This document shows positions 1 to 64,000 of a stretch of DNA of 64,000 nucleotides, one piece after another. The notes beneath the pieces are model-generated. The model made no database searches, was not told the DNA's origin, and saw nothing but the letters and a program-made list of their open reading frames with translations. Origin of the DNA: a virus; IMG/VR virus record IMGVR_UViG_3300013947_000002, positions 32,001 through 96,000 of that record; one strand, 5' to 3'. How positions within the stretch are numbered: the first letter of the stretch is position 1; every line of letters begins with the position of its first letter. Made by a program: the position numbers and the translations under genes.

Positions 1-780
1 GTATCTTGACTTTTTATCCATATAATATCCTGTTACACAATCCTTCCAAGTTCGATACCACCACTGATACTTATACTTAGAAGATGTCAGATATATACTC
101 TTTGGTTCTTCAAGCCATCTTTTATTATTTGCGTATTTTGGATTATTCAAATAAAGAGGTTGCCTTGGAAATGCCATGCCTTCAAAAATCTGGTCAATAG
201 CAGACTTTTTCATAACTGCCGCTTCGTCATAAATTGTAAAATTAGAACGACTGCGACGGCTAGACTCGACAGGCGCTAATACGCGCAGGACAGAATTATT
301 AAGAGTGTTCTCTATTCTATAACCATCGCCCGGCTTGGTTATAACCAACCATTGTTTTTCGTAGCAATACCTGAGATAAGGAGAGAGTTTGTTAATCAAT
401 TCCCTTTGAATCTTGTCCTCAACAATAGCATTGGCCTGATCTACGGTGGATGCCGTGACAACAATCCAACAATTCGGATAAAGCATAAGCTTACACATTG
501 CAGCACAAGCCGTAACAAACGTTTTGGCACCGCCGCGCCCAGCTCTCCAAAAGAAGGTATCACTAACACCGATTTCATGTATAGCATCGCGCTGATACGG
601 CTTTAACGATATACCAAGATGAAACTCTGTATAAATATCCCAGTTGTAACGGTACAAGGAGTCCCAATCTATAACCCTTTCTTCTATCTCTGCATCGAGA
701 TTCTCATTACCAGATACTGTGCCACGCAATTTGTCAGCCATATACGCCCTACGAATGCCACCCATCTGAGAGCGCCCCAT
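1..780 (-). CDS. terL: terminase large subunit, N-terminal ~260 aa (runs off window start)
   Basis: Own minus-strand translation from ATG at 780. SD aggagg lies upstream and TAATG overlaps the upstream gene. Sequence: MGRSQMGG...KPYQRDAIHEIGVSDTFFWRAGRGGAKTF (Walker A-like)...NFTIYDEAAVM (Walker B-like). Not in the ORF track because there is no stop inside the window. Confidence 0.8.
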   Translation of the reverse strand, partial: MGRSQMGGIRRAYMADKLRGTVSGNENLDAEIEERVIDWDSLYRYNWDIYTEFHLGISLKPYQRDAIHEIGVSDTFFWRAGRGGAKTFVTACAAMCKLMLYPNCWIVVTASTVDQANAIVEDKIQRELINKLSPYLRYCYEKQWLVITKPGDGYRIENTLNNSVLRVLAPVESSRRSRSNFTIYDEAAVMKKSAIDQIFEGMAFPRQPLYLNNPKYANNKRWLEEPKSIYLTSSKYKYQWWYRTWKDCVTGYYMDKKSRY

Positions 781-1604
781 TATGCTTCCTCCTTGCTAAC
801 GTCTGGATATTCGCGAGTACAACAAATTGCATTGCGCAAGCTGCGCATCATCATTGCCTTTTCTTTCTCATAACCAACCTTATCGAGAAATTCTTGTAAT
901 TCCTCACATTCAGCCGGTCTAGTTGATTCTATAATGGCAACTCTCTTCTCAAATGCCCTTTCAGCGTCCGACTTTTGATTACTCTTAAAGTCATCAAGTT
1001 TAAGCAAAGACATAAGTGTCTTAATCTGCGCCTGAGTGTCTTTAGTTACGCCATTTTTATACTGTTCCAATTCCAACTTGCACAAATCACGATAGCGCAT
1101 CTCCATAGCGGTGCCCATCTCAAATACGCCAGACGTATAGCTATCAAACATATCGTCTAGCCATTGACAGTCCTCGTCCTCATAATCGCCACCCCACTGT
1201 TTGCGCCATCTTGCTTTAAGCGCCACCTCATCAGTTTCGCCCTTAGCAACATCGCCCAAATCCTTGAAATTAGACAGCTCCATATCACTATCCCATACAC
1301 CCGTTAATTTATCGGGCGATGTAGACAAGTAGGTATGATACAACATAAATAGACTAGGTTTTTTGCCCTTAGCCGCCTTATCTAGTGTCTCTAAGCATGA
1401 ATTATATTCTGCCCGCCGCATAGGAATGCCAGTCATCATACAGGTTGACCATAACGCCGCGCCTTGGTCTTTGGTCGCATCGAGCGCCTGTTTATATAGC
1501 TCAGTCACGCATGATTTACACGGCTTAATATATTCGCCCGTCTTGATTGGGCTTTTGTAAAATTGGCTATCTTGCTTTTCTTTGCCACAATACGGGCAAA
1601 ACAT
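780..1604 (-). CDS. hypothetical protein with N-terminal zinc ribbon; possible small terminase by position
   Basis: Track ORF 780..1637. Start moved to ATG 1604 (MFCPYCGKEK), preceded by aaaggaa. Lies directly upstream of terL and overlaps it. Function is inferred from position only. Confidence 0.35.
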   Translation of the reverse strand: MFCPYCGKEKQDSQFYKSPIKTGEYIKPCKSCVTELYKQALDATKDQGAALWSTCMMTGIPMRRAEYNSCLETLDKAAKGKKPSLFMLYHTYLSTSPDKLTGVWDSDMELSNFKDLGDVAKGETDEVALKARWRKQWGGDYEDEDCQWLDDMFDSYTSGVFEMGTAMEMRYRDLCKLELEQYKNGVTKDTQAQIKTLMSLLKLDDFKSNQKSDAERAFEKRVAIIESTRPAECEELQEFLDKVGYEKEKAMMMRSLRNAICCTREYPDVSKEEA

Positions 1605-1632
1605 ATTCTCATTCCTTTCAATTTCCAAATAT

Positions 1633-1665
1633 AACAAAACGGCCAGCCCACACAGAGCCAGCCGT
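1633..1665 (-). terminator. intrinsic terminator ending the long ncRNA
   Basis: Minus strand: acggctggctc-tgtgt-gggctggccgt, an 11 bp stem with 3 G.U pairs, followed by UUUUGUU. Confidence 0.5.
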
Positions 1666-2441
1666 TCGTTTATTTCATTTATTCAGTTGTCAAGGTTCAT
1701 ACTGTGATACCCTATCGCTAGGGGCATACGGCGTTTCGCCTTTAGTTGAACAACAGTTCCCATTGAGTTGGGCTTATTGTAGATATGAGGCCGTAGCCTC
1801 CGTCACCTCCTTTCGTCAATTATGCTTCGGATAAACCAGTGGATAATTCAAGAGAAAGTGACCTCCCTTCGGATATTCATAGCCGCCAATGAGTAGTAGC
1901 GACAGGCAGTTTCAGTATGTGCCTAGATACAAGCATTTCGTCAAAGCTCTTACTTGTCAAGCGCCATCAAGCATCTAGCGCTACTCACTGTTATGTTTTA
2001 ATCACGGCTAAGACTCGCTTGGTGTTACCGCCAATTTGGTCTTATTTAATCCCTCATCCCATGCACACGGGAACCGCAGTGCGCCTCATCTTATTTCACC
2101 CACGCATGGCGCTATGTTGGGAAATATGGTGCAATGGGTCTTAGATGTCTGCTCATCTCGCCTTTGCCTACTTATAGCAGAATCACCTGATATTTCTTTG
2201 CCGCATATCAGAAGCGTTTTTGAATATACGGTTTTCATCGTTGCCTTATGGTATACCGCAAACCTTCGATAAGCGTCCACATATCACTCATAGGCAACCG
2301 AGCCATATGCTTCATACGTTCGTATAACACACCTGTTGCTATACGCCTATCATCAAGGATAGGATTTTCGATACTATATTGACGTAGCCCGCCACAGCCA
2401 ACGTCATGCTCGTATTAGGCTCCACTGAATTGTGGATTCAC
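1666..2441 (-). ncRNA. candidate large structured non-coding RNA (~0.8 kb)
   Basis: Bounded by a near-consensus promoter and a terminator. No credible ORF in six frames. Visibly more G+C than its flanks. Many helices, e.g. gaggc-UACG-gcctc (1787-1800), TCCAC/GTGGA, and nested ATAGGC..GCAAC / GTTGC-CTAT. Confidence 0.5.
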
Positions 2442-2447
2442 GGCTCG

Positions 2448-2476
2448 ATTATATTCAACCCTACTAGATGCGTCAA
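2448..2476 (-). promoter_or_regulatory. sigma70-type promoter for the ncRNA
   Basis: Minus strand TTGACG (2476-2471), 17 nt spacer, TATAAT (2453-2448). Confidence 0.6.
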
Positions 2477-2529
2477 TCGCCCCGCAAGCATGATTGACCA
2501 GCCGTAGCTATCACCTAGTAGAGAATGAA

Positions 2530-3714
2530 TCAAAGATAAAATGTTTTACGCCACTCTGCACCATCTTCTGAATATGTAGTAAACATACAGGACGGTCTTG
2601 ACGCTTTACGAATTTTCTTGGCAAATCCATCAACGCCACATACAGAACCAACTCGCCAGCACAGCTTATCGCCTAGCTCGGTAATACCAGCGTTCTTCAT
2701 TTCTTGCCGATGCAGATGCCCAACATAGCACTCGTCAACGTCGATATTATATAAGTTCTCAAAATATCGCATTGTCTCGGCTACGTCGCCGCCATCACCA
2801 TGATGAAGCATAATTGCATTATTTTTAATATACTTAATGGCACAATCTGTATAATCATCAACCGTAATGCCGTCTATTGACTTTAGTCGCTCTTGTAGAT
2901 ACCATACAATGATTTTACCTAGATTTTCTTCCTCAAACTGTGGTTTAGATGTAAGAATGCGGCAGGTATCATGATTACCCCCGACCATTACAACGTTGAC
3001 AGGGATTTCAAGCCGGTCATGCAATTCAACAAACCAATCAGCTAGATATTCAGACAACTTGATAACTGTATCAATAACCGGCTCTCTCAGCTTAGTCAGG
3101 CTGGACGTGCGTAGAATATTCTCTACACAATCACCAAGCACAGCAACCGTAATATCATCAAGCCAAATGCAGTTATCATCATTGCACATCTTGTTAAGCA
3201 ACCCATCAAGCCGCGCCCTCATAATGTTGAAATCGTATTTATTCACAATTTCATTATATGCGCCCTTAATCTCGTAAGTTGAACCAGCATGAAGGTCTGA
3301 AATACAAAGAAGTCCACTCATATTTGTTTGAGGCAATTTATTAAACTCACGAATAGTAAAAGGCTCAAGACATCTAATCGACTCTGCAATCCTCTCCTGA
3401 ATCATGTCAGCTCTTGCGTCTAACCGCTGATTCTGGACATGCTGAATGTTCTCGCTCTGTAATTTCTTGCGCTCTTTCTCCAACTCAGTCTTCGCTTCTC
3501 TGAGTTGGTCTAAAATCTCCGCATCTTTCTCATCTGTCTCGACATCATCTGCACCATTCAGCATATTGCGGACAAACACGGCGCATCTTCGCAGATATTC
3601 GCTTGACCAGACATCCCTATAATCTTCACCAAGACAACGAGCCGTCCATTCTTGCAAGTCAATCAACTTGCTATCTAGTAGCTCAGTCGCTTGTCGTATC
3701 TTCGTTAGATTCAT
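2530..3714 (-). CDS. calcineurin-like metallophosphoesterase (SbcD/Mre11-like fold) with N-terminal coiled coil
   Basis: Motifs in order: ISDLHAGS (DxH), LGDCVENI (GD), GGNHD, MLHHGDGG, GHLH. Confidence 0.8.
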   Translation of the reverse strand: MNLTKIRQATELLDSKLIDLQEWTARCLGEDYRDVWSSEYLRRCAVFVRNMLNGADDVETDEKDAEILDQLREAKTELEKERKKLQSENIQHVQNQRLDARADMIQERIAESIRCLEPFTIREFNKLPQTNMSGLLCISDLHAGSTYEIKGAYNEIVNKYDFNIMRARLDGLLNKMCNDDNCIWLDDITVAVLGDCVENILRTSSLTKLREPVIDTVIKLSEYLADWFVELHDRLEIPVNVVMVGGNHDTCRILTSKPQFEEENLGKIIVWYLQERLKSIDGITVDDYTDCAIKYIKNNAIMLHHGDGGDVAETMRYFENLYNIDVDECYVGHLHRQEMKNAGITELGDKLCWRVGSVCGVDGFAKKIRKASRPSCMFTTYSEDGAEWRKTFYL

Positions 3715-4246
3715 TCAATTTCCGTTCCTTTTCCTTCTGTTTCCGTTCATATTCCTCTTTTTTCTTATTGATGACATTGATAAAATCATCATAGTTCTGT
3801 TGCTTTGCCTTTTCCATGCGCTCTTGTGCTCTTTGCTCAAGCGTTTTTCTTGCTGTTCGTTCTGCCTCGGCCTGAGTCAGCAACTTTAGGTCATTTGGAG
3901 TCAACTTGCGCTCACGGACGCGCTTACGGTATTTCTTTGTAACACCGCGCCCATTGACATTGTTAAGAAAATCTTCGTTGACTTTGTATAATATTTTAAA
4001 CCAAGCCGGATTGATTTGCTCAATAAGCTCCCCTTGTTCATTTTTAGCCATCACCCTACGTTCAGGTAATTCCTCCAATGAGAATGTTCCTACTGCTGGC
4101 ATTTGACACCTGCCATCAAAATGAAGAATGTGTATAATAGTATCAACAAATCCCATCCAGTATTTCTTGGCAGTCTGGGGCGATACATTGAGCAATCCAC
4201 CTGCATAAGTATAAAATTCTTGATTCAGCTTGTTATGTTCGGCCAT
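3683..4246 (-). CDS. HU/IHF-like DNA-binding protein with long basic/acidic coiled-coil tail
   Basis: Start at ATG 4246 (SD aaggaag). Core MPAVGTFSLEELPERRVMAKNEQGELIEQINPAWFKILYKV follows the HU beta-arm pattern. Confidence 0.55.
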   Translation of the reverse strand: MAEHNKLNQEFYTYAGGLLNVSPQTAKKYWMGFVDTIIHILHFDGRCQMPAVGTFSLEELPERRVMAKNEQGELIEQINPAWFKILYKVNEDFLNNVNGRGVTKKYRKRVRERKLTPNDLKLLTQAEAERTARKTLEQRAQERMEKAKQQNYDDFINVINKKKEEYERKQKEKERKLNESNEDTTSD

Positions 4247-4658
4247 CTTCTTCTTCCTTAGCAAACTTAGGATTGTCAGGATAATTCTCTAGTACCCAAG
4301 CGTCCCATTCTTCCTTGGCCGGGCCTTTACCGTACAATGTGCCAGCCTTAACATAACTTGCCATATGTTTCTCGGCCTTGAACTCTAGCCGATAGTAGCC
4401 CTTCCTATCAGGGTAATACATACGCCGCTTCTGAAAGCCGTTCCAATATTCACCCGCTGGCTTGGGCGGATGGTCGCGGAACGTAATCACGCCAATGTCA
4501 GGCAATGAATACTCGACACCGTGCTGTAGCGTCTCGCGGATGATGTCGTGATATGCCGTTAGCACAATTTCAATAATTTTTGTGTCAACGCCTGTGCGCC
4601 GAATCAGCTCTTTTTTCATATCGGCCTTGCCAAGCCGTGGATATTTATTCTTGTGCAA
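4233..4658 (-). CDS. HU/IHF-like DNA-binding protein
   Basis: MKKELIRRTGVD...LPDIGVITFRDHP...YYRLEFKAEK resembles the HU fold. TTG start behind ggaaggag; an alternative ATG lies at 4619. Confidence 0.5.
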   Translation of the reverse strand: MHKNKYPRLGKADMKKELIRRTGVDTKIIEIVLTAYHDIIRETLQHGVEYSLPDIGVITFRDHPPKPAGEYWNGFQKRRMYYPDRKGYYRLEFKAEKHMASYVKAGTLYGKGPAKEEWDAWVLENYPDNPKFAKEEEDGRT

Positions 4659-4734
4659 TTATATTGCTCCTTCCCTATTACTTTACCACTATATATTGTG
4701 GCTGACTCATTTTATCCATATATTTCCTACGATT

Positions 4735-5415
4735 TTAACATATCCCCCGTTCGGACAGGCGGGCTTCACGTGATGCAATGCGGCGCTGATTATCCGCTTT
4801 TTTGCCACACTCCTCAGAGCAATAATGCTGGCATACATCACGTGGTTTGAACCGCTTGCCGCAAATTGGGCAAATTGGATTAAGTGTGGCTGCATTGACT
4901 TTCAGATTCTCTACAATCTGCTTGCCAAAACAAGCCCACAACATTTTTTTATTGCTTGCTTTCTTAACCGTATATAGATACGCCACCAAGCTATTAACCA
5001 CAACATCCAGTGGCTCTTTGCTGTAATCCACAATATCTTGTGCTATGCACCGATACTTGTACAAATCGTCCTCATTGATATGCGGGTCATCGCCATAATC
5101 AAATCGGCGCTGATTCTTAATCCAGTAATTATACCGCTCAATGATTGGCGATTCTTCTCGCGTCGTATAATCAACTTGTTTGTTAATCAGCATTATCCAA
5201 TCAAACTTCCCAATTTTGTTATTATAGTGGATTCGGGAAGTAGGAATTTTGGCCGATATACGATTCATCGTGGAATTGTTGGGAGGCTCTACTTGGGTAT
5301 CCGGGTCTTTGTCTTTGGCGTATTGGAAGAAATTTGGCAATTTGGATTTAGTATATTTTTTTATAATATCTGAAATTTCTTTTGGCGGTTCCGATTTCCA
5401 CAATGTCTTTGCGAA
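4735..5415 (-). CDS. YonO/RdRP-like single-subunit RNA polymerase, exon 2 (C-terminal 226 aa)
   Basis: Frame is open exactly from the predicted 3' splice site (ggtattaaagG|ttcgca). No SD or ATG of its own. C-terminal zinc ribbon CPICGKRF...CSEEC. Confidence 0.55.
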   Translation of the reverse strand, partial: FAKTLWKSEPPKEISDIIKKYTKSKLPNFFQYAKDKDPDTQVEPPNNSTMNRISAKIPTSRIHYNNKIGKFDWIMLINKQVDYTTREESPIIERYNYWIKNQRRFDYGDDPHINEDDLYKYRCIAQDIVDYSKEPLDVVVNSLVAYLYTVKKASNKKMLWACFGKQIVENLKVNAATLNPICPICGKRFKPRDVCQHYCSEECGKKADNQRRIASREARLSERGIC

Positions 5416-6426
5416 CCTTTAATACCGTCTCTTTCGAGATACTTTAACACCACTCTAAGCGGTCGGAGTAGACTATCTCTTCATCTCAATGAGATGGATG
5501 GCACTTCGCAAGTAGGAATTTCACCTACAAGCTACACTGAAAACAGTTAGTCGTTACAGCTTCAAATGTTTGATATTTTAATTTTCTTGATAACCAAATA
5601 TCCAATCCTTATGGGTTTTATTTCGTCCGTGTAACACTCTGTCAATACAGGAATAACTTAAATTGCGGTCTTTTGCAAAATTTCTAATATTCACAAATTC
5701 TACATATTCGCCAGTTTTTAAGTTTCTTCCCCAACACGCCTTTTCGTGCGCCCTAGATGAATTGTCATGCAGGGTGAGCCATCTACAATTTTCTGGACAA
5801 TAATCACCATGTGGATTTATTCTGTCGATAGTCAAATCTTCTTGATAACCATTGGATAACGCCCAATCTCTGAATGTTTCATAAGAATTTAACCACTCGT
5901 CACAAACCGTAATACCCTTTGCTCCATAATCCGCATAGCTACGAACGTTAGGATTATAGCAACGCGACTTCATATTTGACCACGTCCTATAAAGTTTGCT
6001 TCGATTGCCAACTATCGCACCACCAGACTCTCCATGACGAGTTTTGTTCTGATGAACTCTCTCAAGTCTTAAACATCCACAAGAACGAATTGGTTTATAC
6101 TGCTGGACTAATTTGTATTTAACAACCTCGACAATGTTGCCGCAATCACACTTGCATACTACAAGTAATTTACCTTCTTTATTTCTTTTGTCTGGTAATT
6201 CAACAACCGTCAATTTTTCAAATTTATCGCCTATCTTAATTTCATTTGATCTCACACCTAAACCTCCTTTCTTTTATGATAACATCAAACATTCGCTTGC
6301 CACGGTATTGCCATGCGCTCATGCGTTTAGGGTTTTACCGTTAGCACGGCATATGCCGCACACCCTACATTTGTAGGTTCACCATCATTCACATCATATG
6401 TCACCATATGAGTGGACTATCGTTTA
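5416..6426 (-). mobile_element. group I intron with homing-endonuclease ORF, inside the RNA polymerase gene
   Basis: Minus strand carries gctaacggtaaaaccctaa (P3-P4 like), the R element taacGACTAactg and the S element agaTAGTCtactcc (P7 pairing GACTA/TAGTC). The 3' end ggtattaaagg matches the thyX intron end gggtataaagg. P1 is weak (gat/gtc). Confidence 0.7.
5578..6255 (-). CDS. intron-encoded homing endonuclease (HNH-related DRID...NCRW family)
   Basis: GTG start 7 nt after aaggagg. KLYRTWSNMKSRCYNPNVRSYADYGAKGITVCDEW...LTIDRINPHGDYCPENCRW. Paralogous to 37310..38005 and 58639..59334. Confidence 0.75.
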   Translation of the reverse strand: MRSNEIKIGDKFEKLTVVELPDKRNKEGKLLVVCKCDCGNIVEVVKYKLVQQYKPIRSCGCLRLERVHQNKTRHGESGGAIVGNRSKLYRTWSNMKSRCYNPNVRSYADYGAKGITVCDEWLNSYETFRDWALSNGYQEDLTIDRINPHGDYCPENCRWLTLHDNSSRAHEKACWGRNLKTGEYVEFVNIRNFAKDRNLSYSCIDRVLHGRNKTHKDWIFGYQEN

Positions 6427-8325
6427 ATCTATAACTTGATTATTCTTCATTGTCAACCAAGCGATAACCTTGATTTGTTCCTCCGTCATCTTACCGCCAT
6501 TAGCGTTTTTTACCTTCGAAATTGCATTACTGATAGGGCCGATTGAGCCGCCTGTATATGCTGTACTTACACCTTCATATAGCCTGTCTGCGTCGATAAT
6601 ACCACCACGAGCTTTTTTAAGGTCATATGACAGCGGAACAATCCCTTGCATATTGCGCTTTGCTACAGTTGTTAGCGTCTTATCCTTGACAACTAAAGAA
6701 ATATCTCCGTCAAAATCTTGCTGCAAGATACGGCTAATCATGTCATGACAACTAAAATAAACACACTTTGTCCCACCCAACCATTTATCAGTCAATTCAT
6801 TTCGCTTGTTGACACGAACGGCGTGTTCTTGGTATAGGTGCGGACTTCTCAGACAATCAAGCTCGTCGCCATCCTTGAATTGATTAGTATATACTTCACC
6901 ATTCTCAAGTAATCCAGTTGGGAATTGTTCACCCTTGAATAACCACTCACAGAACGCCACAGGGTCAGGTGAGATGAACAAGTATTTGCCATTGATTCTC
7001 AATCTACCGCCTTTTGCTTGTTTGACAAGACTTTTTTTAGTTTGCTTTAATATTTCCCGATTGTAAACATCCTTGAATAATTCTGGATAAATCGTCAACG
7101 CCTCTTGCATGGCTGTTTTTGTCTGATTATACTCAGTTGCCCCAAGCAATCTCATCGTTGTTTGATAGTCACGCCCAACACTGTCAATTTCATCTACTGT
7201 CTTCGCGATAAGCCGCTCAATTTCATTGTCGGTCATATCGCTCAATGATTGTAGCATCTGATAATTGATTCGAGCCTTTGGGATATAATCCTCCTCGACT
7301 TTGCAGCAACCGAAGTGACAACCATAACTCTTAAAGTTCGACTTGTAGCAGAACCAGCTAGGGTAGAATTTGTACAGCTTAAACATTGATTTCGTTAGGA
7401 TATACTGAATATCATCTTCAATGATTTTCCATTCCTTTCCATATATATCCGTAACAGACCAATCATCAGCGGAACAATATTCTTTGAGCCATCCTCTAAA
7501 ATCAAAGTAGGACACCAACCCCTTTATCCACGGGCCGCGCACGATTTGCGTCTTGAATCCGGGCTTACAACACATGCCCCACCCGTCAGTTTCAGCTATA
7601 ACCGTCTCTGATACTTTGCGCGTAATGCTATAATCTGTATAATCAATAAAGTCCGACTCGGCAGTTACCGGCATCTCAAAATCATCCACCACTATACACC
7701 GGTCTATATCAAAATCGTCCATTCTGTCTGTTGCAGATGCCATAAGGCTCTTATAGCTCAACAGCTTGTTTTCATTCATACCGCCCTGAGCGTTAATTGA
7801 ATCGATGGTTAATCCGCACATGAGCGTCTGCTCAACTTCATTATAGTCTTTTTCCCTAACGGCCATAAACCGCTTTGTGCGTATCATGCCAGCGCCGCAT
7901 GAGTAGAAAATGTAATGCTCGCCTTTGTAATTGAAACCATTGTGAATGATGCTATTAAGAATCTCAAAAAAGAACACGTTGACAATGATTATTTTGTCGC
8001 TACGCTCGAACGTCTTGATTCCTAGACTTCGAGTCAACTCAGAACAGAATAGATTGATGATTGTCTTGTCTTTTACTGCGTCTGGATTGAGTTCTCTAGT
8101 AATATTATCTTCGAGAGATTTTTTAAGCAATTTGACAAGTTCGTCTTTATGCTTTTTAATAACACGATTGATAGATGAGACACGCCATTTGCGATTTTGC
8201 CCATCTTTTTCTCGCATACGCAATGTATATAATTTAACAAGACGATTATGAATGGCTTGTTCATCCGATGTATAGAAAGCATCTGTATTGATGGAGGGGA
8301 TGAAGCAAAACTCTGTTAATGGCAC
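6427..8325 (-). CDS. YonO/RdRP-like single-subunit (two-barrel) RNA polymerase, exon 1 (633 aa)
   Basis: GTG start after gaggtgat. CLRSPHLYQEHAVRV...VYFSCHDMISRILQQDFDGDISLVVKD matches the cellular-RdRP/YonO catalytic pattern (P-x-L-H-like strand, then DxDGD). The joined length of 859 aa is consistent with my recollection of YonO at roughly 800-plus aa; I could not verify that here. Confidence 0.6.
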
Positions 8326-8457
8326 TTAGTAAATCACCTCTAATTCATTTTCTGAACTTCCATATATCCAAAGCGCCCAATCGCACTCAGTTGGCTCATA
8401 TTCATCATCCCATACCTCTGGTTCAGTATCGTCGCGCCGATACCAGTTATAGCTCAT
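8326..8457 (-). CDS. small hypothetical protein (43 aa)
   Basis: Own translation: MSYNWYRRDDTEPEVWDDEYEPTECDWALWIYGSSENELEVIY. ATGA overlap with bro; its stop abuts the RNAP GTG start. Confidence 0.4.
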   Translation of the reverse strand: MSYNWYRRDDTEPEVWDDEYEPTECDWALWIYGSSENELEVIY

Positions 8458-9113
8458 TTCGCTCCACAATTCTCCTTATCACCTCTTTCCTGCGACTGAA
8501 TAAACTTGCAAAATTCCTCCATTAGTCCATTGTCTGCAATCCACTCAATCTTTGTCTTATGTTCAGCAACCGCCTTAGTGTTGATATTATAACCAAGTTG
8601 CTTACTGAACCCAATATACATATCGCGCCAAGCATTGTCGGCGTTGTGCTTGTTCATATTATTAGCTCGGATGATATCTCGCATCAGCCTATAGCAATAA
8701 GCGCGGTCGAATTTGACTGGACACGTCTCTTTGAACACACCACTACTGTCAATGTATCGACCATACTTACGAATTGACGGTAAGACCTCATGTGTGACCC
8801 AGCGTCTGAATTTGCGCAACTCGGCTTCGCGCCTTGCAATGTCTTCTTTAGCTGCTCCACGAACCATCTTTGGCTTCATTATGAACAACGCCTGATAAAG
8901 ACCCGGTTCATTGACAGTCAACACCTTCTGCTTTCCGCCAAGGGTGTTCACAATGCGAATACCCTTTTCATCGTCATCGAGCCGATTTGCGATGTGGCTG
9001 ACGTTCTTAACATACAAAATATCGCAAATATCCTTTAGTACAAACCAGACCTCACCATCAACTTCTGCGACTCTCACGCCTTGTGTAGTATATTCAAATT
9101 CCTTAAATTCCAT
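8454..9113 (-). CDS. Bro-N domain antirepressor-like protein
   Basis: N-terminus FEYTTQGVRVAEVDGEVWFVLKDICDILYVKNVSHIANRLDDDEKG...NEPGLYQALF is the typical Bro-N signature. Confidence 0.85.
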   Translation of the reverse strand: MEFKEFEYTTQGVRVAEVDGEVWFVLKDICDILYVKNVSHIANRLDDDEKGIRIVNTLGGKQKVLTVNEPGLYQALFIMKPKMVRGAAKEDIARREAELRKFRRWVTHEVLPSIRKYGRYIDSSGVFKETCPVKFDRAYCYRLMRDIIRANNMNKHNADNAWRDMYIGFSKQLGYNINTKAVAEHKTKIEWIADNGLMEEFCKFIQSQERGDKENCGAK

Positions 9114-9200
9114 ATTTTTATTAGCCTCCTTGAGCTTAATGCCATTATATCATAATATAACTTGATATTTGTCAAGTAATAATTTCGGTCTAAAATTTAT

Positions 9201-9220
9201 CCCCCTATAACCCCCTATAA
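9201..9220. repeat. tandem 10-mer CCCCCTATAA x2, with an inverted near-copy at 9409-9418
   Basis: Direct reading. ttgtaggggg at 9409-9418 is the reverse complement with 1 mismatch. Confidence 0.8.
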
Positions 9221-9309
9221 GGTATAATTAAATACTAACGTATTTAATTATTTACTATATTATATCACAAATTTTTCTATTTGTCAATAGCAAAAATAAA
9301 AAATTTTCT

Positions 9310-9338
9310 CTTGACATTGTATTGCTTCTATGATATAT
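9310..9338 (+). promoter_or_regulatory. sigma70-type promoter (upstream of two tandem rightward promoters)
   Basis: TTGACA 9310-9315, 17 nt spacer, TATATT 9333-9338. Followed by the palindromes atattacta-gta-tagtaatat and ACAGTATATACTGT. Confidence 0.5.
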
Positions 9339-9459
9339 TACTAGTATAGTAATATATAAGTATTAACAGTATATACTGTAATAATAATTATTTTTTATAG
9401 AAAAGGGGTTGTAGGGGGAAAACCGTCAAATTGTAAACGAATTGTAAATGAAATTGTTC

Positions 9460-9488
9460 TTGACAAGTTGCGCGACATATGCTATAAT
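9460..9488 (+). promoter_or_regulatory. sigma70-type promoter of the rightward gene block
   Basis: TTGACA 9460-9465, 17 nt spacer, TATAAT 9483-9488. Confidence 0.7.
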
Positions 9489-9509
9489 CTTGCCATGAGG
9501 TGAAAAACA

Positions 9510-9722
9510 ATGCCACGAACAAAGAAAATTAACCCGCGCGTCCAATATGGCGACACTAGCTGGATTGTCAATGATTGCGGCAATGGGCAATTCGAGCTGT
9601 ATAATACCAGCACCAAACAAATTCCAGCAAAGAGTAATAATCCACTGGATTTTGATAAATATATTGACAAAATTTTTGGTAAGGAGGCGGCTAAGAATGT
9701 TCGAGATTTTCAAGCTGAATAA
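9510..9722 (+). CDS. hypothetical protein (70 aa)
   Basis: First ORF after the promoter, with SD gaggtg upstream of the ATG. Confidence 0.5.
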   Translation: MPRTKKINPRVQYGDTSWIVNDCGNGQFELYNTSTKQIPAKSNNPLDFDKYIDKIFGKEAAKNVRDFQAE

Positions 9723-10857
9723 GAAGAAGAAAGAGCTTGAAGGGCAGATTTCCAAATTAGAATCAACTATTGCAGAGCAACAAGAGAATATTTCTTACAC
9801 ACAGCTCAACATCGATATGTTGCACAAAGAAGAAAAGAAAGCACAATCTGCCGCGCTTCAAGAACAGAACAACTTAGATATTCTTGAAAACAAAATCCAC
9901 GCTATCGAAGAAATGCAGGATTATAACATCCCATATTATCAGGATTCGCTTGATGAACTTGAACATCGCCGCTATGAACTACAGAGCAAGATTGAATTGG
10001 CTGTGAATACTGGTCTGTATCGCATCGAACAAGGATATACGCTCAATGGCTCTGACAGGCGCGGCAAGGAAATGCAGGACGTATATGGGCGAGGACTGGT
10101 TTGCAGTTGCAACGCTTATATTGACAGCAAAGAAAAATCGCTGACAACAGGCAATATTGCTAAAAGCAAAGAATTGATTAAGAATAAATTTAATTCTTAT
10201 CAGTCCAAAGCCGGTAAGGTCGGCTTGGCGCTTAATGCTGAATATGTCAAGGCGCGACTTGATATGTTTGATGTCAATTTGGCCATCAAGGTTAAAAAGA
10301 AGGAAGAAGCAGCTAAGATTAGAGAAGAAAAGCGGCGGCTTAGAGAGCAAGAGCAATTGTTGGCTGATATTGCTAGAGAACGCGCCAAGCTGATTGAAGA
10401 AAAGAAAGCAATGAATATTGCATTTAGCAAGGCATTGACAGATGATGAGCGCAATGAGATTAAGGCTCAGCTTGCTAGTATTGATAAGCGACTTGATTCT
10501 ATTGCATATCGTGAAGCACATAGTAAAGCTGGTTGGCTATATGTTATTAGCTCGCCCAGCTTGCCCGGATTGACCAAAATCGGTTGCACGCGGAGATTGG
10601 TACCAATGGTGCGCGTGAAAGAATTATCAAGTTCCTCGCTCCCGTCACCATTTGTAGCTCATTGCTTTGTATTTAGTGATGATTGCTTTGAGCTTGAATC
10701 GCAGATGCACAAATATTTTGACAAAGAGCGAGTCAATCCTGATAGAGAATTTTTCCGCATTGAGCCGAAAGAGGCCATTGAGGTGCTAAGAGAAATTTTT
10801 GACGTTGATGTCCATTTTGTAGATGAAGATTGTGAAGATAATGAGGAGGATAAATAA
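9697..10857 (+). CDS. DUF4041-like coiled-coil protein with C-terminal T5orf172/GIY-YIG-like domain
   Basis: Start at ATG 9697 behind aaggagg. C-terminus GWLYVISSPSLPGLTKIGCTRR...RVKELSSSSLPSPFVAHCFVFSDDCFELESQMHKYFDKERVNPDREFF matches the T5orf172 pattern. Confidence 0.75.
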   Translation: MFEIFKLNKKKKELEGQISKLESTIAEQQENISYTQLNIDMLHKEEKKAQSAALQEQNNLDILENKIHAIEEMQDYNIPYYQDSLDELEHRRYELQSKIELAVNTGLYRIEQGYTLNGSDRRGKEMQDVYGRGLVCSCNAYIDSKEKSLTTGNIAKSKELIKNKFNSYQSKAGKVGLALNAEYVKARLDMFDVNLAIKVKKKEEAAKIREEKRRLREQEQLLADIARERAKLIEEKKAMNIAFSKALTDDERNEIKAQLASIDKRLDSIAYREAHSKAGWLYVISSPSLPGLTKIGCTRRLVPMVRVKELSSSSLPSPFVAHCFVFSDDCFELESQMHKYFDKERVNPDREFFRIEPKEAIEVLREIFDVDVHFVDEDCEDNEEDK

Positions 10858-10858
10858 T

Positions 10859-11371
10859 ATGACAAGAAAAGAAAAGATTGATATTCTTGAATGGTATTGT
10901 GACCATTGCGGCGATACTTGTGATGGATGCCCGTTTAATACTGTCGAGAACTATGGATGTGACTTTTCAGAAATGAATGACACAAAACTAGACAAGTTGT
11001 GTAAACACCTGAATGACGCAGACCAAGCCGCTTATGAAAACGCTGTTAATGAGTATTGTCACACAGAACCAGATGATCTTGAACTCCATATCGACCCAAA
11101 GGCGGCTCGCCACTATGCTATCTGCCAAAAACTCAATGCGGTATATAAGGCTAAGAATCATGATTATGGGGATTCATTTGGTGATACGTTCAAAAAGCTC
11201 GGCATTATCAGCGCAGTGACTCGCCTGAGCGATAAAATGAACCGACTTATGTCACTTGCTGTGGCACACGATGCCCAGGTAAAAGATGAAAAGATTGAGG
11301 ATACGCTACTTGACATGGCTAATTATGCAATTATGACGCTGATTGAATTGGGATATGAGGTAGATGAATAA
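10859..11371 (+). CDS. DUF1599/MazG-like nucleotide pyrophosphohydrolase-like protein
   Basis: Start at ATG 10859 behind ggagg. YKAKNHDYGDSFGDTFKKLG...RLSDKMNRL resembles the KxxDYG DUF1599 core. Confidence 0.5.
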   Translation: MTRKEKIDILEWYCDHCGDTCDGCPFNTVENYGCDFSEMNDTKLDKLCKHLNDADQAAYENAVNEYCHTEPDDLELHIDPKAARHYAICQKLNAVYKAKNHDYGDSFGDTFKKLGIISAVTRLSDKMNRLMSLAVAHDAQVKDEKIEDTLLDMANYAIMTLIELGYEVDE

Positions 11372-11619
11372 TGGCTGATTGTATTGATCGTGATGCACTG
11401 ATTGATAATTTGCAGAAATTCGCGTCAAACAGTTATGACGCTTATGTGAACAATATCATCATGGGTATGCCTAGAGCCAATGTTAAAAAAATTGTAACGG
11501 CACATTGGTTTTTTGGTGACGATGGTGTGTTCATTTGTAGCAAATGTGGCAATGCAGAGTCTAGCAATGGTCGTTACTGTTCGTATTGTGGTGCTGAAAT
11601 GAGCGAGGTTGCAGAATGA
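11371..11619 (+). CDS. hypothetical protein, C-terminal zinc ribbon
   Basis: CSKCGN...CSYCG. The N-terminus MADCIDRDALIDNL is paralogous to 12615..12929. Confidence 0.5.
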   Translation: MADCIDRDALIDNLQKFASNSYDAYVNNIIMGMPRANVKKIVTAHWFFGDDGVFICSKCGNAESSNGRYCSYCGAEMSEVAE

Positions 11620-11789
11620 GTGTATATATCAAACTTGAGGATGCGGTTGAAGCATTTAAGAAAGCCGAAGCAGATGACATTGAGAGGTTTGGTTATCATA
11701 TCGTTGACTGCTTTCCATCGGACAGAGCCATTGAAATCATCTGTAAATGTCATAGGTATTTGAGTAAAGACTACGAGGTTACAGAATGA
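11616..11789 (+). CDS. small hypothetical protein (57 aa)
   Basis: Own translation MSVYIKLEDAVEAFKKAEADDIERFG... with ATGA overlaps at both ends. Confidence 0.4.
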   Translation: MSVYIKLEDAVEAFKKAEADDIERFGYHIVDCFPSDRAIEIICKCHRYLSKDYEVTE

Positions 11790-11968
11790 CTAATCGTGAA
11801 TGGTTTGAGTTGAATTACTCGGAAGATAATAGGTTGGATTATATAAATAGTAAATGTCCACCCAGCACTGGTGGATATCCCAATTGTTCACATTTAATTG
11901 ATGATGTAACCTGTGATATTTGTTGGGAACAATGGCTCAGAGAGGAATACAATGAACCAGAGAACTAG
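11786..11968 (+). CDS. hypothetical protein (60 aa)
   Basis: Track ORF coupled to its neighbours. Confidence 0.4.
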   Translation: MTNREWFELNYSEDNRLDYINSKCPPSTGGYPNCSHLIDDVTCDICWEQWLREEYNEPEN

Positions 11969-12368
11969 GCGCGGCATTGAATCGGCGCGTCGAGCTAGCT
12001 ATGAATCTGCTTTTCCTCGCTATCATCTTGGAGCGGCGTTGTATTATAAGGGTGTATTGCTTGCTACTGGTTGCAACAGTACCAAAACAAGCCCATTGCA
12101 AAAGCGGCTCAATGCAGAGCGCGATTTCAACCCAGACCAGAGTGGCGTGGTCAATTCGCTCCATGCGGAAATTAGAGCATTGAGCAAAGTAAAATATCTG
12201 GATATTGATTTTGATAAAACCACGCTTTATATTTACAGAGAATATGCAAATGGCAATAAAGCAATGGCGCGACCATGCCCAGCCTGTATGCGATATATTA
12301 AAGAGCTGGGTATTAAGAATATATGCTATAGTACGGCCGATGGAATTGCCGAAGAAAGGATTGATTGA
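11952..12368 (+). CDS. dCMP/cytidine deaminase
   Basis: HAEIRAL and PCPACMRYI zinc-binding motifs. Start at ATG 11952. Confidence 0.85.
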   Translation: MNQRTRRGIESARRASYESAFPRYHLGAALYYKGVLLATGCNSTKTSPLQKRLNAERDFNPDQSGVVNSLHAEIRALSKVKYLDIDFDKTTLYIYREYANGNKAMARPCPACMRYIKELGIKNICYSTADGIAEERID

Positions 12369-12622
12369 TAATGCAACCGATTGACCTAGATTCTGAATAT
12401 ATCAAAGAAACCCTATATCGCACCGGCTTTAAGTCGAGAAAAGATATTGAGGATTGGTTGAATGCTGCGCCAGTTGTTGATGCTGTACCGGTTGTTAGAT
12501 GTAAGGATTGCATCTATTTTGGCGTGAATGATGAAAATGTACCATATTGCTTTAACAGGTTTGGACTTGATGACCTTGAGCTAAATGGATATTGTAATTA
12601 TGGGAGGGTAAATAATGGCTGA
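12365..12622 (+). CDS. hypothetical protein (VVRCKDCIYF family)
   Basis: Track ORF; paralogous motif shared with 12615..12929. Confidence 0.45.
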   Translation: MIMQPIDLDSEYIKETLYRTGFKSRKDIEDWLNAAPVVDAVPVVRCKDCIYFGVNDENVPYCFNRFGLDDLELNGYCNYGRVNNG

Positions 12623-12929
12623 TTATATCCGGCGCGAGGATCTGATGGCCGCACGGGAACAAGCGATTCGTGTGTATGAAAATGCAAATATTTTCAATGC
12701 CGCCGCAATCCGAGAAGATTTAAGACCGCTTCTGGATGCTGTTGTCGACGTACCCGCTGCAAATATTACAGAGATTATCCATTGTAAAGATTGTGCCTAT
12801 TTTCATCCATATCCATTTGAGCCCGAGTATGGCAGTTGCAAATATCATCTTGACCCCGACTTACAATGGGAAGAAAAGAAAGAAACGGACTACTGTAGTG
12901 ATGCAGAGAGGTTAGAAGATGAAGATTGA
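12615..12929 (+). CDS. hypothetical protein (IHCKDCAYF family)
   Basis: Track ORF; paralogous motif shared with its neighbours. Confidence 0.45.
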   Translation: MADYIRREDLMAAREQAIRVYENANIFNAAAIREDLRPLLDAVVDVPAANITEIIHCKDCAYFHPYPFEPEYGSCKYHLDPDLQWEEKKETDYCSDAERLEDED

Positions 12930-13419
12930 AAGAATCTGGGCAATGCCGAACAAATGGACTTTTAGTATTAAGCCAATTGCACAGTTGCTTAGAGATGAAA
13001 TTGGCGATGGTCTATGGGTCGACCCGTTTGCTGGCGAAATGTCTCCGGCTCAAATTACAAACGACCTGAACCCAGAACGGCCAACAACATACCATATGGA
13101 CGCGCTTGATTTTCTAAAGATGTTTGACGGTAATTCCATAGACGGGATTCTATATGATCCGCCATATTCCCCAAGGCAGGTTAAGGAATGCTATGATGGT
13201 ATTGGTGGCGAGTTGAAATGGGATGGCCGGACAAACTTTTGGAGCGATACAAAGAACGAATGTGCGCGTATTCTAAAGTTAAACGGTAAGATTATTTGTT
13301 TTGGTTGGAACAGCATGGGGCTTGGAAAAAATCGCGGCTTTGAGATGACAAGGATTTTGCTTGTACCTCATGGTGGGAGTCGTAATGATACAATCTGTAC
13401 AGTTGAGGTTAAGTGTTAA
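12919..13419 (+). CDS. small orphan DNA methyltransferase (N6A/N4C type)
   Basis: VDPFAGE (AdoMet loop) followed by ILYDPPYS (DPPY catalytic motif). Confidence 0.7.
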   Translation: MKIERIWAMPNKWTFSIKPIAQLLRDEIGDGLWVDPFAGEMSPAQITNDLNPERPTTYHMDALDFLKMFDGNSIDGILYDPPYSPRQVKECYDGIGGELKWDGRTNFWSDTKNECARILKLNGKIICFGWNSMGLGKNRGFEMTRILLVPHGGSRNDTICTVEVKC

Positions 13420-13546
13420 TGTGGACAAAATTCAAACGATGGCTAATTCGAAAGCTGGGCGGCTTTGCTGATGGATATAGGGTGCCTGATGAATGTAAGG
13501 AGAAGGTAAAGAAAGTGATTGAGAAATGAAAGGAGAGTAAAGATAA

Positions 13547-13810
13547 ATGAAACGGATTGCAATTATCATCAGCATGATTTTTTGTGTATTGCTTGGTGCT
13601 TGTAGCGTCACTATGGTAAATGCAGAACAAAACAGACCGGTTAAAATTTGGGCTGAAAATAGCAATGGATCTTACGATGTTTGTATTGTCGTAGATGAAA
13701 CTACTGGCGTGAATTATATTGTTGTTGGCGGAGATATGTATCAACGCCCAAGAGGAACTGCAATCACTCCTAGACTAAACGAGGATGGTACGCTATATGT
13801 TAGTAAATGA
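13547..13810 (+). CDS. putative lipoprotein
   Basis: Signal peptide MKRIAIIISMIFCVLLGAC with lipobox LGAC. Confidence 0.6.
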   Translation: MKRIAIIISMIFCVLLGACSVTMVNAEQNRPVKIWAENSNGSYDVCIVVDETTGVNYIVVGGDMYQRPRGTAITPRLNEDGTLYVSK

Positions 13811-14006
13811 TAAAATTATTACATCGGTATGTGATGGTTGCTTAAATTGGCACATCTGCAAATTTAGCGACGATGTGAAGCGCGCCGAGATTGAGTACAG
13901 AAAGATGCAGGAGGGCGCAAATTGGCCTGAATGTGTAGAAACGACGCTAGGATGTAAGCATAAGCAATGTGTAAGTAACCAGTGGTTGTATGACATCGGT
14001 AGATAG
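13797..14006 (+). CDS. hypothetical protein
   Basis: Track ORF 13785..14006, taken from its internal ATG. Confidence 0.4.
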   Translation: MLVNDKIITSVCDGCLNWHICKFSDDVKRAEIEYRKMQEGANWPECVETTLGCKHKQCVSNQWLYDIGR

Positions 14007-14121
14007 CACAACGACAAAAGCTGAATATATGCCGTCTGATTATACAAAATACGTTAATTATGATGATGACGATATTCATGATATTTTAGACGGATATAGT
14101 AAGGCTCGTTATAAATAAAAT

Positions 14122-14177
14122 AAAAAATCTGCCCCAAAACCCTATATATGTAGGGAATGAAATGGGGCAGATTTTTA
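14122..14177. terminator. bidirectional intrinsic terminator
   Basis: A-run, then atctgcccca ... tggggcagat (10 bp), then a T-run. Inner hairpin ccctatatatgtaggg. Sits between convergent genes. Confidence 0.75.
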
Positions 14178-15218
14178 TTGCTTATTGCGCTCATTTTTAA
14201 TCAGGTCTTTGAGTTTATCTGGTTGCGCAGGATTCATGTTAATATCAACGAACTCGCGCCGCTCTTTGCCAGTGATACAACTGAGCTGACTGGTCTGAAT
14301 AATCTTAACACAAGCCTCTTTATTGATTTTTTCAAAGCTAGGATAATGCTCATAGACATCTAAGAGCCGGTTGGCAATCCATTCTTTAGTGGCTGGCTTA
14401 ATGACATACACCTCTTTCACAAGGTCGTATTTGCCGCCAAACGCCTCTTTGGTCAGTTCGCCAAGTCGCGCCTCAAATTTATTATATAGCTCTTGACTGA
14501 CATATGGCTTATATACCTTGTTGTCAACAACTTTGCCCCAATTTGGTGGCATAATCTCAGAAACAGCCTTGGAATGAATGGCTAGGCACGTCTGATGGTC
14601 TACGCTGTCTTCAGGCACGTCATGGGTGGCCATATACTCCTCACCGTTTTTATTGGTTTTGAGTTTATAGAGCCGGTAACCGCGATTTAGGTCGATGACG
14701 TAACGGTTCTTCATAGTCAGCAATTTGCGCCTAGTCCATTGAGCAAGGATATTGTATACTATACCATTGACTATGCCCATGTATCCATAACGCTCTGAAT
14801 CTGAGACGGCTTGACTGTAGGTATAATTAAAATTATCATTGACCTCTTGGAACATCCTGAGCAGATTGCTGGTCGAAGCATAAATGGTGGCACAGTTAGT
14901 CTTGAGGAAGATCTGGTAAAGGGCGGCTTCAAATGCGGCCTGATACGAGTCTTTGTCTAGCTCATTGATAAGAGAATCAGCCTCTGGATAGACTTCTTGG
15001 ACAATATAGCGGGTCGGATATGAATTAGGCACAATATCAAGTTGGCAATAGTTGCGAATTTTATCAAGTTGATAGGAGCGAGAATTTCCGTTTTTTGGTG
15101 GAATATCAACTGCAGCACATAACTCTGAATATTTTAATTCGCGCCCTTCTATACCGACTAGAGCGTCAATTAGTTTATTATCTTCATTGGACGGCAGATA
15201 TTTTGATTTGTTTGGCAT
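14175..15218 (-). CDS. hypothetical protein (347 aa), the only reverse-oriented gene in the plus block
   Basis: Start at ATG 15218 behind aaaggaaa. No motif recognised. Lies beside the DnaA-box/AT-rich region. Confidence 0.6.
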   Translation of the reverse strand: MPNKSKYLPSNEDNKLIDALVGIEGRELKYSELCAAVDIPPKNGNSRSYQLDKIRNYCQLDIVPNSYPTRYIVQEVYPEADSLINELDKDSYQAAFEAALYQIFLKTNCATIYASTSNLLRMFQEVNDNFNYTYSQAVSDSERYGYMGIVNGIVYNILAQWTRRKLLTMKNRYVIDLNRGYRLYKLKTNKNGEEYMATHDVPEDSVDHQTCLAIHSKAVSEIMPPNWGKVVDNKVYKPYVSQELYNKFEARLGELTKEAFGGKYDLVKEVYVIKPATKEWIANRLLDVYEHYPSFEKINKEACVKIIQTSQLSCITGKERREFVDINMNPAQPDKLKDLIKNERNKQ

Positions 15219-15618
15219 ATTATTTCCTTTCTGTAACAATTTTGTAATGTTGGGACGTTCGTGGGTCTCCACTGGGACTTTGCGTGACGCTTTTATAGAA
15301 ATACTATATTAGTATCAGCGAACGTCCCAGTCCGCCCCATTATCTAATTATACTATATTTTGATTGGCTATTTGTTAATAAATTGTAAATTATGTCATAG
15401 ATTATTGGATTTACCGATTAAGTAAAATAGCAATCGTTATAAGGTGTGTGGTTTGATTTATTTTTTTTATCATGCTTTACAGGGTATGTGATTTGTAGTG
15501 CTACATACCATTTTCATCCATTTTTACCAGTTTCATCCATATCCCAGCCCCCGTCCTGGAAAATGCTGGCATCTTGAAAAACACCTGAAAATAGCACTTT
15601 GCAGGCGTATCGGCGAAG

Positions 15619-15647
15619 TTGTCCACTTTTCCACAGGTTTATCCACA
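15619..15647 (+). promoter_or_regulatory. three tandem DnaA-box-like 9-mers
   Basis: TTGTCCACT (15619-27), TTTTCCACA (15627-35) and TTATCCACA (15639-47, perfect consensus), all in the same orientation. Confidence 0.6.
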
Positions 15648-16433
15648 AGTTGCCAAGTGGTAACTCAAAAATCCAGATTCTGGTATCAAAATCGATATCC
15701 AAAATTTTGATATATAACGCGTGTTATATTACACGGATCGCATTTTTAGTAAACACAATTCACCTATTTACTCCAAGTAAATACCTATTACCATCATATA
15801 AATAATTATTATATCCACGTCAATAAACATTTACTTAAAATAAACATATACTATATCCTGCAATATAACCTAATATACCGCACTAGATGTTATACTATTG
15901 TAACTATTGTAATAAGTATATCATATCACTATTTTTATCAATACAATATATCGATAAAAAGTTAGTATAGTCAATATCGATATAAATATACTGATTGATA
16001 ACAAGAATCATTCTCATATGTATAATAATACAGTATATACATAGCATACTCATAGTCAATAGCGCACATTCTAACTTTTTTATAGTATAATGGCCGCCTT
16101 TACCTATAAAACAGTGAATATTGTAACTGTATAAAAACTGTATAACGGAATAAAAAGATCAGGCATATAAAAACACGCCTGCACATAAAAACGGCATCAC
16201 AGGACTATTATAGCTTTTTGTCCAGTCCAGCTATCATATACTATATAAATAAGAGATAGCCGTTAGTCAATTTATACAATTCAAACGCTTGTAATTTGTG
16301 CAAAATGTACTATTGACTTTTGCAGCGTTCTGGTATATCATATCGCAGCAGTGACGCGGGGAAGGCCGGCGAAATATCCGGCAAACCGCTAAAATAAACA
16401 AAACAATCACTTAAAAATTTTACAATATGCCGA

Positions 16434-16462
16434 TTGACAAAAAGAAATTTATCGGATATACT
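16434..16462 (+). promoter_or_regulatory. sigma70-type promoter of the G+C-richer gene island
   Basis: TTGACA 16434-39, 17 nt spacer, TATACT 16457-62. Confidence 0.6.
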
Positions 16463-16510
16463 CAAGGCACGATAAACAACTACAACAAAACATTTTAGGA
16501 GGAACAAAAA

Positions 16511-16903
16511 ATGAAAATCACTGTAAAATCTTTTGAGCCGCAAGAAAACATGAACGCTTACATCAGGGACCAGGAAGCAAAGCATCTTTGCAAGGGATTC
16601 AAGGCTATAGCAATCGACGGGGAAAAACTGGTAGAACTGGTAGATTTGAGAATCGGTGCAACCGCATCAACTGCATATGCTTGCGTATGGTTCAAAGGCG
16701 CGGATAAGTGGGCATACGGTTCTGGCAAGGCTTCCGGCTATGGATACGATAAGGGGAGCGCCGCTGTTGAATCAGCCTTCCGTGCTGCTGGCATGGTAAC
16801 TTCTGGTTTCGGCGGTACTGGATGCAATCGAGAGGCTGTGCAAGCTGCCGGGGAATATCTGTCAAACGAAAAGCCCGTGTTCGTCGTAGAATTTTACGGA
16901 TAA
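16511..16903 (+). CDS. hypothetical protein (130 aa)
   Basis: SD aggagg 8 nt upstream. Gly/Ala-rich; no motif recognised. Confidence 0.6.
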   Translation: MKITVKSFEPQENMNAYIRDQEAKHLCKGFKAIAIDGEKLVELVDLRIGATASTAYACVWFKGADKWAYGSGKASGYGYDKGSAAVESAFRAAGMVTSGFGGTGCNREAVQAAGEYLSNEKPVFVVEFYG

Positions 16904-16990
16904 ACATTTCCGCGCGGTTTCTTAAGGGTTTCCGCTCAAAAAGCCCTATTCCATGAACAAAAATTTTATAAAAATTTGGAGGAATTTACA

Positions 16991-17272
16991 ATGAAGTTTT
17001 ATCAAGTAAAGCACGAGGCCGACAACAAAAAACTTGACAAAAATTGGAATATTTTTGTCGGCGGCGAACTGTTTACCGAAAAAGAGATGGAAAAATATGG
17101 TAGACGGTGGGCAGATAGAAATAACTATGACCGGAATCGAGAAATGGCATACACAAAAAGACAACGTGAACTTTTTATGGAACATTTTATTGAACGAGAA
17201 ATTCCAAAAAACAAGACTTTTTGGATGTTTGGTGCGCGTTTCCCGTTCAAAGAATATAAACTGGAGGCGTGA
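16991..17272 (+). CDS. hypothetical protein
   Basis: ATG 16991 behind ggagg. Confidence 0.5.
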   Translation: MKFYQVKHEADNKKLDKNWNIFVGGELFTEKEMEKYGRRWADRNNYDRNREMAYTKRQRELFMEHFIEREIPKNKTFWMFGARFPFKEYKLEA

Positions 17273-17395
17273 CCATGAAAAGAAAAAAGTTAAACCCGGT
17301 TTACTGGGCATTTCAAATTTTGGGCGGCATGATTGCATTTACTAGCATTTTCTGGATTCCTGCGCTTGTCTGTAAAATTTTAGGAGGTTGACGTA

Positions 17396-17608
17396 ATGAA
17401 AAGATTCGTTCTCGAATATGCACATTTTGAAAAATCACGTCCGCGTGAGTATATGCCGGAGTGCGGACGCATTTTACATAATAAGGAATTGGACAAAATT
17501 GAATATTCATATATCCGTGGATATATCACGGAATCGGAAGCGGTAAAAATGATTTTGGAATCAGAAAGTAAAATCATTAAAGAATTACAGAAAGTAGGTT
17601 TAATGTGA
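17396..17608 (+). CDS. hypothetical protein
   Basis: ATG behind aggagg. Confidence 0.5.
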   Translation: MKRFVLEYAHFEKSRPREYMPECGRILHNKELDKIEYSYIRGYITESEAVKMILESESKIIKELQKVGLM

Positions 17609-17829
17609 TGCACACTGTAAAATATTGGGATAAAAAATTGCTTGCCTTGCAGAGTCTCGCGGACTCCGTAGGATATGATATTGACAACGACGCGGACTAT
17701 ATAGCCGCTTGCGCTTGCCAACCTGCAACGTTTGCGGAGTTTTGTAGAATGAAATACCCGCGCCCGGAGATTTTACCACTTTTTTACAACGTGGTCGAGC
17801 GTGTTCAATCTGTTAAAAATTGTAAATAA
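17605..17829 (+). CDS. hypothetical protein
   Basis: ATGTGATG overlap with the upstream ORF. Confidence 0.45.
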   Translation: MMHTVKYWDKKLLALQSLADSVGYDIDNDADYIAACACQPATFAEFCRMKYPRPEILPLFYNVVERVQSVKNCK

Positions 17830-17845
17830 TATGGAGGAAATTACC

Positions 17846-18250
17846 ATGGAAAGAACTACCAATTTTATGAACCGTATCCGTACCATTGCCAGAAAAAATC
17901 AGTTCCAGTATATGGTACTTGACAATTATGAAATCCCAGCCGTGCGCTTTACACCGTCCGACTACTGGGAAAAATCGGAAATTGTAAGCAAACTGAGAAA
18001 AACTGGGAAATACCACGTCGAAGAATCCAGATATGACTATACTTGCTACAATGAGTTTTGCGGAACCGTGTTAGTATTTGATGCACGGCAGTATGCCGAC
18101 TGGCGAGCGTTTCAGGATCGGCGTTCTCTGCTTATCGATTCCTTTTTCCTTGCGAGGCGGCACGGCTCCGATGCCTATGGTAAAAAATGCCAAGAACACT
18201 ATGCTCGGCGCAAGGGCATGATGCAGGAGTTTAACAGCATATACGCCTGA
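17846..18250 (+). CDS. hypothetical protein
   Basis: ATG 17846 lies 8 nt after ggagg. Confidence 0.5.
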   Translation: MERTTNFMNRIRTIARKNQFQYMVLDNYEIPAVRFTPSDYWEKSEIVSKLRKTGKYHVEESRYDYTCYNEFCGTVLVFDARQYADWRAFQDRRSLLIDSFFLARRHGSDAYGKKCQEHYARRKGMMQEFNSIYA

Positions 18251-18314
18251 GACGTCATACGCCGCCCGTAGCAAACCGAACAAGGAAAACGATAAACTAT
18301 AGCCAGACGCGCTG

Positions 18315-18416
18315 AAAAACCCGTGCGGAGGCGCTGAGGGCGTGAGACAAAAAAGGACGGCGAGAACATAAAACGGAATACAGATATAAACCCTCAGCGC
18401 CTCCGCACGGGTTTTT
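18315..18416. terminator. very long perfect inverted repeat (21 bp G+C-rich core, 26 bp with A/T runs), bidirectional terminator-like
   Basis: aaaaacccgtgcggaggcgctgaggg ... ccctcagcgcctccgcacgggttttt, with a ~50 nt loop. Confidence 0.6.
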
Positions 18417-18537
18417 CTTTGCTCCCCTATGTTCCTATATCCCGGCATAGTTCGCACCGTGTAAAGCCGCCAGAGCCGTCATAATGGCATTGTACAATAT
18501 GCCTAAAATGGACGACCATTTTTTATGCAATTTTTTG

Positions 18538-18566
18538 TTGACATATGGCGCACGATCTGCTATAAT
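18538..18566 (+). promoter_or_regulatory. consensus sigma70 promoter
   Basis: TTGACA 18538-43, 17 nt spacer, TATAAT 18561-66. Confidence 0.7.
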
Positions 18567-18572
18567 CAAAGT

Positions 18573-18805
18573 GACCTAGGGAAGCACCTATGAGGAGGGG
18601 GAGGTCGACCATGAGTTAAAGGCGTTTAACTGAATTACCAGCGGCTTCCAATCACCAGATTTTCCCAGCTATGCTTTAGCCAAGTGAAGCAATAAATCGA
18701 GGCGAAAAATCCTCACGCATATGACCTTACAATTTTTCACATTTTCCCCAGCAATATACAGTACATATACCTGCTCGGCGCGGCAAAAATCGAGCAGGGT
18801 TTTTT
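18573..18805 (+). ncRNA. candidate small RNA (~230 nt) from promoter to intrinsic terminator
   Basis: Only a 9-codon ORF. Hairpins GTTAAA/TTTAAC, GCTTC/GAAGC and GAGG/CCTC. Terminator cctgctcg...cgagcagg + GTTTTTT (18770-18805). Confidence 0.45.
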
Positions 18806-19533
18806 CGTGTACGCGTGTGTGGATTAGGCCAAGCGGATTTCCCCCAGTAATATATGCGTATATATGATTGCGGCGCGGCGCAGGGACGGCTCAGGACAGG
18901 CGTGGAGGCTCGAATCGACCGTGGGCATAATCTGCCTAGGGTGGATGTAAACATGGCTCAAATCGGCACGAGCTGGCTGTGGTGGCTATGATATAATCTT
19001 GACGTAATCTGCGCTTAAAACTCGCCTATCTCATATCGGCGCAAAAAGCAAAATCTTGTGTTATCCATTCAGAACTCGGAATAAATGACAACAACACATT
19101 ATTTTACGACGGAAAAATGTGTGAATGTATAAAAATCTCCTACGAAAAAGTGTCATATGTGTGTGAATATTCATATGAAAAATGTGATTAGTGCAACTTT
19201 CATACTAATATAAATCGTGATATGTGCAAGAAAGTATGGTGATGTATATATGCGCATTGCCGATAAATACATATATCTACGTCATGCGTATTGCTATCTG
19301 CATCATTTATGTGCATGATGATGTAGATGTATATGCATATGAATATGTGAATGGATATGCAGATGGATATATAACGTGTGTTATATATAGGTGAATATTT
19401 ATGTATGTACGAGCCGGAAATTTGAAATCCGTCTGCGAGATTGTATATATGAATGGAAAATCGAAACTCAAAATCGAGATTGATATTTTGCTTACATACA
19501 TACAAGCCCTAGAATTAAAATTGATTTTTCTAC

Positions 19534-19562
19534 TTGACAAATGAAATCAAATATGCTATATA
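19534..19562 (+). promoter_or_regulatory. sigma70-type promoter whose -10 is embedded in a (TA)8 run
   Basis: TTGACA 19534-39, 17 nt spacer, TATATA 19557-62. The TA run spans 19557-19572. Confidence 0.55.
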
Positions 19563-19603
19563 TATATATATACGAGCCACAGATTTGGAGAGGAGAAACG
19601 AAA

Positions 19604-20371
19604 ATGAAAAATGAGATTCGATATATCATTGCAGGAATTGGATTGGCTGTAATTGGATTTACTGCTTGTGGCGCATTTGTCTATCAGCAAATCAATGAAT
19701 ATAATGCCATGATGGATGAACGAGCCGCAAAATCAAAGCCGGTATCCTATTCAATTAAATGTGTGCCGATTGATGTACAAGAGCCGGTTGGCGCAACTGA
19801 AATCGAATATCTGCCATCCGATGATGATGATATAGGTATAGTCGAGATGGAGACTGTAGTCACCGAGGTTGAGCCTGAGCCTGAGCAGCAGATTGAAGAA
19901 TCAGAATCGGATTATGTCTATGTGCCGCCATTTCATTTGACAGAATACGAGACATGGTTTGTTGAATGTGTGGTAGCTGGTGAGGCTGCTGGTGAGCCGT
20001 ATAAGGGTAAACTGGCCGTTGCTCAGTGCTATTTTGACGCAATGCTGAAGGACGGCTTGTCAGCCACAGAAGTAAAATCGGCATATGGATATAGTGGCTG
20101 GAATGAAAATCTGGATAAGCAAGACCCCAAAGCATATGATGAGGTTAAAAATGCTGTAGCCGATGTGTTCTATGGCGGCAAATTTGTAACTGATAAACCG
20201 ATTTTATATTTCTATGCACCCGCATATGGTCGTAGTGATTGGCATGAAGCTCAGGAATATTGGAAAAGTATTGCTAACCATAAGTTCTTTTACCTTGCTG
20301 AAGATGTAAATGCAGAATGGACAAATATCCTCTTGACAAATGTAAATGAATATGATATGATTGAGCCGTGA
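19604..20371 (+). CDS. membrane-anchored SleB/CwlJ-like cell-wall hydrolase (possible lysin)
   Basis: ATG 19604 behind ggagaggag. N-terminal TM segment IIAGIGLAVIGFTACGAFV. C-terminus VVAGEAAGEPYKGKLAVAQC...ILYFYAP resembles the Hydrolase_2 pattern. Confidence 0.65.
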   Translation: MKNEIRYIIAGIGLAVIGFTACGAFVYQQINEYNAMMDERAAKSKPVSYSIKCVPIDVQEPVGATEIEYLPSDDDDIGIVEMETVVTEVEPEPEQQIEESESDYVYVPPFHLTEYETWFVECVVAGEAAGEPYKGKLAVAQCYFDAMLKDGLSATEVKSAYGYSGWNENLDKQDPKAYDEVKNAVADVFYGGKFVTDKPILYFYAPAYGRSDWHEAQEYWKSIANHKFFYLAEDVNAEWTNILLTNVNEYDMIEP

Positions 20372-20386
20372 GAGGTGAATTGAGAT

Positions 20387-20872
20387 ATGGATTTTGAGTA
20401 TATGAAAAAATGTTTCCCAAATTATACCTATAATATGTGGTGCGGTAATGAGCCAAAGAATCACGCGCCGTGCGTTAATGGCGATGAATTTGACAATTAT
20501 GAGGATATGTCAACGCCAAATCAGGGTTTCTGTCAGGCGTATCATGGCGAGTGCATCAATGGTGAATGGTCTTTTGAACCATATAGAATTTTCGTATCTA
20601 ATACGCGCCAATTCGATAATAATTATCATCTTGGTATCATGTATAATGTTGGCGATTTGGAATCGTATTGGCTCTATGAGAATTGGAATGGTAAATGCGA
20701 GCTTAAGACGACAACGAGTTGTAAGAAGTTACCTTATGTATCTGAATCCAAACTGCGCAGAATTTTGAATCCAAAGACAGAGCCTAAATCAATCGCATAT
20801 ACAATGTTTATCACTAAAGCAAGAGAGTTATTTGAGCTTGGAGATTGGAAAGGGGAATATAGAGATTTATGA
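20387..20872 (+). CDS. hypothetical protein
   Basis: Track ORF with SD gaggtg. Confidence 0.5.
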   Translation: MDFEYMKKCFPNYTYNMWCGNEPKNHAPCVNGDEFDNYEDMSTPNQGFCQAYHGECINGEWSFEPYRIFVSNTRQFDNNYHLGIMYNVGDLESYWLYENWNGKCELKTTTSCKKLPYVSESKLRRILNPKTEPKSIAYTMFITKARELFELGDWKGEYRDL

Positions 20873-21306
20873 TTAAATTAAAAGAGCCATATGTCTATTA
20901 TGATGACACAAACGATGTATTGTATATTTACGACGGAAAGACAGAGGTTGCGCAAATTGAACAGCCCCAATTTGATTTGAAATATGTCGCAGAATCACTT
21001 GGATGTGAGATAGAAAATTCGGCTGTTGTTAGTCAGAATCGAGAATTGGTCAAAATCGAACCATCTGGGATTTGTAGATTGTCTAAACCAGTTGCAGAAA
21101 TTGACGGTCGTCATGTTTTGTGGTATAGGTTTGCTGGTGAAGAATATAAGGTCGTAGAGGCTTTTACGGATGAGAATGGCGAATTTGTAATGTTTGACGT
21201 TGGGAATGTGGATTCAAATATAGTTGAGACCGTGTATTTTGTGAATGTGAAAGCTGAATGCTATCTGCGCGATTGCTTAATTGATGAGGGTGATAATGAT
21301 GATTGA
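20869..21306 (+). CDS. hypothetical protein
   Basis: ATGA-coupled track ORF. Confidence 0.5.
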   Translation: MIKLKEPYVYYDDTNDVLYIYDGKTEVAQIEQPQFDLKYVAESLGCEIENSAVVSQNRELVKIEPSGICRLSKPVAEIDGRHVLWYRFAGEEYKVVEAFTDENGEFVMFDVGNVDSNIVETVYFVNVKAECYLRDCLIDEGDNDD

Positions 21307-21679
21307 ATTTCTTGCTGATAATTATGAAGTCTGGAATGGGCATTTTATATTTCCGGATAAAGTGTATGAAAAATTACAACGTGTTCAGGCTTATTGCGAT
21401 GGGATTAAGCCGGTCGCATATTGTAGTGAGGCGATGGGCAAACTGATATTTGATATGAAATATGGAGATGAGCAAAAGAAATGGCAAGGATTTACTATTA
21501 GAATGGATAAGCGTCTTCCATTCTCTTATATCATCATATATTGCAAAAGAAAAAGTTGGAGAACGAAGAATCTTATTGTGTGGGATGAGGTTGTCCAATT
21601 TGGTGATTGCTCAGACAGAGAAAAAGAAACTGTCTCGCGCATTCTTTTGAGGAACCTGAAAGAGGGTGTTTGCTTATGA
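21296..21679 (+). CDS. hypothetical protein
   Basis: Track ORF. Start set at the ATG after gagggtg and uncertain by a few codons. Confidence 0.45.
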   Translation: MMIEFLADNYEVWNGHFIFPDKVYEKLQRVQAYCDGIKPVAYCSEAMGKLIFDMKYGDEQKKWQGFTIRMDKRLPFSYIIIYCKRKSWRTKNLIVWDEVVQFGDCSDREKETVSRILLRNLKEGVCL

Positions 21680-22065
21680 GCATTGAATTTTCTATTTCAT
21701 CTGGCATTCCCATTGCTATTTCTGGCGTAGGATATGTATACGATGAATACGACATTGAGATTGGTAGATTCTTAGTTGATTCTACATCAAGAATGAATGC
21801 GCCTCAATATTTCTTTTTGCATACACATGGTAATATTGACATATGGGAATCTGCTAATTATTTCGAAGATTGTATCCCAGAGCCAGATATGTTAGAATGC
21901 TTTACAGACAAAATCAAGATTGTAATGGATGTTATTAGCGCGGTCAATGTTGATTGGGTGATTGATGGATTTGAACTCCTCAAAGAAGGAGCTAAAATTG
22001 GTGAATTGACGTTTTGGTATTCTAAATGTGAGAAAGGAATATATAGGATTGAATCTAATGGATGA
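21676..22065 (+). CDS. hypothetical protein
   Basis: ATGA overlap; internal ATG of track ORF 21607..22065. Confidence 0.45.
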   Translation: MSIEFSISSGIPIAISGVGYVYDEYDIEIGRFLVDSTSRMNAPQYFFLHTHGNIDIWESANYFEDCIPEPDMLECFTDKIKIVMDVISAVNVDWVIDGFELLKEGAKIGELTFWYSKCEKGIYRIESNG

Positions 22066-22333
22066 TGGTGTTTATAAAATCCAAAATCTTGACGATGTTG
22101 AAATCAAAAAGATTGATGACGTTGATGCAGGATATATATATCCACTTAAGCGCGGCGACATCATTGACGTGTTCAAACCCGCTATCAAATGTAAATTGAA
22201 GCCAGACCAAATCTGGTCTGAATATCCTATGCTCAAATGCATCTCGCGTATTTATGAACGGCATAAGTGGTGGCAATTTTGGAAATGGGGCAAGGTGATT
22301 GGATATCAAATGATGTATATTGGAAAGGATTAA
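22058..22333 (+). CDS. hypothetical protein
   Basis: Track ORF; start uncertain (GTG 22028 or ATG 22058). Confidence 0.4.
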   Translation: MDDGVYKIQNLDDVEIKKIDDVDAGYIYPLKRGDIIDVFKPAIKCKLKPDQIWSEYPMLKCISRIYERHKWWQFWKWGKVIGYQMMYIGKD

Positions 22334-22350
22334 AAGGGAAAGAAATACAG

Positions 22351-22530
22351 ATGAAGATTGTAGTAGACGAAATGCCAGCCTATCCCTATGAATGTCGCAA
22401 TTGTTGTCTTGAAGGCGACATGGAATTTCATAATTGGGTATGTCTGGTTGGTGAAGAAAAGCACGTCTGTAAAAATGTAAAGGATTGCCCGTATTTTATT
22501 GGATTGGATGAGGTATTGAAAAATGATTGA
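22351..22530 (+). CDS. hypothetical Cys-rich protein
   Basis: ATG 22351. CRNCC...C..C pattern. Confidence 0.4.
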   Translation: MKIVVDEMPAYPYECRNCCLEGDMEFHNWVCLVGEEKHVCKNVKDCPYFIGLDEVLKND

Positions 22531-22711
22531 TTTTCTGCTACGCGCATTGTGGATATTTATTATTACAATTTTAGTATGTCTTGGATTTTTTGTTATATAT
22601 TTGGGTTGTTCTTGTGGAAGTTGGCTTGGATTATTTGCGATTCCAGCTTTGGCACTGATCATAGCCGGTATATTTGAAATAAATGATTGGGGGTATTGGC
22701 ATTGGCTATGA
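22523..22711 (+). CDS. small membrane protein (2 TM)
   Basis: Hydrophobic track ORF. Confidence 0.45.
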   Translation: MIDFLLRALWIFIITILVCLGFFVIYLGCSCGSWLGLFAIPALALIIAGIFEINDWGYWHWL

Positions 22712-22965
22712 CGGAGAATAAATTATTTGAATTACTAAAATCATACGACGAAGAATGCTGGACTATGGAACAAAAAGCAGATGGTAATTATCACATTATG
22801 TATAAGAGGCGCATGATAAACAATGATGGCTCAGATGCTGGTTGGCTATACACCGATGTTCCAAATGTAAGATTAAACAAGAATAACAAATGGGTCATCG
22901 AGTTGCCACGAGAAGATAGAATTGGAAGTCGAGCCGAACGTAGGAGAAAGCGAAATGAACAATAG
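22708..22965 (+). CDS. hypothetical protein
   Basis: ATG 22708 within track ORF 22687..22965. Confidence 0.45.
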   Translation: MTENKLFELLKSYDEECWTMEQKADGNYHIMYKRRMINNDGSDAGWLYTDVPNVRLNKNNKWVIELPREDRIGSRAERRRKRNEQ

Positions 22966-23182
22966 ACTTTCTGAATATCTTGAATCGTGCGATGACGAAG
23001 GAATGATCACATAGACTGCGGGATTTGACGAATGGTGGCGTATATGGTGTGACAAGTTAAATTTACCATACGACACATCATTTGAGGATTTCACGTTAGC
23101 ATTACAGCATTATCTATGGCCAAATGGTGTTTTATATCCTCTAAATAGAGCCGAACGCCGCAAATCAAAAAGAAAGAAATGA
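22955..23182 (+). pseudogene. 75-codon ORF interrupted by one in-frame TAG (23012-23014): nonsense allele or read-through gene
   Basis: Own translation MNNRLSEYLESCDDEGMIT*TAGFDEWWRIWCDKLNLPYDTSFEDFTLALQHYLWPNGVLYPLNRAERRKSKRKK. The 55 codons after the TAG contain no ATG, GTG or TTG. Confidence 0.45.
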
Positions 23183-23188
23183 CAACCT

Positions 23189-23764
23189 ATGTACGTCTTA
23201 TATAATCAAAAATATTATCTTATGCAAAACGCAATCGGACAGTGGATTCCAGCCGATAATCTAGCTGAGGCGTTCAAATTCAAAGACCGTATCAAAGCCG
23301 AAAATGCGCTTGCCAATTTACCAAAAGCAACACGCAATCTTGGCTATCAGATCAAGCAAATCGATGAGCCATCTAAACCCGTCGATATCGACCAGTTTGA
23401 AAATGTCGAATTGGTAAATTACGATTCAGCATTGGCACAAATTGGGGCATTCTGTGATTTGCATGACCAGCTTGTAGCAAGGGCGGCATGGGTTGAATAT
23501 AAGCTCAATGAGGTCGAAAACAAGATTCAGGATGTGCTACACGCCATTGAATTTAATAGCTATAATGCGCGAGATGGATATAAGATGTATAAGCTGCTAC
23601 ATGATTTGCGGCTCGAACGGCGCAGATACAAAGACGAGCAGATTATAGCAGACGTTACAACTAAGGGATTTGCCGGGTCAAATTGGGAAACAACTAAGAC
23701 CAGAGTGGACGATTTAAAGAATAGGAAATATCATGTAAGAAAAATGGAGGAGTTGTTTGAATGA
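23189..23764 (+). CDS. hypothetical protein (coiled-coil)
   Basis: Track ORF. Confidence 0.5.
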   Translation: MYVLYNQKYYLMQNAIGQWIPADNLAEAFKFKDRIKAENALANLPKATRNLGYQIKQIDEPSKPVDIDQFENVELVNYDSALAQIGAFCDLHDQLVARAAWVEYKLNEVENKIQDVLHAIEFNSYNARDGYKMYKLLHDLRLERRRYKDEQIIADVTTKGFAGSNWETTKTRVDDLKNRKYHVRKMEELFE

Positions 23765-23898
23765 CTGATATATTGTGGAATATTATTTCTCTTGCCGGTA
23801 CTATTGCACTTGCATTGGCAACCATTGGAACTTGTATTCTTTTAGCATGTGGTATAATTTGCATCATTCAGCAAGTCAAGGAGAAAATTAAGAAATGA
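23761..23898 (+). CDS. small membrane protein (45 aa)
   Basis: Own translation MTDILWNIISLAGTIALALATIGTCILLACGIICIIQQVKEKIKK, with ATGA overlaps at both ends. Confidence 0.4.
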   Translation: MTDILWNIISLAGTIALALATIGTCILLACGIICIIQQVKEKIKK

Positions 23899-24320
23899 TC
23901 GAAACAACGATTTATAAATGCGAATACTGTGGAGCGGAGTTTGATGATGAATATGAGGCGAATTGCCATGAATGGGTGTGTTGGTATGTCGACGTGAAGA
24001 AACGTGACGGTGGCAGCCTTAGATTTTATAAGGAAGATGGCACAGAAATCAAATTTGATGACCCTGGTTTCGTATGGGCTGAATTTGACGATGTGATGGC
24101 ATTTACAGTTGCTAATGATAGCGACGTAAAATTCGCTAAAGACTTCTTTGAATGGCATGGCTATAGCAATCCATTTCGAGCCATTGAGGACGATGAGCAT
24201 CCGAACTATTATGGTCTATGGTGGTTCGACCCAGATCTGCATTATGGTGGATGGGTGCGCGTAGACGACCAGATTAAAAAATGGGTAGATACTAAAAATA
24301 AATTTGTCAAAAGGGCTTGA
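23895..24320 (+). CDS. hypothetical protein
   Basis: Track ORF. N-terminal CxxC...CxxxxC. Confidence 0.5.
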   Translation: MIETTIYKCEYCGAEFDDEYEANCHEWVCWYVDVKKRDGGSLRFYKEDGTEIKFDDPGFVWAEFDDVMAFTVANDSDVKFAKDFFEWHGYSNPFRAIEDDEHPNYYGLWWFDPDLHYGGWVRVDDQIKKWVDTKNKFVKRA

Positions 24321-24345
24321 CATATGCGATTCTATATGGTATAAT
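24317..24345 (+). promoter_or_regulatory. sigma70-type promoter
   Basis: TTGACA 24317-22, 17 nt spacer, TGgTATAAT (-10 at 24340-45). Confidence 0.65.
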
Positions 24346-24375
24346 CCAATTATCAAATGAACGGAGATAACGATT

Positions 24376-24531
24376 ATGCTTAATACTTATTTCAAAATTG
24401 GCGATTATATTTGCCGCGTTGACCGCTATGACCGAGAAACTGGTCTGTGGGGATATCGTTGTGACGATGTACCTGTGTTCAATGGCTGGGCTTGTGAAAA
24501 ATTTATTGAGATGAATAAAATTTGTAGTTGA
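24376..24531 (+). CDS. small hypothetical protein (51 aa)
   Basis: Own translation MLNTYFKIGDYICRVDRYDRETGLWGYRCDDVPVFNGWACEKFIEMNKICS, with SD ggag. Confidence 0.4.
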   Translation: MLNTYFKIGDYICRVDRYDRETGLWGYRCDDVPVFNGWACEKFIEMNKICS

Positions 24532-24556
24532 CAAACAGCAAATCGTGTGGTATAAT
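24528..24556 (+). promoter_or_regulatory. sigma70-type promoter driving the leader + tRNA transcript
   Basis: TTGACA 24528-33, 17 nt spacer, TGgTATAAT (24551-56). Confidence 0.65.
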
Positions 24557-24653
24557 TAAGAAGCAATGAGGGAATTGGGAAGCCTGATTTGCGGCATTGT
24601 GAACCTCCTGAAAATATAGTCCTGAGCATGACGGTAAAACTGCTCGACAATAT

Positions 24654-24731
24654 GGTAGGGACGCCAATGTGGTATCGGCACCGCCCTTATAAGACGGAGA
24701 TAGTTTGGTTCGAATCCAACCCCTATCACCA
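24654..24731 (+). tRNA. tRNA-like gene, anticodon UAU (Ile, AUA codon), CCA encoded
   Basis: Hand fold. Acceptor GGTAGGG/CCCTATC (one G.U). 3 bp D stem with a GG loop. Anticodon stem CCGCC/GACGG (one C.A mismatch), loop CTTATAA. T arm TTGG-TTCGAAT-CCAA. Discriminator A + CCA. Imperfections lower confidence. Confidence 0.55.
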
Positions 24732-24764
24732 CGAAAAAATATAGATAATTAATGAGGCGATAAC

Positions 24765-25028
24765 ATGAAATTGTTCAAAGTATGGGTAGACAAGGTTGAC
24801 TATGACACCTATGATTCGTTTGTGTGTGTAGCAAATAGCGAAGAGGAAATTAGAAACAGTATCAGCGTAGATAGGTATAACAGTCGTGTTATACATTTGG
24901 ACGAGGGTGATGACAAGTATGAAACCTATGTCGCTTTTGAGGATTTTCAGGGCGAAATTCATATTGAAGAGGTAAATCTTGATGTAGATAAGCCATACAT
25001 TGTATGCGCAAGCTATAATGCTGGTTGA
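24765..25028 (+). CDS. hypothetical protein
   Basis: Track ORF. Confidence 0.5.
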   Translation: MKLFKVWVDKVDYDTYDSFVCVANSEEEIRNSISVDRYNSRVIHLDEGDDKYETYVAFEDFQGEIHIEEVNLDVDKPYIVCASYNAG

Positions 25029-25037
25029 GGTGATAAT

Positions 25038-25376
25038 ATGAGACTATATTTCGACATCGATGACTCTTGGTATGAGGGCTATGATAGTTATGATTTTAGA
25101 AAAGACATTGAGTCTGGAATTGTAGAATCGATCACTAATCGTCTATTGTCGGAAGACAAATACAGTTTCGCCGAAGAAGAGGCACGACAAATTGTTAAAG
25201 AAAACAAAACCGAGATTATTGATAAGGTAGTGCAGACAGTCAGTGCTACAATTCTCAAAAAACAAGAAATCAAATTGCTTGCGCCGTCTCTGTCTGAACT
25301 AAAAAATGCTGATGCTCAGGTTGTCAAATATTTTGAGGAAATGGTTGACAAGGCTATTGCTAAGAGGTTTAAGTAA
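25038..25376 (+). CDS. hypothetical protein
   Basis: Track ORF with SD gaggtg. Confidence 0.5.
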   Translation: MRLYFDIDDSWYEGYDSYDFRKDIESGIVESITNRLLSEDKYSFAEEEARQIVKENKTEIIDKVVQTVSATILKKQEIKLLAPSLSELKNADAQVVKYFEEMVDKAIAKRFK

Positions 25377-25377
25377 T

Positions 25378-25626
25378 ATGGAACAATCTCCGCTAAAAGC
25401 TATACGCGCCCACTGCATCGAATGTAGTTGTGGCTCAACCAGCGAAGTCAAAAATTGCGTCATCCGTGATTGTGAGCTGTGGCCGTTTCGCATGGGCAAC
25501 AATCCATTCCGTACCCGCTCAATGACCGATGAACAGAAGCAAGCTGCGGCTGAACGGCTCAAATCCGCTCGTCTCGCTAAAAAATCTTCATTAAATAATG
25601 TAGAAAATTCTGAACAAGAAGATTAG
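25378..25626 (+). CDS. small Cys4 zinc-finger protein
   Basis: ATG 25378 within track ORF 25306..25626. AHCIECSCGSTSEVKNCVIRDCELWPFRMG. Confidence 0.5.
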   Translation: MEQSPLKAIRAHCIECSCGSTSEVKNCVIRDCELWPFRMGNNPFRTRSMTDEQKQAAAERLKSARLAKKSSLNNVENSEQED

Positions 25627-25792
25627 TAAGGTAAGTTGTAGTGTAAATAATAAAGGAAATTTTATTGATTATTAGTGTATGAATCTTAACGATTGGATTT
25701 GTTTACTTGCTGGAATCGGCTATTCATTGTTTATGTTTGTGTGTGGTGCAGCATGGGCAAGCGACGTGTTGAAAAAATAATTAAAATACCTC

Positions 25793-25821
25793 TTGATAAA
25801 TAAAATCAAATGTGGTATAAT
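25793..25821 (+). promoter_or_regulatory. sigma70-type promoter driving a ~1 kb ORF-free transcript
   Basis: TTGATA 25793-98, 17 nt spacer, TGgTATAAT (25816-21). Confidence 0.65.
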
Positions 25822-25827
25822 TGAGAA

Positions 25828-26830
25828 TGTAAAGATGATGGTGCTACGAAGCCCACAGAGGACACTATCCATGGAGTGCCGAGCTGGGGAATACAGGAGC
25901 AGTAGTAAATGGAGTGAGATGAACAGCCATCATTATATGCCATATGAGGTCTTGAATGCGAATGAGCCAATGGCTGAAATTGCTCATCCAGATTTGGAGT
26001 AGTATTCAAGATATAACCTTAGCATTGCTCGTGCGAGAGGCAAGCCAAGCTAACTGCATATCCTACGTGGAATGTCTGTCTTGGATGGAAAAGAGCGAAT
26101 TAGGGAACGTGCGTGAGATAAATGAGAGAAGCATAAAAGCGGGTCACAGTCGTGTGAAAGACCGTAATGCCAAGTAGGGCGCACCAGTCAATCTGTTCGG
26201 CATAATAAAGGGATTGGGGTTGACGATTATAGAATGGCACATCGGAAAGACGATGATAATATCCGACCGGATTTGAAGATAACCGTCAAATCTATATCAC
26301 GCCTGCACTGGGGTCTGCGCAGAGTTTGAGAAGCGGCAGATACAGACTAGAGAATTGGGGTCGCGCCCAATCGTGCCACGTTAGCATCCATGCAAAAACG
26401 TAACGTCGAAGGTGATATAAGGATGTTATGTAAACAGCATTCACGAGCCGATGCTAGAAGTAGCTATGAGGTAGGAAGTCGGCTTGAGATTGAATATGGA
26501 AGTGTAAGCTAACTGGATAAACCTCGCCAATTTGGTGAGATTGCAAGTTCGATTCTTGTCACTTCTATTCCCCCACATCCATCACGCTTCTGTTTAGCAT
26601 TGCAAGCGTACCACGATGGATGTATAGAAAAGTCTAAAATCCTAGCTTTGTAAGGCTGAACACAAGAATTGGTCACTTGTGAACGGTCTAGTTTATAAGT
26701 TATAATGCTAGTTGCCGAATAGTTGAAAGCTGACCACCTGACGCTATGAGGCAGCGCTCGCCACACTCCCGATTTTAAGATGGTTGCGCAACTGTAAATT
26801 CAATTTAGCCTGAATTTGTAAGGAGTGTGG
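25828..26830 (+). ncRNA. candidate large structured non-coding RNA (~1 kb) with an embedded tRNA-like module
   Basis: No ORF with an SD. Visibly more G+C than its flanks. Helices include TTGGG-gtcgcg-CCCAA (26355-70), ACGTTA/TAACGT (26378-83/26401-06), AGCCGA/TCGGCT (26446-51/26479-84) and CCACACTCC/GGAGTGTGG (26771-79/26822-30). The 3' end is uncertain, and this could be a long 5' UTR of the HU gene. Confidence 0.45.
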
Positions 26831-26917
26831 CAATTCTATCAGGTCAATATGCGCATGAACATAGCGACTTGTTTTAATAAAATTTTATTAGAAATCGAAA
26901 GGAATTTATCAGGAACA

Positions 26918-27193
26918 ATGACAAAGAAGGAACTAATCAAGTATGTTGCTGGCTCGACCGAGCATACCATTAAGGACACAGAAGAAATTGTTGATGAATT
27001 TATCGACTATGTCAAGAATGCGCTGATTGAGCATGAGGATGTAACCATCCACGGCTTCGGCACATTCAAGACCAAGCTACGCGATGCTCGTACAGCTAGA
27101 AACCCCCAGACCGGTGAAACCATTGAAGTCCCTGCCAAGTATGCACTGGCATTTAAGCCGACAAGCACATTCAAGGCGGCTATCAATGAGTGA
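26918..27193 (+). CDS. hup: HU-type DNA-binding protein
   Basis: MTKKELIKYVA...VTIHGFGTFKTKLRDARTARNPQTGETIEVPAKYALAFKPTSTFKAAI is the canonical HU signature. Confidence 0.9.
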   Translation: MTKKELIKYVAGSTEHTIKDTEEIVDEFIDYVKNALIEHEDVTIHGFGTFKTKLRDARTARNPQTGETIEVPAKYALAFKPTSTFKAAINE

Positions 27194-27207
27194 ATAATCC
27201 TCCTGTT

Positions 27208-27244
27208 AAAAATCCCTATGGTCGAAAGATTGTAGGGATTTTTC
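27208..27244 (+). terminator. intrinsic terminator
   Basis: aaaaatcccta ... tagggattttt. Confidence 0.75.
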
Positions 27245-27256
27245 TAAAAATAACCC

Positions 27257-27285
27257 TTGACAAATCGCCGCTGTGGTGCTATACT
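27257..27285 (+). promoter_or_regulatory. sigma70-type promoter
   Basis: TTGACA 27257-62, 17 nt spacer, TATACT 27280-85. Confidence 0.65.
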
Positions 27286-27314
27286 TAAACCATCAAATAA
27301 AGGAGCTGAATGAT

Positions 27315-28151
27315 ATGAACGAACTATTTATTATGTCGCTTAAAGCAAAGCATCGTAGTGAGGGTACCATTCGCGAATATACCAAGGCGATCGAGAACTG
27401 CTTGTCGTATGTCAAGAAGCCTGAAACCGACATCAAGCCGATTGACCTTGAGTTGTGGCAGTCCAGCATGAGCAATCTTAGCTCTGCATCCGTAGCACAG
27501 CGCACATCGGCTGTTCGCGAGTATTTCAAGTTCTTGTATCGCAATGAATTTATCAGTCGCAATCCTGCTGATATGCTTGAAGCGCCGAGTATCAAGAATC
27601 GTGAGCAGTCGGCTCTTGATGGAGAGCAGGTCAGAGCGATGATTAACGCCGCAACAAATCTGCGTAACAAGGCGATTATTACGATGCTGGCTCAGACCGG
27701 TCTTCGCATCCATGAGCTTGCCAATATCACGCTTGAGCAGTATCAGAGCCGCAATGGTAATGTGTTGGTCATTCGTGGTAAGGGTGATAAGGATAGGCTG
27801 GTTGGCCTGGCTGATGAGACGATCAAGCTGATTGATAGCTATATTGCTAATGAGCGCAAAGACGGCTGCGAATACCTGTTCGTCGGCAATCGCGGCAATA
27901 AGATGGACGGCAAGAACACCAGTGCTATGCTCAAGGTGTGCGCTAAGAAGGCTGGTATTGAGAATTGGGAGGAGTTGCATATCAGCAATCATACGATGCG
28001 CCGCACGTTTGCTACGATGATGTCCGAAGCCGACGTACCTATTGAGATAATTAGTAAGGCAATGGGGCACTCAGGTTTGGCTATCACGTCCAGATACATC
28101 AAGCGCACCGAGCAGAGAGCGGTCAATGCTATGGCTGTTATGAGTTTTTAA
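27315..28151 (+). CDS. tyrosine recombinase/integrase (XerC/XerD-like)
   Basis: ATG 27315 behind aggag. GLRIHEL (Arg), HTMRRTFAT (HxxR), GHSGLAITSRYI (His...Tyr). Confidence 0.85.
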   Translation: MNELFIMSLKAKHRSEGTIREYTKAIENCLSYVKKPETDIKPIDLELWQSSMSNLSSASVAQRTSAVREYFKFLYRNEFISRNPADMLEAPSIKNREQSALDGEQVRAMINAATNLRNKAIITMLAQTGLRIHELANITLEQYQSRNGNVLVIRGKGDKDRLVGLADETIKLIDSYIANERKDGCEYLFVGNRGNKMDGKNTSAMLKVCAKKAGIENWEELHISNHTMRRTFATMMSEADVPIEIISKAMGHSGLAITSRYIKRTEQRAVNAMAVMSF

Positions 28152-28169
28152 GTTGAGGAGGATACAACA

Positions 28170-28724
28170 ATGATTCCGTATTCACTGTGGTTAGACGTAC
28201 TGAAAGAATTTGAAGAAAGGATGAAGAAAGACATGAAATTTGAGTACAAATTTTACGAAAAGAATCTAGCGCCAAAGTGGCTAGAGGGCGATTATGATCT
28301 TCATATTGAGGGCAATCGCATGGTTATGACGAGCAAGGATGGCAAGCAGGTTGAGACGCACTGCCATCCAGATGACGATTGGCAGTTACAGGTTGGGCTT
28401 GATGAGCTGAAGGATAGAATGGATAAGGCGAAGAAGCCAAGGGAGATTAAGGTTGGAGATGTTGTTAAAGTAAAGTTCCCGCAGAAGTATGGTTCTACAG
28501 ACTTGACAAGTTTCTTTGAAGAAAACAATATTCCTGTAGAGTGCATTATTCGTGTTGTTCAGGCTAATTCAAACCTTAATATGCCGTCCATTGATTACAA
28601 ATACCGCGTTTTGGCTATTGGATGTTTGTCTGCAAAGAGCGGCAAAAAATTGGCTTTAATCAAAAGCAATGTAACCGCATACCTGTATGTAGTTGACTAT
28701 GACAATCTGAGGTTAGTAGAATGA
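28170..28724 (+). CDS. hypothetical protein
   Basis: Track ORF with SD gaggagg. Confidence 0.5.
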   Translation: MIPYSLWLDVLKEFEERMKKDMKFEYKFYEKNLAPKWLEGDYDLHIEGNRMVMTSKDGKQVETHCHPDDDWQLQVGLDELKDRMDKAKKPREIKVGDVVKVKFPQKYGSTDLTSFFEENNIPVECIIRVVQANSNLNMPSIDYKYRVLAIGCLSAKSGKKLALIKSNVTAYLYVVDYDNLRLVE

Positions 28725-29017
28725 TCGAGATGCACAATGAGGTCGTGGAGGCCGTTGTAGAGCAGTACAAGGGCGCTGATGAGGATATTGCGGCTGATTG
28801 CTTGGTATATTTATCTAGCCTAAAAGTCCTGCCATTAGCGTACACAGCGACCACGGCACTAGAATCAATGGGGCGATGCCCTACTTGCGGCTGTAAGCTA
28901 GAGTCATACACTCATAGGGTGTATCATAGCGAAGTTGATGAGCCGCCGTATTATGAGTCAGTCACAGAGGTATATTGCCCATATTGCGACATCAGAGGAG
29001 GAGATTATGTCGGATAA
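28721..29017 (+). CDS. hypothetical zinc-ribbon protein
   Basis: CPTCGC...CPYCD. Confidence 0.45.
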   Translation: MIEMHNEVVEAVVEQYKGADEDIAADCLVYLSSLKVLPLAYTATTALESMGRCPTCGCKLESYTHRVYHSEVDEPPYYESVTEVYCPYCDIRGGDYVG

Positions 29018-29216
29018 TAAATTACATGACGTACTGAAAGCCGAACTTGAGCCTAAATTTCAGAGCTATTTCAATCAGGGCTTGATGACCGGCTGGGATG
29101 CTTGTATCTATGAGATTGACAAGCTGACGAACGGCCTGACTTCTGCCAAAGCAATCAAAGAGGTAATTAAGCGCAAGGTGGCTGAAGCCAATACAAGAGG
29201 AAAGAAGAATGGATGA
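29007..29216 (+). CDS. hypothetical protein
   Basis: ATG 29007 behind ggagga. Confidence 0.45.
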   Translation: MSDNKLHDVLKAELEPKFQSYFNQGLMTGWDACIYEIDKLTNGLTSAKAIKEVIKRKVAEANTRGKKNG

Positions 29217-29288
29217 TGTATGGCGGCTGGGTGTGTTTATGCTTCTATGGCTCGGCTTAATGTTCTATGAAATCAAGAAAGGTGATGT

Positions 29289-29558
29289 ATGAAAGACAAA
29301 AATCATCTATTGCCACTGTGGATTGCTGGCGGCTCGATATTATTTGTATCAGCCGCTATGCCGCTTATTGACTCTATGGTTACATGGATTTCATCGGCTA
29401 TTAATGCGCATATTAACCGTATGCAGATTGACTTAGAGCTTGACCAAAGAGAGGCACAGGCTGCTGCTGAGACGATTAAGCCAACACCTCAGATGACACA
29501 AGCCATTGGGTTTCATGTTGATTCTGAATCTGAATATGAGGATGATGATTATGAGTAA
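29289..29558 (+). CDS. hypothetical membrane-anchored protein
   Basis: N-terminal TM segment, acidic tail. Confidence 0.45.
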   Translation: MKDKNHLLPLWIAGGSILFVSAAMPLIDSMVTWISSAINAHINRMQIDLELDQREAQAAAETIKPTPQMTQAIGFHVDSESEYEDDDYE

Positions 29559-29748
29559 ACGCCCCTGCCACGTCTGGCAAATCCCATGTATGCGTTGTGA
29601 TTATCAATCTGATTGCGATAAGTACGTGAAAATTGATAATCGCATGGTTGCACAAAGAGAAAAAATGTGGAATGATGCCGATTTGAATTGTATGGACTGC
29701 ATCTTGAGGACGGTGCTGAAGATGAAGAAGGAGGGCAAGACGGCGTAA
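29551..29748 (+). CDS. hypothetical Cys-rich protein
   Basis: ATGA-coupled; internal ATG of track ORF 29506..29748. Confidence 0.4.
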   Translation: MSKRPCHVWQIPCMRCDYQSDCDKYVKIDNRMVAQREKMWNDADLNCMDCILRTVLKMKKEGKTA

Positions 29749-30071
29749 TGGAATGGATTGAAAAAATTGTATGGCATGAGGTTGTGAGTAGACCGCCTAC
29801 TGAACAAGAAAATGAATGGGCGGCTGAATGTGGACTTGCCGAATCAGAATATCCACCATACGTCTTTGACTGTGAAATGCCAGATGATAACCGTGATATT
29901 CTAGTATTGGGAAAAAGTGGCGATGTGTGGCAGGACACCTGCATGGCTGACGATGGATACGCTGGCTACAATTCGCTATATCTGGATAATCATGGCGATT
30001 GGGATGATGTTGTAGCATGGGCTTATATGCCCACTGGCAAGAGAGATATGGAGGCGGCTGATGCCAGCTAA
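29748..30071 (+). CDS. hypothetical protein
   Basis: TAATG-coupled; internal ATG of track ORF 29688..30071. Confidence 0.45.
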   Translation: MEWIEKIVWHEVVSRPPTEQENEWAAECGLAESEYPPYVFDCEMPDDNRDILVLGKSGDVWQDTCMADDGYAGYNSLYLDNHGDWDDVVAWAYMPTGKRDMEAADAS

Positions 30072-30089
30072 ATCATCTGAAAATAATTC

Positions 30090-30118
30090 TTGACATCTAG
30101 TTGATTCTGTGGTATAAT
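30090..30118 (+). promoter_or_regulatory. sigma70-type promoter of a free-standing homing-endonuclease cassette
   Basis: TTGACA 30090-95, 17 nt spacer, TGgTATAAT (30113-18). Confidence 0.7.
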
Positions 30119-30205
30119 ATAATAGAGGTGAGAAGTGGGTGCGCACCTACGATCTTTAAGGGAAGGTTGCTTGTCTCAATCTTCCCTACTCTAATAAATT
30201 AAATT
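30119..30205 (+). promoter_or_regulatory. conserved structured 5' leader (copy B), shared with 37207-37290
   Basis: Shared blocks TAGAGGT, TTTAAG, CTACTCTAA and ATTAAAT. Hairpins 30135-50 and agggaaggttg/caatcttccct (30159-69/30177-87) differ in sequence from copy A but keep their pairing. Confidence 0.55.
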
Positions 30206-30228
30206 CTTAGACAAGGAGAATATTAAAT

Positions 30229-30855
30229 ATTAAGAAATTTGGTAAAGAACATCCTAATTTTAAGGGGAATGAGTGGCGTATCGATGGTAATGTTGCAATC
30301 GGTATAGATGCTAGAGGGAATGAATTTTTGATTGATATCGCAGACATGGACGCTGTGAGTTATCATAGATGGAGTGGGCGAGATAAATCATCAAGACGTG
30401 CTTTGGGTGGCATTTATTTTACTGCTAGAATGTCGCGTACAGCACCTACTGGCAACAAAATTAAAATGTTGCAGAATTTTATATGGGAGATACATAATGG
30501 TGAAATTCCTGATGGATATATGGTTGATCATATAAATATGAAGCCCTATGATAACCGCTATTCTAATTTGCGCCTAGCCAATAAGAGTGTCAACGCTTTT
30601 AATGCACAGCGCATAAACAAAGTAAGCAATTGTGGTATTGTAGGCGTTATGAAGGTCAAAGATAATACTAAATATAAAGCTGGTCAATACCGCGCGTATA
30701 TTTCATACGGTGGTAAACGACATGAATTAGGATATTATAAAAATATAGAAGACGCAATTATCGAACGGCTCAAAGCAGAGCTTGAGCATTTTGGAGAAAT
30801 TTGTCCAAATAATAGAGAGTTATATAAAGAGTATGAGGATAGAGTGAATGGTTAA
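30229..30855 (+). CDS. free-standing HNH homing endonuclease with AP2-like DNA-binding domain
   Basis: DHINMKPYDNRYSNLRLANKSVNAFN (HNH), then GVMKVKDNTKYKAGQYRAYISYGGKRHELGYY (AP2-like). The frame is open from 30211 and the N-terminal IKKFGKEHPNFKGNEWRIDG looks coding. No ATG there; probable ATT start 10 nt after aaggag (track TTG 30328 is the alternative). Confidence 0.7.
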   Translation: MKKFGKEHPNFKGNEWRIDGNVAIGIDARGNEFLIDIADMDAVSYHRWSGRDKSSRRALGGIYFTARMSRTAPTGNKIKMLQNFIWEIHNGEIPDGYMVDHINMKPYDNRYSNLRLANKSVNAFNAQRINKVSNCGIVGVMKVKDNTKYKAGQYRAYISYGGKRHELGYYKNIEDAIIERLKAELEHFGEICPNNRELYKEYEDRVNG

Positions 30856-32254
30856 TAAAGGCGCATCTAGGCCATATCTAAAATGCATCGGCGCATCGGC
30901 TGTTGGTGTTACTCAATCATGCTATATGGTTCGTTTTCAAAAATACTGTATTATGTTAGATTGCGGCATTTACCAAGAGAGCGACATCCTTACTAATTAC
31001 AGACAGAATCAAGCGTTGCTTAAAAAGATTAAGCCAAGAGAGGTGGATTGGCTTATTTTACATGAGGCTCATGCCGATCACACATGTCTTGTTCCGGCTC
31101 TATATGCTAAAGGATGTCAAGCTCATATCATATGCCCAAAAGGAACTACGGCTTATCTTAAGGTGTTATGGGAAGATTCTTGTAAAATAATGACGCAGGA
31201 TTGTCAAAAGATTACAAACAAGCACGGGATTAAAGCTGCGCCATTATATACACCGGATGATATTGCGACAGCTCTTAGTAGATGTATCGAAGTCGAGGCA
31301 TTGACAAAATACAACTTAACACCTAATATTGTACTAACATATTATCCAGCCAATCACATTATCAATTCGTGCCAATTATCACTTGTAATGACGCAAGGCT
31401 ATCAACGTAAAGTGTTAAATTTTACTGGTGATATTGGAGGAAAAACGTCGCAGTTTTATCTTGAGTCAAGAGTTGATTTGCCGTTCTGCGACGTGCTGCT
31501 TGGTGAAAACACATATAATGCCATTGGGCGCAACAACAAGCCGTATGATAGGCAGAAAGATTTAGATAAGATTGAAGCCGTTCTTAATCAGTCTAAACGA
31601 ACACTGTTCCCTGTATTTGCATTAGGTCGATGCCAAAGTATATTAACTATACTATACCAGTTGTGGAAAGATAACAAGATTCCGCACGATGTTCAAGTAT
31701 ATGTAGATTCGCCTATGGCCCAAAAGATATGTGCTTTATATCCAGAAGACGATGTGCTGTGGAATGAAGTATATCATTGGGATAAATTGCAGTTTGTGCC
31801 TGACCACGCAACTACATTATTACTTCAAAATACAAAACCAACTCATCCTATGGTGGTTTGCTCGTCTGCGGGTATGCTATCGGGCGGTAAGAGTATATCA
31901 TGGGCTAAGGCGTTACTGCCAGACCCAAATGCCCATATTATGTTCTGCGGTTATAGCTCTGAAAATACGCTTGCTTCAAAGATTAGATTTGGTGAGAGAA
32001 AGATTAGTATTGAAGGTGACGTGGTTGAGAACAATGCTAATATCACGGAGCTTGTGTCATTCTCGTCTCATGCCTCGCGCGATGAATTGATTAATTATTA
32101 CGCAAATACGTTGCGTTTCAACAAGCTCTGCCTGGTACATGGCAATTATGACAATAAAGTCGAATTTGCCCATACTCTACAAGATGCGCTTGTTAAACAG
32201 GGTAAATCAAATAGGGTTGTAGTGACCCAACAAGACCAGAGAATTTTTATCTGA
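30848..32254 (+). CDS. metallo-beta-lactamase fold beta-CASP nuclease (RNase J/CPSF/SNM1-like)
   Basis: LHEAHADHTCLVP, SSAGMLSGGKS, FSSHASRDEL and LVHGN motifs in beta-CASP order. Confidence 0.75.
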   Translation: MVNKGASRPYLKCIGASAVGVTQSCYMVRFQKYCIMLDCGIYQESDILTNYRQNQALLKKIKPREVDWLILHEAHADHTCLVPALYAKGCQAHIICPKGTTAYLKVLWEDSCKIMTQDCQKITNKHGIKAAPLYTPDDIATALSRCIEVEALTKYNLTPNIVLTYYPANHIINSCQLSLVMTQGYQRKVLNFTGDIGGKTSQFYLESRVDLPFCDVLLGENTYNAIGRNNKPYDRQKDLDKIEAVLNQSKRTLFPVFALGRCQSILTILYQLWKDNKIPHDVQVYVDSPMAQKICALYPEDDVLWNEVYHWDKLQFVPDHATTLLLQNTKPTHPMVVCSSAGMLSGGKSISWAKALLPDPNAHIMFCGYSSENTLASKIRFGERKISIEGDVVENNANITELVSFSSHASRDELINYYANTLRFNKLCLVHGNYDNKVEFAHTLQDALVKQGKSNRVVVTQQDQRIFI

Positions 32255-32274
32255 AAAAATTAAATAAAACCCTA

Positions 32275-32329
32275 TTGACAACCGCTCTAATCTATGATAT
32301 AATCCAAGTATCAAATGAAAGGAGCGGTT
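32275..32329 (+). promoter_or_regulatory. nested promoter + SD-occluding hairpin cassette
   Basis: TTGACA 32275-80, 17 nt spacer, TATAAT 32298-303. The left arm aaccgctc (32280-87) lies in the spacer. The right arm gagcggtt (32322-29) overlaps SD aaaggag. Confidence 0.6.
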
Positions 32330-32398
32330 GTTATTATGACCACTGAAAAACTGTATGACGCAATCAAGACATGACGCGATTCTTGTAATGCTGAGGGT

Positions 32399-32983
32399 AT
32401 GACCAGTACGGCGTTTGAGATGAATAAGGTGATGGAGCAACTCGAATCCGATATGCTCCTTGCTGAAGCGAAGAAATCCGGCACTAAGCCGATTGTCACA
32501 GCGGCGAATCGGATTATCAAGAATGCACAGACTATGCCGAGAGAAATGTTGTGGGGTATGTTCACCAATCAGAACGAGGACGGCTCGACCTTATATTGTG
32601 TATGCGATGGTTATGTGGCTGTGCGGTTTAAGGAAAAGCCGCTCCTGCCTGAGATTGATAGTAAATATCATGGGCAAGAAATGCAACTTGAGCAGATTAT
32701 TAAAAAGGGCGATGGAGCTAGAGAAATTGGCCTGCCTGATATTGGCGAACTCAAGGTATATGTCAAAACGCATAAAATCAAGAAAACAAAAACAACTGAG
32801 GCTGGATTTGAGCCGTATCTGCTCAATGAAGAAATTGGCTTGTGGGTCAATCCTCAGTATTTGCTGAACGGCATGGAGTGCTTGCCTGATTGCAAGGCAT
32901 ATGCTACTAATGCGATTAGCGGCGTATATATGGAGTCTAAAAATGGCGATGGGCTGGTATTGCCGGTGAGAAAGAATAAATAA
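32399..32983 (+). CDS. hypothetical protein (possible sliding-clamp-like C-terminus); in-frame leader ORF upstream
   Basis: Track ORF. The C-terminal GLVLPVRKNK is reminiscent of the DnaN end (weak). The strong SD serves ATG 32336, which is in frame but separated by TGA 32372-74. Confidence 0.5.
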   Translation: MTSTAFEMNKVMEQLESDMLLAEAKKSGTKPIVTAANRIIKNAQTMPREMLWGMFTNQNEDGSTLYCVCDGYVAVRFKEKPLLPEIDSKYHGQEMQLEQIIKKGDGAREIGLPDIGELKVYVKTHKIKKTKTTEAGFEPYLLNEEIGLWVNPQYLLNGMECLPDCKAYATNAISGVYMESKNGDGLVLPVRKNK

Positions 32984-32997
32984 GGAGGATTGAAAAT

Positions 32998-33318
32998 ATG
33001 GAATACAATATTGGGGATATTATCAAGCTCAAGAATGATGCTGGTGTATTTAAGGTTGAAATTAAGAGAAAAATGGAAACAAATCAAGCCATTCAAGGAT
33101 ATGACGATGATTGCAGGTTTGATGGCGAGATGCGGCTCGAGGTGCATCATAGGGATTATGGTGAATATATCATCACTATGACGAGCCGTGAAGAATCTAA
33201 CGACACTGGTAGAATTATTGTATGCTGGCTTAATACTTGTAACGACGAGGTTGAATATTATCTTGGGCAGATTATTCAGTACGAAGAAAAAGAAGACGTG
33301 TTCGAGCTGATGAAGTGA
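32998..33318 (+). CDS. hypothetical protein
   Basis: Track ORF with SD aaggagg. Confidence 0.5.
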   Translation: MEYNIGDIIKLKNDAGVFKVEIKRKMETNQAIQGYDDDCRFDGEMRLEVHHRDYGEYIITMTSREESNDTGRIIVCWLNTCNDEVEYYLGQIIQYEEKEDVFELMK

Positions 33319-36300
33319 TGAGTAAGAATTATACGATTCTTCACCTTCATTCCATGCTGTCTAACGGTGTAACTAATATTGATTCAGTCACACGGTACGA
33401 CCAATATATAAATCGTGCCGCAGAGCTTGGCATGAAGGCTATTGCGTTCAGTGAACATGGGTCTGTTTTTCAGTGGGTTAGGAAAAAATTGTACGCCGAA
33501 GAAATGGGCTTAAAATTTATTGCAGCTGAAGAATTTTATCTAACTCAAACCCTATCAGAAAAAATTCGCGACAACTATCACTGTCTGCTTATCGCCAAGA
33601 ATTATGATGGCGTACTAGAGCTAAACAAGTTATCAACTAAATCATTCAATCGTGATGATAATTCATTCTACTATGTTCCGCGAATCACGATTGATGATGT
33701 GAAAAATACAAGCGACAATATTATCGTAAGCACGGCTTGCTTGGGCGGCGTTCTTAATAAAGCGCCAGATGATGTCAGATGGGATTTTTATCATTGGTTA
33801 TGTGAGCATAAAGATCGCTGTTTCCTTGAGATTCAGCCCCATCTTGACCCGGCTCAAAAGAGCTACAATAACACGCTATGGGCGCTATCCAAACAGAGCG
33901 GATTGCGGTTGTTAATGTGTACTGACACCCATGCGCTCAATTCTACCCATGTAGATGGGCGGCGCATTTTGCAGAAAGCCAAGAATATTCACTTTGATGG
34001 CGAAGACCGGTTTCACCTTGAGATGATGAACTACGATGAACTAGTTCAGCTATGCCGTATGCAAGATGTGCTTCCCATGGATGTGTATCTGGACGCTATC
34101 GAGATGACCAATACTGTGGCTGATATGGTTGAGCCGTTCGAGCTTGATTATAGCTATAAATATCCTCATCTATGGGGCGATGATAGCGAGGCTGTGCTTA
34201 GAGCTAAGATAGCAGATGGCATTAAATGGCGCGGCGTTGATAAACTATCTAATTATCAAGAATACCTAGACCGCATTGAATATGAAATGAAGGCGTACAT
34301 TCATAACGGCGCCATTGACTTTATGCTGCTCATGGAAGATATTGTTACTTGGTGTAGAACGCAAGATATTCAGATTGGATATGGGCGCGGCTCTTGCACC
34401 GGCAGTTTGATTGCTTACCTGCTTGGCATTACTGAGATGGATAGCATTAAGCATAAGCTTAATTTCGATCGCTTCATGAATGTCGAGCGCGTATCATTGT
34501 CTGATATCGACTCGGATATACCGCCTAACAGAATTGATGAAGTAAAGAATTATGTATTTAACAAGCATGGGTTGTATTGTGCCGATATTGTTACATTTAA
34601 TACCATTGCTCTAAAGGGTGCTATTCGGGATGTTGGTAGGGCACTTGAAATGTCGCTTGATGAGGTGGGCGATATTTGCAATAAGGTTGAACAAGACGAG
34701 GCCGGATGCCGCGCCAAATACCCAGAGCTATTTAAGTATGTAGATATTGTTAATGGTTGTGTTGTATCGGTTGGCAACCATCCATCAGGAATGATTGTTG
34801 CGCCGCATAGCATTGATGACTGCATGGGGTTATTTACTACAACAACCGATACCGTGCCAATCAGCCAAATCAATATGAAAGAGGTTGACTTGCAGAATTA
34901 TGTAAAGCTCGACTTGTTAAAGCTGATTACGATACAGATTATCAATGAGACGTGTAAGATGTGTGGAATTGAGCGCTTAACACCTGATAATATTGATGTT
35001 GCAGACAACGCCGTGTGGCGTTCTATCAGAGATGATACGACAGCAATATTTCAGTGGGAATCAGGCAGCGCAAGGCAGTATATAGCCAAGTTGCTATCAG
35101 ATACAACCATTGCCAAGTTGCGCAAGGTTCAGCCAGATATCGACTATATCACATTGCTGTCTATGGGCAATGGTGCGATTCGTCCTGCTGGTGCATCATA
35201 CCGCGATGAGCTTGCCAATGGCGATGTTCGCACATATGACAATGAGGCTATTAACCATTTCATGTCTGATACGTTCGGCTTTCTTATCTTCCAATGCCAG
35301 ATTATCGGATTTTTGCATAAATACTGCGGTTATACTATGGGCGAGGCCGATGTGGTGCGCCGCCATTTCGCCAAGAAGACGGGTACAGATAAGGATATAC
35401 CGCAAATTAAGGCTGGATTCGCTAAGACAATGGCTGAGCAATACGGCATGAGCCAAGAGCAATCTGATAAAACCATAGCGGATTTTATTCAGGTCATTGA
35501 GGATGCCAGCAATTACTTGTTCTCTCTCAACCATAGTCAGCCATATAGCTATGAGGGCTATGCAGAGGGATGGCTTAGATATTATTATCCGTTTCAGTTC
35601 TTGACAGTGTGCCTAAATGTCAATCAGGGCGACAATTCTGAGACATCGGCTCTGACCGCCTATGCTCATAAGATGGGCATTAAAATCAAGTCGCCGCGAT
35701 TCCGTCATTCTCGCTCGGATTATTTTTGCGATACTGCTGAAAATGTAATCTATAAGGGGCTTGGCTCAATTAAGTATATGAGCGCAGATGTGGCTGAAGC
35801 TCTGTATGGTATGCGCGATATGCAGTTTAAGAATTTTATTGATGTGCTGTTTGCCATCCAGCAGCTTGAATCAAAGCCTGATTCGCGCCAACTTGATATT
35901 CTAGTCAAGATCGGCTATTTTGACGAATTTGGCCCACCCAAAGCGCTATTGATTGGCATTGAGATTTTTAATAAATTTTCAAAATGCAAGACAATTAAAC
36001 TTGACAAATGGCGCGAAATAGGGTATAATGTAGATATGCTTGCGCCCTATGCCGGTAAGATGACGGATAAGACGGCGAGCCAGCTTGATAATCGTGGTAT
36101 TGTACTGGCCATCCTACGTTCAATGGAAATGCCAAAAACAACGATTATTGATAGGCTAAAATGGCAATCTGAGCTACTTGGCTATGTTGATACTTGTGAC
36201 CCTAAATCGCCCATTACAGATTGGCTTGTGCTTGATGTTAAGACAACTGGTTATGGCACGGTATATTGCCGCCTGTATAATATCAGCATTGGCATTGAGC

Positions 36301-36470
36301 GTGAAATGCGGGCGAATCGGCAATTTTGGGCTAAGAACAAATTAGAGCGTGGAGACGCAATTAGAGCTGTGACGCAAGAGAAAAATAAGATGAAAAAGGA
36401 TGAAAATGGTGAATGGGTGAGAACTAGTGAGGTTTACACCGAATTGAAATGCTGGTCTAGGATTGATTAA
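33315..36470 (+). CDS. dnaE: DNA polymerase III alpha subunit (PHP + PolIIIA core)
   Basis: ILHLHSMLSNGVTNIDS (PHP), GYGRGSCTGSLIAYLLGIT, SDIDSDIPPNR. 1051 aa. Confidence 0.9.
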   Translation: MMSKNYTILHLHSMLSNGVTNIDSVTRYDQYINRAAELGMKAIAFSEHGSVFQWVRKKLYAEEMGLKFIAAEEFYLTQTLSEKIRDNYHCLLIAKNYDGVLELNKLSTKSFNRDDNSFYYVPRITIDDVKNTSDNIIVSTACLGGVLNKAPDDVRWDFYHWLCEHKDRCFLEIQPHLDPAQKSYNNTLWALSKQSGLRLLMCTDTHALNSTHVDGRRILQKAKNIHFDGEDRFHLEMMNYDELVQLCRMQDVLPMDVYLDAIEMTNTVADMVEPFELDYSYKYPHLWGDDSEAVLRAKIADGIKWRGVDKLSNYQEYLDRIEYEMKAYIHNGAIDFMLLMEDIVTWCRTQDIQIGYGRGSCTGSLIAYLLGITEMDSIKHKLNFDRFMNVERVSLSDIDSDIPPNRIDEVKNYVFNKHGLYCADIVTFNTIALKGAIRDVGRALEMSLDEVGDICNKVEQDEAGCRAKYPELFKYVDIVNGCVVSVGNHPSGMIVAPHSIDDCMGLFTTTTDTVPISQINMKEVDLQNYVKLDLLKLITIQIINETCKMCGIERLTPDNIDVADNAVWRSIRDDTTAIFQWESGSARQYIAKLLSDTTIAKLRKVQPDIDYITLLSMGNGAIRPAGASYRDELANGDVRTYDNEAINHFMSDTFGFLIFQCQIIGFLHKYCGYTMGEADVVRRHFAKKTGTDKDIPQIKAGFAKTMAEQYGMSQEQSDKTIADFIQVIEDASNYLFSLNHSQPYSYEGYAEGWLRYYYPFQFLTVCLNVNQGDNSETSALTAYAHKMGIKIKSPRFRHSRSDYFCDTAENVIYKGLGSIKYMSADVAEALYGMRDMQFKNFIDVLFAIQQLESKPDSRQLDILVKIGYFDEFGPPKALLIGIEIFNKFSKCKTIKLDKWREIGYNVDMLAPYAGKMTDKTASQLDNRGIVLAILRSMEMPKTTIIDRLKWQSELLGYVDTCDPKSPITDWLVLDVKTTGYGTVYCRLYNISIGIEREMRANRQFWAKNKLERGDAIRAVTQEKNKMKKDENGEWVRTSEVYTELKCWSRID
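36001..36029 (+). promoter_or_regulatory. perfect consensus promoter inside the dnaE coding sequence
   Basis: TTGACA 36001-06, 17 nt spacer, TATAAT 36024-29. Confidence 0.45.
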
Positions 36471-36498
36471 ATTTAAGGAGGATTAAGTAAGTAAAAGT

Positions 36499-37158
36499 AT
36501 GGGTATCAGTGTGATGATTTTGGGCGATAGTGGCAGTGGCAAATCTGCCTCTATGCGCAACTTTAGTGGTAACGATGTGGCGATTCTAAATGTTGCATCC
36601 AAGCCGCTCCCATTCCGCAACAAGAATGGGCTAAAGATGGCCAATAAAGCCACATATGAAATGATTAAGGGTGCTGTATCAAGCAATCGCGCACCGAGCT
36701 ACGTTATTGATGACGCACAGTACCTTATGGCGTTTGAGAGCTTTGCTAAAGCCAATGAAACAGGATACGGCAAGTTCACCGTAATGGCTAAGAATTATGA
36801 AGAAATGCTGCGTTATGTGCAGGAGGAAACTAGCCCAGATACAATCGTGTATGTTATGCAACATATCGAAACGGATGAAAATGGCAAGGTTAAGGCTAAG
36901 ACGCTAGGCAAGATGCTAGATCAGCAGCTTACAGTAGAGGGGCTATTTACCATTGTCTTGCTTTGCGAGGCAGACGAAACCGGGCATCACTTTATCACTC
37001 AGTCCGATGGTACAAATCCGGCCAAGTCGCCTATGGGTATGTTTGATTCCGTAAAGATTGATAATGACCTAAAGATGGTTGATGATGCCATTAGAGACTA
37101 TTATGGGTTGAAAAAGCCAAAAAATACAAGTAAGTCTACTACGGCAAAAGCCGAGTAA
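36499..37158 (+). CDS. AAA_24/Sak4-like recombination-associated ATPase
   Basis: VMILGDSGSGKSAS (Walker A), VYVMQHIE (Walker B-like). Size and its DUF669 neighbour are typical. Confidence 0.7.
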   Translation: MGISVMILGDSGSGKSASMRNFSGNDVAILNVASKPLPFRNKNGLKMANKATYEMIKGAVSSNRAPSYVIDDAQYLMAFESFAKANETGYGKFTVMAKNYEEMLRYVQEETSPDTIVYVMQHIETDENGKVKAKTLGKMLDQQLTVEGLFTIVLLCEADETGHHFITQSDGTNPAKSPMGMFDSVKIDNDLKMVDDAIRDYYGLKKPKNTSKSTTAKAE

Positions 37159-37177
37159 AATATAATTGAAATAATAC

Positions 37178-37206
37178 TTGACAAATAGCAAGTATTGTGG
37201 TATAAT
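37178..37206 (+). promoter_or_regulatory. sigma70-type promoter of the second free-standing endonuclease cassette
   Basis: TTGACA 37178-83, 17 nt spacer, TGgTATAAT (37201-06). Confidence 0.7.
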
Positions 37207-37290
37207 AAAATAGAGGTCAAAGCTTGGTTGCAAACTAGCTTAGTTTAAGAGGGTTGCCTATATCAACCCTCTACTCTAAATTAAATCTTA
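37207..37290 (+). promoter_or_regulatory. conserved structured 5' leader (copy A)
   Basis: TAGAGGT. Hairpin aagct/agctt (37220-24/37237-41). TTTAAG. Hairpin agagggttg/caaccctct (37248-56/37264-72). CTACTCTAAATTAAAT. Confidence 0.55.
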
Positions 37291-37309
37291 TATAGGGAGA
37301 TTGATAAGT

Positions 37310-38005
37310 ATGGGTAAAATCGGGTAACATTCATCTAATTTCATTGATATGACTGGATGGAAAATGTGGGAGCATGGAATCTCTGACAGCAGGTTAATTA
37401 TAATTAAACAAGCACCAATCAAGAAAAGAAAAAAGGCTTATTGGATATGTAAATGTTCTTGTGGGAATCCGTCATATTTTATTGTAGAGGGAACGTGTAT
37501 AAGGTCTGGAAATACATTATCATGTGGGTGTGTGAAAAAAGATAGACATCCGCAGTCACATGGCTAATCAAAAAGTAAACTATATGCAGTTTGGGTTGCA
37601 ATGAAAAAGCGGTGCGAAAACGCAAACAGCCATGATTACGTTAGATATGGGGGACGTGGGATATGCGTATGTGATGAATGGAAAACATATGAACCATTCT
37701 ATAATTGGGCAATGAATAATGGATATTTAGAAGGCCTAGAGTTAGACAGGGTGGATAATGATGGCAATTATTGCCCGGAAAATTGTCGATGGACAACACA
37801 TCGAGAACAATGTAGAAATAGAAGTACAAATATTTGGATAGAGTATAATGGCAAGAAACTATCTCCAAGAGAATGGAGTAAAATAACGGGCATTCCAGAC
37901 GCAACTATTAGAGCAAGGCTACAATGCGGGTGGACGTCTGAAGAAGCTATTTTAGTACCATACAAAATGAAAAGGAAGGCGTATTATAATGAGAAAAATC
38001 AGTAA
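37310..38005 (+). pseudogene. free-standing homing endonuclease (DRxD...NCRW family) with two in-frame TAA stops
   Basis: One reading frame: MGKIG*HSSNF...CKCSCGN...RHPQSHG*SKSKLYAVWVAMKKRCENANSHDYVRYGGRGICVCDEW...LELDRVDNDGNYCPENCRW. TAA at 37325-27 and 37565-67. It aligns to the intact paralog 5578..6255, where the stops fall at D and E positions. Confidence 0.7.
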
Positions 38006-38609
38006 TTGGGATTCTATTGTTGAAAGCACATCGTTTAAGCGTCTAGCACCGGGAGGCTATATTGTCAAGATTCTCAATGTTGAGGACAACCCCAATAAGG
38101 AGTATCTAAAAATTTCGTTTGACATTGTAGAAGGAGATGAAAAGGGCTACTTCAAGAAGCAGTATGATAATGATAAGCGTGAGACGCGCAAGTGGCCCAA
38201 CGCTGGCTCGTTCATCAGATCGTATAAGGATAGTGCTGCTTCGATGTTTAAGGGATTCGTTGGAGCCGTTGAACGCTCAAACAAGGGATATGTGTGGAAT
38301 TTTGAAGAAAAGACACTAGTTGGTAAGCTGGTGGGGCTTATCATCGCAGATGAGCAGTATCAAAATCAGAAGGGCCAGATTCGTGAGCGTAACTATGTAG
38401 CTGCTGTTCGGTCTGTTGATATTATCAAGAAGGGTGAATTTGACGTGCCTCCTCTAAAGGAGTTAGATGGCTCTAAAGTCCAGCAGACAACCGCCAAGCC
38501 TGCACCCATTGCAGACCCGTTTGCGAATGATGCTTCCACCGCAACTGAGCCAGCTCCTGATTATGATAATCCGTGGGGTGGCGATGATGAATCTAATCCA
38601 TTTCTATAA
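37989..38609 (+). CDS. DUF669-like single-stranded DNA-binding protein
   Basis: Partner position next to the AAA_24 gene. Acidic C-terminal tail ending GGDDESNPFL, like SSB tips. Confidence 0.6.
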   Translation: MRKISNWDSIVESTSFKRLAPGGYIVKILNVEDNPNKEYLKISFDIVEGDEKGYFKKQYDNDKRETRKWPNAGSFIRSYKDSAASMFKGFVGAVERSNKGYVWNFEEKTLVGKLVGLIIADEQYQNQKGQIRERNYVAAVRSVDIIKKGEFDVPPLKELDGSKVQQTTAKPAPIADPFANDASTATEPAPDYDNPWGGDDESNPFL

Positions 38610-38616
38610 AAATATC

Positions 38617-38656
38617 AAAGCCGGGGCTTGACAACTCCGGCTTTTTATTGTATAAT
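38617..38656 (+). promoter_or_regulatory. nested terminator/promoter cassette
   Basis: Hairpin aaagccgg(gg)...(ct)ccggcttt + TTTTATT. TTGACA (38628-33) lies in the hairpin loop and TATAAT (38651-56) 17 nt downstream. Confidence 0.65.
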
Positions 38657-38676
38657 AGCCGCGAGGTGATAAATAT

Positions 38677-39108
38677 ATGAATACAGATGTGATGTTCTCT
38701 AGCGCGACAGATAATTGGTCAACACCACAAGATTTCTTTGATAAGTTGAATGACGAGTTCCATTTCACTCTTGATGTATGTGCAGATGACAAAAATCACA
38801 AATGCGAACACTACTATACCAAAGAAACAAACGGGTTAATTAGACCTTGGATTGGTACAGTATGGTGTAATCCTCCATATGGGCACACCATTGGCGAATG
38901 GGTGAGACGAGCATACTTGTCATCGCGCGTTGGCTCAACCACAGTGGTAATGTTACTACCAGCTAGAACAGATACTAGATGGTTCCATGATTACATCTAC
39001 AATAAACCAAATGTGGAAATCCGCTTCATCAAAGGGCGGCTCAAATTTGGCGATAGTAAAAATTCAGCGCCATTCCCATCTATGGCGGTAATCTTTAGAC
39101 CAAGGTAA
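38677..39108 (+). CDS. phage-type N6-adenine DNA methyltransferase (NPPY)
   Basis: SSATDNWSTPQDFF...VWCNPPYG...MLLPARTDTRWFH is the typical small phage Dam_N6 family pattern. Confidence 0.8.
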   Translation: MNTDVMFSSATDNWSTPQDFFDKLNDEFHFTLDVCADDKNHKCEHYYTKETNGLIRPWIGTVWCNPPYGHTIGEWVRRAYLSSRVGSTTVVMLLPARTDTRWFHDYIYNKPNVEIRFIKGRLKFGDSKNSAPFPSMAVIFRPR

Positions 39109-39126
39109 AAATCGAGGTGATGATGC

Positions 39127-39759
39127 TTGAATAGATTTCTATGTGTAGGTCAGCTATCAGAGCTACGAATTGACCTATATCAAACCCATATGAAAGCCAG
39201 ATTCAGCATCATCACCAACAACCAGTGCCTCACCATGAGCCAAACGATAAGCCGCAAATGGAATGAGGTGCAGATAAAGCAATGGCTTGATATGATGCCC
39301 TATATCCATCCGCGCATAGATAGCTATGTATATGTCAAAAATAAACATTATTATACAATGAAAAAATCTGATATGCCTACTAGGCTATTGGTATCTGGCA
39401 ATATCAATGAATGGAAAAAATCATTGTATTTTAATGTACAATATTGTCGCATAGCTGATGATAGTGCAGCTGATGGCATGAGCATAGAGATGGATGGGCA
39501 ATGGGTCGATTCTGGCCGATTCTTGAATATATGCGGAGATTCGCCTAGGGTGTTTAGCATCCAGCGCCCAGACGGCTGTGATGACCGCATATGCCGATTA
39601 CGGCTCAATTATGATGCAGGATATAGCATAGAGCAAAATCGGGTCATAACGCATGAGAGCGGCCTTAGTATAGTTGATTGTAAGAGGACAGATGTGGCTA
39701 TGAGCCAAGAAGAAATTGATAAATGGATGCTAGAATATGAGATAATTTCAGGAGGTTGA
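39127..39759 (+). CDS. hypothetical protein
   Basis: TTG start 7 nt after gaggtg. Confidence 0.45.
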   Translation: MNRFLCVGQLSELRIDLYQTHMKARFSIITNNQCLTMSQTISRKWNEVQIKQWLDMMPYIHPRIDSYVYVKNKHYYTMKKSDMPTRLLVSGNINEWKKSLYFNVQYCRIADDSAADGMSIEMDGQWVDSGRFLNICGDSPRVFSIQRPDGCDDRICRLRLNYDAGYSIEQNRVITHESGLSIVDCKRTDVAMSQEEIDKWMLEYEIISGG

Positions 39760-39760
39760 A

Positions 39761-40423
39761 ATGAATAATAAACGATTGCTTGTTTGTTGTGAAGAATCTC
39801 AGCGCGTGTGTACGGCCTTTCGTGAACGTGGTTGGGAGGCGTATAGCTGTGACATTGAGCCATATTCTGGTGGTCATCCAGAATGGCATATCCAGCAGGA
39901 TGTATTACCGCTAATCAATGGCGATTGTGAATTTGATACAGTTGATGGTGTGCATCATGTCATCGATGGCGAATGGGATTTGTTGATTTGTCATCCTCCT
40001 TGCACTTACCTTAGTAATGCCGGTGCGCGTCATCTATGGAAAGAGCACATTTTAAATCAAGAGCGGTATGCAAAAGGACTTGAAGCCAAAGAATTTTTCA
40101 TGAAATTCATCAATGCTAAATGCGAACATATTGTTGTTGAAAATCCAACACCGTCTAAAGTATATAATTTGCCACCTTATCAGCAGACAATTCAACCATA
40201 TGAATATGGACATCCATTCAAGAAAACAACTAGATTATGGGAGAAGGGCGTTCCACAACTTATCCCTACTAATATTGTAGAGCAAAGAGAGTCAACTAAA
40301 ATTGCTGGAAACTGGTATAACAAAGGTGGTAAAGAACGCCAAAAGAACCGTAGCAAGACGTTTGAAGGAATAGCTAAAGCCATGGCTGAACAGTGGGGAG
40401 AATATATCGAAAATTTATCTTGA
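39761..40423 (+). CDS. probable C5-cytosine methyltransferase-like protein
   Basis: ICHPPCTYLS (PC motif) and VVENP (ENV-like). No clear FxGxG loop, so confidence is lower. Confidence 0.5.
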   Translation: MNNKRLLVCCEESQRVCTAFRERGWEAYSCDIEPYSGGHPEWHIQQDVLPLINGDCEFDTVDGVHHVIDGEWDLLICHPPCTYLSNAGARHLWKEHILNQERYAKGLEAKEFFMKFINAKCEHIVVENPTPSKVYNLPPYQQTIQPYEYGHPFKKTTRLWEKGVPQLIPTNIVEQRESTKIAGNWYNKGGKERQKNRSKTFEGIAKAMAEQWGEYIENLS

Positions 40424-40448
40424 CAAATCAAACAATATATGCTATACT
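40420..40448 (+). promoter_or_regulatory. sigma70-type promoter
   Basis: TTGACA 40420-25, 17 nt spacer, TATACT 40443-48. Confidence 0.6.
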
Positions 40449-40478
40449 TGGATTATCAAAGAGATGGAGGTAAGGATT

Positions 40479-40625
40479 ATGGTTTGGAGAGTATGGTTCT
40501 ATAAAGACTGGATTGAGGATGCGATGTATGTGGCAGCAGATTCATTTGATGAAGCAATTGCATTGGCTCGTCAGTTTGACAATAGATATAGCGTGGCTCA
40601 GCCTGTAGGCAAAGCTAATGCCTAA
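40479..40625 (+). CDS. small hypothetical protein (48 aa)
   Basis: Own translation MVWRVWFYKDWIEDAMYVAADSFDEAIALARQFDNRYSVAQPVGKANA, with SD ggagg. Confidence 0.4.
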   Translation: MVWRVWFYKDWIEDAMYVAADSFDEAIALARQFDNRYSVAQPVGKANA

Positions 40626-41100
40626 GCCACCTACCATTAAATGCCGTCAATGCGGCAAACAGCAGCTCAAATCTGATGCAATCCAATTACCTAATAAATT
40701 CTGGTTCTGTTGTCAAGATTGCGCCGATAAGTGGTTGGCTGGACGTAAAAAGCAAGACAAGCCAAAAGAGGATTATAGCCCGCTGCGCAAATTGACCGAT
40801 TATGTACAGACATATGCACCTGATACCAAATGGGTCAAATTCGTACAGACGGTCAAGAAGATGCAGAGCGATTATGGGTTGACACCTCAATCTATACAAT
40901 ACTCTTTGTGGTATATGCGCGAACATCTGCGGCTTGGCTTTGATGGGTCTGGTTTACCACTAGTGCCATATTATGCTGAAGCAGCTAAAAAATACTACAA
41001 CTGGCGCAAAAAGATGCAACAGGTTGTTGCTGATTGGCAACTTGAGGACAAGAATGTTGAGATTGTTAGGCAAGAGAAAGAGGAGGATGTGTTTGAATGA
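40618..41100 (+). CDS. hypothetical zinc-ribbon protein
   Basis: CRQCGK...CCQDC. Confidence 0.5.
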   Translation: MPKPPTIKCRQCGKQQLKSDAIQLPNKFWFCCQDCADKWLAGRKKQDKPKEDYSPLRKLTDYVQTYAPDTKWVKFVQTVKKMQSDYGLTPQSIQYSLWYMREHLRLGFDGSGLPLVPYYAEAAKKYYNWRKKMQQVVADWQLEDKNVEIVRQEKEEDVFE

Positions 41101-41357
41101 AGCATAAAATGATTGGTTGTTCAGAAGAGTGTTTGAGGCTTGCTTGTTGCGATTTTTGCATCTACGTCATTTATAACACAATCTACGATGAAGTAGGTAG
41201 TATTGTGGGTATCGAGCCGATTGGTTGTAGTTTACATGATGATGAGCGCCATCAAGATATCGCTGAAAGCTGTGGATATTGTTCCGATTTCCATTGCTTT
41301 AGAGCGGATGAAGATAATATGGTCGTAGAGGAGATTGATGATGATGAACTGGCGTAG
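41097..41357 (+). CDS. hypothetical Cys-rich protein
   Basis: ATGA-coupled track ORF. Confidence 0.45.
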   Translation: MKHKMIGCSEECLRLACCDFCIYVIYNTIYDEVGSIVGIEPIGCSLHDDERHQDIAESCGYCSDFHCFRADEDNMVVEEIDDDELA

Positions 41358-41568
41358 TATGAGAATTAAGCCATCTGCGTATGAGTGGGTGCTTGTATCG
41401 TTCGCTGGTGAAAACAGAGAAAGGTTGCCAGATACTTGTATTGTTGGGGCGCTCTGGGAAACTGATGAAAGCGATTTAGCATGGTATGACGGCAATAGAT
41501 TTTATACAATTCACGACACAGACTATTGGGCTTATATTGAGTTGCCGATTGAATTTCCGGAGGACTGA
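41335..41568 (+). CDS. hypothetical protein (DUF551-like)
   Basis: W..P...VLVSF....A.WYDGNRFY pattern. Start uncertain within the ATG run. Confidence 0.4.
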   Translation: MMMMNWRSMRIKPSAYEWVLVSFAGENRERLPDTCIVGALWETDESDLAWYDGNRFYTIHDTDYWAYIELPIEFPED

Positions 41569-41571
41569 TTA

Positions 41572-43047
41572 TTGATATATGATGCAAATTCAGCACGTCT
41601 TTTATTAGGTTGTTTGCTAATCAAGCCCTCGCTTGCCATCTCCGATAAATACCCCCTGTCTAAAGCCGATTTTGAGCCAACGCCGTTCCATCTCCGTCTT
41701 TGGCAAGCGTGTGTAGCTCTTGCTCGTCGTGGAGCTGAGTCCATATCGAGCCTAGACATCTATATGCTATGTAAGAACAATAAGCAAGTAGAGGGTATAT
41801 TCAAGGCAAATCAACTTGACGATTTTATTGATACGGTCAAGCAACTTGCCAATGTCGGCAACTTTGACGTATATTACGCAAATGTGCGCCGGTGCACGTT
41901 GATTAGAGCGTATAAGGCGGCTGGGTACAATGTAGACAAATTTGAGCAAGATGACCAAGCATCCATTGAAGATATTGTACAGTGGTTTGACGCACAACAG
42001 ATAGCTATTAAAAAGACGTTCTATAAAGATAAGGATATTGACGAACTAAAGGCTGGTGATGGCTTTGAGGCGGTCAAAGAGGGCTTCAAATCAGAGCCGC
42101 TATTTGGCGCTACTACATTCAGCGAATATCTGAACACAGCGGCTAGAGGCTGGATTCCGGGACAGTTGTCAATCTATTCAGTCGGCTCAGGTATAGGTAA
42201 GTCAACTATCGGCTTGGCTAATCTTGTGCAAGTATGCTGTCCTAGAATCTATGATATAGACAAAGAGCAATATGTAGACAACCCATGCTATCAACATAAG
42301 GCCGGTCTGTATCTCCAATTTGAGATGGCTGGTGATACTGAAGTCACGCCTAAAATCGTGGCTACAATTAGCGGCGTACCATGCTTTAGCATTTTGAATG
42401 GCCGCTATGAAGAGGGCGAAGAAGAACGGGTAGACGAAGCGATTAAGATTCTGCATGAATCTAATCTGTATATCGTCACTATGCCTAATTATACGGTTGA
42501 CCTGATTGAATCATATGTCAAGGATTATGTGGTAAACCGAGGGGTCGGCTATTTGTGCTACGATTATATAGTCGAGTCAGCCTCAGTATCGAGCGATATT
42601 GCCAAAAAGAACGGTGTGGCTACACGGTCAGATCAGGTCTTATCAGGTATTGCAAGCAAGCTCAAGGATTTAGCCGTTGAATATAATATTGCCGTCCTTA
42701 CATTTACTCAAGTTAATGCCAATGCTATGACGCAAGAAATTATGGATAGTGGTGTTGCGGCTGGTTCTAGGGCGATTCAGAACAAGGCTGATATTGCTGG
42801 TGTTATTATGCCACTGCGCCATAAAGAACAGGACATAGCCGACATGGTGGCTGAAAAATATCCCGATAGAGTCAAGCCGAATCGTGTATTATCTGTCTAC
42901 AAAATGCGGTTCTCATCGGTTGAACAAGGCATCAAGATTTATTTTTATCTCGATTTGAATACAGGTAGAACTAAGGATTGTTTTATAACAACAAAATTTG
43001 ACCAGCTATATTCGCTCAGTAAGACAAGGTTGGTGTATGCTAAATAA
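41572..43047 (+). CDS. dnaB: DnaB-like replicative helicase
   Basis: N-terminus ARLLLGCLLIKPSL. Walker A YSVGSGIGKSTIG. RecA-like C-terminal domain. TTG start. Confidence 0.8.
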   Translation: MIYDANSARLLLGCLLIKPSLAISDKYPLSKADFEPTPFHLRLWQACVALARRGAESISSLDIYMLCKNNKQVEGIFKANQLDDFIDTVKQLANVGNFDVYYANVRRCTLIRAYKAAGYNVDKFEQDDQASIEDIVQWFDAQQIAIKKTFYKDKDIDELKAGDGFEAVKEGFKSEPLFGATTFSEYLNTAARGWIPGQLSIYSVGSGIGKSTIGLANLVQVCCPRIYDIDKEQYVDNPCYQHKAGLYLQFEMAGDTEVTPKIVATISGVPCFSILNGRYEEGEEERVDEAIKILHESNLYIVTMPNYTVDLIESYVKDYVVNRGVGYLCYDYIVESASVSSDIAKKNGVATRSDQVLSGIASKLKDLAVEYNIAVLTFTQVNANAMTQEIMDSGVAAGSRAIQNKADIAGVIMPLRHKEQDIADMVAEKYPDRVKPNRVLSVYKMRFSSVEQGIKIYFYLDLNTGRTKDCFITTKFDQLYSLSKTRLVYAK

Positions 43048-43319
43048 TGAAAGATATAATTGATGAACTGGTAGATTATATTGAAAATTGTACTTATGTT
43101 GATGTGTTGCAGACATTGAACAACGAGGAGAATATTCTACGGAAATATGGCAGTGCTTGGTCTGACAAGGTAGATAAAATTGTTCGTGACTCCATTACAA
43201 ATAACCATGATGCTTTATATACAAGCGTACTTAATGAGTGTTGTATTATATTTGGCCTTAGCAAGAAAGAACGTGATGAAATTGTGTCGAAGCTAAAGAA
43301 TGAAGGATACGCTAAATGA
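43047..43319 (+). CDS. hypothetical protein
   Basis: TAATG-coupled track ORF. Confidence 0.45.
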   Translation: MKDIIDELVDYIENCTYVDVLQTLNNEENILRKYGSAWSDKVDKIVRDSITNNHDALYTSVLNECCIIFGLSKKERDEIVSKLKNEGYAK

Positions 43320-43513
43320 TTGATAGAGTAAAAGAACTATACCTATGTGCTCAAGATATTGCTGCAAATGCTGATAAGTTATTAGCAGATGTTCCATATT
43401 ATCAAGATTGTGATGTTGTTATTGGTTTGCATAATGATGAATCGCCGTTCGTCAAGGTGGTACAGAGATATGTGCCAGAGGAAATTGTGCTGTGGTATAA
43501 GGAGAATAGCTAA
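43316..43513 (+). CDS. hypothetical protein
   Basis: ATGA-coupled track ORF. Confidence 0.45.
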   Translation: MIDRVKELYLCAQDIAANADKLLADVPYYQDCDVVIGLHNDESPFVKVVQRYVPEEIVLWYKENS

Positions 43514-43686
43514 TGTTGTGGATTCTTTATTGTGTAGGATTATTCTTGTCATTCTTTGGCATTTTTGTTGGTGGTAATAATTATAAACGAACACATAAAT
43601 ATAGCGACTTATTTGTATGTTGCACTGGTTGCGGCTTGTTGGCGTTTACTTTGATGCTTGGAGCTGTGTTGATTTTTGTTGTATGA
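43513..43686 (+). CDS. small membrane protein (57 aa)
   Basis: Own translation MLWILYCVGLFLSFFGIFVGG...LLAFTLMLGAVLIFVV. Confidence 0.4.
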   Translation: MLWILYCVGLFLSFFGIFVGGNNYKRTHKYSDLFVCCTGCGLLAFTLMLGAVLIFVV

Positions 43687-43729
43687 TTGATATTCCCAAT
43701 CTCAAATCTTAACCAATCGAGGAATTACT

Positions 43730-44056
43730 ATGATTCATATAAAAGTAAATGAGGAGCGCGAACAGGTGAATGTCCCGTATGCGCCTCCTCACTCATATGT
43801 TAAAAGCACAGAAACAATCTTGTCGTTCGATACTAAAGATGATTATGACAATTTTGTGGTAGAATCCCATGATAATGCAGATGGCTCTAAATATCTAAAG
43901 CTCGGTATCAATCTATATAAAGAGCCGGTTCGCTTGTGCCCTGCAATCACACACTATCTCAATGTTCAAACGTCTGATAATAAATCAGATGAGGAGCTAA
44001 TTCTTATTGGTACACAATATATTGAATTTGAAAAGATATATTTGAATCATGATTGA
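43730..44056 (+). CDS. hypothetical protein
   Basis: Track ORF with SD gagga. Confidence 0.5.
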   Translation: MIHIKVNEEREQVNVPYAPPHSYVKSTETILSFDTKDDYDNFVVESHDNADGSKYLKLGINLYKEPVRLCPAITHYLNVQTSDNKSDEELILIGTQYIEFEKIYLNHD

Positions 44057-45098
44057 TATTGCCTCTCTCAAATCCCAATTAACCGAAGACCGCATTATTG
44101 AGTTGCTTGATGCTCTAGGTGCTCCGTTGATGAAAGCGGATAGTAACAACCTTGTATTCCCGTCTATCTGCCACCAGAGCGACCCATTAGCCCATTCCGC
44201 TAAGCTCTGGCTATACCTCGACTCCATGCAATACAAGTGCTGGAGTTGTGGCTTTTCAGGTGATACCATATCTCTAGTTCAGCACGTCAAACATCTTGAC
44301 TTCAATCAAGCGATTACCTATATTTGCTCAACTCTAAATCTGCAAGTCGGTCAAATAGAGCAAAATGAGCAACTTGATAATTGGTCTGAATTGCGCCGAT
44401 TCTTACCAGATGCTGAGCCAGAGCCAGATAAGTTGGTTACATATGACCCAGCCGTCTTATCCCTATTTGACCACTTATACCCGCAAGATTGGCTAGATTA
44501 TGGGATAACGAAAGATATACTTGATAAATTCGGCGTAGGTTGGTATGCACGGCAAGCGTGTATTTCCATACCTGTAGTGTTTAATGGGCAACTGGTAGGT
44601 GTAAGGGGGAGATATACAAAAGAACAGGATGTAGCTAAAGGCAAGTATAGACCGATATGTACGCTTGATGGACAGGTGTTTAAATTCCCAAGCGGTGCTT
44701 GCTTTTATGGCTATGACCAGAATAGAGCAGCTATTGAAAAGTCGCGCCAAGTAGTGTTATTTGAATCAGAAAAAAGTGTGCTAAAGTCGCCCCAATATGG
44801 CATAGATAATGCTCTAGCCGTTTTTGGCTCTAATATTAGTAAGCGACATATTCAGCTATTGCTTGAGTTGGGTGTAAATGAGGTGGCGCTTGGCTTCGAC
44901 TCGGATTACCATATAGTGGGCGATGATGAATTTAGATTCTTTGCGACTAAGATGAAGAAGCTGGCGGCTAAGTTGCGTAGTTATTTTAACGTCTCGATTA
45001 TATATAACAATCAAGGCTATGATATGTATAAATGCAATATGATGGATATATCATATGAGCAAGCAATGAAGTTATGGGAAAGTAGGGTGAAAATTTAA
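44049..45098 (+). CDS. DnaG-like DNA primase (zinc finger + Toprim)
   Basis: CHQSD...CWSCGFSGD (CHC2). LFESEKSVLK and GFDSD (Toprim E and DxD). Confidence 0.8.
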   Translation: MIDIASLKSQLTEDRIIELLDALGAPLMKADSNNLVFPSICHQSDPLAHSAKLWLYLDSMQYKCWSCGFSGDTISLVQHVKHLDFNQAITYICSTLNLQVGQIEQNEQLDNWSELRRFLPDAEPEPDKLVTYDPAVLSLFDHLYPQDWLDYGITKDILDKFGVGWYARQACISIPVVFNGQLVGVRGRYTKEQDVAKGKYRPICTLDGQVFKFPSGACFYGYDQNRAAIEKSRQVVLFESEKSVLKSPQYGIDNALAVFGSNISKRHIQLLLELGVNEVALGFDSDYHIVGDDEFRFFATKMKKLAAKLRSYFNVSIIYNNQGYDMYKCNMMDISYEQAMKLWESRVKI

Positions 45099-45106
45099 TA
45101 TAGCTC

Positions 45107-45163
45107 TTGACAATCAACCTCCTTTGTGGTATAATCGCTATATCAACAATAAGGAGGTTGATT
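45107..45163 (+). promoter_or_regulatory. nested terminator/promoter/SD-hairpin cassette
   Basis: TTGACA 45107-12, 17 nt spacer, TATAAT 45130-35. Perfect 13 bp inverted repeat aatcaacctcctt (45112-24) / aaggaggttgatt (45151-63). The right arm contains the SD and is followed by TTTTATTT. Confidence 0.65.
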
Positions 45164-45169
45164 TTATTT

Positions 45170-46057
45170 ATGAGAGTATTATCGTTATTTGATGGGATTG
45201 CCTGTGGACGGTTGGCATTAGAAAGAGCTGGTATTAGAATCGATTCATATGATGCTTGGGAGATTGAAAAGAACGCAATTAAAGTCGCGGCGACCAATTA
45301 TCCAGACATTATAGAACACGGCGATGTAACAAAACAGGATTTTACAAAATATAAAGACAAGGTGGATTTGCTTATTGGAGGTTCGCCTTGTCAAGGATTC
45401 AGCTTTTCAGGTAGAATGCTGAATTTTAATGACCCTCGTAGCAAACTCTTTTTTGAATTTGTCAGAGCCATTGAAGAATGCAAGCCCAAATACTTTTTAC
45501 TTGAAAACGTTGTGATGAAACAGGAATGGCGAAACATCATTTCATCATATCTTGGAGTTGAGCCAATTGAAATAAATTCAGCACTTGTATCAGCTCAAAA
45601 TCGACGCAGATTGTATTGGACTAATATACCGAATGTAAATCAACCAAGAGATAAAAACATCAAACTAATTGACATTCTTGATGATAAATCAATGCTTAAT
45701 CCGGCCGCTATTCGTGGTCGTACAATTGTTGGGTATAATAAGAATACTGTTCAATGTCTTGAGGTTAGGTCTAAATACACTGACAAATCAAATTGTTTGA
45801 CAACCGTTGATAAGGACAATGTATTAACATCATTGTCACATGGTAGATATATTGACGTATTTAACAATACTTATCCGTGGCGATACTATACCACTGCGGA
45901 AATGTGTAGGTTACAAACATTGACAGATGATTATCTTAATATGATACCTGATAGCGCAGCGAGAAAAGCGCTTGGGAATGGATGGGCAGTGGATGTAATC
46001 ACACATATCTTCAGTTATTTACCAGATAAATATAAGATTGGAGGGGAGAAAGATTAA
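45170..46057 (+). CDS. dcm: C5-cytosine DNA methyltransferase
   Basis: LFDGIACG (I), GGSPCQGFS (IV), LLENV (VI), SAQNRRR (VIII), GNGWAV (X). Confidence 0.9.
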   Translation: MRVLSLFDGIACGRLALERAGIRIDSYDAWEIEKNAIKVAATNYPDIIEHGDVTKQDFTKYKDKVDLLIGGSPCQGFSFSGRMLNFNDPRSKLFFEFVRAIEECKPKYFLLENVVMKQEWRNIISSYLGVEPIEINSALVSAQNRRRLYWTNIPNVNQPRDKNIKLIDILDDKSMLNPAAIRGRTIVGYNKNTVQCLEVRSKYTDKSNCLTTVDKDNVLTSLSHGRYIDVFNNTYPWRYYTTAEMCRLQTLTDDYLNMIPDSAARKALGNGWAVDVITHIFSYLPDKYKIGGEKD

Positions 46058-46775
46058 AATTCATCCACTACTAGATTCCCTTAATGAAGCCACATTTTTA
46101 CGAGCATATTTACGTGTCTGTGGTATAGATGATGTTGATGCTTATCTGCATCCAGATAAGATTGAATATCAAAGCCCAGATATGTATAAGAATATGGATG
46201 TGGCTGTACTGCTACTTAAACAACATCTTACAAAAATGAGTAGAATCGCAGTTTTGTGCGACGAGGACGACGATGGCCTGTGTTCATGCGTTATCATTGC
46301 AGATATGCTTAAGCGGCTCAATGCTGAATATCGTATCTTCTTCCATACGGTTGCAAAGGCGCACGGTATTAGAGCCGACTCATCTGATAAGGTGCTGGAT
46401 GATATTCTTGAATATGCGCCATCTCTACTTATCATCCCAGACGCAAGCGCAGATAGAGAATCATGCCAGACGCTCAGAGAGCATGACTGTGACGTGCTTA
46501 TCCTAGACCATCATCTATATGATTTTTCAAATAATCCATACGCAGTTATTGTGAATTGTCTGCAACAGAGCGATACTAATCAATCAGCAAGTGGCGCATT
46601 GATAGCAAGCAAATTCGCCAATACCGTTCTGGGCAACGATAAAGACGAATATGCCGACCTTGTAGCCATGTCGCTTATTGGTGATGTTATGGATTTACGC
46701 GACCTAGAGAATAGAGCCTATATCAATCAATGGCAAAGAGATTATGAGAAGGCGGTGAGCAAGCCGAATGAATGA
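46038..46775 (+). CDS. DHH-family phosphoesterase, N-terminal (DHH) half of a RecJ/NrnA-like protein
   Basis: CDEDDDG and ILDHH motifs. Ends inside a (GAAT)3 repeat. Start uncertain (TTG 46038 or ATT 46053 after ggagg). Confidence 0.7.
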   Translation: MEGRKIKIHPLLDSLNEATFLRAYLRVCGIDDVDAYLHPDKIEYQSPDMYKNMDVAVLLLKQHLTKMSRIAVLCDEDDDGLCSCVIIADMLKRLNAEYRIFFHTVAKAHGIRADSSDKVLDDILEYAPSLLIIPDASADRESCQTLREHDCDVLILDHHLYDFSNNPYAVIVNCLQQSDTNQSASGALIASKFANTVLGNDKDEYADLVAMSLIGDVMDLRDLENRAYINQWQRDYEKAVSKPNE

Positions 46776-46777
46776 AT
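46766..46777 (+). repeat. (GAAT)3 tetranucleotide repeat at the DHH/DHHA1 ORF junction
   Basis: ccGAATGAATGAATtttt. It holds the stop of ORF 1 and the ATG of ORF 2. Removing one unit fuses the frames (PNEFLTYMVEK). Confidence 0.85.
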
Positions 46778-47703
46778 TTTTGACCTATATGGTAGAGAAG
46801 TTGGGCAAAGGTAGGCCGCCCTCTCCAACAAACGTGTCTTGGAACGTTGTGCCCAAGATTAACGCCGTTTTCCGAAATGGTACACAAGATGATAGGGCTG
46901 TGCTGATTGACGGCTTTATGGGCAACGTAGAGCCTGAGACGGCTATTAAGGTTGCTACTCGTTGCCATAGTAAACAAACGCGAGAGGTCAAAGCGCTGTT
47001 CGATTCGGCTATTAACAATCTCAACATTTATAAAAATTGCGTCGTAGCAATGATTAATAATAAACACAAAGAATATACTGGTCTATTGGCTAATAAGCTA
47101 ATGTCCAAATATAATAAGACTGCATTTGTGTTTAGAAAATTAGACCCATGCACTCTATCAGGTAGTTATCGCTCGCCTGTTGATATTATTGATTTACTCA
47201 ATGATAGCGGCTTAATCAAAGCGCAGGGTCACGGTTGTGCCGCTGGTTGCTTCTTGAAGGTGTCAAATGCCAAGCGATTCGTCAAGTGGTTTGACGAACA
47301 ACAGATTGATATGGCTGGCGTTGTTGAGGTTGCGGCAAGTATTGAACCAAGTCAAATTACACACGCGCTATGTCAAATTTGTGTGGACAATGAAGGCTTG
47401 TTCGGACAGGGGTGCCCCAAGCCACTATTCCATTGTACTTTAACAACTCCACAGATTTATGTATATCGTAATCGCTCAACTACTGTCAAGCTGATTCAGG
47501 ACGGCATTGAGTTCATTAAATTCTTTGTTAACAATGAAGAAGTAAGTCAGTTTGAGGCGGCACAGGGCAAATCCATAGAGGTTGTGGTATCTCTTGGATT
47601 GAATGAATATAATGGGCAAATTAAGCCGCAAGCAATAATCGAGCGATATGAAATTGTAGATAAGAAAAACGATGAATTTGATTGGGAAAGGATTTTTCAA
47701 TGA
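46768..47703 (+). CDS. DHHA1 half of the RecJ/NrnA-like phosphoesterase
   Basis: VVPKINAVFRNG linker motif. QGHGCAAG (GGGH-like DHHA1 motif). Confidence 0.7.
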   Translation: MNEFLTYMVEKLGKGRPPSPTNVSWNVVPKINAVFRNGTQDDRAVLIDGFMGNVEPETAIKVATRCHSKQTREVKALFDSAINNLNIYKNCVVAMINNKHKEYTGLLANKLMSKYNKTAFVFRKLDPCTLSGSYRSPVDIIDLLNDSGLIKAQGHGCAAGCFLKVSNAKRFVKWFDEQQIDMAGVVEVAASIEPSQITHALCQICVDNEGLFGQGCPKPLFHCTLTTPQIYVYRNRSTTVKLIQDGIEFIKFFVNNEEVSQFEAAQGKSIEVVVSLGLNEYNGQIKPQAIIERYEIVDKKNDEFDWERIFQ

Positions 47704-48773
47704 TTTACCTAGAATATGCAGCAACTAATTCATTCACCAAGTATCCGTCTAGCAGGTACGGCCCGTTCTTGAACCCTAATGCCAATTATGCTTACAGAGA
47801 GCAGAAGTTGCTTGATGAATGCAGAGATAGGGTAAAGGCGACTATTGGTGCAAAGAGTGGCAAAGTTATATTTGGTGGTACAAGTAGCCAGTTGATTGAA
47901 AATTTGATGAATCGTGCCAAGCGGAACACGGTAATCTGTTCAAAATACGAGCATGACAGTTTTTGGAGATACGGCTTTGATTCTATTGGAAATATCGATG
48001 AGTTACCAAATATTATTTCTGATACACCAGAAAGCTACGGAAAAATGCTTGTCATGTGGCAGGGTGTGAATAATATCACAGGTCAGATTTTTCCCATTGA
48101 GCAAATCGGCAATATGTGCCACAGCTATAATGCGTTCTTCATCTGCGACATGACGGCCATGATTGGAAAGGTGGCGATTCCTGACAATATTGACCAGTGG
48201 TGCGATATTGCTGTGTGGAGCGGCCATAAGCTAGCCACCGAGGGCGGCATTGGTTGTATGTGGCTATCTGACAGGTTTAATGAATGGCTGGGCGGCTTCA
48301 AGCTACGTGGTACGCCTAATCTGGCTGGGGCTTGTGCTATTGCAGATGCTACAGAGGATGCTTGTCAGAACGTAGATGCACATGAAGAATATTGCTATGA
48401 GCTATATCGCTATTTGCTTGCCGAGCTATCAGCTAATGGTATTTATGGCGGCGTTGTCAACTCAGCTATGAAACCAGACAAATCCGATGCTACAGAAAGA
48501 GCGCCTAGTACGTATGCTATCAATGCTATCATGCTTGACAATATCAATGCCGATAGTCTACAACAGTATCTAGCGTCGCAGTCTATTTATATTGGGATTG
48601 GTGGCTCTGCCTGTTCGAGCCTACATGATTTTAGAGTGCTTAATGCTTGCGGCTTGACAAATAATGAGGCAAGCAGAGTTATTAGAGTATCGTTTGATTA
48701 TGATACGGATAAGCAAGATATTGACGATTTGGTGTATAATATTAAACAATATAAGGAGAAGTTTGTAGGATGA
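47700..48773 (+). CDS. NifS/IscS/DndA-type cysteine desulfurase (PLP, class V aminotransferase fold)
   Basis: IYLEYAATN, VIFGGTSSQ, SKYEHDS, VNNITGQIFPI, WSGHKL (PLP Lys), LRGTPNLAG, GIGGSACSS (catalytic Cys loop), IRVSFDYDTDKQDID. ATGA overlap upstream. Confidence 0.85.
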   Translation: MIYLEYAATNSFTKYPSSRYGPFLNPNANYAYREQKLLDECRDRVKATIGAKSGKVIFGGTSSQLIENLMNRAKRNTVICSKYEHDSFWRYGFDSIGNIDELPNIISDTPESYGKMLVMWQGVNNITGQIFPIEQIGNMCHSYNAFFICDMTAMIGKVAIPDNIDQWCDIAVWSGHKLATEGGIGCMWLSDRFNEWLGGFKLRGTPNLAGACAIADATEDACQNVDAHEEYCYELYRYLLAELSANGIYGGVVNSAMKPDKSDATERAPSTYAINAIMLDNINADSLQQYLASQSIYIGIGGSACSSLHDFRVLNACGLTNNEASRVIRVSFDYDTDKQDIDDLVYNIKQYKEKFVG

Positions 48774-49834
48774 ACCATACAAAGGAAGATTTGAAAGAGC
48801 TACAATCTAAATCTCTTGAAGAAAAAGTACAGATTAGCTTGGCCCGTATTATTGAATGGCATGAACATTGGGATGGTAAGGTGTATATCTCTAATTCTGG
48901 CGGCGTTGACTCTACTGTCCTCAGTCACCTAGTCCATTCCATATATCCCGATGTACCAGATGTGTATTGTGATACTGGGCTTGAATATCCTGAATTACGC
49001 GATTTTATTATGAGTAAGCCAAATGTGGTTGTTCTAAAGCCTAAAATGAATTTTGTTGAAGTAATTAAAAAGTATGGTTATCCAATTATTTCAAAAGAGG
49101 TTGCATCTGTTATATCTCAAGCACGAAAAGGCAATAATTGGGGGTTGCATAAAATAAATGGGAAGAAAACAAATGGGCAAGACGATGCCTATGGAAAAGC
49201 TATGATGAAGTGGAAGTTTCTACTTGATGCCGATTTTAATGTTGATAATTATTGTTGTAAGGAAATGAAGAAAAAACTTGCGTATAAATATGAGAAAGAA
49301 AGTGGGTTAAAAGCGTTTGTCGGTACGATGACAGATGAGTCATTATTAAGAAAAACGGAATGGCTAAAACATGGCTGCAATGCCTTTGATGGTAATCGTC
49401 CAATTTCGACTCCGCTATCATTTTGGACTAAATCCGACGTACTGCATTATATTGTCAAATATAACATCCCATATGTCAAAGAAATCTATGGTGACATCAT
49501 AGAAAAAGATGGTGTATATACCACAACCAAACAAAAGCGCACAGGTTGCATTTTCTGTGGCTTTGGTTGCCATCTTGAAAAAGAGCCAAACAAATTCCAA
49601 ATATTAGCTAATATCAATCCTCATCTCTACGACTACTGTATGCGTGGCGGCAAATACAACGAATCTGGCATGTGGATTCCTGACAAGGGACTTGGTATGG
49701 CTAAAGTGTTAGATTATATCAATGTCAAATGGTGGAACGATGGCGATGAAGCCAAGCGAGACGACTATAGAGCAAAATATAAGGAGAAAGAAAAAATTGA
49801 GCAGAGCAGAACGCAACCGCCGCAAGAAGATTGA
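48770..49834 (+). CDS. PP-loop ATPase of the PAPS-reductase family (DndC/SspD/IbrA-like)
   Basis: YISNSGGVDSTVL (PP-loop), PLSFWTKSDVLHYI, RTGCIFCGFGCH Cys cluster, long C-terminal extension. ATGA overlap with the desulfurase. Confidence 0.8.
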   Translation: MNHTKEDLKELQSKSLEEKVQISLARIIEWHEHWDGKVYISNSGGVDSTVLSHLVHSIYPDVPDVYCDTGLEYPELRDFIMSKPNVVVLKPKMNFVEVIKKYGYPIISKEVASVISQARKGNNWGLHKINGKKTNGQDDAYGKAMMKWKFLLDADFNVDNYCCKEMKKKLAYKYEKESGLKAFVGTMTDESLLRKTEWLKHGCNAFDGNRPISTPLSFWTKSDVLHYIVKYNIPYVKEIYGDIIEKDGVYTTTKQKRTGCIFCGFGCHLEKEPNKFQILANINPHLYDYCMRGGKYNESGMWIPDKGLGMAKVLDYINVKWWNDGDEAKRDDYRAKYKEKEKIEQSRTQPPQED

Positions 49835-49979
49835 GCGACCACTAAAATATGCGCCTATTCATTGTCCGGATTGCGGACTAGTCGTAGATGAAAAATATAT
49901 TGTTGATATTAACTCGACTTGTCCTATTTGTGGTAAAGAGCTATTTGGCGCACTAAAAGAAATGATGAAAAATAATTAA
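49797..49979 (+). CDS. small zinc-ribbon protein
   Basis: TTG start 10 nt after aaggag. CPDCG...CPICG. Confidence 0.4.
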   Translation: MSRAERNRRKKIERPLKYAPIHCPDCGLVVDEKYIVDINSTCPICGKELFGALKEMMKNN

Positions 49980-49987
49980 ATAACCTA

Positions 49988-50042
49988 TTGACAACCTCCT
50001 GTTCATGTGATATGCTTATGGTACAAATTGAACAGGAGGTTG
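49988..50042 (+). promoter_or_regulatory. nested promoter/SD-hairpin cassette
   Basis: TTGACA 49988-93, 17 nt spacer, TATGCT 50011-16. 14 bp inverted repeat caacctcctgttca (49992-50005) / tgaacaggaggttg (50029-42), with the right arm containing the SD. Confidence 0.6.
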
Positions 50043-50049
50043 TTTAATT

Positions 50050-50298
50050 ATGAAATTTTATATCCATCGCACATTGAATTGTGAAACCGCAGATCAACTT
50101 AGACGTATTTACCCGATCCTCAGCTATTATGTTATGCACGATGAAAAGATTGGTTGGCTTGGAAACATGGGTGCTTGTATTGAAATCAATTCTTTTAAGA
50201 AGCTGATTGAATTGAACAAGACAACAAACCACCCCATTATCATTGATGTAAACGATGAAATTCCGACCATTGAAATCTATGACGATTGGAGGGAGTAA
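50050..50298 (+). CDS. hypothetical protein
   Basis: Track ORF. Confidence 0.5.
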   Translation: MKFYIHRTLNCETADQLRRIYPILSYYVMHDEKIGWLGNMGACIEINSFKKLIELNKTTNHPIIIDVNDEIPTIEIYDDWRE

Positions 50299-50302
50299 TT
50301 AA

Positions 50303-50566
50303 ATGCAAGATATACTTACCTACACAGCATGGCTCGATGTGGCATGCGACATCTGTAATAGCTTGTTGAAAGCAACTGTAACTATTGTAGATAATGAATT
50401 TAAGGTTGTGGCGAGTAAATATAGATGGGTTACATTTATCAGTACAGAGCGAATCCACTATGTATATAATAAAGGATGGGAACCAGCTTGGGGTGCAACC
50501 GAACTCATGAAGATGATTATTGACGATTGGGATATGTTGCTGGTTGATGCAGTACATGGGCGGTAA
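50303..50566 (+). CDS. hypothetical protein
   Basis: Track ORF. Confidence 0.5.
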   Translation: MQDILTYTAWLDVACDICNSLLKATVTIVDNEFKVVASKYRWVTFISTERIHYVYNKGWEPAWGATELMKMIIDDWDMLLVDAVHGR

Positions 50567-50667
50567 GAGCCGCATTTCTAAACAAATTTCGGAGGTATTG
50601 AATAATGCGTTATATGGGCGGAAAGAGCCGAATCAGCAAGCAGATCGCGAATGTGCTGAACGGCGCA
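50553..50667 (+). repeat. tandem codon-diverged duplication of the Dam N-terminal motif, in two frames
   Basis: 50553-50609 encodes YMGGKSRISKQISEVLNNA. 50611-50667 encodes YMGGKSRISKQIANVLNGA. The 58 nt offset shifts the frame by +1. Confidence 0.85.
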
Positions 50668-51345
50668 ATGAGAGAGAGAGAGAGAGAGAGAGCATTCGTA
50701 AGCCTGTTCTGTGGCTCATGCGCCATTGAGTCAAAGGTACAAGCAGACGTTAAAATCCTCAATGACAAGCACTCCTATCTCATTGCTATGTGGCAAGCGT
50801 TACAGAATGGCTGGATGCCACCTGATGTAGTGACCAAGGAAGAATATTATCACGTTAAAGCCAATATGGACGAAGACCCTGCTTTGACCGGATTTGTCGG
50901 CTTTGGTTGCTCATTCGGCGGCAAATGGTGGGGTGGCTATGCTAAAGATAAACGTGGCGATGATTACTGCGGTCAGGCAAAGCGCAGCTTGATGCGCAAC
51001 TATGTGGGTAAAGCCAAGTCTACTTTACAAAAAGATTTATCTGGTCTACAGATCGCTACATTCACTTGTCTTGATTATAAAGATGTAGAAATCCCAGATG
51101 GCGCGGTTGTATATTGTGATCCACCTTATGCAAACACAACGGGTTATACATTAGGCAAATTTGATACAGATGAATTTTGGGATTATATGCGCCAGCTATC
51201 TAAGCGATGTGATGTATATATCAGTGAGGAATCCGCGCCTGATGATTTTGAATGTGTCTGGAGCAAAGAGAAAGTAAGGACGCTTGAAAAGAGCGACAAT
51301 GTGAGTCGCGTCAAAGTAGAAAAATTATTTAAGTGTAAAGGTTAA
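50605..51345 (+). CDS. dam: Dam-type N6-adenine DNA methyltransferase (D12 class) with an internal (AG)11 tract
   Basis: MRYMGGKSRISKQI, FVSLFCGSCAIE (motif I-like), VVYCDPPYA (DPPY). SD ggagg 50591-95. Confidence 0.85.
   Translation: MRYMGGKSRISKQIANVLNGAMRERERERAFVSLFCGSCAIESKVQADVKILNDKHSYLIAMWQALQNGWMPPDVVTKEEYYHVKANMDEDPALTGFVGFGCSFGGKWWGGYAKDKRGDDYCGQAKRSLMRNYVGKAKSTLQKDLSGLQIATFTCLDYKDVEIPDGAVVYCDPPYANTTGYTLGKFDTDEFWDYMRQLSKRCDVYISEESAPDDFECVWSKEKVRTLEKSDNVSRVKVEKLFKCKG
50671..50692 (+). repeat. (AG)11 dinucleotide repeat inside the dam CDS
   Basis: Direct count: agagagagagagagagagagag, translated as RERERER. Confidence 0.95.
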
Positions 51346-51351
51346 AATATT

Positions 51352-53520
51352 ATGCCAAAAGCAAAACTACTCCCACAGCGATTCTTATACCGTGACACCA
51401 AGACCGATTTTGCCATCCTGTCATGTAAGCTGGTTAATCCTGTTGCCGGTATAGAGACGCACCCTGTATATCACAACCTAACATTGAAAGGTGCGAATAT
51501 AGCCAACTTTGAGCTGAATCGCCGCATTGACTGTATCATCGAGCCAATCATTGATGAGAAGCATCCATACAGCTATAAATTTATCAGCTTTGGCTCGTTT
51601 GAGGCAAAAGGCGGCAAATTCAAGTTGACAGAGAAACAGGAGTTACAGGCTCTACGCAGCTTGATGACGAATAGACAGGCTGAATCATGCCATGCCGCCT
51701 ACCCTCACTTTGTCAGTATGGTGCTAAATGGCGAACAAGAACAAATCGACCCAAGCAAAATCAAGTATGTGAAGAACGTGCTGTTAAACCGTTATATCGC
51801 CAAAATCAAGTCAATCAATAACCGCATCGCATTTATGGAAGAAGCGGCTAAATGGTCTATTGAATCCGATGAGAACCTGAATAAGATTGCGGCGCGATAC
51901 GGCAATATTGACGAGTTCAAAGAGGACATTGAACAGAACCCATACAACGTGCTTATGGACGTGTTGGATTGGGGCTGGACAAGGGCTGATAAGGCGGTAA
52001 TGAAATATGCGCCATCTCTTGCTTGTTCATTAAATAGAGCCGAAGCCGCCTGTATCTATCTACTCAAGCGAAATGAGGATGATGGCAACACGCGAATCGG
52101 CGCATCTGAGCTATTTGACCAGTTTGTGTCTCTATGCCCCGAATCGGTTAGTTATATCTATGAGGCAGTCACTACATCGTCTAAAATTTACTATGAGCCA
52201 GAGCGCAAGTATGTAAGCCGCAAATCGACCTATATGGCGGAATGCCATGTAGCTGAGGTCGTGAAGAAAAAAATAGCCAATCCACATTATTATCCTATGA
52301 ATTGGCAGAAGTTTACAAGCGTAGACGGATTAGATCTGACAGATGAACAATCACAGATTCTTGAGATGGCTTGTAAACAGGACGTAATGATGTTGACGGG
52401 GAGTGCCGGTTCTGGTAAGAGTCAGACACTCAAGGCCATTATTGAGATGCTTGAAGCTAACAACTATGGCTATACACTGCTAGCTCCAACAGGAATCGCC
52501 GCAAAGAGGATGCGTGAGGCAACAAGTCGTGAAGCCAGCACCATTCATATGTTCTTGCTGAGTGAAGCGATGGCGGGCGATTATGTGTTGATTGACGAAT
52601 CTGGCATGGTTGCAGTTGACCTGCTATCCGCTCTATTCAATAAGCTCAATGACAATACCAAACTCATCTTTATTGCAGACCCATCTCAACTTGCTTCTAT
52701 CTCATGTGGCAATGTTGTGCGCGATCTGCTTGATGGCGGCATCGTGCCTGTATGTAACTTAACCAAGGTGTTCAGATACAACACGTCTGGTATCATAACC
52801 ATTGCTACTGATGTACGAAATGGTGATAGTAGCCATCTGACAGATACTTTCACGGATTATAAGTTTGTTGAAATTGATACATTACCAATCAAGCAAATTG
52901 AGCGAGAATATGCGGCGCTGTTGGCTAGTGGCTATGGGCAGGATGATATATTGATTCTGTCGCCATTCAATAAGGGGCAATGCGGCTCATTGGTTATCAA
53001 CAATTATATCCAAGATAAATTTAACCCAAATCCACCTACAGATGTTGGCTGGACGATGAATGGTGTAGAAGTCAAGTTCCGTGTTGGTGATAAGGTCATC
53101 AATAAAAAGAATGAATATCGTATGCCGCTTGCCGATAGAGATGATACGGCGTTTGTAGCTAATGGCGACATGGGGCGCATCGTGGATATTGAGCCTGATG
53201 ATAAAATGCCACAGATGGTCGTGCATTTTGATTGCGGTGATTGCCTGGTTGATAAGGCGCATATCAGTAGAATGTTGCTAGGATATTGTATCAGCACACA
53301 TAGCAGCCAGGGCTGTCAAGCAAAGGCGGTGATTGTGGTGGTAGATAGAAGCCATATGCGGCTTATTTCGCGTAACCTGCTATACACTGGGGTGTCAAGG
53401 GCGCAAGAGCGGCTAGTAGTAATTGGCGATATGGAGGCGATTGAGGCAGGACTAAATGTGCAGGAAGAAAAATGTAGGAATACGTGGTTGAGAGAGGTGT
53501 TAAAGGATGGCGTTGATTAA
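51352..53520 (+). CDS. RecD-like SF1 helicase
   Basis: MLTGSAGSGKSQTL (Walker A), VLIDESGMV (Walker B). C-terminus ISTHSSQGCQAKAV...LLYTGVSRAQ. Confidence 0.8.
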   Translation: MPKAKLLPQRFLYRDTKTDFAILSCKLVNPVAGIETHPVYHNLTLKGANIANFELNRRIDCIIEPIIDEKHPYSYKFISFGSFEAKGGKFKLTEKQELQALRSLMTNRQAESCHAAYPHFVSMVLNGEQEQIDPSKIKYVKNVLLNRYIAKIKSINNRIAFMEEAAKWSIESDENLNKIAARYGNIDEFKEDIEQNPYNVLMDVLDWGWTRADKAVMKYAPSLACSLNRAEAACIYLLKRNEDDGNTRIGASELFDQFVSLCPESVSYIYEAVTTSSKIYYEPERKYVSRKSTYMAECHVAEVVKKKIANPHYYPMNWQKFTSVDGLDLTDEQSQILEMACKQDVMMLTGSAGSGKSQTLKAIIEMLEANNYGYTLLAPTGIAAKRMREATSREASTIHMFLLSEAMAGDYVLIDESGMVAVDLLSALFNKLNDNTKLIFIADPSQLASISCGNVVRDLLDGGIVPVCNLTKVFRYNTSGIITIATDVRNGDSSHLTDTFTDYKFVEIDTLPIKQIEREYAALLASGYGQDDILILSPFNKGQCGSLVINNYIQDKFNPNPPTDVGWTMNGVEVKFRVGDKVINKKNEYRMPLADRDDTAFVANGDMGRIVDIEPDDKMPQMVVHFDCGDCLVDKAHISRMLLGYCISTHSSQGCQAKAVIVVVDRSHMRLISRNLLYTGVSRAQERLVVIGDMEAIEAGLNVQEEKCRNTWLREVLKDGVD

Positions 53521-53907
53521 ATGAATTATGAATTTCATGTAGGGGATTATGTTAAGACAAGAGCTGGATATATCGGGTATATTGATAATGTCTCCGACTT
53601 GGGAGATGGGAACATTGTAGTTCGTGTACGTTGCGAAGATGAAGACCTTGTGCCCTTTAAAGTTAATGACTTAAATGTCACAAATAATTTTCTTCGTATC
53701 GGCGCATATGATTTCACTAAGAAAGAAAAGAAGAAGATTGAACATCTTGAAAAAGACTTGCCAGTAGAGGGACGAATTAAAGATAAAACGGTTGAATTTA
53801 AGCAATACTTTAGCGATGGAGAGTACGTTAAGTTTGTTTATAATGGCAAGATGATTGATAAAATCAATGAGCTTGTTGATGCTGTGAATAAATTGATGGA
53901 GAAATAA
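53521..53907 (+). CDS. hypothetical protein
   Basis: TAAATG-coupled track ORF. Confidence 0.5.
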   Translation: MNYEFHVGDYVKTRAGYIGYIDNVSDLGDGNIVVRVRCEDEDLVPFKVNDLNVTNNFLRIGAYDFTKKEKKKIEHLEKDLPVEGRIKDKTVEFKQYFSDGEYVKFVYNGKMIDKINELVDAVNKLMEK

Positions 53908-53909
53908 AA

Positions 53910-54128
53910 ATGACAAGAACAACGTGTGATATTTGTGGCAAACTAATTACTGATAATAGAGAGAGATGGCTCGTGTCAATTCAATCTGCAGTTGGCGTTA
54001 ACGTCCTTAAATATGGGCAAAAAAATTGTGAGCTGACCATTTGTGATGTTTGCCAAGATTGTGCCGATTCAATTTATAATTATGTTCAAACACTAAAAAC
54101 CACTCTTGACAAATCGATCGAGGTGTGA
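53910..54128 (+). CDS. hypothetical zinc-finger protein
   Basis: CDICGK...CDVCQDC. Confidence 0.45.
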   Translation: MTRTTCDICGKLITDNRERWLVSIQSAVGVNVLKYGQKNCELTICDVCQDCADSIYNYVQTLKTTLDKSIEV

Positions 54129-54150
54129 TAATATAGATGACAAGGAGGTA

Positions 54151-54330
54151 ATGCGATTGACAAAACAGCAACTAATCAACAATTTGTCGAAAATGCGTAC
54201 AATGGCTGAAGATACGGCACACGTCCGTATCCATATTGGCAACCAGCTCCATGACATTGACAAAATTGATACAGTAATTGACATGGATACAAATAAACCA
54301 AATATTGTTATTCATGTTAAAGATAAATAA
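54151..54330 (+). CDS. hypothetical protein
   Basis: ATG 54151 after aaggagg. A promoter-like TTGACA at 54106-11 lies upstream. Confidence 0.45.
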   Translation: MRLTKQQLINNLSKMRTMAEDTAHVRIHIGNQLHDIDKIDTVIDMDTNKPNIVIHVKDK

Positions 54331-54347
54331 AAGGAGGATGATGATTA

Positions 54348-54665
54348 TTGTTTGTAAATGAGGTATATGAGTCTATCTGGAAAGACCGATACCAAAAGGA
54401 TGGTGAGTCATATGATGAGCAACTATGGCGCGTAGCTGAATTTATTGCTAGAGCAGAAGATGATAAGCCATATATGTGGGCTGATAAGTTTTACTCAATT
54501 ATGAAAGAAGGTTATTTCTTTCCTGCTGGTCGTACCATGAGCAATGCTGGCGTTGGTGAAAAACTAACCCTCAATAATTGCTTTGTCGCGCCTATTATTG
54601 GCAATAGTATGGAGCAGATTTTTGATGCGGTTAAGCTAGGCGCTATGACACATAAGGCTGGAGGT
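54348..54665 (+). CDS. nrdJ: class II (B12-dependent) ribonucleotide reductase NrdJ, exon 1
   Basis: TTG start 10 nt after aaggagg. FFPAGRTMSNAG...LNNCFV...SMEQIFDAVKLGAMTHKAGG. The joined product is 786 aa. Confidence 0.8.
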
Positions 54666-55530
54666 AAACACAATTCTGCCTCCCTGTGCAGTAATGCACA
54701 GTAAAAAATTCTGTGAACCTATAAATATAGGGTGTGGTTTTGACGTTTAGTAGTTATAGGAAATGATAATTAACAAAACCGCTAACGGGGAAACCTAAGT
54801 CAATACGATATGGCAATCCCGTGGAAAGTTGCTTGGTTTAAGAGAAAAAATAAATAAGAGAGGAGGATTCAATGTGAATCATGTAGAAATTTCAGATTAT
54901 CCGGGTTATGAAATTTTTGAAGATGGTCGCGTGTTTTCAAAATATACAAACAAGTTTCTAACATCAAAGATTGATAGATACGGATATAGCGTATATCATT
55001 TAAGACGTGGTAAAAATGAATTTCCAACAGCGCATAGATTGGTTGCGTTGGCATTTATTCCCAATCCGAATGGTTTTCAATCTGTAAACCATAAAGATGG
55101 AAATAAACAGAATAATAATAAAGACAATCTTGAGTGGTGTTCTGAATCATATAATAGTTGGCATAAATGCAACATCCTTAATGAGAAACCAATCAGATAT
55201 GGAGATAAACAAGTTGTGGCTAAAAATACAATAACTAACGAAGAGATATTGTTTAATTCAGAATCTGATGCTGCGATATTCTTTAATGTATCACAAACAA
55301 CTATCAGTCGAAAAATTTTGACCAAACATATTACACCTAAAAGATGTAAGACACAAAATTGGCTGTTTGAATTTAAGTAACTCAAAAACTCTTAAACCAA
55401 GTAAAATCTCTAACGACTATCCATAATGGAGTACAGCATAAGCGAAATTCTTATGTTGGAAGTGCAGAACCCCAACAAATAGTTGGGTGAAGATATAGTC
55501 TAAACTATTATGAAAATAATAGAATCAATG
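54666..55530 (+). mobile_element. group I intron 1 in nrdJ, with HNH endonuclease ORF
   Basis: P1: exon ggaggT pairs with the IGS Gcctcc (54678-83), with U.G at the splice site. gctaacggggaaacctaag. R tctaacGACTAtcc, S aagataTAGTCtaa. Ends in G. The splice restores AGG|GIGYAFSNL. Confidence 0.8.
54874..55380 (+). CDS. intron-encoded HNH homing endonuclease (NUMOD4-HNH-HTH type)
   Basis: GTG start 7 nt after ggagg. ISDYPGYEIFEDGRVFS, VNHKDGNKQNNNKDNLEWCSESYNSWH, C-terminal FFNVSQTTISRKI. Confidence 0.8.
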   Translation: MNHVEISDYPGYEIFEDGRVFSKYTNKFLTSKIDRYGYSVYHLRRGKNEFPTAHRLVALAFIPNPNGFQSVNHKDGNKQNNNKDNLEWCSESYNSWHKCNILNEKPIRYGDKQVVAKNTITNEEILFNSESDAAIFFNVSQTTISRKILTKHITPKRCKTQNWLFEFK

Positions 55531-56032
55531 GGAATTGGATATGCGTTCAGTAATCTAGCCCCCAATGGCTATAAGACGCGCAATGACGCTATTGCATCTG
55601 GCCCAGTTAGTTTTATGGATGTATTTAATGCTCAGACAGCTACGGTGCAGCAAGGTAGCAGGCGCGGCGCAAACATGGGTATGCTCAGTGTGTATCATCC
55701 TGACATCCTTGAATTTATACGCGCCAAGTCTGCAACTGAAGGACGGCTTAATCATTTTAATCTATCCGTAGTTGTAGATGATGCTTTTATGCAGTTAGTC
55801 ATTGCCGATGGTCAAGTTCAGTTGCATTGGCCTATTTATGATGAAAAGGGCAATAAGTTACCACCAGCCAAGTGGGATAAGCAGTTTACCAAGCTAGTGC
55901 CAGCTCGTGATATTTGGAATGAAATCATGAAGATGGCATATGATAATGGTGAGCCGGGCGTATTCTATGAGGATAATGCTAATAACCGCAATCCTGCATG
56001 GTATGTAGAAAGAATTGTATGCAGCAATCCGT
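55531..56032 (+). CDS. nrdJ: NrdJ exon 2
   Basis: GIGYAFSNLAPNG...GPVSFMDVFN...SRRGANMGML...RIVCSNP, then 1 nt of the Cys codon. Confidence 0.8.
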
Positions 56033-56202
56033 TAGCCGTATAAACGTGCGGATGTAAAATCTCCTCTGATTGACTTGGACGCTGAATACACAGCTACAAG
56101 GGGCAAGGGTAATGCTAGCCTGAACGACTAAGCGAGGAGACCCCAAGGGGATGCGATAGTCTAGCGCACGATGTGAAATGTATTTGATACACATTGTGTG
56201 AG
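56033..56202 (+). mobile_element. ORF-less group I intron 2 in nrdJ (short; 3' boundary less certain)
   Basis: P1: exon atccgT pairs with Gcggat (56047-52), with U.G at the splice site. R gaacGACTAagc, S gcgaTAGTCtagc. Ends in G at 56202. The splice gives SNP-C-AEYL and creates the catalytic Cys codon t|gc. Confidence 0.65.
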
Positions 56203-57743
56203 GCGCTGAATATCTAGCAGGTACAATCAATTCAATCGGCCCGTCGCAGTATGGCGGTGCTTGTAACCTCGGCTCATTGTTCCTTCATAATTTTGTTCGT
56301 AATCCATTTACTAAACAGGCACATCTTGATACTGAAGCCCTACGCGATACAATTTCTATTGCTGTCCGTATGCTTGATGATATTATTGATGTCAATAAAT
56401 TCCCCGACAAGATTTATGAGAATTATCAGAGGGGTATGCGCACCATTGGTATTGGTATTACAGGTCTAGCTGATATGCTTGCTATGCTAGGCATGAAGTA
56501 TGACAGTCAAAAAGCAAGAGATTATGTTGAATCTCTAATGCAAATGATTACAAATGCTGAATATTATGCCTCTGTGCAACTTGCTAAAGAAAAGGGTTGT
56601 TTTCCTCTGTGTGAGCCCGACAAGCATATTGACGGCGCATATGTCAAGGACGTCCTAGAAAAAGACGTACTCGATGAAATGGCCGAGTACGGTATTCGCA
56701 ATGCCAAGATTCAAGCCGTTGCCCCATGTGGCACAATCTCTATAGTATTCGGGAACAACTGCTCTAGCGGCATTGAGCCGATTTTCTCTCTGAGTTATGA
56801 CCGCAAGGCAAAGATTGGCGGTCAGGATGATAAGGATGTCAAAATCGTCAAGATGATGGACTACGCTTATTATCTATATCATAAGCTGAAAGATGAAGGC
56901 AAGCTCCTAGATTTTGATGAACATGATATTTTCCCAACCGCTCTCAATATGTCTGTTGATGACCATGTAGCTATGCTTGCCATTATTAGCAAATACACCG
57001 ACATGAGCGTTAGCAAGACAATCAACGTTCCTACTGAAGCATCGTTTAATGAAGTCAAGGACATTTATATGCAATGCTGGGAAAAAGGCATTAAGGGTTG
57101 CACCATCTTTAGACCTAATGCTATTCGTCAGGGCATTTTGCTGACTGATAATAAGCAAGGCGAAGAAAAATCTGAATCGATGGAACCACCAACTCTCCCT
57201 CGCGGTTCAATCATCGAGCCAAGCAATGACCTGATTGGCAAAAAGCGCAAGATTCAGACAGGATGTGGCAGCTTACACGTCATCGGCTTCTTTGACCCCA
57301 TTGATGGCAGTCTACAAGAGGTATATTTCAACAAAGGCTCGACAGGCGGATGCCAGAATTTCATGGTTGGTCTGAGTCGCGCAATCAGCCTACTATGCCG
57401 TGCCGGTGTAGATATTATGACCATCAAAGACCAGCTTGATTCAACAGGTGTATGCCCCTCTTATGCTACGCGCAGAGCAACCAACCATGATACCAGTAAG
57501 GGGTCTTGTTGCCCCATGGCTATTGGCAATGCTCTAGTTGATATGTATAATGAGATGCAAGCAGAGCTAGATGATAAAGAGGATGACGATAAGCCGGTAA
57601 AGAAAGTACCGATTAAATCCGAGATTGGCAAAGTAAACGTATTAAATACGAACAATGGTGTATGCCCTGAATGTGGCGAACCGCTTGTGTTTGAGGGCGG
57701 TTGCTGCACCTGTAAGTCATGTGGATATACAAAGTGCGAATAA
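56203..57743 (+). CDS. nrdJ: NrdJ exon 3
   Basis: YGGACNLGSLFLHNFV...TGLADML...APCGTISI...C-terminal Cys cluster CPECGEPLVFEGGCCTCKSCGYTKC. Confidence 0.8.
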
Positions 57744-57761
57744 ATAAGGAGGATTAACCAA

Positions 57762-57986
57762 ATGACAGAACCCCGTATCAATTTCTATAAGAATCGACTA
57801 GGTGATGAGGACTGGATTTGCTCATGTGATGAACTTGACCTCATGTCCGAACCAAACAAAGGTGACCTACTATGGTTGCCCCTAGATGGTGATGACGAAG
57901 GCCGCGAGATGTATGTAGTCATGCAGAAATATATCTCAGGTGATGAAATTGCCTATTTCTGCAAGCCATATAATTGGGAGGATTGA
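57762..57986 (+). CDS. hypothetical protein
   Basis: Track ORF with SD aaggagg. Confidence 0.5.
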   Translation: MTEPRINFYKNRLGDEDWICSCDELDLMSEPNKGDLLWLPLDGDDEGREMYVVMQKYISGDEIAYFCKPYNWED

Positions 57987-57987
57987 G

Positions 57988-58230
57988 ATGAAGTACCTAC
58001 TAAGATTTTTTATCAACTATGCAAATTGTTGCAAAACAAAACATCAATATGAATACACTTATGCCGCCCGTATGCTAGTGCCACGCATTGGTGAGCACGT
58101 CTGGCTACCAACAGAAGATGGGCTAGGTGCTAGATATCTAGTTCGCAATGTTGAATACGACCTATATAACAGTAGAGATATTAATATATATGTCGTAAAA
58201 GATGATGAAGCAGATGAGGAGGATTACTAA
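57988..58230 (+). CDS. hypothetical protein
   Basis: ATG 57988 after ggagg. Confidence 0.45.
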   Translation: MKYLLRFFINYANCCKTKHQYEYTYAARMLVPRIGEHVWLPTEDGLGARYLVRNVEYDLYNSRDINIYVVKDDEADEEDY

Positions 58231-58440
58231 TTGCCAGATTATTTTGTTGAGTTGAAGAAACATCCAACAGATGACGATTGGGCATGGTGTAAATATTGCA
58301 CGTTGAACACAGTGGGGAAGAGCGCAACAGCTCTTCCCTCCGATGAATGGAAACGCAAGCTAATCGCATCTGAGCATAGTCCACTTAGAGAGTTATGGTT
58401 TGGCGTTCATATGGTCATCCCATATTGGGTGTCAGTGCAT
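58231..58440 (+). CDS. thyX: ThyX-like flavin-dependent thymidylate synthase, exon 1
   Basis: TTG start after gaggagga. ASEHSPLRELWFGVHMVIPYWVSVH resembles the ThyX HESVLEH...SR...Q segment. Confidence 0.6.
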
Positions 58441-59461
58441 TAACATAAAAGTGCCCTTACATAGTAATATGTATTGAAAACTCCGTTAACTTGTAATTGC
58501 AAGGTGTGAAGTTAACTTTTTAAGGTCGGCAAGGAAATATGCCGTTTATAACTTTGCTAACAGGGGAAATCTAAGGTTGACACTATGACAACCCTGTGCT
58601 ATAATTAAAATGTCCAGAGAAAGAAGGAGGTGAGAATTTTGAAGAAAATTAACATAGTTAACAATATTTATTCTTCCAATCATTACGGTGATTTTATTGT
58701 AGAGAAAGAGCTAAATTCGCAAGGAACAAGCACATATTATCAAGTCCGCTTTTTGAAAACTGGTACAGTATGCAAGGCTGAAAAACATAACATTAAAAAA
58801 GGTTCCGTAGCCGATTGCTATGCTAAAACAATTTATGGTGTTGCTTGTCGAGGGCAAGCATCTTCCAGACATCCTACTTTAAACAAAGTAGCTTTTAAGC
58901 GTTGGACGGCTATGGTGTCCCGTTGTTATAATCAAAATGATATTGGTTATAAATCTTATGGTGGTAAAGGTTATACCGTATCTGATAGTTGGCTTTGTTT
59001 TGAAAATTATATACGAGACATTGTTGATATTGAAGGTTTTAATGAAGAAAAATATCTCAAAGGCATCATTCAATTGGATAAAGATATTAAAGCCCCCGGT
59101 AACAAAGAATATTCTGCCGACAAGTGCATATTTCTAAATGCTTCTATTAATAAGAGAAATCAACCTTCAAAGCAAAGAGATTTTTATGCTATTTCACCAC
59201 AAGGACAACAATTCATATATAATAACGCTAATGCCTGTGCCAAAGAAAACAACCTAACCGCAAGAACTATCTTAAAATGTTTGAAAGGTCAATTCTCACA
59301 ACACAAAGGCTGGACATTCAAATATGTAGTCTAACGACTATCTCGAAAGAGAGTAGAGCAATTATGAAATGAATTGCTCGAAAAGCGGAGAACCCATATC
59401 TTTATGGGTTGTGATATAGTCTACTCCCCTAATAAATATCGGGAAACCGAGGGTATAAAGG
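58441..59461 (+). mobile_element. group I intron in the thyX-like gene, with endonuclease ORF
   Basis: P1 gcaT / Gtgc. gctaacaggggaaatctaagg. R gtctaacGACTAtctcg, S gtgataTAGTCtactcc. 3' end gggtataaagG. The splice gives WVSVH|FVRHHIGCNHYVQSQR (RHR...S.R-like ThyX motif). Confidence 0.75.
58639..59334 (+). CDS. intron-encoded homing endonuclease (same family as 5578..6255)
   Basis: TTG start 8 nt after aaggagg (track start is GTG 58630). VAFKRWTAMVSRCYNQNDIGYKSYGGKGYTVSDSW. Confidence 0.7.
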   Translation: MKKINIVNNIYSSNHYGDFIVEKELNSQGTSTYYQVRFLKTGTVCKAEKHNIKKGSVADCYAKTIYGVACRGQASSRHPTLNKVAFKRWTAMVSRCYNQNDIGYKSYGGKGYTVSDSWLCFENYIRDIVDIEGFNEEKYLKGIIQLDKDIKAPGNKEYSADKCIFLNASINKRNQPSKQRDFYAISPQGQQFIYNNANACAKENNLTARTILKCLKGQFSQHKGWTFKYVV

Positions 59462-59797
59462 TTTGTACGTCATCATATCGGTTGTAACCACTATGTCCAA
59501 TCTCAGAGAAATGATAGACAAGATAAATACGACCGTAACAAAGCGCCGCAAGATGAGCTAGTCAGTCATGTTATGTCGATTAACGCCCAAGAGCTTGTAT
59601 TTATGTCCCATAAGCGCCTGTGCAATCAAGCATCTCCTGAAACACATAAGGTAATGCAACAGATTGTTGATGAGGTGATTAAAACTAATCCTGAATTTAA
59701 GGATTATCTAGTGCCGTTATGTGAATATAGAGGCGGTTTATGCACCGAGTTCCATCCATGTGGATATAATAAAAAATTTAAGGAGAAGCAAGAATGA
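59462..59797 (+). CDS. thyX: ThyX-like protein, exon 2
   Basis: FVRHHIGCNHYVQSQRNDR...INAQELVFMSHKRLCNQASPETHKVM. The frame is open from the splice site and there is no start codon before 59573. Confidence 0.6.
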   Translation, partial: FVRHHIGCNHYVQSQRNDRQDKYDRNKAPQDELVSHVMSINAQELVFMSHKRLCNQASPETHKVMQQIVDEVIKTNPEFKDYLVPLCEYRGGLCTEFHPCGYNKKFKEKQE

Positions 59798-60117
59798 CTA
59801 AAATTTTTATCTCTCAGCCAATGAATGGCAAGACAAATGAAGAAATCCTTAAAGCGAGAGAAGATATTACTACTAGATTATCAGCGCAATTTGCTAGATG
59901 CAACACATATATTGAGATTATTGATTCGTTCTTCAAAGATGCCTCACACGATGCCAAGCCTCTATGGTATCTAGGCGAATCAATTAAGTTAATGAGTGAA
60001 GCAGACATTGTGTTCTTCTGTGACGGTTGGCAAGCCGCTAGAGGTTGTCAGATTGAGCATGATTGCGCTCTTGAATATGGCATTGATACTATGTATGAGG
60101 AGGATTTAATTTGTTGA
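59794..60117 (+). CDS. DUF4406/nucleoside 2-deoxyribosyltransferase-like protein
   Basis: IFISQPMNGK...SEADIVFFCDGWQAARGCQIEHDCALEYGI. Confidence 0.5.
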   Translation: MTKIFISQPMNGKTNEEILKAREDITTRLSAQFARCNTYIEIIDSFFKDASHDAKPLWYLGESIKLMSEADIVFFCDGWQAARGCQIEHDCALEYGIDTMYEEDLIC

Positions 60118-60608
60118 AGATTAAAGCAAAGCGCATAACCGATACTGCCAAGTTACCTACTTATGGTAGCGAACGCGCGGCTTGTATGGATTTATATGCG
60201 GATTTAAGTGACCATTGCATCACGCTTAATCCGGATGTAGAAGTGCGCAATATTAGTGGCAATGAAAACGGCCCGATTCAGCGTGTGGGTATTGCGCCCC
60301 ATAGCACCATCAAAATTCCTACAGGTTGGGCATTTCAGCCACCTGAAGGATATATGCTACAGATTCTACAGCGCTCCGGTCTAGCAAGCAAAGGGCTAAT
60401 CCCGATTGGTGGGGTAGTAGATAATGATTATGTTGGCGAGGTTACAATCATTCTTCTTAATACAACTGACGATTATATCTTCGTACAGAACGGCGACCGT
60501 ATTGCCCAAATGGCTCTACGCAAGTATTATCAAGCTGACTTCGAGCTAGTTGATGAGCTAGATGAAACAGAGCGTGGGGACGGTGGGTTTGGCTCTACTG
60601 GCACATGA
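60111..60608 (+). CDS. dut: dUTPase
   Basis: RSGLASKG, GVVDNDYVGEV, GDRIAQM, RGDGGFGSTG. Confidence 0.9.
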   Translation: MLKIKAKRITDTAKLPTYGSERAACMDLYADLSDHCITLNPDVEVRNISGNENGPIQRVGIAPHSTIKIPTGWAFQPPEGYMLQILQRSGLASKGLIPIGGVVDNDYVGEVTIILLNTTDDYIFVQNGDRIAQMALRKYYQADFELVDELDETERGDGGFGSTGT

Positions 60609-60835
60609 TTCTACCGCGACTATGTATCAATGGTAGCAGATACCGTGTAGAGCTGTATTATCCTGAAGACCCAGATAATCCCATTGCCACCATGTCTGGC
60701 TCGGCTCGTTCATCATGTGACCTATTTGCCAATATGCTATATATGGTGCTAGAGAATTATGATGACGGCTATGACGTAGGCTACAATGACGCAATAGATG
60801 ATATGGAAGGAGGCGAATTTGATGTGGAAGTTTAG
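60605..60835 (+). CDS. hypothetical protein
   Basis: ATGA-coupled track ORF. Confidence 0.45.
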   Translation: MILPRLCINGSRYRVELYYPEDPDNPIATMSGSARSSCDLFANMLYMVLENYDDGYDVGYNDAIDDMEGGEFDVEV

Positions 60836-61112
60836 ACCAATCGGACTCTACTACGAGCTATTAGTCGATGACGACAGTATCTATCTATGCCGTAAACGAG
60901 ACACGATTATTCAAGCCGTGATTGAGGATTTATGCGATAGACATAATCGAGCAATGGCGGCATATGAAAACCTAGATACTGATATTGTCAGTTGTGATGA
61001 GGCGTATCTGAATGGACTAGAAGATGGCAAGGAATATGGTTATACAAACGGCTACGATGATGGATATAAACGTGGCGTTGCAGATGCTCTAGGCAAAGAT
61101 ACTATAGAATAA
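60822..61112 (+). CDS. hypothetical protein
   Basis: ATG 60822 after ggaagga. Confidence 0.45.
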   Translation: MWKFRPIGLYYELLVDDDSIYLCRKRDTIIQAVIEDLCDRHNRAMAAYENLDTDIVSCDEAYLNGLEDGKEYGYTNGYDDGYKRGVADALGKDTIE

Positions 61113-61116
61113 AAAA

Positions 61117-61160
61117 ATGGGGAACATGATTACAGATATTTATTCTGCCATGTTCCCCAT
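61117..61160. terminator. bidirectional terminator between convergent blocks
   Basis: atggggaacatg ... catgttccccat (12 bp), flanked by A7 and AT-rich runs. Confidence 0.7.
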
Positions 61161-61169
61161 AAATTTATA

Positions 61170-61700
61170 TTAGTCGCCAGCAACCGCTTTCATCACAATC
61201 TTAAATGTTTGGTCACCAGTATTCTTGACTTGTTTAGCTTCAGTAGTATATCCTGTTTTAGTGGCCGTGACAGTGTATGTATCGCCAATGCCACTTAGCA
61301 GAAATTGCTTGGCATTGTCGCTAACAGGGTCGACCTCTTCGCCATCAGCATCGGTGACAGTAATGATAGCATCCTTTGGTGTTACATCAACAGTCAATAC
61401 AAAACCGTCCTGTAGCTCAACAGTGCCCTTTACAACCTTGAAAAAACGTCCATCAAGACCAACACCACAATTGCCCCTACCGACAACAGGCGTACCAACT
61501 TCCTCGCCTTCGCTATTGTGTAGAGTAATAAGCTTAGCGCCGCCAACCGCAGCCACGGCAAATAGTGCTCCATCCCAGAGCTGACCGCAAGTAGAAACTG
61601 CCTTAGATTTATCAACAGTTGTTGCATCAACATCGCAAATCACCCCGTTAATTAGTTTGAGCGTTGAACCGAGCTTGATGCCCCCACAAAAATTAGCCAT
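61170..61700 (-). CDS. tail-fibre-associated protein with C-terminal Ig/beta-sandwich-like domain
   Basis: Position in the fibre block. VLTVDVTPKDAIITVTDADGEEV...YTVTATKTGYTT. Confidence 0.45.
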   Translation of the reverse strand: MANFCGGIKLGSTLKLINGVICDVDATTVDKSKAVSTCGQLWDGALFAVAAVGGAKLITLHNSEGEEVGTPVVGRGNCGVGLDGRFFKVVKGTVELQDGFVLTVDVTPKDAIITVTDADGEEVDPVSDNAKQFLLSGIGDTYTVTATKTGYTTEAKQVKNTGDQTFKIVMKAVAGD

Positions 61701-61720
61701 GTTCTATCCTCCATCCTCTA

Positions 61721-62446
61721 TTATGTTTTAGATACCCATGCAAGAGCGCCGTCAACAACACCTAGCACCTTTCCATTATCATCAGCAGTAAAGGCTGGAA
61801 CGGCGATAGCGGTAGAGGCTAGAGCACCCACGTCAGATGCTGTCAATGTAATATCAGCCGATAGAGCCTTGCCGTTCACCTTGCGTGTGGTTGGAACCTT
61901 GCCATCAAGAGCGGTTTTGGTTGCCGTAGAGACAGGTTTGTTTGCATCGGATGTATTGTCTACATTGCCAAGTCCAACGTCGCCCTTTACAAGTGTCACA
62001 TTTGCGGAAAGTGCATGACCTGCCACCGTTCTTGTAGTAGGTACAGCGCCAACATCGCTTGCAGACAGGGCGATAGCACCAGTCTTCGTATTAACAGACT
62101 GCACGGGCGCTCCGCTTGTTGTGATAAACTTGGAATCATTGGTTAATTCGCTAACCTTAGTAGGAACGGCGCTTGTTTTCGCATAACCGGTGAGCGCAGA
62201 ATTTGTAATAAATCCGTTGTCGTTCTGTAGTTCACTTGTCTTGGTTGGGATAACGGTTGTATCATCGAGCGCTCCAATATCGGATGCGCTTAGTACGACT
62301 TCGCCAGTTTTACCATTGACAGAGGTCACATCTCCACCACTACCAGACTTAGTGTTAAGCACGGGTCTACCTAATTCATCCTTAGTATATTCAAACTGAT
62401 CTGCATTAAGTAAGCATCCACCATCATTTGCTCTAATTGTTGCCAT
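61721..62446 (-). CDS. tail fibre protein with repeat motifs
   Basis: Repeats LSASD(I/V)GA..., TTR(T/K)V(A/N)G(H/K)ALSA(N/D)(V/I)TL and GLGNVDNTSDANKPVSTATKTALDGK. Confidence 0.65.
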   Translation of the reverse strand: MATIRANDGGCLLNADQFEYTKDELGRPVLNTKSGSGGDVTSVNGKTGEVVLSASDIGALDDTTVIPTKTSELQNDNGFITNSALTGYAKTSAVPTKVSELTNDSKFITTSGAPVQSVNTKTGAIALSASDVGAVPTTRTVAGHALSANVTLVKGDVGLGNVDNTSDANKPVSTATKTALDGKVPTTRKVNGKALSADITLTASDVGALASTAIAVPAFTADDNGKVLGVVDGALAWVSKT

Positions 62447-62475
62447 ATATAATCATTCCTTTCATTATTTATGTA

Positions 62476-63627
62476 TTAAATAGCCGAACCAGCACCTAAA
62501 GCAACAATGTATACGTCTAGGTCTGTTGTCGCAGAAGTATTGTTAATATAGATACTATTATCCACAGCGCCCTTTGCCAATGTCCATTCCTTCAGCTCAC
62601 TCACATTGGCAATATTAACAGTAGAGCCACATACATATGCGATAGCAAGACCGCTATGCACAGCATCACAAGCCGTTAGCATATATACGCCATTTGGCAA
62701 CGTAGTAATAGCGCCCGTGTTCTTGCCCTGCCGCACCATCTTCTTTGTTGCTGTCTCATCTTTTACCTCTTGTGTAAGGTAAGCTAAATTAACAGCATGA
62801 TTGGGAGCTGTGGGCGTGCCGACGTTGATTGGGCGATATGTAGACTGACTATCAGGTGCTAATACAGCCGCTTCGTTATTAGTGGTGCTTGTAATGCGAA
62901 CGCCATTAGTGCCAGCAGTATGGACGACATTGCCAATATATAATGGATATTGGTCAGCAGTCGATATTTCCTGAACATCGGTAATGCTATTAGCCGCCAT
63001 GCTGAGATTGCCGTCCATTGTACCGCCTGTCAGCTGTAAATACTCAGCCGCTTGGTCAACATCTGACCATTCATCATTAACTGGGTCAGCAGTATGGAAA
63101 TAATTGACAGCCCGAGTATGGACTAATTGCCCATTCGTAGTAACCTGTGTATATCCAAATGTAAAGCCAGCATCACCACTCTCTGCAATTTGAGCGTTCA
63201 TCAATGGTAGCCGCACATCACCATTTCCAATAGATACAGCGATATTTTCTTTGGCATCAAATGCGGTCTTAATTTCGACCCATGTCTTATTGGCGGTATA
63301 TGTGCCATCTTGATGGTCAGTCAGGATGACAATGAAATCCTCAGATGCCAATGCTTGCCAATGAGTAACTGAGCCGTCATTAGCTAGAAAATGACCCGCT
63401 GTCTCAGATGTGATAGGTGGCAAGCCCGTATCAACCGCAGTGGTATCATCGGGTTGCTCTACCCATTCAGCAGATGCACCATTGTAGATATACCGCTTAG
63501 CTGTATCAATCTCATAGAATTTATCGGCATTGACTGCATCGATTGCCGACTTATCATCTGTGCTCAAGCCGCAATATTCAGCGTATCTTGGCGCGTCATA
63601 ATAGGATGGTCTAGTTAACGTAATCAC
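62476..63627 (-). CDS. tail fibre/receptor-binding protein
   Basis: Track ORF 62476..63645. Likely GTG start at 63627 (ITLTRPSYYDAPRY), parallel to the upstream paralog's N-terminus. Confidence 0.55.
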   Translation of the reverse strand: MITLTRPSYYDAPRYAEYCGLSTDDKSAIDAVNADKFYEIDTAKRYIYNGASAEWVEQPDDTTAVDTGLPPITSETAGHFLANDGSVTHWQALASEDFIVILTDHQDGTYTANKTWVEIKTAFDAKENIAVSIGNGDVRLPLMNAQIAESGDAGFTFGYTQVTTNGQLVHTRAVNYFHTADPVNDEWSDVDQAAEYLQLTGGTMDGNLSMAANSITDVQEISTADQYPLYIGNVVHTAGTNGVRITSTTNNEAAVLAPDSQSTYRPINVGTPTAPNHAVNLAYLTQEVKDETATKKMVRQGKNTGAITTLPNGVYMLTACDAVHSGLAIAYVCGSTVNIANVSELKEWTLAKGAVDNSIYINNTSATTDLDVYIVALGAGSAI

Positions 63628-63803
63628 ACCTTGCCCTCCATCCATTGATTATTTTCAGCGTCATAGCGATATGTGCGCCCTGTATCTAGCTCGTGATATG
63701 TCGCACCATTCTCTATATTGCTTGGCTTAGTATCAATAGAGCGCCCGGTAAATTCAGGCGCTCTTGGTGTAGTATAATATGCTGGACGATATAATGTTAT
63801 CAT
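63624..63803 (-). CDS. small protein (59 aa) paralogous to the fibre N-terminal domain
   Basis: Own translation MITLYRPAYYTTPRAPEFTGRSIDTKPSNIENGATYHELDTGRTYRYDAENNQWMEGKV. Compare ITLTRPSYYDAPRY...FYEIDTAKRYIYNGASAEWVE in the fibre protein. Confidence 0.5.
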   Translation of the reverse strand: MITLYRPAYYTTPRAPEFTGRSIDTKPSNIENGATYHELDTGRTYRYDAENNQWMEGKV

Positions 63804-63818
63804 GGTATCATCCTTTCT

Positions 63819-64000
63819 TTAATTTTTTGCTTTAATATAGGTATACAACCCACTTGCAATAGATATCGATGGTAAATTAGCACTAACTGCAATATTGCTT
63901 TCATAGACAGTAGTATCAACCATCGCGTAATACTTGTCCTTACCGACCAAGATTGGCACTGTTGAAATAATGGGGTTGGATTGTTTGTATAAATTATTAC
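63819..64000 (-). CDS. C-terminal end of a structural protein (runs off window end)
   Basis: Open frame to the window edge: ...VGKDKYYAMVDTTVYESNIAVSANLPSISIASGLYTYIKAKN*. Confidence 0.5.
   Translation of the reverse strand, partial: NNLYKQSNPIISTVPILVGKDKYYAMVDTTVYESNIAVSANLPSISIASGLYTYIKAKN

Follow-up and report, generated by a model that had tools for sequence, protein, structure and literature searches.

Genomic context of the region

The window, i.e. the whole stretch of 64,000 nucleotides analysed here (positions 32,001 to 96,000 of IMG/VR record IMGVR_UViG_3300013947_000002), encodes DnaE, a beta-CASP nuclease, an HU protein and a tyrosine recombinase. A search among 50,697 GenBank phage records in near and distant mode gave no DNA match, and the DnaE protein is 42–48% identical to that of the nearest isolates, Clostridioides pCD1602_4 and Bacillus siphoviruses. 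Approximately 24 metagenomic contigs, with lengths of up to 96 kb, encode an HU protein identical to that of the window, 26 relatives with an 86–97% identical integrase were found in IMG/VR and a scan of metagenomes added 43 further contigs; where these records name their source, it is a human-gut assembly. The source is an uncultivated clade of human-gut phages of ~90 kb, the host of which probably belongs to the Firmicutes, and the diversity sampled in this study comes mostly from one phage clade.

The HU-family DNA-binding protein (Pfam Bac_DNA_binding, E = 1e-31) is encoded at 26918–27193 on the plus strand. The gene is preceded by a conserved block (26837–26917, plus strand) which is found in all 26 distant relatives, also in those that lack the island described below, and which contains a ribosome-binding site and a weak promoter-like sequence, TGAACA-16-TAAAAT (26856–26883, 9 of 12 positions matched). 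A stem plus T-run follows 3' of HU at ~27208–27246. The stretch upstream of HU had been described in a first-pass annotation of the sequence as promoter-driven and free of open reading frames (ORFs). Indeed, no credible ORF is present in 25627–26917, and stop-codon and substitution tests show 25783–26917 to be non-coding. TAA, TAG and TGA each occur in all six frames of 25780–26920, with 12–38 stops per frame; because all three interrupt every frame, reassignment of a stop codon rescues no ORF and a recoded genetic code is ruled out. Gene callers left the same gap of ~1.25 kb empty in 10 related contigs. Substitutions between the region and the related locus L011 are distributed 50/54/60 over the positions modulo 3 and hence lack a three-base periodicity, whereas the coding control, HU plus integrase, is strongly periodic (64/12/22); the check for codon-like substitution in homologues, which the annotation had suggested, was thus negative. 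The lengths of indels relative to related phages include 1, 2, 4, 5, 7, 14 and 25 and are not those of codons. Stops, aperiodic substitutions and indels together rule out a protein-coding gene or pseudogene, and the ORF-free status is confirmed. For the ORF upstream of the region, gene callers choose an 82-aa form and not the 106-aa form, with which an exact-protein look-up gave no record. The G + C enrichment that had been noted is real but modest, with 0.448 in the region compared to 0.383 in the 5 kb upstream, 0.420 downstream and 0.409 in the whole window.

Promoter and predicted transcript

A sigma-70-type promoter with an extended -10 element, TTGATA-17-TGgTATAAT, is located at 25793–25821 on the plus strand and matches the hexamers in 11 of 12 positions, with the TG present. 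The consensus CTTGACAAAT-N11-TGnTATAAT has 19 near-identical matches in the window, 18 of them on the plus strand, compared to 0.55 expected, and promoter and transcription start are kept in 21–22 of 26 distant relatives. The promoter assigned in the first pass is therefore substantiated by its match to the consensus, by its 19-member family and by conservation. Further, the same promoter is found ~11 nt ahead of one of the modules described below, M4, in locus L036.

A search for terminator-like sites revealed none between 25821 and 26918. Since no terminator separates the promoter from HU, read-through is likely, and HU is probably also reached from the island promoter. From the DNA sequence we infer a transcription start near 25828, as well as the ends, the processing and the stability of the transcript. 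The strong phage promoter would give rise to one long non-coding transcript, a precursor that would start at ~25828, run through M1, X, M3, M4, M5, the tRNA-shaped element, H, M7a and M7b in this order, probably include HU and end at the stem plus T-run downstream of it.

Modules of the island

The individual modules have sizes of 60–175 nt. The first, M1 (25834–25934, plus strand), is a 5'-terminal structured domain in which the closing stem GAUGAUGGUG/CAGCCAUCAUU and a 3' single strand are conserved and the apical hairpin is swappable; when 24 distinct sequences were compared, compensatory changes affected 7 of 24 predicted pairs, and at least five different apical hairpins of differing lengths were found. 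M1 is followed by a variable cassette slot, X (25946–26095, plus strand), which holds a long imperfect hairpin in the window; this sequence is shared by 2–3 of the 26 distant relatives. Module M3 (26103–26226, plus strand) is highly conserved in sequence, with long invariant runs and an internal hairpin that is swapped among versions of three lengths. However, in alignments of 18 to 36 distinct sequences M3 had no compensatory pairs and its folding energy gave z = +0.06, therefore a structure is not demonstrated for this module. Downstream of M4, which is treated separately, lies the hairpin M5 (26444–26486, plus strand), whose stem CGAGCCGA/UCGGCUUG contains compensatory changes and encloses GCUA-GAAR-UAGC and the conserved UAUGAGGUAGGAAG. 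The conserved block to which M5 belongs (26427–26497) stops at the 5' end of a tRNA slot, and in 14 relatives the 3' end of M5 is 0–4 nt away from the 5' end of a tRNA-Leu gene.

On the 3' side of the tRNA-like element, hairpin H, ACAUCCAUC...GAUGGAUGU (26575–26623, plus strand), appears in minimum free energy (MFE) folds. It has no U-tract and no terminator flag, and it is restricted to the window-type allele and the L011 group. Module M7a (26627–26757, plus strand) comprises a short stem, a hairpin (26653–26689) with the conserved loop UUGGUCA and a two-step stem (26711–26755); 6 of 26 pairs were compensatory in 39 distinct sequences, and the hairpin occurs with four versions of the stem and a single loop. 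The last module, M7b (26761–26830, plus strand), is a long hairpin closed by CCACACUCC/GGAGUGUGG, which is conserved in 10 of 26 distant relatives; its sequence is strongly conserved and has little variation and few compensatory changes.

Four pairs of complementary segments, some of them taken as long-range, had been listed in the first pass. All four exist, but each forms a local hairpin of at most 70 nt and the long-range pairing did not hold. Three of them have compensatory support; the fourth, which corresponds to M7b and pairs 26761 with 26822, is conserved with little variation, and its 5' strand CCACACTCC is found at 26761–26769 and not at 26771–26779, a shift of ten positions. A density of helices beyond chance was not found: compared to dinucleotide shuffles, folding energies of four sub-regions were no better (MFE z-scores of −0.92, −1.68, +0.06 and −0.12). 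The MFE of the whole region (−310.9 kcal/mol for the plus and −277.8 kcal/mol for the minus strand) was calculated without shuffle control and left out of the evidence.

Covariation and distribution of module M4

Module M4 (26257–26428, plus strand) is predicted to be an RNA of ~170 nt with eight helices and has covariation support. The RNAalifold structure consists of a closing stem, a hairpin with a AGAUAACCG loop, a second long-range stem plus four other hairpins, among them one capped by AGAGUUUGAGA. Both loops are invariant and remain unchanged across variants with ~75% identity and in the divergent copies of loci L086 and L115. In a MAFFT alignment of 18 sequences, compensatory changes were found in 11 of 44 pairs, a number reached in 0 of 500 shuffles and compared to 1–3 in slid controls. 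An alignment of 48 distinct sequences fitted to our covariance model R1 raised this to 31 of 44 pairs, with 98.1% of the cells paired, while shuffles gave 8.7 ± 2.0 and slid controls 4–13; because the alignment was fitted to R1, these latter counts lean towards structure.

M4 also recurs in other tRNA islands that lack M3, M5 or M7. When folded by itself, the copy of L086 (54 bits with R1) adopts the same architecture with stems of another sequence; in that of L115 (91 bits), the stems P2, P3, P5 and P7 are compensated and P6 is enlarged. The promoter of L086 is followed by M4, a hairpin and a tRNA whose anticodon loop reads UUG (Gln), in this order, and M4 of L115 comes immediately after the CCA end of a tRNA-Leu. 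Genes for HU, the integrase and the Zn-ribbon protein were not found by tblastn in either locus (3.1 kb of L086 and 9.2 kb of L115). Since M4 follows either a promoter, as in L036, or the CCA end of tRNA-Leu, as in L115, its ends would be set by initiation or by tRNA processing. Besides, L029 and L032 each contain two copies according to R1, the second of which is shorter.

With a gapped pattern that combines the two loops, all copies of M4 known until then were recovered, and further variants thereafter. Exact 17- and 18-mers of M4, M5 and M3 retrieved from IMG/VR only members of the same clade, besides chance k-mer matches in L041, L047, L049, L059, L060 and L064–L066, which have nothing else in common. 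A looser M4 pattern gave 27 new IMG/VR loci, of which only L115 had the flanking stems and the others were chance matches; the single looser match among bacterial and archaeal reference genomes, in an archaeal metagenome-assembled genome, was also due to chance, as it falls within an ORF that spans at least 171 aa and whose translation is GrpE-like by eye. No copy of M4 was present in 185,579 reference bacterial and archaeal genomes, so that no host or prophage was identified. M4 had no match in Rfam 15 at E ≤ 10. On comparative grounds, M4 is a well-supported motif that matches no Rfam 15 family and has a narrow known distribution.

The tRNA-like element

The element at 26498–26567 (plus strand) scored 30.9 bits with the Rfam tRNA model (gathering score 29) and covers the full model (1–71). 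ARAGORN called no tRNA; the tRNA-like module claimed at this position thus lies above the Rfam threshold, though ARAGORN rejects it. Acceptor stem, D arm and T arm are intact, the T loop reads UUCGAUU and the D loop contains GG. Acceptor stem, T arm and the GG of the D loop make up the elbow that is recognised by RNase P, RNase Z and the CCA-adding enzyme. The first pair is G1-U72 and CCA is not encoded. The anticodon arm is replaced by CUCGCCA-AUU-UGGUGAG, a 7-bp stem with a 3-nt loop: when aligned to the Rfam tRNA model, the element has 1 nt at the five loop positions, and the 7-nt anticodon loop on a 5-bp stem, by which decoding was judged, is absent.

This sequence is identical in 13 loci. 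In a second, homologous family of alleles, all three arms (acceptor, D and T) are retained, the acceptor stem contains compensatory changes, and a 7-nt loop with TAT, TGT, TAC or TAA is found on a poorly paired stem in otherwise near-identical sequences. In most relatives the same slot holds real tRNA genes, as detected by ARAGORN and Rfam; these are mostly Leu-CAA, and Leu-UAA, Met, Ile, Thr and Val were also found. Because the element is identical in 13 loci and the arms are kept with compensatory changes, it is, to judge from these comparisons, a module that is conserved and tRNA-shaped, whose elbow is intact and which is predicted not to decode, rather than a randomly decayed gene. Host RNase P would cut the transcript at the 5' end of the element (~26498) and the enzyme that processes the 3' end of tRNAs would cut after ~26567. 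Such cuts would act as tRNA punctuation and would free the structured RNAs upstream from the part downstream.

The island is a mosaic

To what extent the modules occur together is seen from 66 loci with both flanking blocks, which contain 20 module combinations with inter-flank lengths from 210 to 2293 nt. Module order is collinear in every one of the 66 loci. L022, L023 and L024 have no island (210 nt) and keep HU and the conserved block upstream of it. Of the 63 loci with an island, at least 45 contain M3, M4, M5 and M7a together; islands without M3, M4 and M7a were found in 12, 6 and 8 loci, respectively. BLAST against the 26 distant relatives revealed a similarly uneven occupancy along the region, with 17 relatives at 25887–25940, 2–3 at 25947–26090, 17–22 at 26100–26499, 6 at 26500–26626, 19 at 26627–26760 and 10 at 26760–26826, compared to 26 at the block upstream of HU.

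Relatives hold extra cassettes, including further ORF-free inserts. In L015, a RAGATH-33 RNA (139.9 bits) is located between the promoter and M3, i.e. in the slot that is occupied by X in the window, which makes the island a collecting place for orphan structured motifs. L001 differs from the window by 72 substitutions plus indels in the island and by 3 in the 1.2 kb of HU plus integrase; an island that diverges far faster than its flanks fits an exchange of cassettes by recombination. A concatenated alignment of M3, M4, M5 and M7a with 32 distinct rows was searched for helices between modules, defined as stretches of four or more antiparallel pairs of which two or more covary. All helices returned by this search lie within a single module, and none connects two modules.

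Comparison with known RNA families

The 4227 models of Rfam 15 were run with cmscan on the window at the gathering score and on 25600–27000 at E ≤ 10 with lax filters; among the relatives, 13 loci were searched at the gathering score and 3 more at E ≤ 0.1. In the region, no family other than tRNA was found at E ≤ 10, with GOLLD, ROOL, introns, ribozymes and riboswitches included, and the 16 relatives gave only tRNA and one RAGATH-33. The models of GOLLD and ROOL, for which a scan had been proposed along with other large RNAs, matched neither the window nor 25600–27000 (E ≤ 10) nor the 16 relatives; therefore, the region is not GOLLD or ROOL.

These two are still the nearest described kind, i.e. 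large structured RNAs of phage tRNA islands, and the location is the same: phage contigs of ~90 kb, tRNA genes in the homologous islands and the tRNA-like element in the window. Large phage non-coding RNAs are often located in tRNA islands and may be co-transcribed with the tRNAs (PMC5737381, PMC12286853). In GOLLD, the 3' region is conserved and the 5' region less so, and the linker sometimes contains tRNAs (PMC12286853). Like GOLLD, the region is phage-encoded, non-coding and tRNA-adjacent, with domains of several helices, a more variable 5' part and a tRNA sequence between the 5' and 3' parts (PMC12286853). Unlike GOLLD, which is one multi-domain fold of ~800 nt, it occurs in 20 architectures whose parts assort independently and recur alone, and covariation between domains was not found. 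With ROOL the region shares the possible co-transcription with tRNAs (PMC5737381). ROOL (about 580 nt, from phages and prophages of Firmicutes and the rumen) also has the niche in tRNA islands and the probable Firmicutes host in common with the region, but its model, with six multistem junctions as well as three pseudoknots, is not matched.

The tRNA cluster of phage T4 contains co-transcribed small stable RNAs (species 1 and 2, RNA C and D). There, a phage promoter gives rise to a polycistronic precursor of tRNAs and non-tRNA RNAs that is cut by the tRNA-processing enzymes of the host. By these features, the T4 cluster is the closest match to the mechanism proposed here; it differs in that the island of the window has only a non-decoding tRNA-like element and that the modules are larger and shuffled between relatives. 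A sequence relationship between the RNAs of the T4 cluster and the region is not expected. The tRNA-like "t-elements" of plant mitochondria are processing signals for RNase P and RNase Z (PMC1920247). The element of the window resembles them since it keeps acceptor and T arms, does not decode and is embedded in a longer predicted transcript (PMC1920247), but it is one allele at a position where related phages have real tRNAs, and its cleavage is a prediction. RAGATH-33, finally, is an orphan phage-associated motif found in the L015 slot that matches X; it is absent from the window, and M1, M3, M4, M5 and M7 match no Rfam family.

Interpretation of the island

The view from the first pass of a promoter-driven, non-coding, structured RNA of the type found beside phage tRNAs was borne out. 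A single promoter, a non-coding sequence, tRNA or tRNA-like units among other structured RNAs and the lack of an internal terminator were all found, and the region is probably a polycistronic non-coding RNA of a phage tRNA island, built from cassettes that are shuffled and fold independently. The modules released from the transcript, M4 above all, would act as separate accessory RNAs in infection. Some observations count against this: fixed order and co-occurrence would also be expected of a single RNA with several domains, single-sequence folding energies do not exceed those of shuffles, covariation of M3 and M7b is slight or absent, and the strongest M4 counts as well as most of the sampled diversity come from a model-fitted alignment and from one phage clade, respectively.

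The same annotation had envisaged one large ornate RNA of the GOLLD or ROOL type. In a GOLLD-like layout, M1, M3, M4 and M5 would correspond to the variable 5' domain, the tRNA or tRNA-like element to the linker and M7a plus M7b to the 3' domain. The modules would then be swappable domains of an undescribed class of giant phage RNA that acts as a single molecule and perhaps oligomerises or assembles itself into a particle. One promoter without internal terminator, the fixed order, the joint presence of M3, M4, M5 and M7a in most islands, ~1 kb of conserved structured sequence beside tRNAs and the parallel to GOLLD with its conserved 3' region, less conserved 5' region and occasional linker tRNAs (PMC12286853) speak for such a molecule. 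However, there is no match to GOLLD or ROOL at E ≤ 10, the 66 loci have 20 architectures, islands lacking M3, M4 or M7a exist and three relatives have no island at all; moreover, M4 occurs alone in unrelated tRNA islands and is doubled in some, and covariation stays within modules. We consider a giant RNA unlikely, and this grading covers jointly the variant in which M4 alone would be a new functional RNA class specific to phage tRNA islands. In that variant, M4 might for example be a ribozyme, or it might bind factors of tRNA processing or defence or serve as a decoy for them.

Two further explanations were weighed against shuffled cassettes. The whole region could be a long structured 5' untranslated region that regulates HU, as had also been put forward in the first pass: region and gene are on the same strand, no terminator lies between promoter and HU, HU has a single promoter-like site close upstream, which is weak (9/12), and a terminator-like stem plus T-run follows the gene. 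Yet HU and its upstream block are kept without any island in L022, L023 and L024, the content of the island varies 10-fold while HU stays identical or nearly so, and M4 is present in fetched DNA without HU (L086, L115). Besides, tRNA genes within the islands of relatives imply that the transcript is cleaved upstream of HU, and a dedicated leader of HU appears quite improbable. Even less probable is that the region is the remains of a decaying tRNA array, i.e. pseudo-tRNAs and spacers without present function, although a non-decoding element takes the place of the tRNA genes of relatives, three relatives can do without the island and the folding energies do not exceed those of shuffles. Decay is argued against by the compensatory substitutions that keep 98% of the M4 pairs in 48 distinct sequences, by similar compensatory signs in M1, M5 and M7a, by M4 loops that are invariant in variants of ~75% identity and in L086 and L115, and by the identity of the tRNA-like allele in 13 loci; further, no module besides this element is tRNA-like at E ≤ 10.

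Phage tRNA islands are known to hold the enigmatic large RNAs GOLLD and ROOL. Here the same niche would, if the reading as shuffled cassettes is right, be organised differently, as a hypervariable, promoter-led array of smaller RNA cassettes exchanged among related human-gut phages; it contains at least one well-supported motif without Rfam 15 family, M4, and a conserved tRNA-shaped element that is predicted to be unable to decode. If the modules are stable RNAs, they would be small and tractable handles on the question of why phages set structured RNAs beside tRNAs, candidate reasons being processing, stabilisation and the countering of host defences that target tRNAs. Those tRNA-like alleles between which only the anticodon varies bear on the last of these. 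Phage tRNAs have been proposed to evade host nucleases that target the anticodon (PMC10264068), and the anticodon-variable alleles recall this proposal; the resemblance is only a lead.

tRNA genes and tRNA-like alleles

An Rfam search of the stretch by itself revealed a tRNA-Ile(UAU)-like gene with an encoded CCA end (24654-24728, + strand, 36.9 bits) upstream of the island; it was called neither by ARAGORN nor by the whole-window Rfam scan in gathering mode. The gene is preceded by a promoter with a perfect 12/12 match (24528-24556, +) and by a leader of 85 nt (24569-24653, +). The related locus L011 carries another tRNA-Ile allele, whose leader shares 95% identity with this one. The leader/tRNA-Ile unit is a further instance of the pattern seen in the island, a conserved leader plus a swapped tRNA. 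ARAGORN predicted tRNA-Ile(UAU) genes of 90-95 nt in L011 (2786-2877) and at the equivalent positions of most relatives, which scored 45-47 bits with Rfam and look as if they carry a long extra arm. A long extra arm is unusual in tRNA-Ile.

The tRNA-like element of the island was found as a set of alleles (L012, L016, L020, L026, L077, L080, L097 and L106; for example, L016 4015-4088) that differ almost solely in the 'anticodon', which reads TAT, TGT, TAC or TAA, and in all of these loci the anticodon stem is poorly paired. Possibly, this variation is linked to host defences that target tRNAs (PMC10264068).

Promoter copies and structured RNAs

The window contains 19 near-identical promoters of the form CTTGACAAAT-N11-TGnTATAAT, spread from 9259 to 54134 and with 18 of them on the + strand, where 0.55 were expected. 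Copies recur in the relatives as well, for example in L029, and they may act as recombination points in cassette exchange. In the relative L015, a RAGATH-33 RNA (RF03102; 2728-2840, +, 139.9 bits) lies after the promoter and before M3, that is, in the slot occupied by segment X in the window. Inside some islands M4 is duplicated, as judged from matches to its covariance model R1: second copies were found in L029 (3116-3252, +, 69.6 bits) and L032 (2312-2449, +, 67.9 bits), both shorter and diverged, with the main copy following approximately 230-275 nt downstream of them. Furthermore, a drum RNA (RF02958), a member of an orphan structured RNA class described together with ROOL (PMC5737381), was detected in the window at 2224-2320 on the - strand with 43.3 bits, the gathering score being 43.

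The block upstream of HU and small ORFs

The conserved block upstream of the HU gene was found in the window (26841-26917) and in L023 (4037-4190), a relative without the island. From both, a peptide ...QVNMRMNIATC... can be read, and in L023 an ORF with AGGAGG-ATG extends into the block; relative to HU, the peptide is not in the same reading frame in the window as in L023. The block is probably a conserved regulatory sequence and less probably a small overlapping ORF.

Immediately upstream of the island promoter, a hydrophobic ORF of 33 aa (MNLNDWICLLAGIGYSLFMFVCGAAWASDVLKK; 25679-25780, +) is present. Of 26 relatives, only about 5 share it; in L025 and L036 its place is taken by another small hydrophobic ORF. 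In L086, the tRNA island that harbours the divergent M4 copy also contains an ORF of 166 aa (MKEIWKDIPGFEKRYMVSNMGRVYS...; 1075-1575, -) flanked by two tRNA genes, which by eye resembles HNH/NUMOD4-type homing endonucleases and is a candidate for such an enzyme.

Follow-up and report, generated by a model that had tools for sequence, protein, structure and literature searches.

Why should the spacer of a consensus promoter be complementary to the SD region of the gene that it precedes, and what would become of a transcript that arrives at such a site from upstream? The question is raised by the genome of an uncultivated gut phage (~98 kb, with a DnaE-type replication module), whose nearest relatives are phages of Clostridioides and Bacillus, and was addressed in a 64-kb window of that genome (positions 32,001–96,000 of IMG/VR record IMGVR_UViG_3300013947_000002; all coordinates are those of the window). 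A first-pass annotation had drawn attention to four sites where a promoter is interleaved with an inverted repeat. All four are present in the sequence as described, and the −35 and −10 hexamers, the arms and the ATG could be located. A megablast search of the region against cultured phages gave no match, and an Rfam search at all of the sites gave no family. Three of the sites (S2, S1 and S4) share a hairpin that includes the SD:

32275–32338, plus strand: cassette S2, with the −35 at 32275–32280, the −10 at 32298–32303, the SD (GGAG) at 32321–32324 and the ATG at 32336.
32276–32288, plus strand: S2 left arm (anti-SD side), which reaches from the −35 hexamer into the spacer and lies 5′ of any sigma-A start.
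32321–32333, plus strand: S2 right arm, which includes the SD and is followed by TTATTATG.
45107–45172, plus strand: cassette S1, with the −35 at 45107–45112, the −10 at 45130–45135, the SD (AAGGAGG) at 45151–45157, a U-rich tract at 45160–45169 and the ATG at 45170.
45112–45124, plus strand: S1 left arm, 13 nt, in the promoter spacer, perfectly paired with the right arm.
45151–45163, plus strand: S1 right arm, 13 nt, with the SD within it.
49988–50052, plus strand: cassette S4, with the −35 at 49988–49993, the −10 (TATGCT) at 50011–50016, the SD (AGGAGG) at 50034–50039 and the ATG at 50050.
49991–50005, plus strand: S4 left arm, 15 nt, beginning within the −35 hexamer and perfectly paired.
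50029–50043, plus strand: S4 right arm, 15 nt, which includes the SD and is followed by TTAATTATG.

Each of the three is a consensus promoter (TTGACA-17-TATAAT) in which the spacer sequence right behind the −35 is complementary to the SD region of the next gene. The −10 hexamer lies 3′ of this left arm at all three sites, and because of this an RNA begun at the nested promoter must exclude the arm. The perfect complementary runs are 10 bp (S2; 13 bp counting G·U pairs), 13 bp (S1) and 15 bp (S4); only the length for S1 had been given correctly at first, those for S2 and S4 having been put at 8 and 14 bp. The left arm of S1 is similar to the 3′ end of 16S rRNA. Overall, the sites form compact units of about 65–75 nt. 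An A-rich tract lies upstream of a consensus promoter of the sigma-A type that has an extended −10, followed by a short leader, the SD and the start codon. The promoter pattern used to find the units has 4–23 matches per genome compared to 0–1 for a reversed-pattern control. The gene that starts at the S1 ATG is a Dcm methylase gene and the one that starts at the S4 ATG is an 82-aa ORFan. For the ORF after S2, recoding of an in-frame TGA (codon 13) was considered and rejected, as relatives have TGG (Trp).

The remaining site is a unit of another kind:

38617–38656, plus strand: PeSL-like unit, with a terminator hairpin at 38617–38644, the −35 at 38628–38633 in the loop, a T-run, and the −10 at 38651–38656.

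Here the hairpin has a 10-pair stem and an 8-nt loop, and the placement of the −35 in the loop of a terminator and of the −10 after the T-run is as first reported. A Dam-type methylase gene lies downstream (ATG at 38677), and relatives retain the unit with one stem pair turned from C-G to G-C by compensatory change. Because the SD is outside the stem, the architecture is unlike that of the other three sites, and to speak of four operon starts with one architecture is an overstatement. The window has ~21 plus-strand consensus promoters, of which only three carry the SD hairpin (three or four if 38617 is counted), and this rarity means that the design is not a general rule for the phage. The suggestion that the design ties every gene block to a promoter of its own was too general, most promoters in the genome being without it.

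A simple terminator scan found classical terminator geometry at 38617 only. Between 24 and 64 kb, plus-strand terminator-like matches are as numerous as in shuffled sequence, with 38617 alone above chance and the remainder weak and short-stemmed; since such matches are no commoner than in shuffles, read-through into the cassettes is to be expected. Plus-strand promoters are present upstream of the sites, and the sequence scan showed no convincing terminator between those promoters and the sites.

Each of the three SD-hairpin sites folds as a single long hairpin of ~20 pairs, with predicted energies of −28.2 (S1), −27.6 (S4) and −25.6 kcal/mol (S2). Compared to dinucleotide shuffles, none of which (0 of 200) folds as well, the z-scores are −5.5, −5.6 and −6.2, respectively. 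As a null for the complementarity itself, the 25 consensus promoters of the genome and their leaders were paired crosswise, which gave a run of at least 10 once in 600 pairings and one of at least 13 never. Across 43 distinct haplotypes, the predicted cost of opening the SD is 12–19 kcal/mol in read-through RNA vs 0.1–3 kcal/mol in promoter-started RNA, which was modelled from a start 7 nt downstream of the −10. Of the 43, 42 keep a hairpin at least as strong as −20 kcal/mol, and the helix whose 3′ strand would hold the SD is predicted at −20 to −31 kcal/mol, with 15–24 pairs in read-through RNA.

We consider it probable, on balance, that the units act as RNA-level insulators against read-through, by termination and/or masking of the SD around an active promoter, and that they do so on a PeSL-like mobile cassette. 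Polymerase coming from an upstream promoter would produce RNA with both arms, which would fold into the ~20-pair hairpin, the SD being held in the 3′ strand and a U-rich tract following, and part of the read-through transcription would therefore terminate at the hairpin. In RNA continuing past the hairpin the ribosome-binding site would be locked, and the read-through RNA may also be cut by RNase III. RNA from the nested promoter, by comparison, would begin in the loop, ~7 nt after the −10, and without the 5′ arm would be freely translated. The downstream gene would thus be expressed in vivo only via its own promoter. That only read-through RNA has both arms, and is hence terminated or masked at the SD, was already the proposal of the first-pass annotation, and for the three cassettes it fits a series of indirect tests (the energetics of SD opening, stem conservation, covariation, the asymmetry of G·U pairs, the U-rich tract and the nested promoters); the fourth site would be a different, PeSL-like terminator.

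How much of this effect should be assigned to termination depends largely on the sequence behind the stem. The 8 nt after GGAGG contain 5.8 T, compared to 2.7 in plain promoters. Part of this U-rich tract has a second explanation, as its Us are required to pair with the ACAA of the −35 region. The hairpin is not followed by a U-tract on the minus strand, and an antisense terminator was rejected for this reason. The units could be pure nested intrinsic terminators of the PeSL type, fitted to a very short intergenic gap, in which translational masking plays no part and the SD was recruited because nothing else there is G+C-rich. This would agree with a U-rich tract behind the stem in all lineages, with the compact promoter-nested terminator at 38617 in the same genome, with an early region that has no other convincing terminators, and with the efficient termination of PeSL stem-loops in reporter assays (PMC2839356). 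It is nevertheless unlikely to be the whole explanation, as at least eight independent lineages all use the SD rather than a small hairpin at another position, and as the geometry, so far as it can be judged from the modelled folds, is atypical of an intrinsic terminator and poorly suited to one (the long outer stem encloses 26–36 nt, the inner pairs leave an apical loop of 4–9 nt, and the base of the stem is A-U rich). Further, RNA escaping termination would be masked by simple thermodynamics, so that the two effects are hard to separate.

The length of the predicted helices raises a second alternative, that the units are RNase III processing sites at which a stem of ~20–22 bp in read-through RNA is cut, separating the cistrons and destroying the downstream SD, as in the early mRNAs of T7 and SP82. 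Continuous helices of ~18–24 pairs match the substrate size, and B. subtilis RNase III is described as cutting the early mRNA of phage SP82 (Panganiban & Whiteley 1983, as cited in PMC4838370), yet the U-rich tract is left unexplained, and we regard processing as a rather improbable account when it stands by itself. It is also compatible with the insulator reading, of which it may be a part, and is not exclusive of it.

The relatives of the phage provide evidence on what is retained at these sites. Each cassette is kept in ~20 related gut phages with the genes on both sides replaced, at an identity of 92–94% in the cassette vs 61–68% in the flanks and with upstream and downstream combinations shuffled, though the cassette families were collected with a loop-anchored pattern, which inflates the cassette identity. 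Pair counts were taken from the S2 and S4 alignments only (the combined three-family and the S1 alignments were out of structural register and were left out). For S2, with orthologous cassettes in 20 related contigs and 13 distinct haplotypes, 100% of cells are paired, and standard pairing survives all four of the changes that relatives have on one side of the stem (A to G, C to U). For S4, with 19 orthologous cassettes before ~8 different genes, 95.9% of cells are paired and there is one compensatory change; the double change from C-G to A-U in one relative (L266) even weakens the SD. Most of the S1 arm variants seen in relatives would still pair as U·G or G·U. Overall, changes in the arms are mostly G·U-compatible on the sense strand, one being fully compensatory, and the internal non-Watson-Crick positions of 33 distinct SD helices comprise 17 of the G·U type vs 4 of the A·C type. 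This G·U excess rests on related sequences, and a C-to-T mutation bias could contribute to it. Formal covariation scores are low and there is little divergence within the cassette families. Two exceptions, L266, in which the compensated stem is kept and the −35 lost, and L218, in which the promoter is kept and the stem largely lost (−9.8 kcal/mol), indicate that neither promoter nor stem is strictly required with the other.

A point absent from the first-pass annotation is that the units appear, from comparison of the relatives, to be mobile cassettes at gene-replacement junctions. The downstream gene has been replaced at 4 of the 4 stem-loop cassettes vs 1 of the 11 plain promoters, in a set of related and hence non-independent sequences. 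In a close relative, S1 stands out as a discrete 68-nt block of homology (45106–45173, 95.6%) between stretches of unrelated DNA. The genes found behind cassettes include DNA methylases, a Mom-like modifier and ORFans. The homology of the cassette would allow related phages to exchange the flanking, mostly accessory, genes there, as has been described for PeSLs in T4-like phages.

The position of the cassettes at such junctions, together with the recombination of PeSLs among themselves (PMC2839356), is what may be said for a feature of the DNA. The RNA fold would then be incidental, and the inverted repeat would act as a hot spot for recombination, as a cruciform or as an operator that a protein binds on both sides of the −10. 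Four observations make this very unlikely: the arms differ by site and by lineage with only their complementarity kept, which speaks against an operator (one for a dimeric repressor was rejected as a candidate for the same reason); the G·U positions are strand-asymmetric, and in DNA, as on the opposite strand, they would be mismatches; the U-tract is one-sided; and homology over the whole cassette suffices for recombination.

The same design as in the three insulator candidates occurs in at least seven other viral lineages, with arm extensions that differ between lineages and match within each. Beyond the CCTCC/GGAGG core, these lineage-specific extensions are TGTTCA/TGAACA, AAACTTG/CAAGTTT, TCAATT/AATTGA, TGTCT/AGACA, GTA/TAC, TTA/TAA and TTT/AAA. 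A loop-side Watson-Crick run of at least 3 is found at 11 of 40 promoters, compared to 4.9% in the null, and all upstream SD complements of at least 9 nt in six genomes (8 of 8) enclose a consensus promoter. Two such sites, one of them with two G·U pairs, are also present in the cultured Staphylococcus phage Alsa_3, near positions 65051 and 81014 of OR354822.1. Among promoters bearing ACCTCC in the spacer, the hairpin is present in 12 of 93 viral vs 2 of 115 bacterial cases, and the design is mainly viral. The matches in the bacterial genome scan are mostly in gut Clostridia, which is a hint at the host group and not proof of it. A chance or neutral origin, such as the functionless "perfection" of a quasi-palindrome by template switching, which can yield compensatory-looking changes like that in L266, is scarcely credible for a design that turns up in many lineages in one and the same orientation, with promoter spacer and SD as the partners and a U-tract behind, and at frequencies far above the null expectations.

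The principle of a nested promoter that bypasses an inhibitory structure is not new, with precedents in T4 e, soc, 49 and I-TevI, in B. subtilis sigma-B isoforms, in IS10 and in PeSLs. The T4 genes (and Aeh1 mobE) have a hairpin that sequesters the RBS and encloses an internal promoter (reviewed in PMC3014915). As predicted for the cassettes, upstream transcripts of the T4 set fold over the SD or start codon and RNA from the internal promoter, without the 5′ strand, is translated. The internal promoter of the T4 set is a late (gp55) one with a temporal logic, whereas the cassettes have a consensus host promoter of the sigma-A/sigma-70 type; unlike the T4 set, they place the 5′ arm in the spacer between −35 and −10, have a U-rich tract that suggests added termination, and are repeated, exchangeable units in phages with expression signals of the Gram-positive type. 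In B. subtilis, internal sigma-B promoters bypass inhibitory structures, and the translation of isoforms differs by up to 100-fold (McCormick et al. 2021, PMC8208050). This is likewise a Firmicute system with an internal start in the loop or 3′ stem of an extended structure, by which the SD of the longer isoform is sequestered, but it concerns chromosomal genes, an alternative sigma factor and longer-range structures, is neither compact nor mobile, and has not been proposed to include a terminator. The gating feature of the T4 and sigma-B systems, an SD that is paired in the long transcript, is found in the cassettes by prediction only.

Mobile elements offer a further parallel. IS10/Tn10 and IS50/Tn5 are reportedly protected from outside transcription (Davis, Simons & Kleckner 1985; Krebs & Reznikoff 1986). 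At the left end of IS200, a terminator is combined with an SD hairpin (PMC4513863). As predicted for the cassettes, these elements shield a gene by pairing the RBS with sequence upstream of its own start and/or by a terminator at the edge; they differ in being transposons with weak promoters and in that the complementary segment is not in the promoter spacer. The RNase III processing hairpins of T7 and of B. subtilis phage SP82 are also long and intercistronic and lie in polycistronic early phage RNA, and in the account given in PMC4838370, where they are cited, they are not described as enclosing a promoter or containing the SD.

The closest likeness is to the PeSL cassettes of T4-like phages (RB49/phi1, PST and nt-1; PMC2839356, PMC4122927). 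Both unite a near-consensus early promoter of the sigma-70 type, a stem-loop, an AT-rich upstream tract, the SD and the ATG in one short unit, and both are repeated, associated with ORFans and conserved across related phages amid flanking genes that have been inserted, deleted or replaced. PeSL stem-loops are short and leave out the SD; they precede the promoter, fall in its −35/−10 spacer or cover the −10. The unit at 38617 fits this description; S1, S2 and S4, by comparison, span the whole promoter core and the leader, with the SD as the 3′ arm. PeSLs are features of T4-like myoviruses and are associated with mini-circles that form between cassettes, and the phage group and host type here are different. 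By analogy, the cassettes are best filed as units that work like PeSLs and not as members of the described PeSL set. What appears from the sequence comparisons to be distinctive is the packing of the whole arrangement into small cassettes that related phages swap with different genes.

More tentatively, phages of the Firmicutes (Bacillota) may possess a widespread class of mobile expression cassettes, self-insulating and enriched in phages, in which an anti-SD placed in the spacer of a consensus promoter shields swapped-in accessory genes by termination and RBS masking so that they are expressed only from their own promoter, and in which the conserved cassette is the handle for recombination. 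Such a class would be a Gram-positive counterpart of the PeSLs with an added translational lock. The sites in the cultured phage Alsa_3 make the idea directly testable, and for synthetic biology the cassette would be a natural, very compact part for Gram-positive hosts, with insulator, promoter and RBS in one. If the mechanism is confirmed, large phages with ~20 strong promoters in one co-directional early region would be able to keep chosen accessory genes on their own promoter alone at a cost of ~70 nt per device, with the same cassette providing both regulation and the junction for gene swaps, and the PeSL idea would extend beyond the T4-like phages.

Four sites, all within the replication and nucleotide-metabolism region, were reported by the first-pass annotation as sharing one architecture, and all four are present in the sequence as described:

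32275, plus strand: S2, a promoter-nested hairpin cassette downstream of a beta-CASP nuclease gene
38617, plus strand: a terminator unit upstream of a Dam-family methylase gene
45107, plus strand: S1, a promoter-nested hairpin cassette with a primase gene on one side and a Dcm methylase gene on the other
49988, plus strand: S4, a promoter-nested hairpin cassette upstream of two ORFans and another Dam gene

The shared architecture holds for S1, S4 and S2, where the promoter spacer is complementary to the Shine-Dalgarno (SD) region of the following gene, beginning within or directly after the -35, with perfect runs of 13, 15 and 10 bp, respectively. As RNA, each unit is predicted to form a single long hairpin of ~20 pairs (-28.2, -27.6 and -25.6 kcal/mol; z, -5.5 to -6.2; 0 of 200 shuffles folding equally well), the tip of which holds the -10 and the expected transcription start. 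S4 is among the top 24 folds genome-wide (70-nt windows), though it lies within AT-rich intergenic DNA. The 38617 unit does not fit this architecture, as its 10-pair terminator carries the -35 inside an 8-nt loop, followed by a T-run and last the -10; its stem has a C-G to G-C swap relative to related phages. From 24 to 64 kb, plus-strand terminator-like matches did not exceed shuffles in frequency and the one convincing match was that at 38617, so RNA from upstream promoters should arrive at each cassette. A different nested design occurs on IMG/VR contigs (L159:11194, L144, L114), in which a 9-bp hairpin AAAAGCGGT ... ACCGCTTTT, followed by TTTT, encloses the -10 box and transcription start, a terminator whose loop holds the -10 and which resembles the promoter-early stem-loops (PeSL) of T4-like phages.

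The window covers bases 32001–96000 of a single viral contig of 98,280 bp (41% G+C), with a DnaE-type polymerase 48% identical to the counterpart in Clostridioides phage pCD1602_4, compared to 41–42% for large Bacillus phages. The pattern TTGAC[AT]-16..18-TAnnnT had 25 matches genome-wide, almost all on the plus strand and many with a TG-extended -10 and an A-rich tract upstream, while relatives had 4–23 matches per genome compared to 0–1 with a reversed control; judged from these motifs, the matches can be regarded as real sigma-A/sigma-70-type promoters. When the 25 promoters were cross-paired with each other's leaders (600 pairings), a run of 10 occurred once and a run of at least 13 never. 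Other expression signals and RNAs in the window were:

2224–2320, minus strand: drum RNA (Rfam gathering-level match; 43.3 bits, cut-off 43)
9287–9460 and 15974–16059: clustered back-to-back divergent consensus promoters, maybe a regulatory switch region
14110–14193: strong bidirectional terminator
26498–26567, plus strand: tRNA (Rfam gathering-level match)
30090–30190 and 37178–37280, plus strand: consensus promoter, then a two-hairpin leader instead of an immediate ORF

The two leaders are alike (AGAGGT..., then a G+C-rich hairpin), had no Rfam match and are kept in relatives, with further copies at L008:837 and L013:44; one lies upstream of a homing-endonuclease-like ORF.

The cassettes are conserved while their surroundings change. 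With the Dam protein as query, 63 related viral loci were recovered, the closest of which retained the S4 cassette upstream of differing genes; five relatives were covered as whole genomes. Cassette families collected from IMG/VR by loop-anchored patterns, with both arms unconstrained, comprised ~20 contigs each, mostly from one gut dataset. Identity was 92–94% in cassettes compared to 61–68% in flanks (loop anchoring inflates the cassette figure), and the unanchored arms were likewise conserved. The flanks of the three families formed 3 × 8, 6 × 7 and 3 × 6 upstream-by-downstream clusters in shuffled combinations. Between S1 and a close relative, a 68-nt homology block (45106–45173) begins immediately upstream of the -35 and reaches into the start codon, with unrelated DNA on either side and an 82-aa ORFan instead of the Dcm gene. 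Among fifteen promoter clusters, each common to at least three of five genomes, the downstream gene was replaced behind 4/4 stem-loop cassettes compared to 1/11 plain promoters (Fisher ~0.004, calculated by hand on sequences that are not independent); genes behind cassettes were ORFans, Dcm or a Mom-like modification protein. PeSL cassettes are reported to be retained while flanking genes are replaced (PMC2839356, PMC4122927), the behavior observed here.

Close relative L219 (IMGVR_UViG_3300013383_000025) lacks a ~1.15-kb cysteine-desulfurase segment (47705–48860) and carries other DNA at the position of the Dcm gene; because the adjoining RecJ-like and NrdJ regions are 95–99% identical, these differences point to very recent module exchange. 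Codon 13 of the gene served by S2 (32336–32983) is an in-frame TGA (32372–32374), a position that is TGG (Trp) in all relatives (protein, 213 aa). This suggests that the ORF is either truncated here, in which case translation could restart at ATG 32399, or affected by an error in sequencing or assembly. In relatives, several ORFs downstream of S1 and S2 cassettes carry ATT or ATA at the exact position of the ATG in other copies, for example an 84-aa ORF with ATT 8 nt past GGAGG; translation may begin at non-canonical codons, or these may be genes in decay at scars of recombination:

L214:538–789, minus strand
L229:11514–11765, plus strand
L253:737–1018, plus strand
L227 and L231, after the S1 cassette

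Pairing statistics were computed on related sequences. Of 43 distinct haplotypes, 42 had a predicted hairpin with an energy of -20 kcal/mol or below; L218 has lost most of the stem. In the S2 family 100% of cells were paired, and each of four one-sided changes preserves a standard pair; the S4 family had 95.9% paired cells and a single fully compensatory change, from C-G to A-U in L266, that also weakens the SD (AGGAGG to AGGATG). This S4-type cassette (L266:290–364, plus strand) has lost its -35 (TTAAAA for TTGACA), keeping the hairpin without a promoter. Across 33 distinct SD helices, 17 of the internal non-Watson-Crick positions were of G·U type, compared to 4 of A·C type and 6 of other types, and the excess of G·U-type over A·C-type points to pairing in sense-strand RNA rather than duplex DNA. 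All eight upstream SD complements of at least 9 nt in six genomes enclose a promoter, and T makes up 5.8 of the 8 nt past GGAGG in hairpin cassettes, compared to 2.7 in plain ones.

The predicted cost of opening the SD was 12–19 kcal/mol in read-through RNA compared to 0.1–3 in RNA starting 7 nt past the -10. It was on this difference that S1, S2 and S4 were interpreted, with moderate confidence, as a probable RNA-level read-through insulator (terminator and/or SD mask) placed around a promoter on a PeSL-like mobile cassette. The hairpin and U-tract would terminate part of the incoming transcription, though the SD-hairpin geometry is unusual for a terminator; in the remaining read-through RNA the hairpin would lock the ribosome site and could also be an RNase III target. 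RNA from the nested promoter would lack the 5' arm and hence be translated. Predicted energetics, conservation, covariation and the U-tract agree with the insulator suggested by the first-pass annotation. Its extension, that each gene block depends on its own promoter, is too general, as the design occurs in only 3 of ~21 plus-strand promoters of the window.

The same logic protects IS10 and IS50 from outside transcription. It also applies to T4 e, soc, 49 and I-TevI (PMC3014915) and to B. subtilis sigma-B isoforms (PMC8208050), and the modular, recombining cassette is shared with PeSL. What is distinct is the combination of features, not a single principle: an internal promoter of host-consensus type, an anti-SD inside the promoter spacer and a 3' arm that is itself the SD with the U-tract next, all carried by a mobile cassette of phages whose expression signals are of Gram-positive type.

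A cross-lineage search for consensus promoters whose spacer contains ACCTCC identified 100 distinct promoters (76 with a spacer of exactly 17 nt), 12 of which were complementary to their own leader over at least 9 nt. Arm extensions outside the CCTCC/GGAGG core were lineage-specific and matched within a lineage (seven different pairs), and loop-side runs of at least 3 occurred in 11/40 promoters compared to 4.9% in the cross-pairing null. The hairpin was present in 12/93 comparable viral-contig promoters compared to 2/115 in bacterial genomes. The first 100 kb of cultured Staphylococcus phage Alsa_3 (L383; Twortvirinae) held two sites of this design among 26 promoters:

L383:15051 (OR354822.1 65051): promoter-nested anti-SD hairpin, -23.1 kcal/mol
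L383:31014 (OR354822.1 81014): promoter-nested anti-SD hairpin, -20.4 kcal/mol

One hairpin contains two G·U pairs, and one site is flanked by a PhoH-like gene and an ORFan. These sites provide an experimentally tractable example of the design in a cultured Twort-like staphylococcal phage.

Follow-up and report, generated by a model that had tools for sequence, protein, structure and literature searches.

A phage cysteine desulfurase and an adjoining PAPS-reductase-fold PP-loop protein: a possible sulfur relay onto nucleic acid

The window, by which we mean the whole 64-kb stretch of phage DNA that was analysed, carries as directly adjoining genes a cysteine desulfurase (CD) and a PP-loop protein with the PAPS reductase fold (PAPSr). 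Our preferred, but tentative, interpretation (probability about 0.4) is that the two proteins constitute a minimal relay from CD to the PP-loop enzyme that thiolates nucleic acid, probably the DNA of the phage, as an anti-restriction measure. The functional unit is best read as these two genes, not three or four: the trio originally proposed, in which a DHH/DHHA1 protein was included, does not hold as a unit, given that CD-only and PAPSr-only variants occur on near-identical backbones.

The source is an uncultivated gut phage. Its host probably belongs to the Bacillota, as judged from a match to an Eubacteriales MAG and from the PolIII alpha, which has its nearest counterparts in Clostridioides and Bacillus phages. 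All of the features described here lie on the plus strand. The transcription unit starts at a sigma-70/sigma-A-type promoter (TTGACA-17-TATAAT, 45107-45135; 12/12 consensus positions with an extended TG), upstream of its first gene, which encodes a C5 cytosine DNA methyltransferase (45170-46057). There follow the DHH-containing N-terminal half of a RecJ-like protein (46038-46775; 245 aa, with the motifs DEDDDG and DHH), the C-terminal half with DHHA1 and RecJ OB domains (46768-47703; 311 aa, GHGCAAG), CD (47700-48773; 357 aa from its ATG, SGHK and GGSACSS), PAPSr (48770-49834; 354 aa, SNSGGVDS and CIFCGFGC) and, as the last gene, a small basic zinc-ribbon protein. A strong hairpin (49990-50041; -27.6 kcal/mol, z -5.4) closes the unit; the Shine-Dalgarno sequence of the following ORF (ATG 50050) lies within the 3' arm, and the hairpin also overlaps the promoter-like sequence TTGACA-17-TATGCT. 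Further downstream is a gene for a Dam-type (D12) N6-adenine methyltransferase (50605-51345).

On re-reading the window, all of the ORFs, motifs and overlapping junctions listed in the original prediction were confirmed, as was the placing of the block between a C5 methylase and Dam, the flanks matching Pfam DNA_methylase (5.7e-39) and MethyltransfD12 (4.5e-17), respectively. The three junctions can be read directly: the RecJ halves share the 8-nt overlap ATGAATGA (46768-46775), with a +1 frame change, and ATGA is found both at 47700, between the C-terminal half and CD, and at 48770, where CD and PAPSr overlap by 4 nt. These overlaps suggest that the ORFs are translationally coupled. The genes of the block are under purifying selection, with dN/dS values of 0.08-0.20 against one relative; for CD and PAPSr the values are given as 0.10-0.21.

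CD is a short type I cysteine desulfurase from a phage-restricted clade, with profile matches to Aminotran_5 (1.6e-25), SspA (1.5e-29) and DndA (3.5e-28). Residues His85, Asp150, Lys177, Cys305 and Arg329, which correspond to His104, Asp180, Lys206, Cys328 and Arg354 of IscS, do not vary across 72 sequences with identities as low as 29%, in agreement with the complete IscS/NifS-type enzyme that had been predicted. With all of its catalytic residues invariant, and a confident AF2 model (pLDDT 93.5) whose closest folds are Nfs1, IscS and NifS (TM 0.77-0.82), CD looks to be active.

PAPSr belongs to the family phrog_424 (2.2e-40) and also matches PAPS_reduct (6e-13); its assignment as a PAPS-reductase-family PP-loop protein was thus upheld, together with a canonical SGGxDS and cysteines of the Fe-S type. 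This loop and five cysteines, namely a dyad (Cys162 and Cys163), Cys203 and a CxxC pair (Cys260 and Cys263), are 100% invariant in 78 phage homologues of 43-82% identity. The AF2 model (pLDDT 90.6) has the 4Fe-4S APS reductase 2goy as its best structural match, and it also significantly matches the sulfurtransferases TtuA and LarE. We predict that PAPSr is a PP-loop ATP pyrophosphatase with a [4Fe-4S] cluster and persulfide cysteines.

The usual reading of such genes in databases and the virome literature is that they belong to a sulfate-assimilation AMG set: PAPSr would act as a PAPS/APS reductase of the CysH type and produce sulfite, the DHH protein would clear the by-product pAp, and CD would handle cysteine. 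Pfam, PHROG and NCBIfam do indeed name the family after CysH and APS reductases, which also supply the best PDB folds, and the CC...CxxC arrangement resembles the APS reductase cluster site. However, the corresponding loop is degenerate in CysH (SSSFGIQA in the Escherichia coli protein), whereas the ATP-type SGGxDS of PAPSr is invariant; PAPSr lacks the conserved C-terminal ECG[LI]H motif (the nearby Cys267 is 53% conserved) and scores far below every CysH cutoff (31 versus 154 bits). Moreover, other sulfate-pathway genes are absent, and a desulfurase uses up cysteine and does not make it. Together with the identity of the DHH protein, discussed next, this renders a role in sulfate assimilation highly improbable. 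By its PP-loop, cysteines and structural matches, PAPSr resembles a sulfurtransferase that depends on ATP, and not CysH.

The DHH/DHHA1 protein had been taken for an NrnA-type pAp hydrolase, an identity that we reject: it is an ordinary RecJ-like ssDNA exonuclease with an OB domain, here encoded in two selected halves. The N-terminal half matches DHH (4e-10), phrog_2484 (1.3e-43) and TIGR00644 recJ (1e-26), and has a dN/dS of 0.084; the C-terminal half matches RecJ_OB (2e-8), DHHA1 (1.7e-4), phrog_2484 (4.4e-47) and recJ (1.4e-29). On these matches, the protein is neither NrnA nor CysQ. The split junction is also kept in three relatives (L005, L006 and L011), and four others (L003, L004, L008 and L036) encode RecJ in one unsplit ORF of 510-555 aa. 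In other lineages, RecJ is located apart from the CD-PAPSr pair; it is part of the replication module rather than of a sulfur module.

The case for a two-gene unit rests on recurrent adjacency. CD adjoins PAPSr in 11 IMG/VR contigs, on at least four different backbones (DnaB identity 29% to 99%) and in either gene order, and the same adjacency was found in ENA/Logan contigs. The surroundings differ by lineage: RecJ-CD-PAPSr-Zn, DnaB...CD-PAPSr-primase, ZnR-PAPSr-CD and CD-PAPSr-PolIII. Wherever both genes are present they are neighbours, separated in all but one lineage by -31 to +34 nt as measured between the ends of tblastn matches, the ORFs themselves abutting or overlapping. The expectation that the genes would co-occur was only partly borne out, in that they are recurrent neighbours in divergent phages, but most CD and PAPSr loci are unpaired. 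PAPSr is missing within 10 kb at 21 of the 30 CD-anchored loci, where the next gene is a primase, PolIII alpha or a 147-aa zinc-ribbon gene; conversely, CD is lacking at 14/24 close PAPSr loci and at 76/80 wider ones, being present at only four of the latter. Because each gene is so often found alone, co-occurrence in related phages is only half realized. Single-gene presence/absence variants are seen on the same backbone (L011-L017, close relatives in which RecJ leads into PAPSr without CD; L039; and L043 versus L042), and each gene is individually dispensable.

These observations lend themselves to an alternative in which the two proteins do independent jobs and merely share an accessory hotspot: CD, as part of the replication and nucleotide-metabolism module of the phage, would be a general supplier of sulfur or Fe-S clusters, feeding the Fe-S enzymes of host or phage or the thiolation pathways of the host. 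PAPSr would separately serve anti-defence or DNA modification, normally drawing on host IscS or using no sulfur at all, with CD at most aiding its cluster loading when both are present. In addition to the solitary loci and single-gene variants, CD occurs alone in the Eubacteriales MAG match, and a second copy adjoins the RNR gene in one genome; this second copy, and the fact that most CD loci lack PAPSr, imply that CD has a PAPSr-independent role. Additionally, the identities of the partners are discordant (CD 97% and PAPSr 59% in L005; 31% and 82%, respectively, in L009), such that there is no sign of CD-PAPSr co-evolution. Nevertheless, a hotspot alone would hardly place co-resident genes always next to each other in at least four flanking contexts and in both orders, and in its PP-loop and set of cysteines PAPSr matches enzymes that insert sulfur; we therefore regard independent roles as somewhat unlikely.

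The other genes of the unit have looser associations. A zinc-ribbon ORF (CPDC...CPIC) is present after PAPSr as predicted, but its start was moved: the longest ORF spans 49722-49979, and the most likely start is TTG 49797, which is preceded by AGGAGA and gives a 60-aa protein (49797-49979), the same as the calls in relatives. The gene is kept in relatives without CD (L011-L017) or without PAPSr (L039 and L043), and has no specific tie to the pair. The flanking methylases are variable cargo: the C5 methylase is missing from the corresponding position in the close relatives L005-L008, and other methylase families occupy the Dam position in relatives (N6_N4_Mtase in L003).

The wider PAPSr family is found in DNA-modification contexts. 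Among its neighbours at the 80 wider phage loci are ParB_N-N6_N4 methylases (14), C5 methylases (8) and Mom (6), with HNH and TerS also recurrent, and in the window the operon has a C5 methylase at its head and Dam after it. This bears on the possibility that the target of thiolation is tRNA or some other RNA, the pair being a phage counterpart of the two-gene Firmicute pathways YrvO-MnmA (s2U34) and NifZ-ThiI (s4U8) or of IscS-TtcA/TtuA and tuning the translation of phage messages, with CD-only phages feeding host thiouridylases. In Bacillota, the probable host phylum, tRNA is normally thiolated by dedicated pairs of a desulfurase and a PP-loop enzyme; PAPSr is one protein, similar in size to TtcA/TtuA, and lacks DNA-targeting partners, its structure significantly matches that of TtuA, and the CD-only genomes would be accounted for. 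However, PAPSr falls in the PAPS reductase branch and not in those of TtcA, TtuA, MnmA or ThiI, none of whose HMMs it matches (the only related hit is TilS_N, 0.0027); the TtuA superposition is poor (rmsd about 16 Å), and PAPSr carries neither THUMP nor PUA nor any other RNA-binding domain. Moreover, the 64-kb window contains no tRNA genes, and across the family PAPSr lies beside genes for DNA methylases, Mom, ParB and terminase instead of translation genes. RNA is, on balance, an unlikely target.

The pair resembles the sulfur-insertion core of DndA-DndC and SspA-SspD, minus the usual partners. DndC has been described with a PP-loop, a 3-Cys 4Fe-4S site and a Cys dyad (PMC10853773), the same inventory as that of PAPSr, yet a comparison of PAPSr with DndC models gave no match at E <= 0.01, and the matches to BrxP (2e-6) and SspD (9e-5) cover the PP-loop region only; PAPSr is outside the known PT enzyme families. 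Known phosphorothioation depends on two further components (PMC12914056): a P-loop ATPase, which is DndD, SspC or BrxC, and a partner that targets DNA. Neither was found in the operon or among the scanned large ORFs of the window, nor did any other partner of the DndD/E, SspB/C or BrxC kind turn up, in line with what had been noted for the Dnd and Ssp partners. The optional nature of the phage CD has a parallel in DndA, SspA and the BREX-4 desulfurases, which can be missing beside their PAPS reductases, since IscS is able to take their place (PMC12914056, PMC12839542). A link to anti-defence comes from a two-gene block of a Vibrio phage, including a PAPS-reductase-domain-Dam fusion, that is reported to confer escape from Dnd (preprint 10.1101/2021.05.05.442762), and from Aca-regulated anti-defence operons that include PAPS reductases (PMC13551039).

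No DNA-binding or other nucleic-acid-binding domain is recognisable in PAPSr, which, with the significant matches to LarE-type sulfur transferases and the stand-alone occurrence of the gene in many phages, would also suit an enzyme that thiolates or adenylates a small molecule (a component of the nucleotide pool, a LarE-like cofactor or a defence signalling nucleotide) instead of a polymer. Such a substrate is decidedly unlikely, as cofactor pathway partners are absent, the family keeps company with DNA-modification genes, and the published anti-Dnd phenotype suggests DNA.

Under the preferred reading, a sulfur relay onto nucleic acid, CD would remove sulfur from free cysteine in a PLP-dependent reaction, hold it as a persulfide on Cys305 and hand it to the adjacent PAPSr, whose Fe-S cluster it probably also builds. 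With ATP bound at its PP-loop, PAPSr would adenylate a substrate oxygen, which would then be exchanged for sulfur via the [4Fe-4S] cluster and the Cys-Cys dyad. The substrate would most likely be nucleic acid, with the DNA of the phage itself as the probable target, and the product a phosphorothioate-like backbone change or a thio-base: a self-protective, anti-restriction mark analogous to those of the orphan methylases within the same operon. Phages without CD would obtain sulfur from host IscS/NifS, and the RecJ halves, both presumably functional, and the zinc-ribbon gene would be co-transcribed neighbours from the replication module. The pairing of CD with PAPSr is otherwise known from bacterial DNA phosphorothioation, and its occurrence here suggests that the "PAPS reductases" common in phages transfer sulfur to nucleic acid instead of serving sulfate assimilation.

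All five open reading frames (ORFs) between positions 46038 and 49979 of the window, and the motifs read in them by the original prediction, were confirmed, as were the junctions when read directly: ATGAATGA at 46768–46775, where two ORFs share 8 nt and the frame changes by +1, and ATGA at both 47700 and 48770. Profile searches returned Aminotran_5 (E-value 1.6e-25), PAPS_reduct (6e-13), DHH (4e-10) and DHHA1 (1.7e-4), and the flanking methylases were likewise recovered, a C5 methylase (6e-39) on one side and a D12/Dam methylase (4.5e-17) on the other. The fifth gene, encoding a zinc-ribbon protein, most likely starts at the TTG at 49797, which has AGGAGA ahead of it and gives a 60-aa product, as called in relatives. 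A perfect TTGACA-17-TATAAT promoter lies upstream of the C5 methylase gene (45107–45135), and a strong hairpin (49990–50041; −27.6 kcal/mol, z = −5.4) follows the zinc-ribbon gene; because these two elements bound the block, the genes from the C5 methylase through the zinc-ribbon protein are predicted to form one tight transcription unit. The 3′ arm of the hairpin (within 49988–50052) holds the GGAGG Shine–Dalgarno sequence of the next ORF (ATG at 50050), and the same segment overlaps a promoter-like TTGACA-17-TATGCT; the hairpin may act as a terminator, or may control translation of the small genes downstream.

By its domains and their order (DHH, DHHA1, RecJ OB), the DHH/DHHA1 protein is a RecJ single-stranded DNA exonuclease. 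Its two halves match positions 17–226 and 251–545 of the recJ equivalog model (1e-26 and 1.4e-29, respectively) and the phage RecJ-like family phrog_2484 (1e-43 and 4e-47), and the second half contains a RecJ_OB domain (2e-8). Every significant match is to a RecJ family, and the NrnA-type pAp-hydrolase or nanoRNase role first suggested for this protein is rejected on the basis of this identity. RecJ is a single ORF of 510–555 aa in relatives, and in the window it is encoded by two ORFs of 245 and 311 aa that overlap at ATGAATGA. An identical junction is present in three of the relative loci compared with the window (L005, L006 and L011), no fewer than four independent assemblies keep the split, and dN/dS is ~0.08 for each half at dS 0.37–0.53. 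Because of the shared junction and the low dN/dS of both halves, we take the split RecJ to be a putatively functional two-piece protein; the same observations rule out a pseudogene or an assembly error. Like bacterial RecJ, it has the DHH motifs, DHHA1 and the RecJ OB domain, and a replication and recombination gene context; unlike bacterial RecJ, it consists of two overlapping ORFs in the window lineage, with strong purifying selection on both. A further relative, L008, carries an unsplit and very divergent RecJ (44–54% identity) beside a desulfurase of 91% identity, which indicates an allelic replacement.

The window holds a phage replication and nucleotide module that comprises DnaB, a DnaG-type primase, PolIII α, an MBL/β-CASP nuclease, RecD2, a class II-type ribonucleotide reductase (RNR) and a dUTPase. 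Its PolIII α has its nearest counterparts in Clostridioides and Bacillus phages, which points to a probable Bacillota host. Related contigs are ~50–124 kb in length, mostly 80–100 kb; megablast of the region found no match among 50,697 phage records, and the phages of this group are uncultivated. The 64-kb window yielded no tRNA genes. The ORF at 9547–10857 (+) matches models of the anti-phage defence protein PD-Lambda-1 (3.5e-43) and of PDC-S57, and it is predicted to be a defence-type gene borne by the phage. A tyrosine recombinase/integrase gene (27273–28151 (+); phrog_1, 8.7e-52) lies mid-genome, in a large phage genome that is otherwise lytic-looking. The RNR large-subunit gene, a single gene for 797–812 aa in relatives, is in pieces within 54829–57743: 55510–56043 and 56277–57743 encode successive portions of the barrel domain, with an HNH endonuclease ORF alongside at 54829–55380. 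The fragmentation is probably due to an intron or homing-endonuclease interruption.

The third gene product of the coupled set is a short cysteine desulfurase of 357 aa (CD; 47700–48773 (+)), whose catalytic equipment is, as anticipated, complete. In an HMM alignment, His85, Asp150, Lys177, Cys305 and Arg329 align with His104, Asp180, Lys206, Cys328 and Arg354 of Escherichia coli IscS, and these residues, which include the PLP lysine and the loop cysteine, are invariant across 72 family members with identities down to 29%. Foldseek searches with the AlphaFold (AF2) model (pLDDT 93.5) returned Nfs1, IscS and NifS at E ~1e-22 with TM scores of 0.77–0.82; alignment and model together point to a type I (IscS/NifS) cysteine desulfurase with the type I fold of aminotransferase class V. 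CD nevertheless scores far below every curated equivalog cutoff (IscS, NifS, DndA and SufS; 98 bits versus 531 for NifS and 53 versus 480 for DndA), and its best PADLOC matches are SspA and DndA. It represents a distinct, phage-restricted clade of short proteins (~335–365 aa), with ~85 clusters at 50% identity and E ≤ 1e-30. Cellular genomes almost entirely lack the clade: a GTDB scan for prophage hosts gave one match among 185,579 species representatives, namely a 98-kb contig in a Eubacteriales MAG bin, where the arrangement is CD-only. Searches of isolate phages by tblastn yielded only matches of ~25–27% identity, in host-contig-like Staphylococcus and Listeria ‘phage’ records. An IMG/VR scan seeded by the single CD protein found nothing, and the 72-sequence alignment was too divergent to serve as a seed; a 13-sequence alignment succeeded.

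The fourth gene (48770–49834 (+)) encodes a 354-aa PAPS-reductase-fold PP-loop protein (PAPSr), a member of the phage PAPS-reductase family phrog_424 (2.2e-40 over residues 8–300). This family is spread over hundreds of IMG/VR contigs and occurs in Clostridium, Ruminococcus, Enterobacter and Vibrio phages, with homologs in isolate phages at 25–51% identity; against plasmids, tblastn found only generic ‘PAPS reductase family’ genes. In the AF2 model (pLDDT 90.6), the N-terminal ~250 residues, which are those spanned by the Foldseek alignments, have the PAPS/APS-reductase fold, matching 2goy, 6vpu and 1sur at E ~1e-7 with TM scores to the target of 0.56–0.65. The top match is the 4Fe–4S APS reductase 2goy, with CysH structures next, and significant matches extend to the sulfurtransferases TtuA and LarE, TtuA by fold only (E 8.5e-5, rmsd 16 Å). 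Sequence searches of the PDB aligned the PP-loop region alone, and fold matches in BFVD carry merely ‘PAPS reductase’ labels.

In the PP-loop, SNSGGVDS aligns with SSSFGIQA of CysH, such that the canonical ATP-pyrophosphatase SGGxDS motif is kept, and Ser43, Gly44, Gly45, Asp47 and Ser48 are invariant or nearly so. Across 78 phage homologs (43–82% identity), the Cys162–Cys163 dyad, Cys203 and the Cys260-x-x-Cys263 pair are 100% conserved, Cys290 is 92% conserved and Cys267 (in GCH) only 53%. With this loop and the five cysteines, PAPSr is a true member of the PP-loop class, as had been proposed. Genuine sulfate assimilation is the role that the resemblance to CysH and APS reductase (1sur and 2goy) would favour, since these are the best fold matches and the CC...CxxC spacing resembles the APS-reductase 4Fe–4S site. 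Unlike CysH, however, PAPSr has the ATP-type loop and a C-terminal extension of ~100 aa, the family consensus is without the catalytic ECG[LI]H tail, and the CysH score is 31 bits versus a cutoff of 154; we therefore regard this role as very improbable.

Neither does PAPSr fall into the families with which the original prediction suggested comparing it. No DndC model in NCBIfam or PADLOC matched at E ≤ 0.01, and the sole matches to phosphorothioation systems, BrxP (2.3e-6, residues 16–79) and SspD (8.9e-5, residues 40–82), span only ~45–70 residues at the PP-loop; by sequence, PAPSr thus lies outside the DndC, SspD and BrxP families. QueC matches weakly (7e-4). IbrA-type regulators combine PAPS_reduct with DUF3440 and act with a ParB-like IbrB. 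PAPSr is unlike IbrA in that DUF3440 was not matched and the operon has no ParB-like gene; ParB_N–methylase fusions do adjoin other family members.

Searches for relatives were anchored on each of CD and PAPSr, the partner being sought by tblastn within 10 kb on each side; in CD-only genomes, PAPSr may lie more than 10 kb away. The order RecJ–CD–PAPSr–zinc ribbon, with its 4-nt overlaps, is kept in close relatives (ENA and Logan assemblies). CD is adjacent in 10 of the 24 PAPSr-anchored IMG/VR loci; in seven close relatives of this set (L011–L017; DnaB ~88–97%), RecJ is followed by PAPSr within ~25–190 nt with CD absent, and L026 has the same arrangement. Conversely, PAPSr is found within 10 kb in 9/30 CD-anchored loci, and CD is alone in the other 21, where the next gene encodes a primase, PolIII α or a 147-aa zinc-ribbon protein. 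In one locus (L039), RecJ and CD are present, another gene occupies the place of PAPSr, and the zinc ribbon follows; two other loci (L043 and L054) match L042 minus precisely PAPSr. Among 80 wider PAPSr loci (40–82% identity), any CD is nearby in only 4. From these CD-only and PAPSr-only loci on matching backbones, it follows that CD and PAPSr are each individually dispensable and that the trio is not a unit. RecJ adjoins them in one lineage only, and a fixed module of three or four genes is rejected, as the synteny is lost outside that lineage. The zinc-ribbon protein is ruled out as a specific partner of the pair, being retained without CD or without PAPSr, and the flanking methylases are ruled out as fixed parts, being missing or substituted in relatives. 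Of the co-occurrence originally envisaged, the CD–PAPSr adjacency recurs and the larger module dissolves on comparison.

When both are present, CD and PAPSr are always neighbours: the gaps between tblastn match ends range from −31 to +34 nt, such that the ORFs abut or overlap, with the exception of one lineage with a 949-nt gap. CD precedes PAPSr in most loci, and the order is reversed in L019 and L022. Because the adjacency spans backbones whose DnaB proteins are 29–99% identical, four or more distinct flanking contexts and both gene orders, a common insertion hotspot could hardly account for it by itself. This coupling to a desulfurase is confined to uncultivated gut phage contigs of roughly 50–124 kb (mostly 80–100 kb). 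The two proteins do not seem to co-evolve tightly, since their identities to the window are discordant in L005 (CD 97%, PAPSr 59%) and in L009 (CD 31%, PAPSr 82%). In L005, the low identity of PAPSr (6071–7147 versus 48770–49834 of the window) contrasts with 91–99% for the flanking RecJ, CD and RecD, and the downstream Dam is 72% identical, which suggests that PAPSr is swapped between near-identical phages like a methylase allele.

Lone CD genes account for ~70% of loci and lie between DnaB and primase or PolIII α, sometimes with a start/stop overlap with primase; the PP-loop partner is absent within 10 kb in L041, L043, L044, L046, L047, L049–L056, L058–L061, L063, L065 and L066, and in L033, L036 and L148. 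A zinc-ribbon protein of 140–149 aa with a double CxxC and no Pfam match recurs directly 3′ of lone CD genes (L046 11212–11655; also L049, L056, L058 and L059), and is also encoded directly upstream of the reversed PAPSr–CD pair (L019 and L022, 7564–7986); it may be a third, lineage-specific companion. L040 has, besides its CD–PAPSr pair, a second, divergent CD paralog (18667–19704; 36% identity) right after a class II-type RNR gene. The prevalence of CD alone, and this one copy beside RNR, favour the main alternative to a joint function, namely that CD and PAPSr have independent jobs; set against the recurrent adjacency across divergent backbones, we consider this alternative somewhat unlikely.

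The neighbours of PAPSr in the 80 wider loci are DNA-modification and anti-restriction genes in the main: ParB_N–N6_N4 methylase fusions (14), SSB (11), HNH (10), C5 methylases (8), terminase small subunit (8) and Mom-family genes (6), the last of which, associated with DNA adenine hypermodification, are immediately 5′ of the PAPSr homolog (e.g. L136 730–1485). In isolates, the gene lies between terminase or portal genes. Unlike most phrog_424 members, which sit by terminase, portal, ParB–methylase or Mom genes, PAPSr has an adjacent desulfurase. A precedent is provided by Vibrio crassostreae phage 44E38.1, in which p0018, a PAPS-reductase-domain–Dam fusion, forms with the neighbouring p0019 a two-gene block that allows escape from host Dnd (Piel et al. 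2022 preprint, 10.1101/2021.05.05.442762). By description, p0018 resembles PAPSr in that a phage PAPS-reductase-family domain is tied to DNA methylases, with a proposed anti-restriction role, and in that the gene swaps between close phages in matching-allele fashion. It differs in that its 175-aa PAPS-reductase domain is part of a methylase fusion and no phage desulfurase accompanies it, whereas PAPSr is free-standing, at 354 aa, and is coupled to its own desulfurase. PAPS reductases also occur in Aca-regulated anti-defence operons (2026 survey, PMC13551039).

The pairing of a NifS/IscS-type desulfurase gene with an adjoining PAPS-reductase-fold PP-loop gene is reminiscent of DndA–DndC, and also of SspA–SspD and BREX type 4. 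DndC is ~150 aa longer than PAPSr, and the phage pair, unlike Dnd, is encoded within a replication operon, with CD in its separate short clade. DndC is described with a PP-loop, three cysteines that hold a 4Fe–4S cluster and a Cys–Cys dyad (PMC10853773), an inventory that the PP-loop, dyad and predicted Fe–S cysteines of PAPSr would fit; BrxP is reported to be without the dyad (PMC12839542). BREX type 4 comprises BrxP, a newly noted desulfurase and a small zinc-finger protein that travels with the desulfurase (PMC12839542); the phage zinc ribbon differs in persisting without CD or PAPSr. The dispensability of CD has a parallel in known phosphorothioation, where the dedicated desulfurase is expendable because the housekeeping IscS substitutes (PMC12914056, PMC12839542). 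Known phosphorothioation also needs a P-loop ATPase and targeting partners (PMC12914056). In the operon, we found no DndB, DndD (ABC/SMC ATPase), DndE, SspB/DUF4007, SspC/BrxC, PglZ or BrxL, and searches of the large window ORFs with Pfam, PHROGs and PADLOC gave no DndD/SspC/BrxC or DndE/SspB/DUF4007.

A dedicated desulfurase beside a PP-loop ATP pyrophosphatase is also a feature of the Firmicute YrvO–MnmA and NifZ–ThiI pairs and of IscS–TtcA/TtuA. These pathways insert sulfur via adenylation, and TtcA and TtuA use a three-cysteine [4Fe–4S] cluster. Thiolation of tRNA by the phage pair, as in YrvO–MnmA and NifZ–ThiI, is on this likeness conceivable; however, PAPSr belongs to a different PP-loop subfamily, with no matches to TtcA/TtuA, MnmA or ThiI family HMMs and no RNA-binding domain, and its neighbours are DNA-modification rather than translation genes, so that we judge it improbable.

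Our preferred interpretation, to which we would assign a probability of roughly 0.4, is that CD and PAPSr constitute a two-enzyme sulfur relay that thiolates nucleic acid, DNA being the likelier target. CD would form a persulfide from cysteine, and PAPSr would adenylate an oxygen on the nucleic-acid substrate and substitute sulfur through its Fe–S and Cys-dyad site; host IscS would serve the phages without CD. What favours DNA, as phage self-modification to resist restriction, is the genomic company of the family and the anti-Dnd precedent; thiolation of a small molecule seems decidedly improbable. The choice of DNA is weakened by the lack of a DndD/E, SspB/C or BrxC-like partner in the operon and among the large window ORFs searched, and of a recognisable DNA-binding domain in PAPSr. 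Of the sulfur-modification system originally proposed, the sulfur-insertion core thus stands as plausible and recurrent, whereas the DHH component is RecJ and the module dissolves.

Desulfurases paired with PAPS-reductase-fold sulfurtransferases, and phage PAPS reductases as anti-defence candidates, are known already; a phage desulfurase–PAPS-reductase pair was not found described in the literature. More speculatively, and in our view unlikely in its entirety, PAPSr fed by CD or host IscS would thiolate DNA (yielding phosphorothioate or a thio-base) as a minimal system of one or two proteins that dispenses with DndD/E, SspB/C and BrxC, the phrog_424 ‘cysH/PAPS reductase’ auxiliary metabolic gene (AMG) would be an anti-restriction gene, and lone CD would point to a need for sulfur in phage replication that has gone unrecognised.

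Phage ‘PAPS reductase/cysH’ is among the most often reported viral AMGs and is routinely read as sulfate assimilation, an assignment that virome papers still make and find puzzling. The invariant ATP-type PP-loop, the Fe–S/persulfide-type cysteines, the overlap with the CD gene and the methylase, Mom and ParB–methylase company argue for an ATP-dependent sulfurtransferase in the phage–host restriction arms race. Variants with both genes, CD only or PAPSr only on near-identical backbones can serve as ready controls when modifications are mapped in long metagenomic reads. If the sulfurtransferase role is confirmed, many AMG claims would need re-annotation, and the pair would offer a minimal enzymatic route for putting sulfur into nucleic acid. 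The main value of the finding is as evidence on what a very common viral ‘AMG’ really does and, secondly, in the recognition of a lone, phage-restricted desulfurase clade in replication modules.
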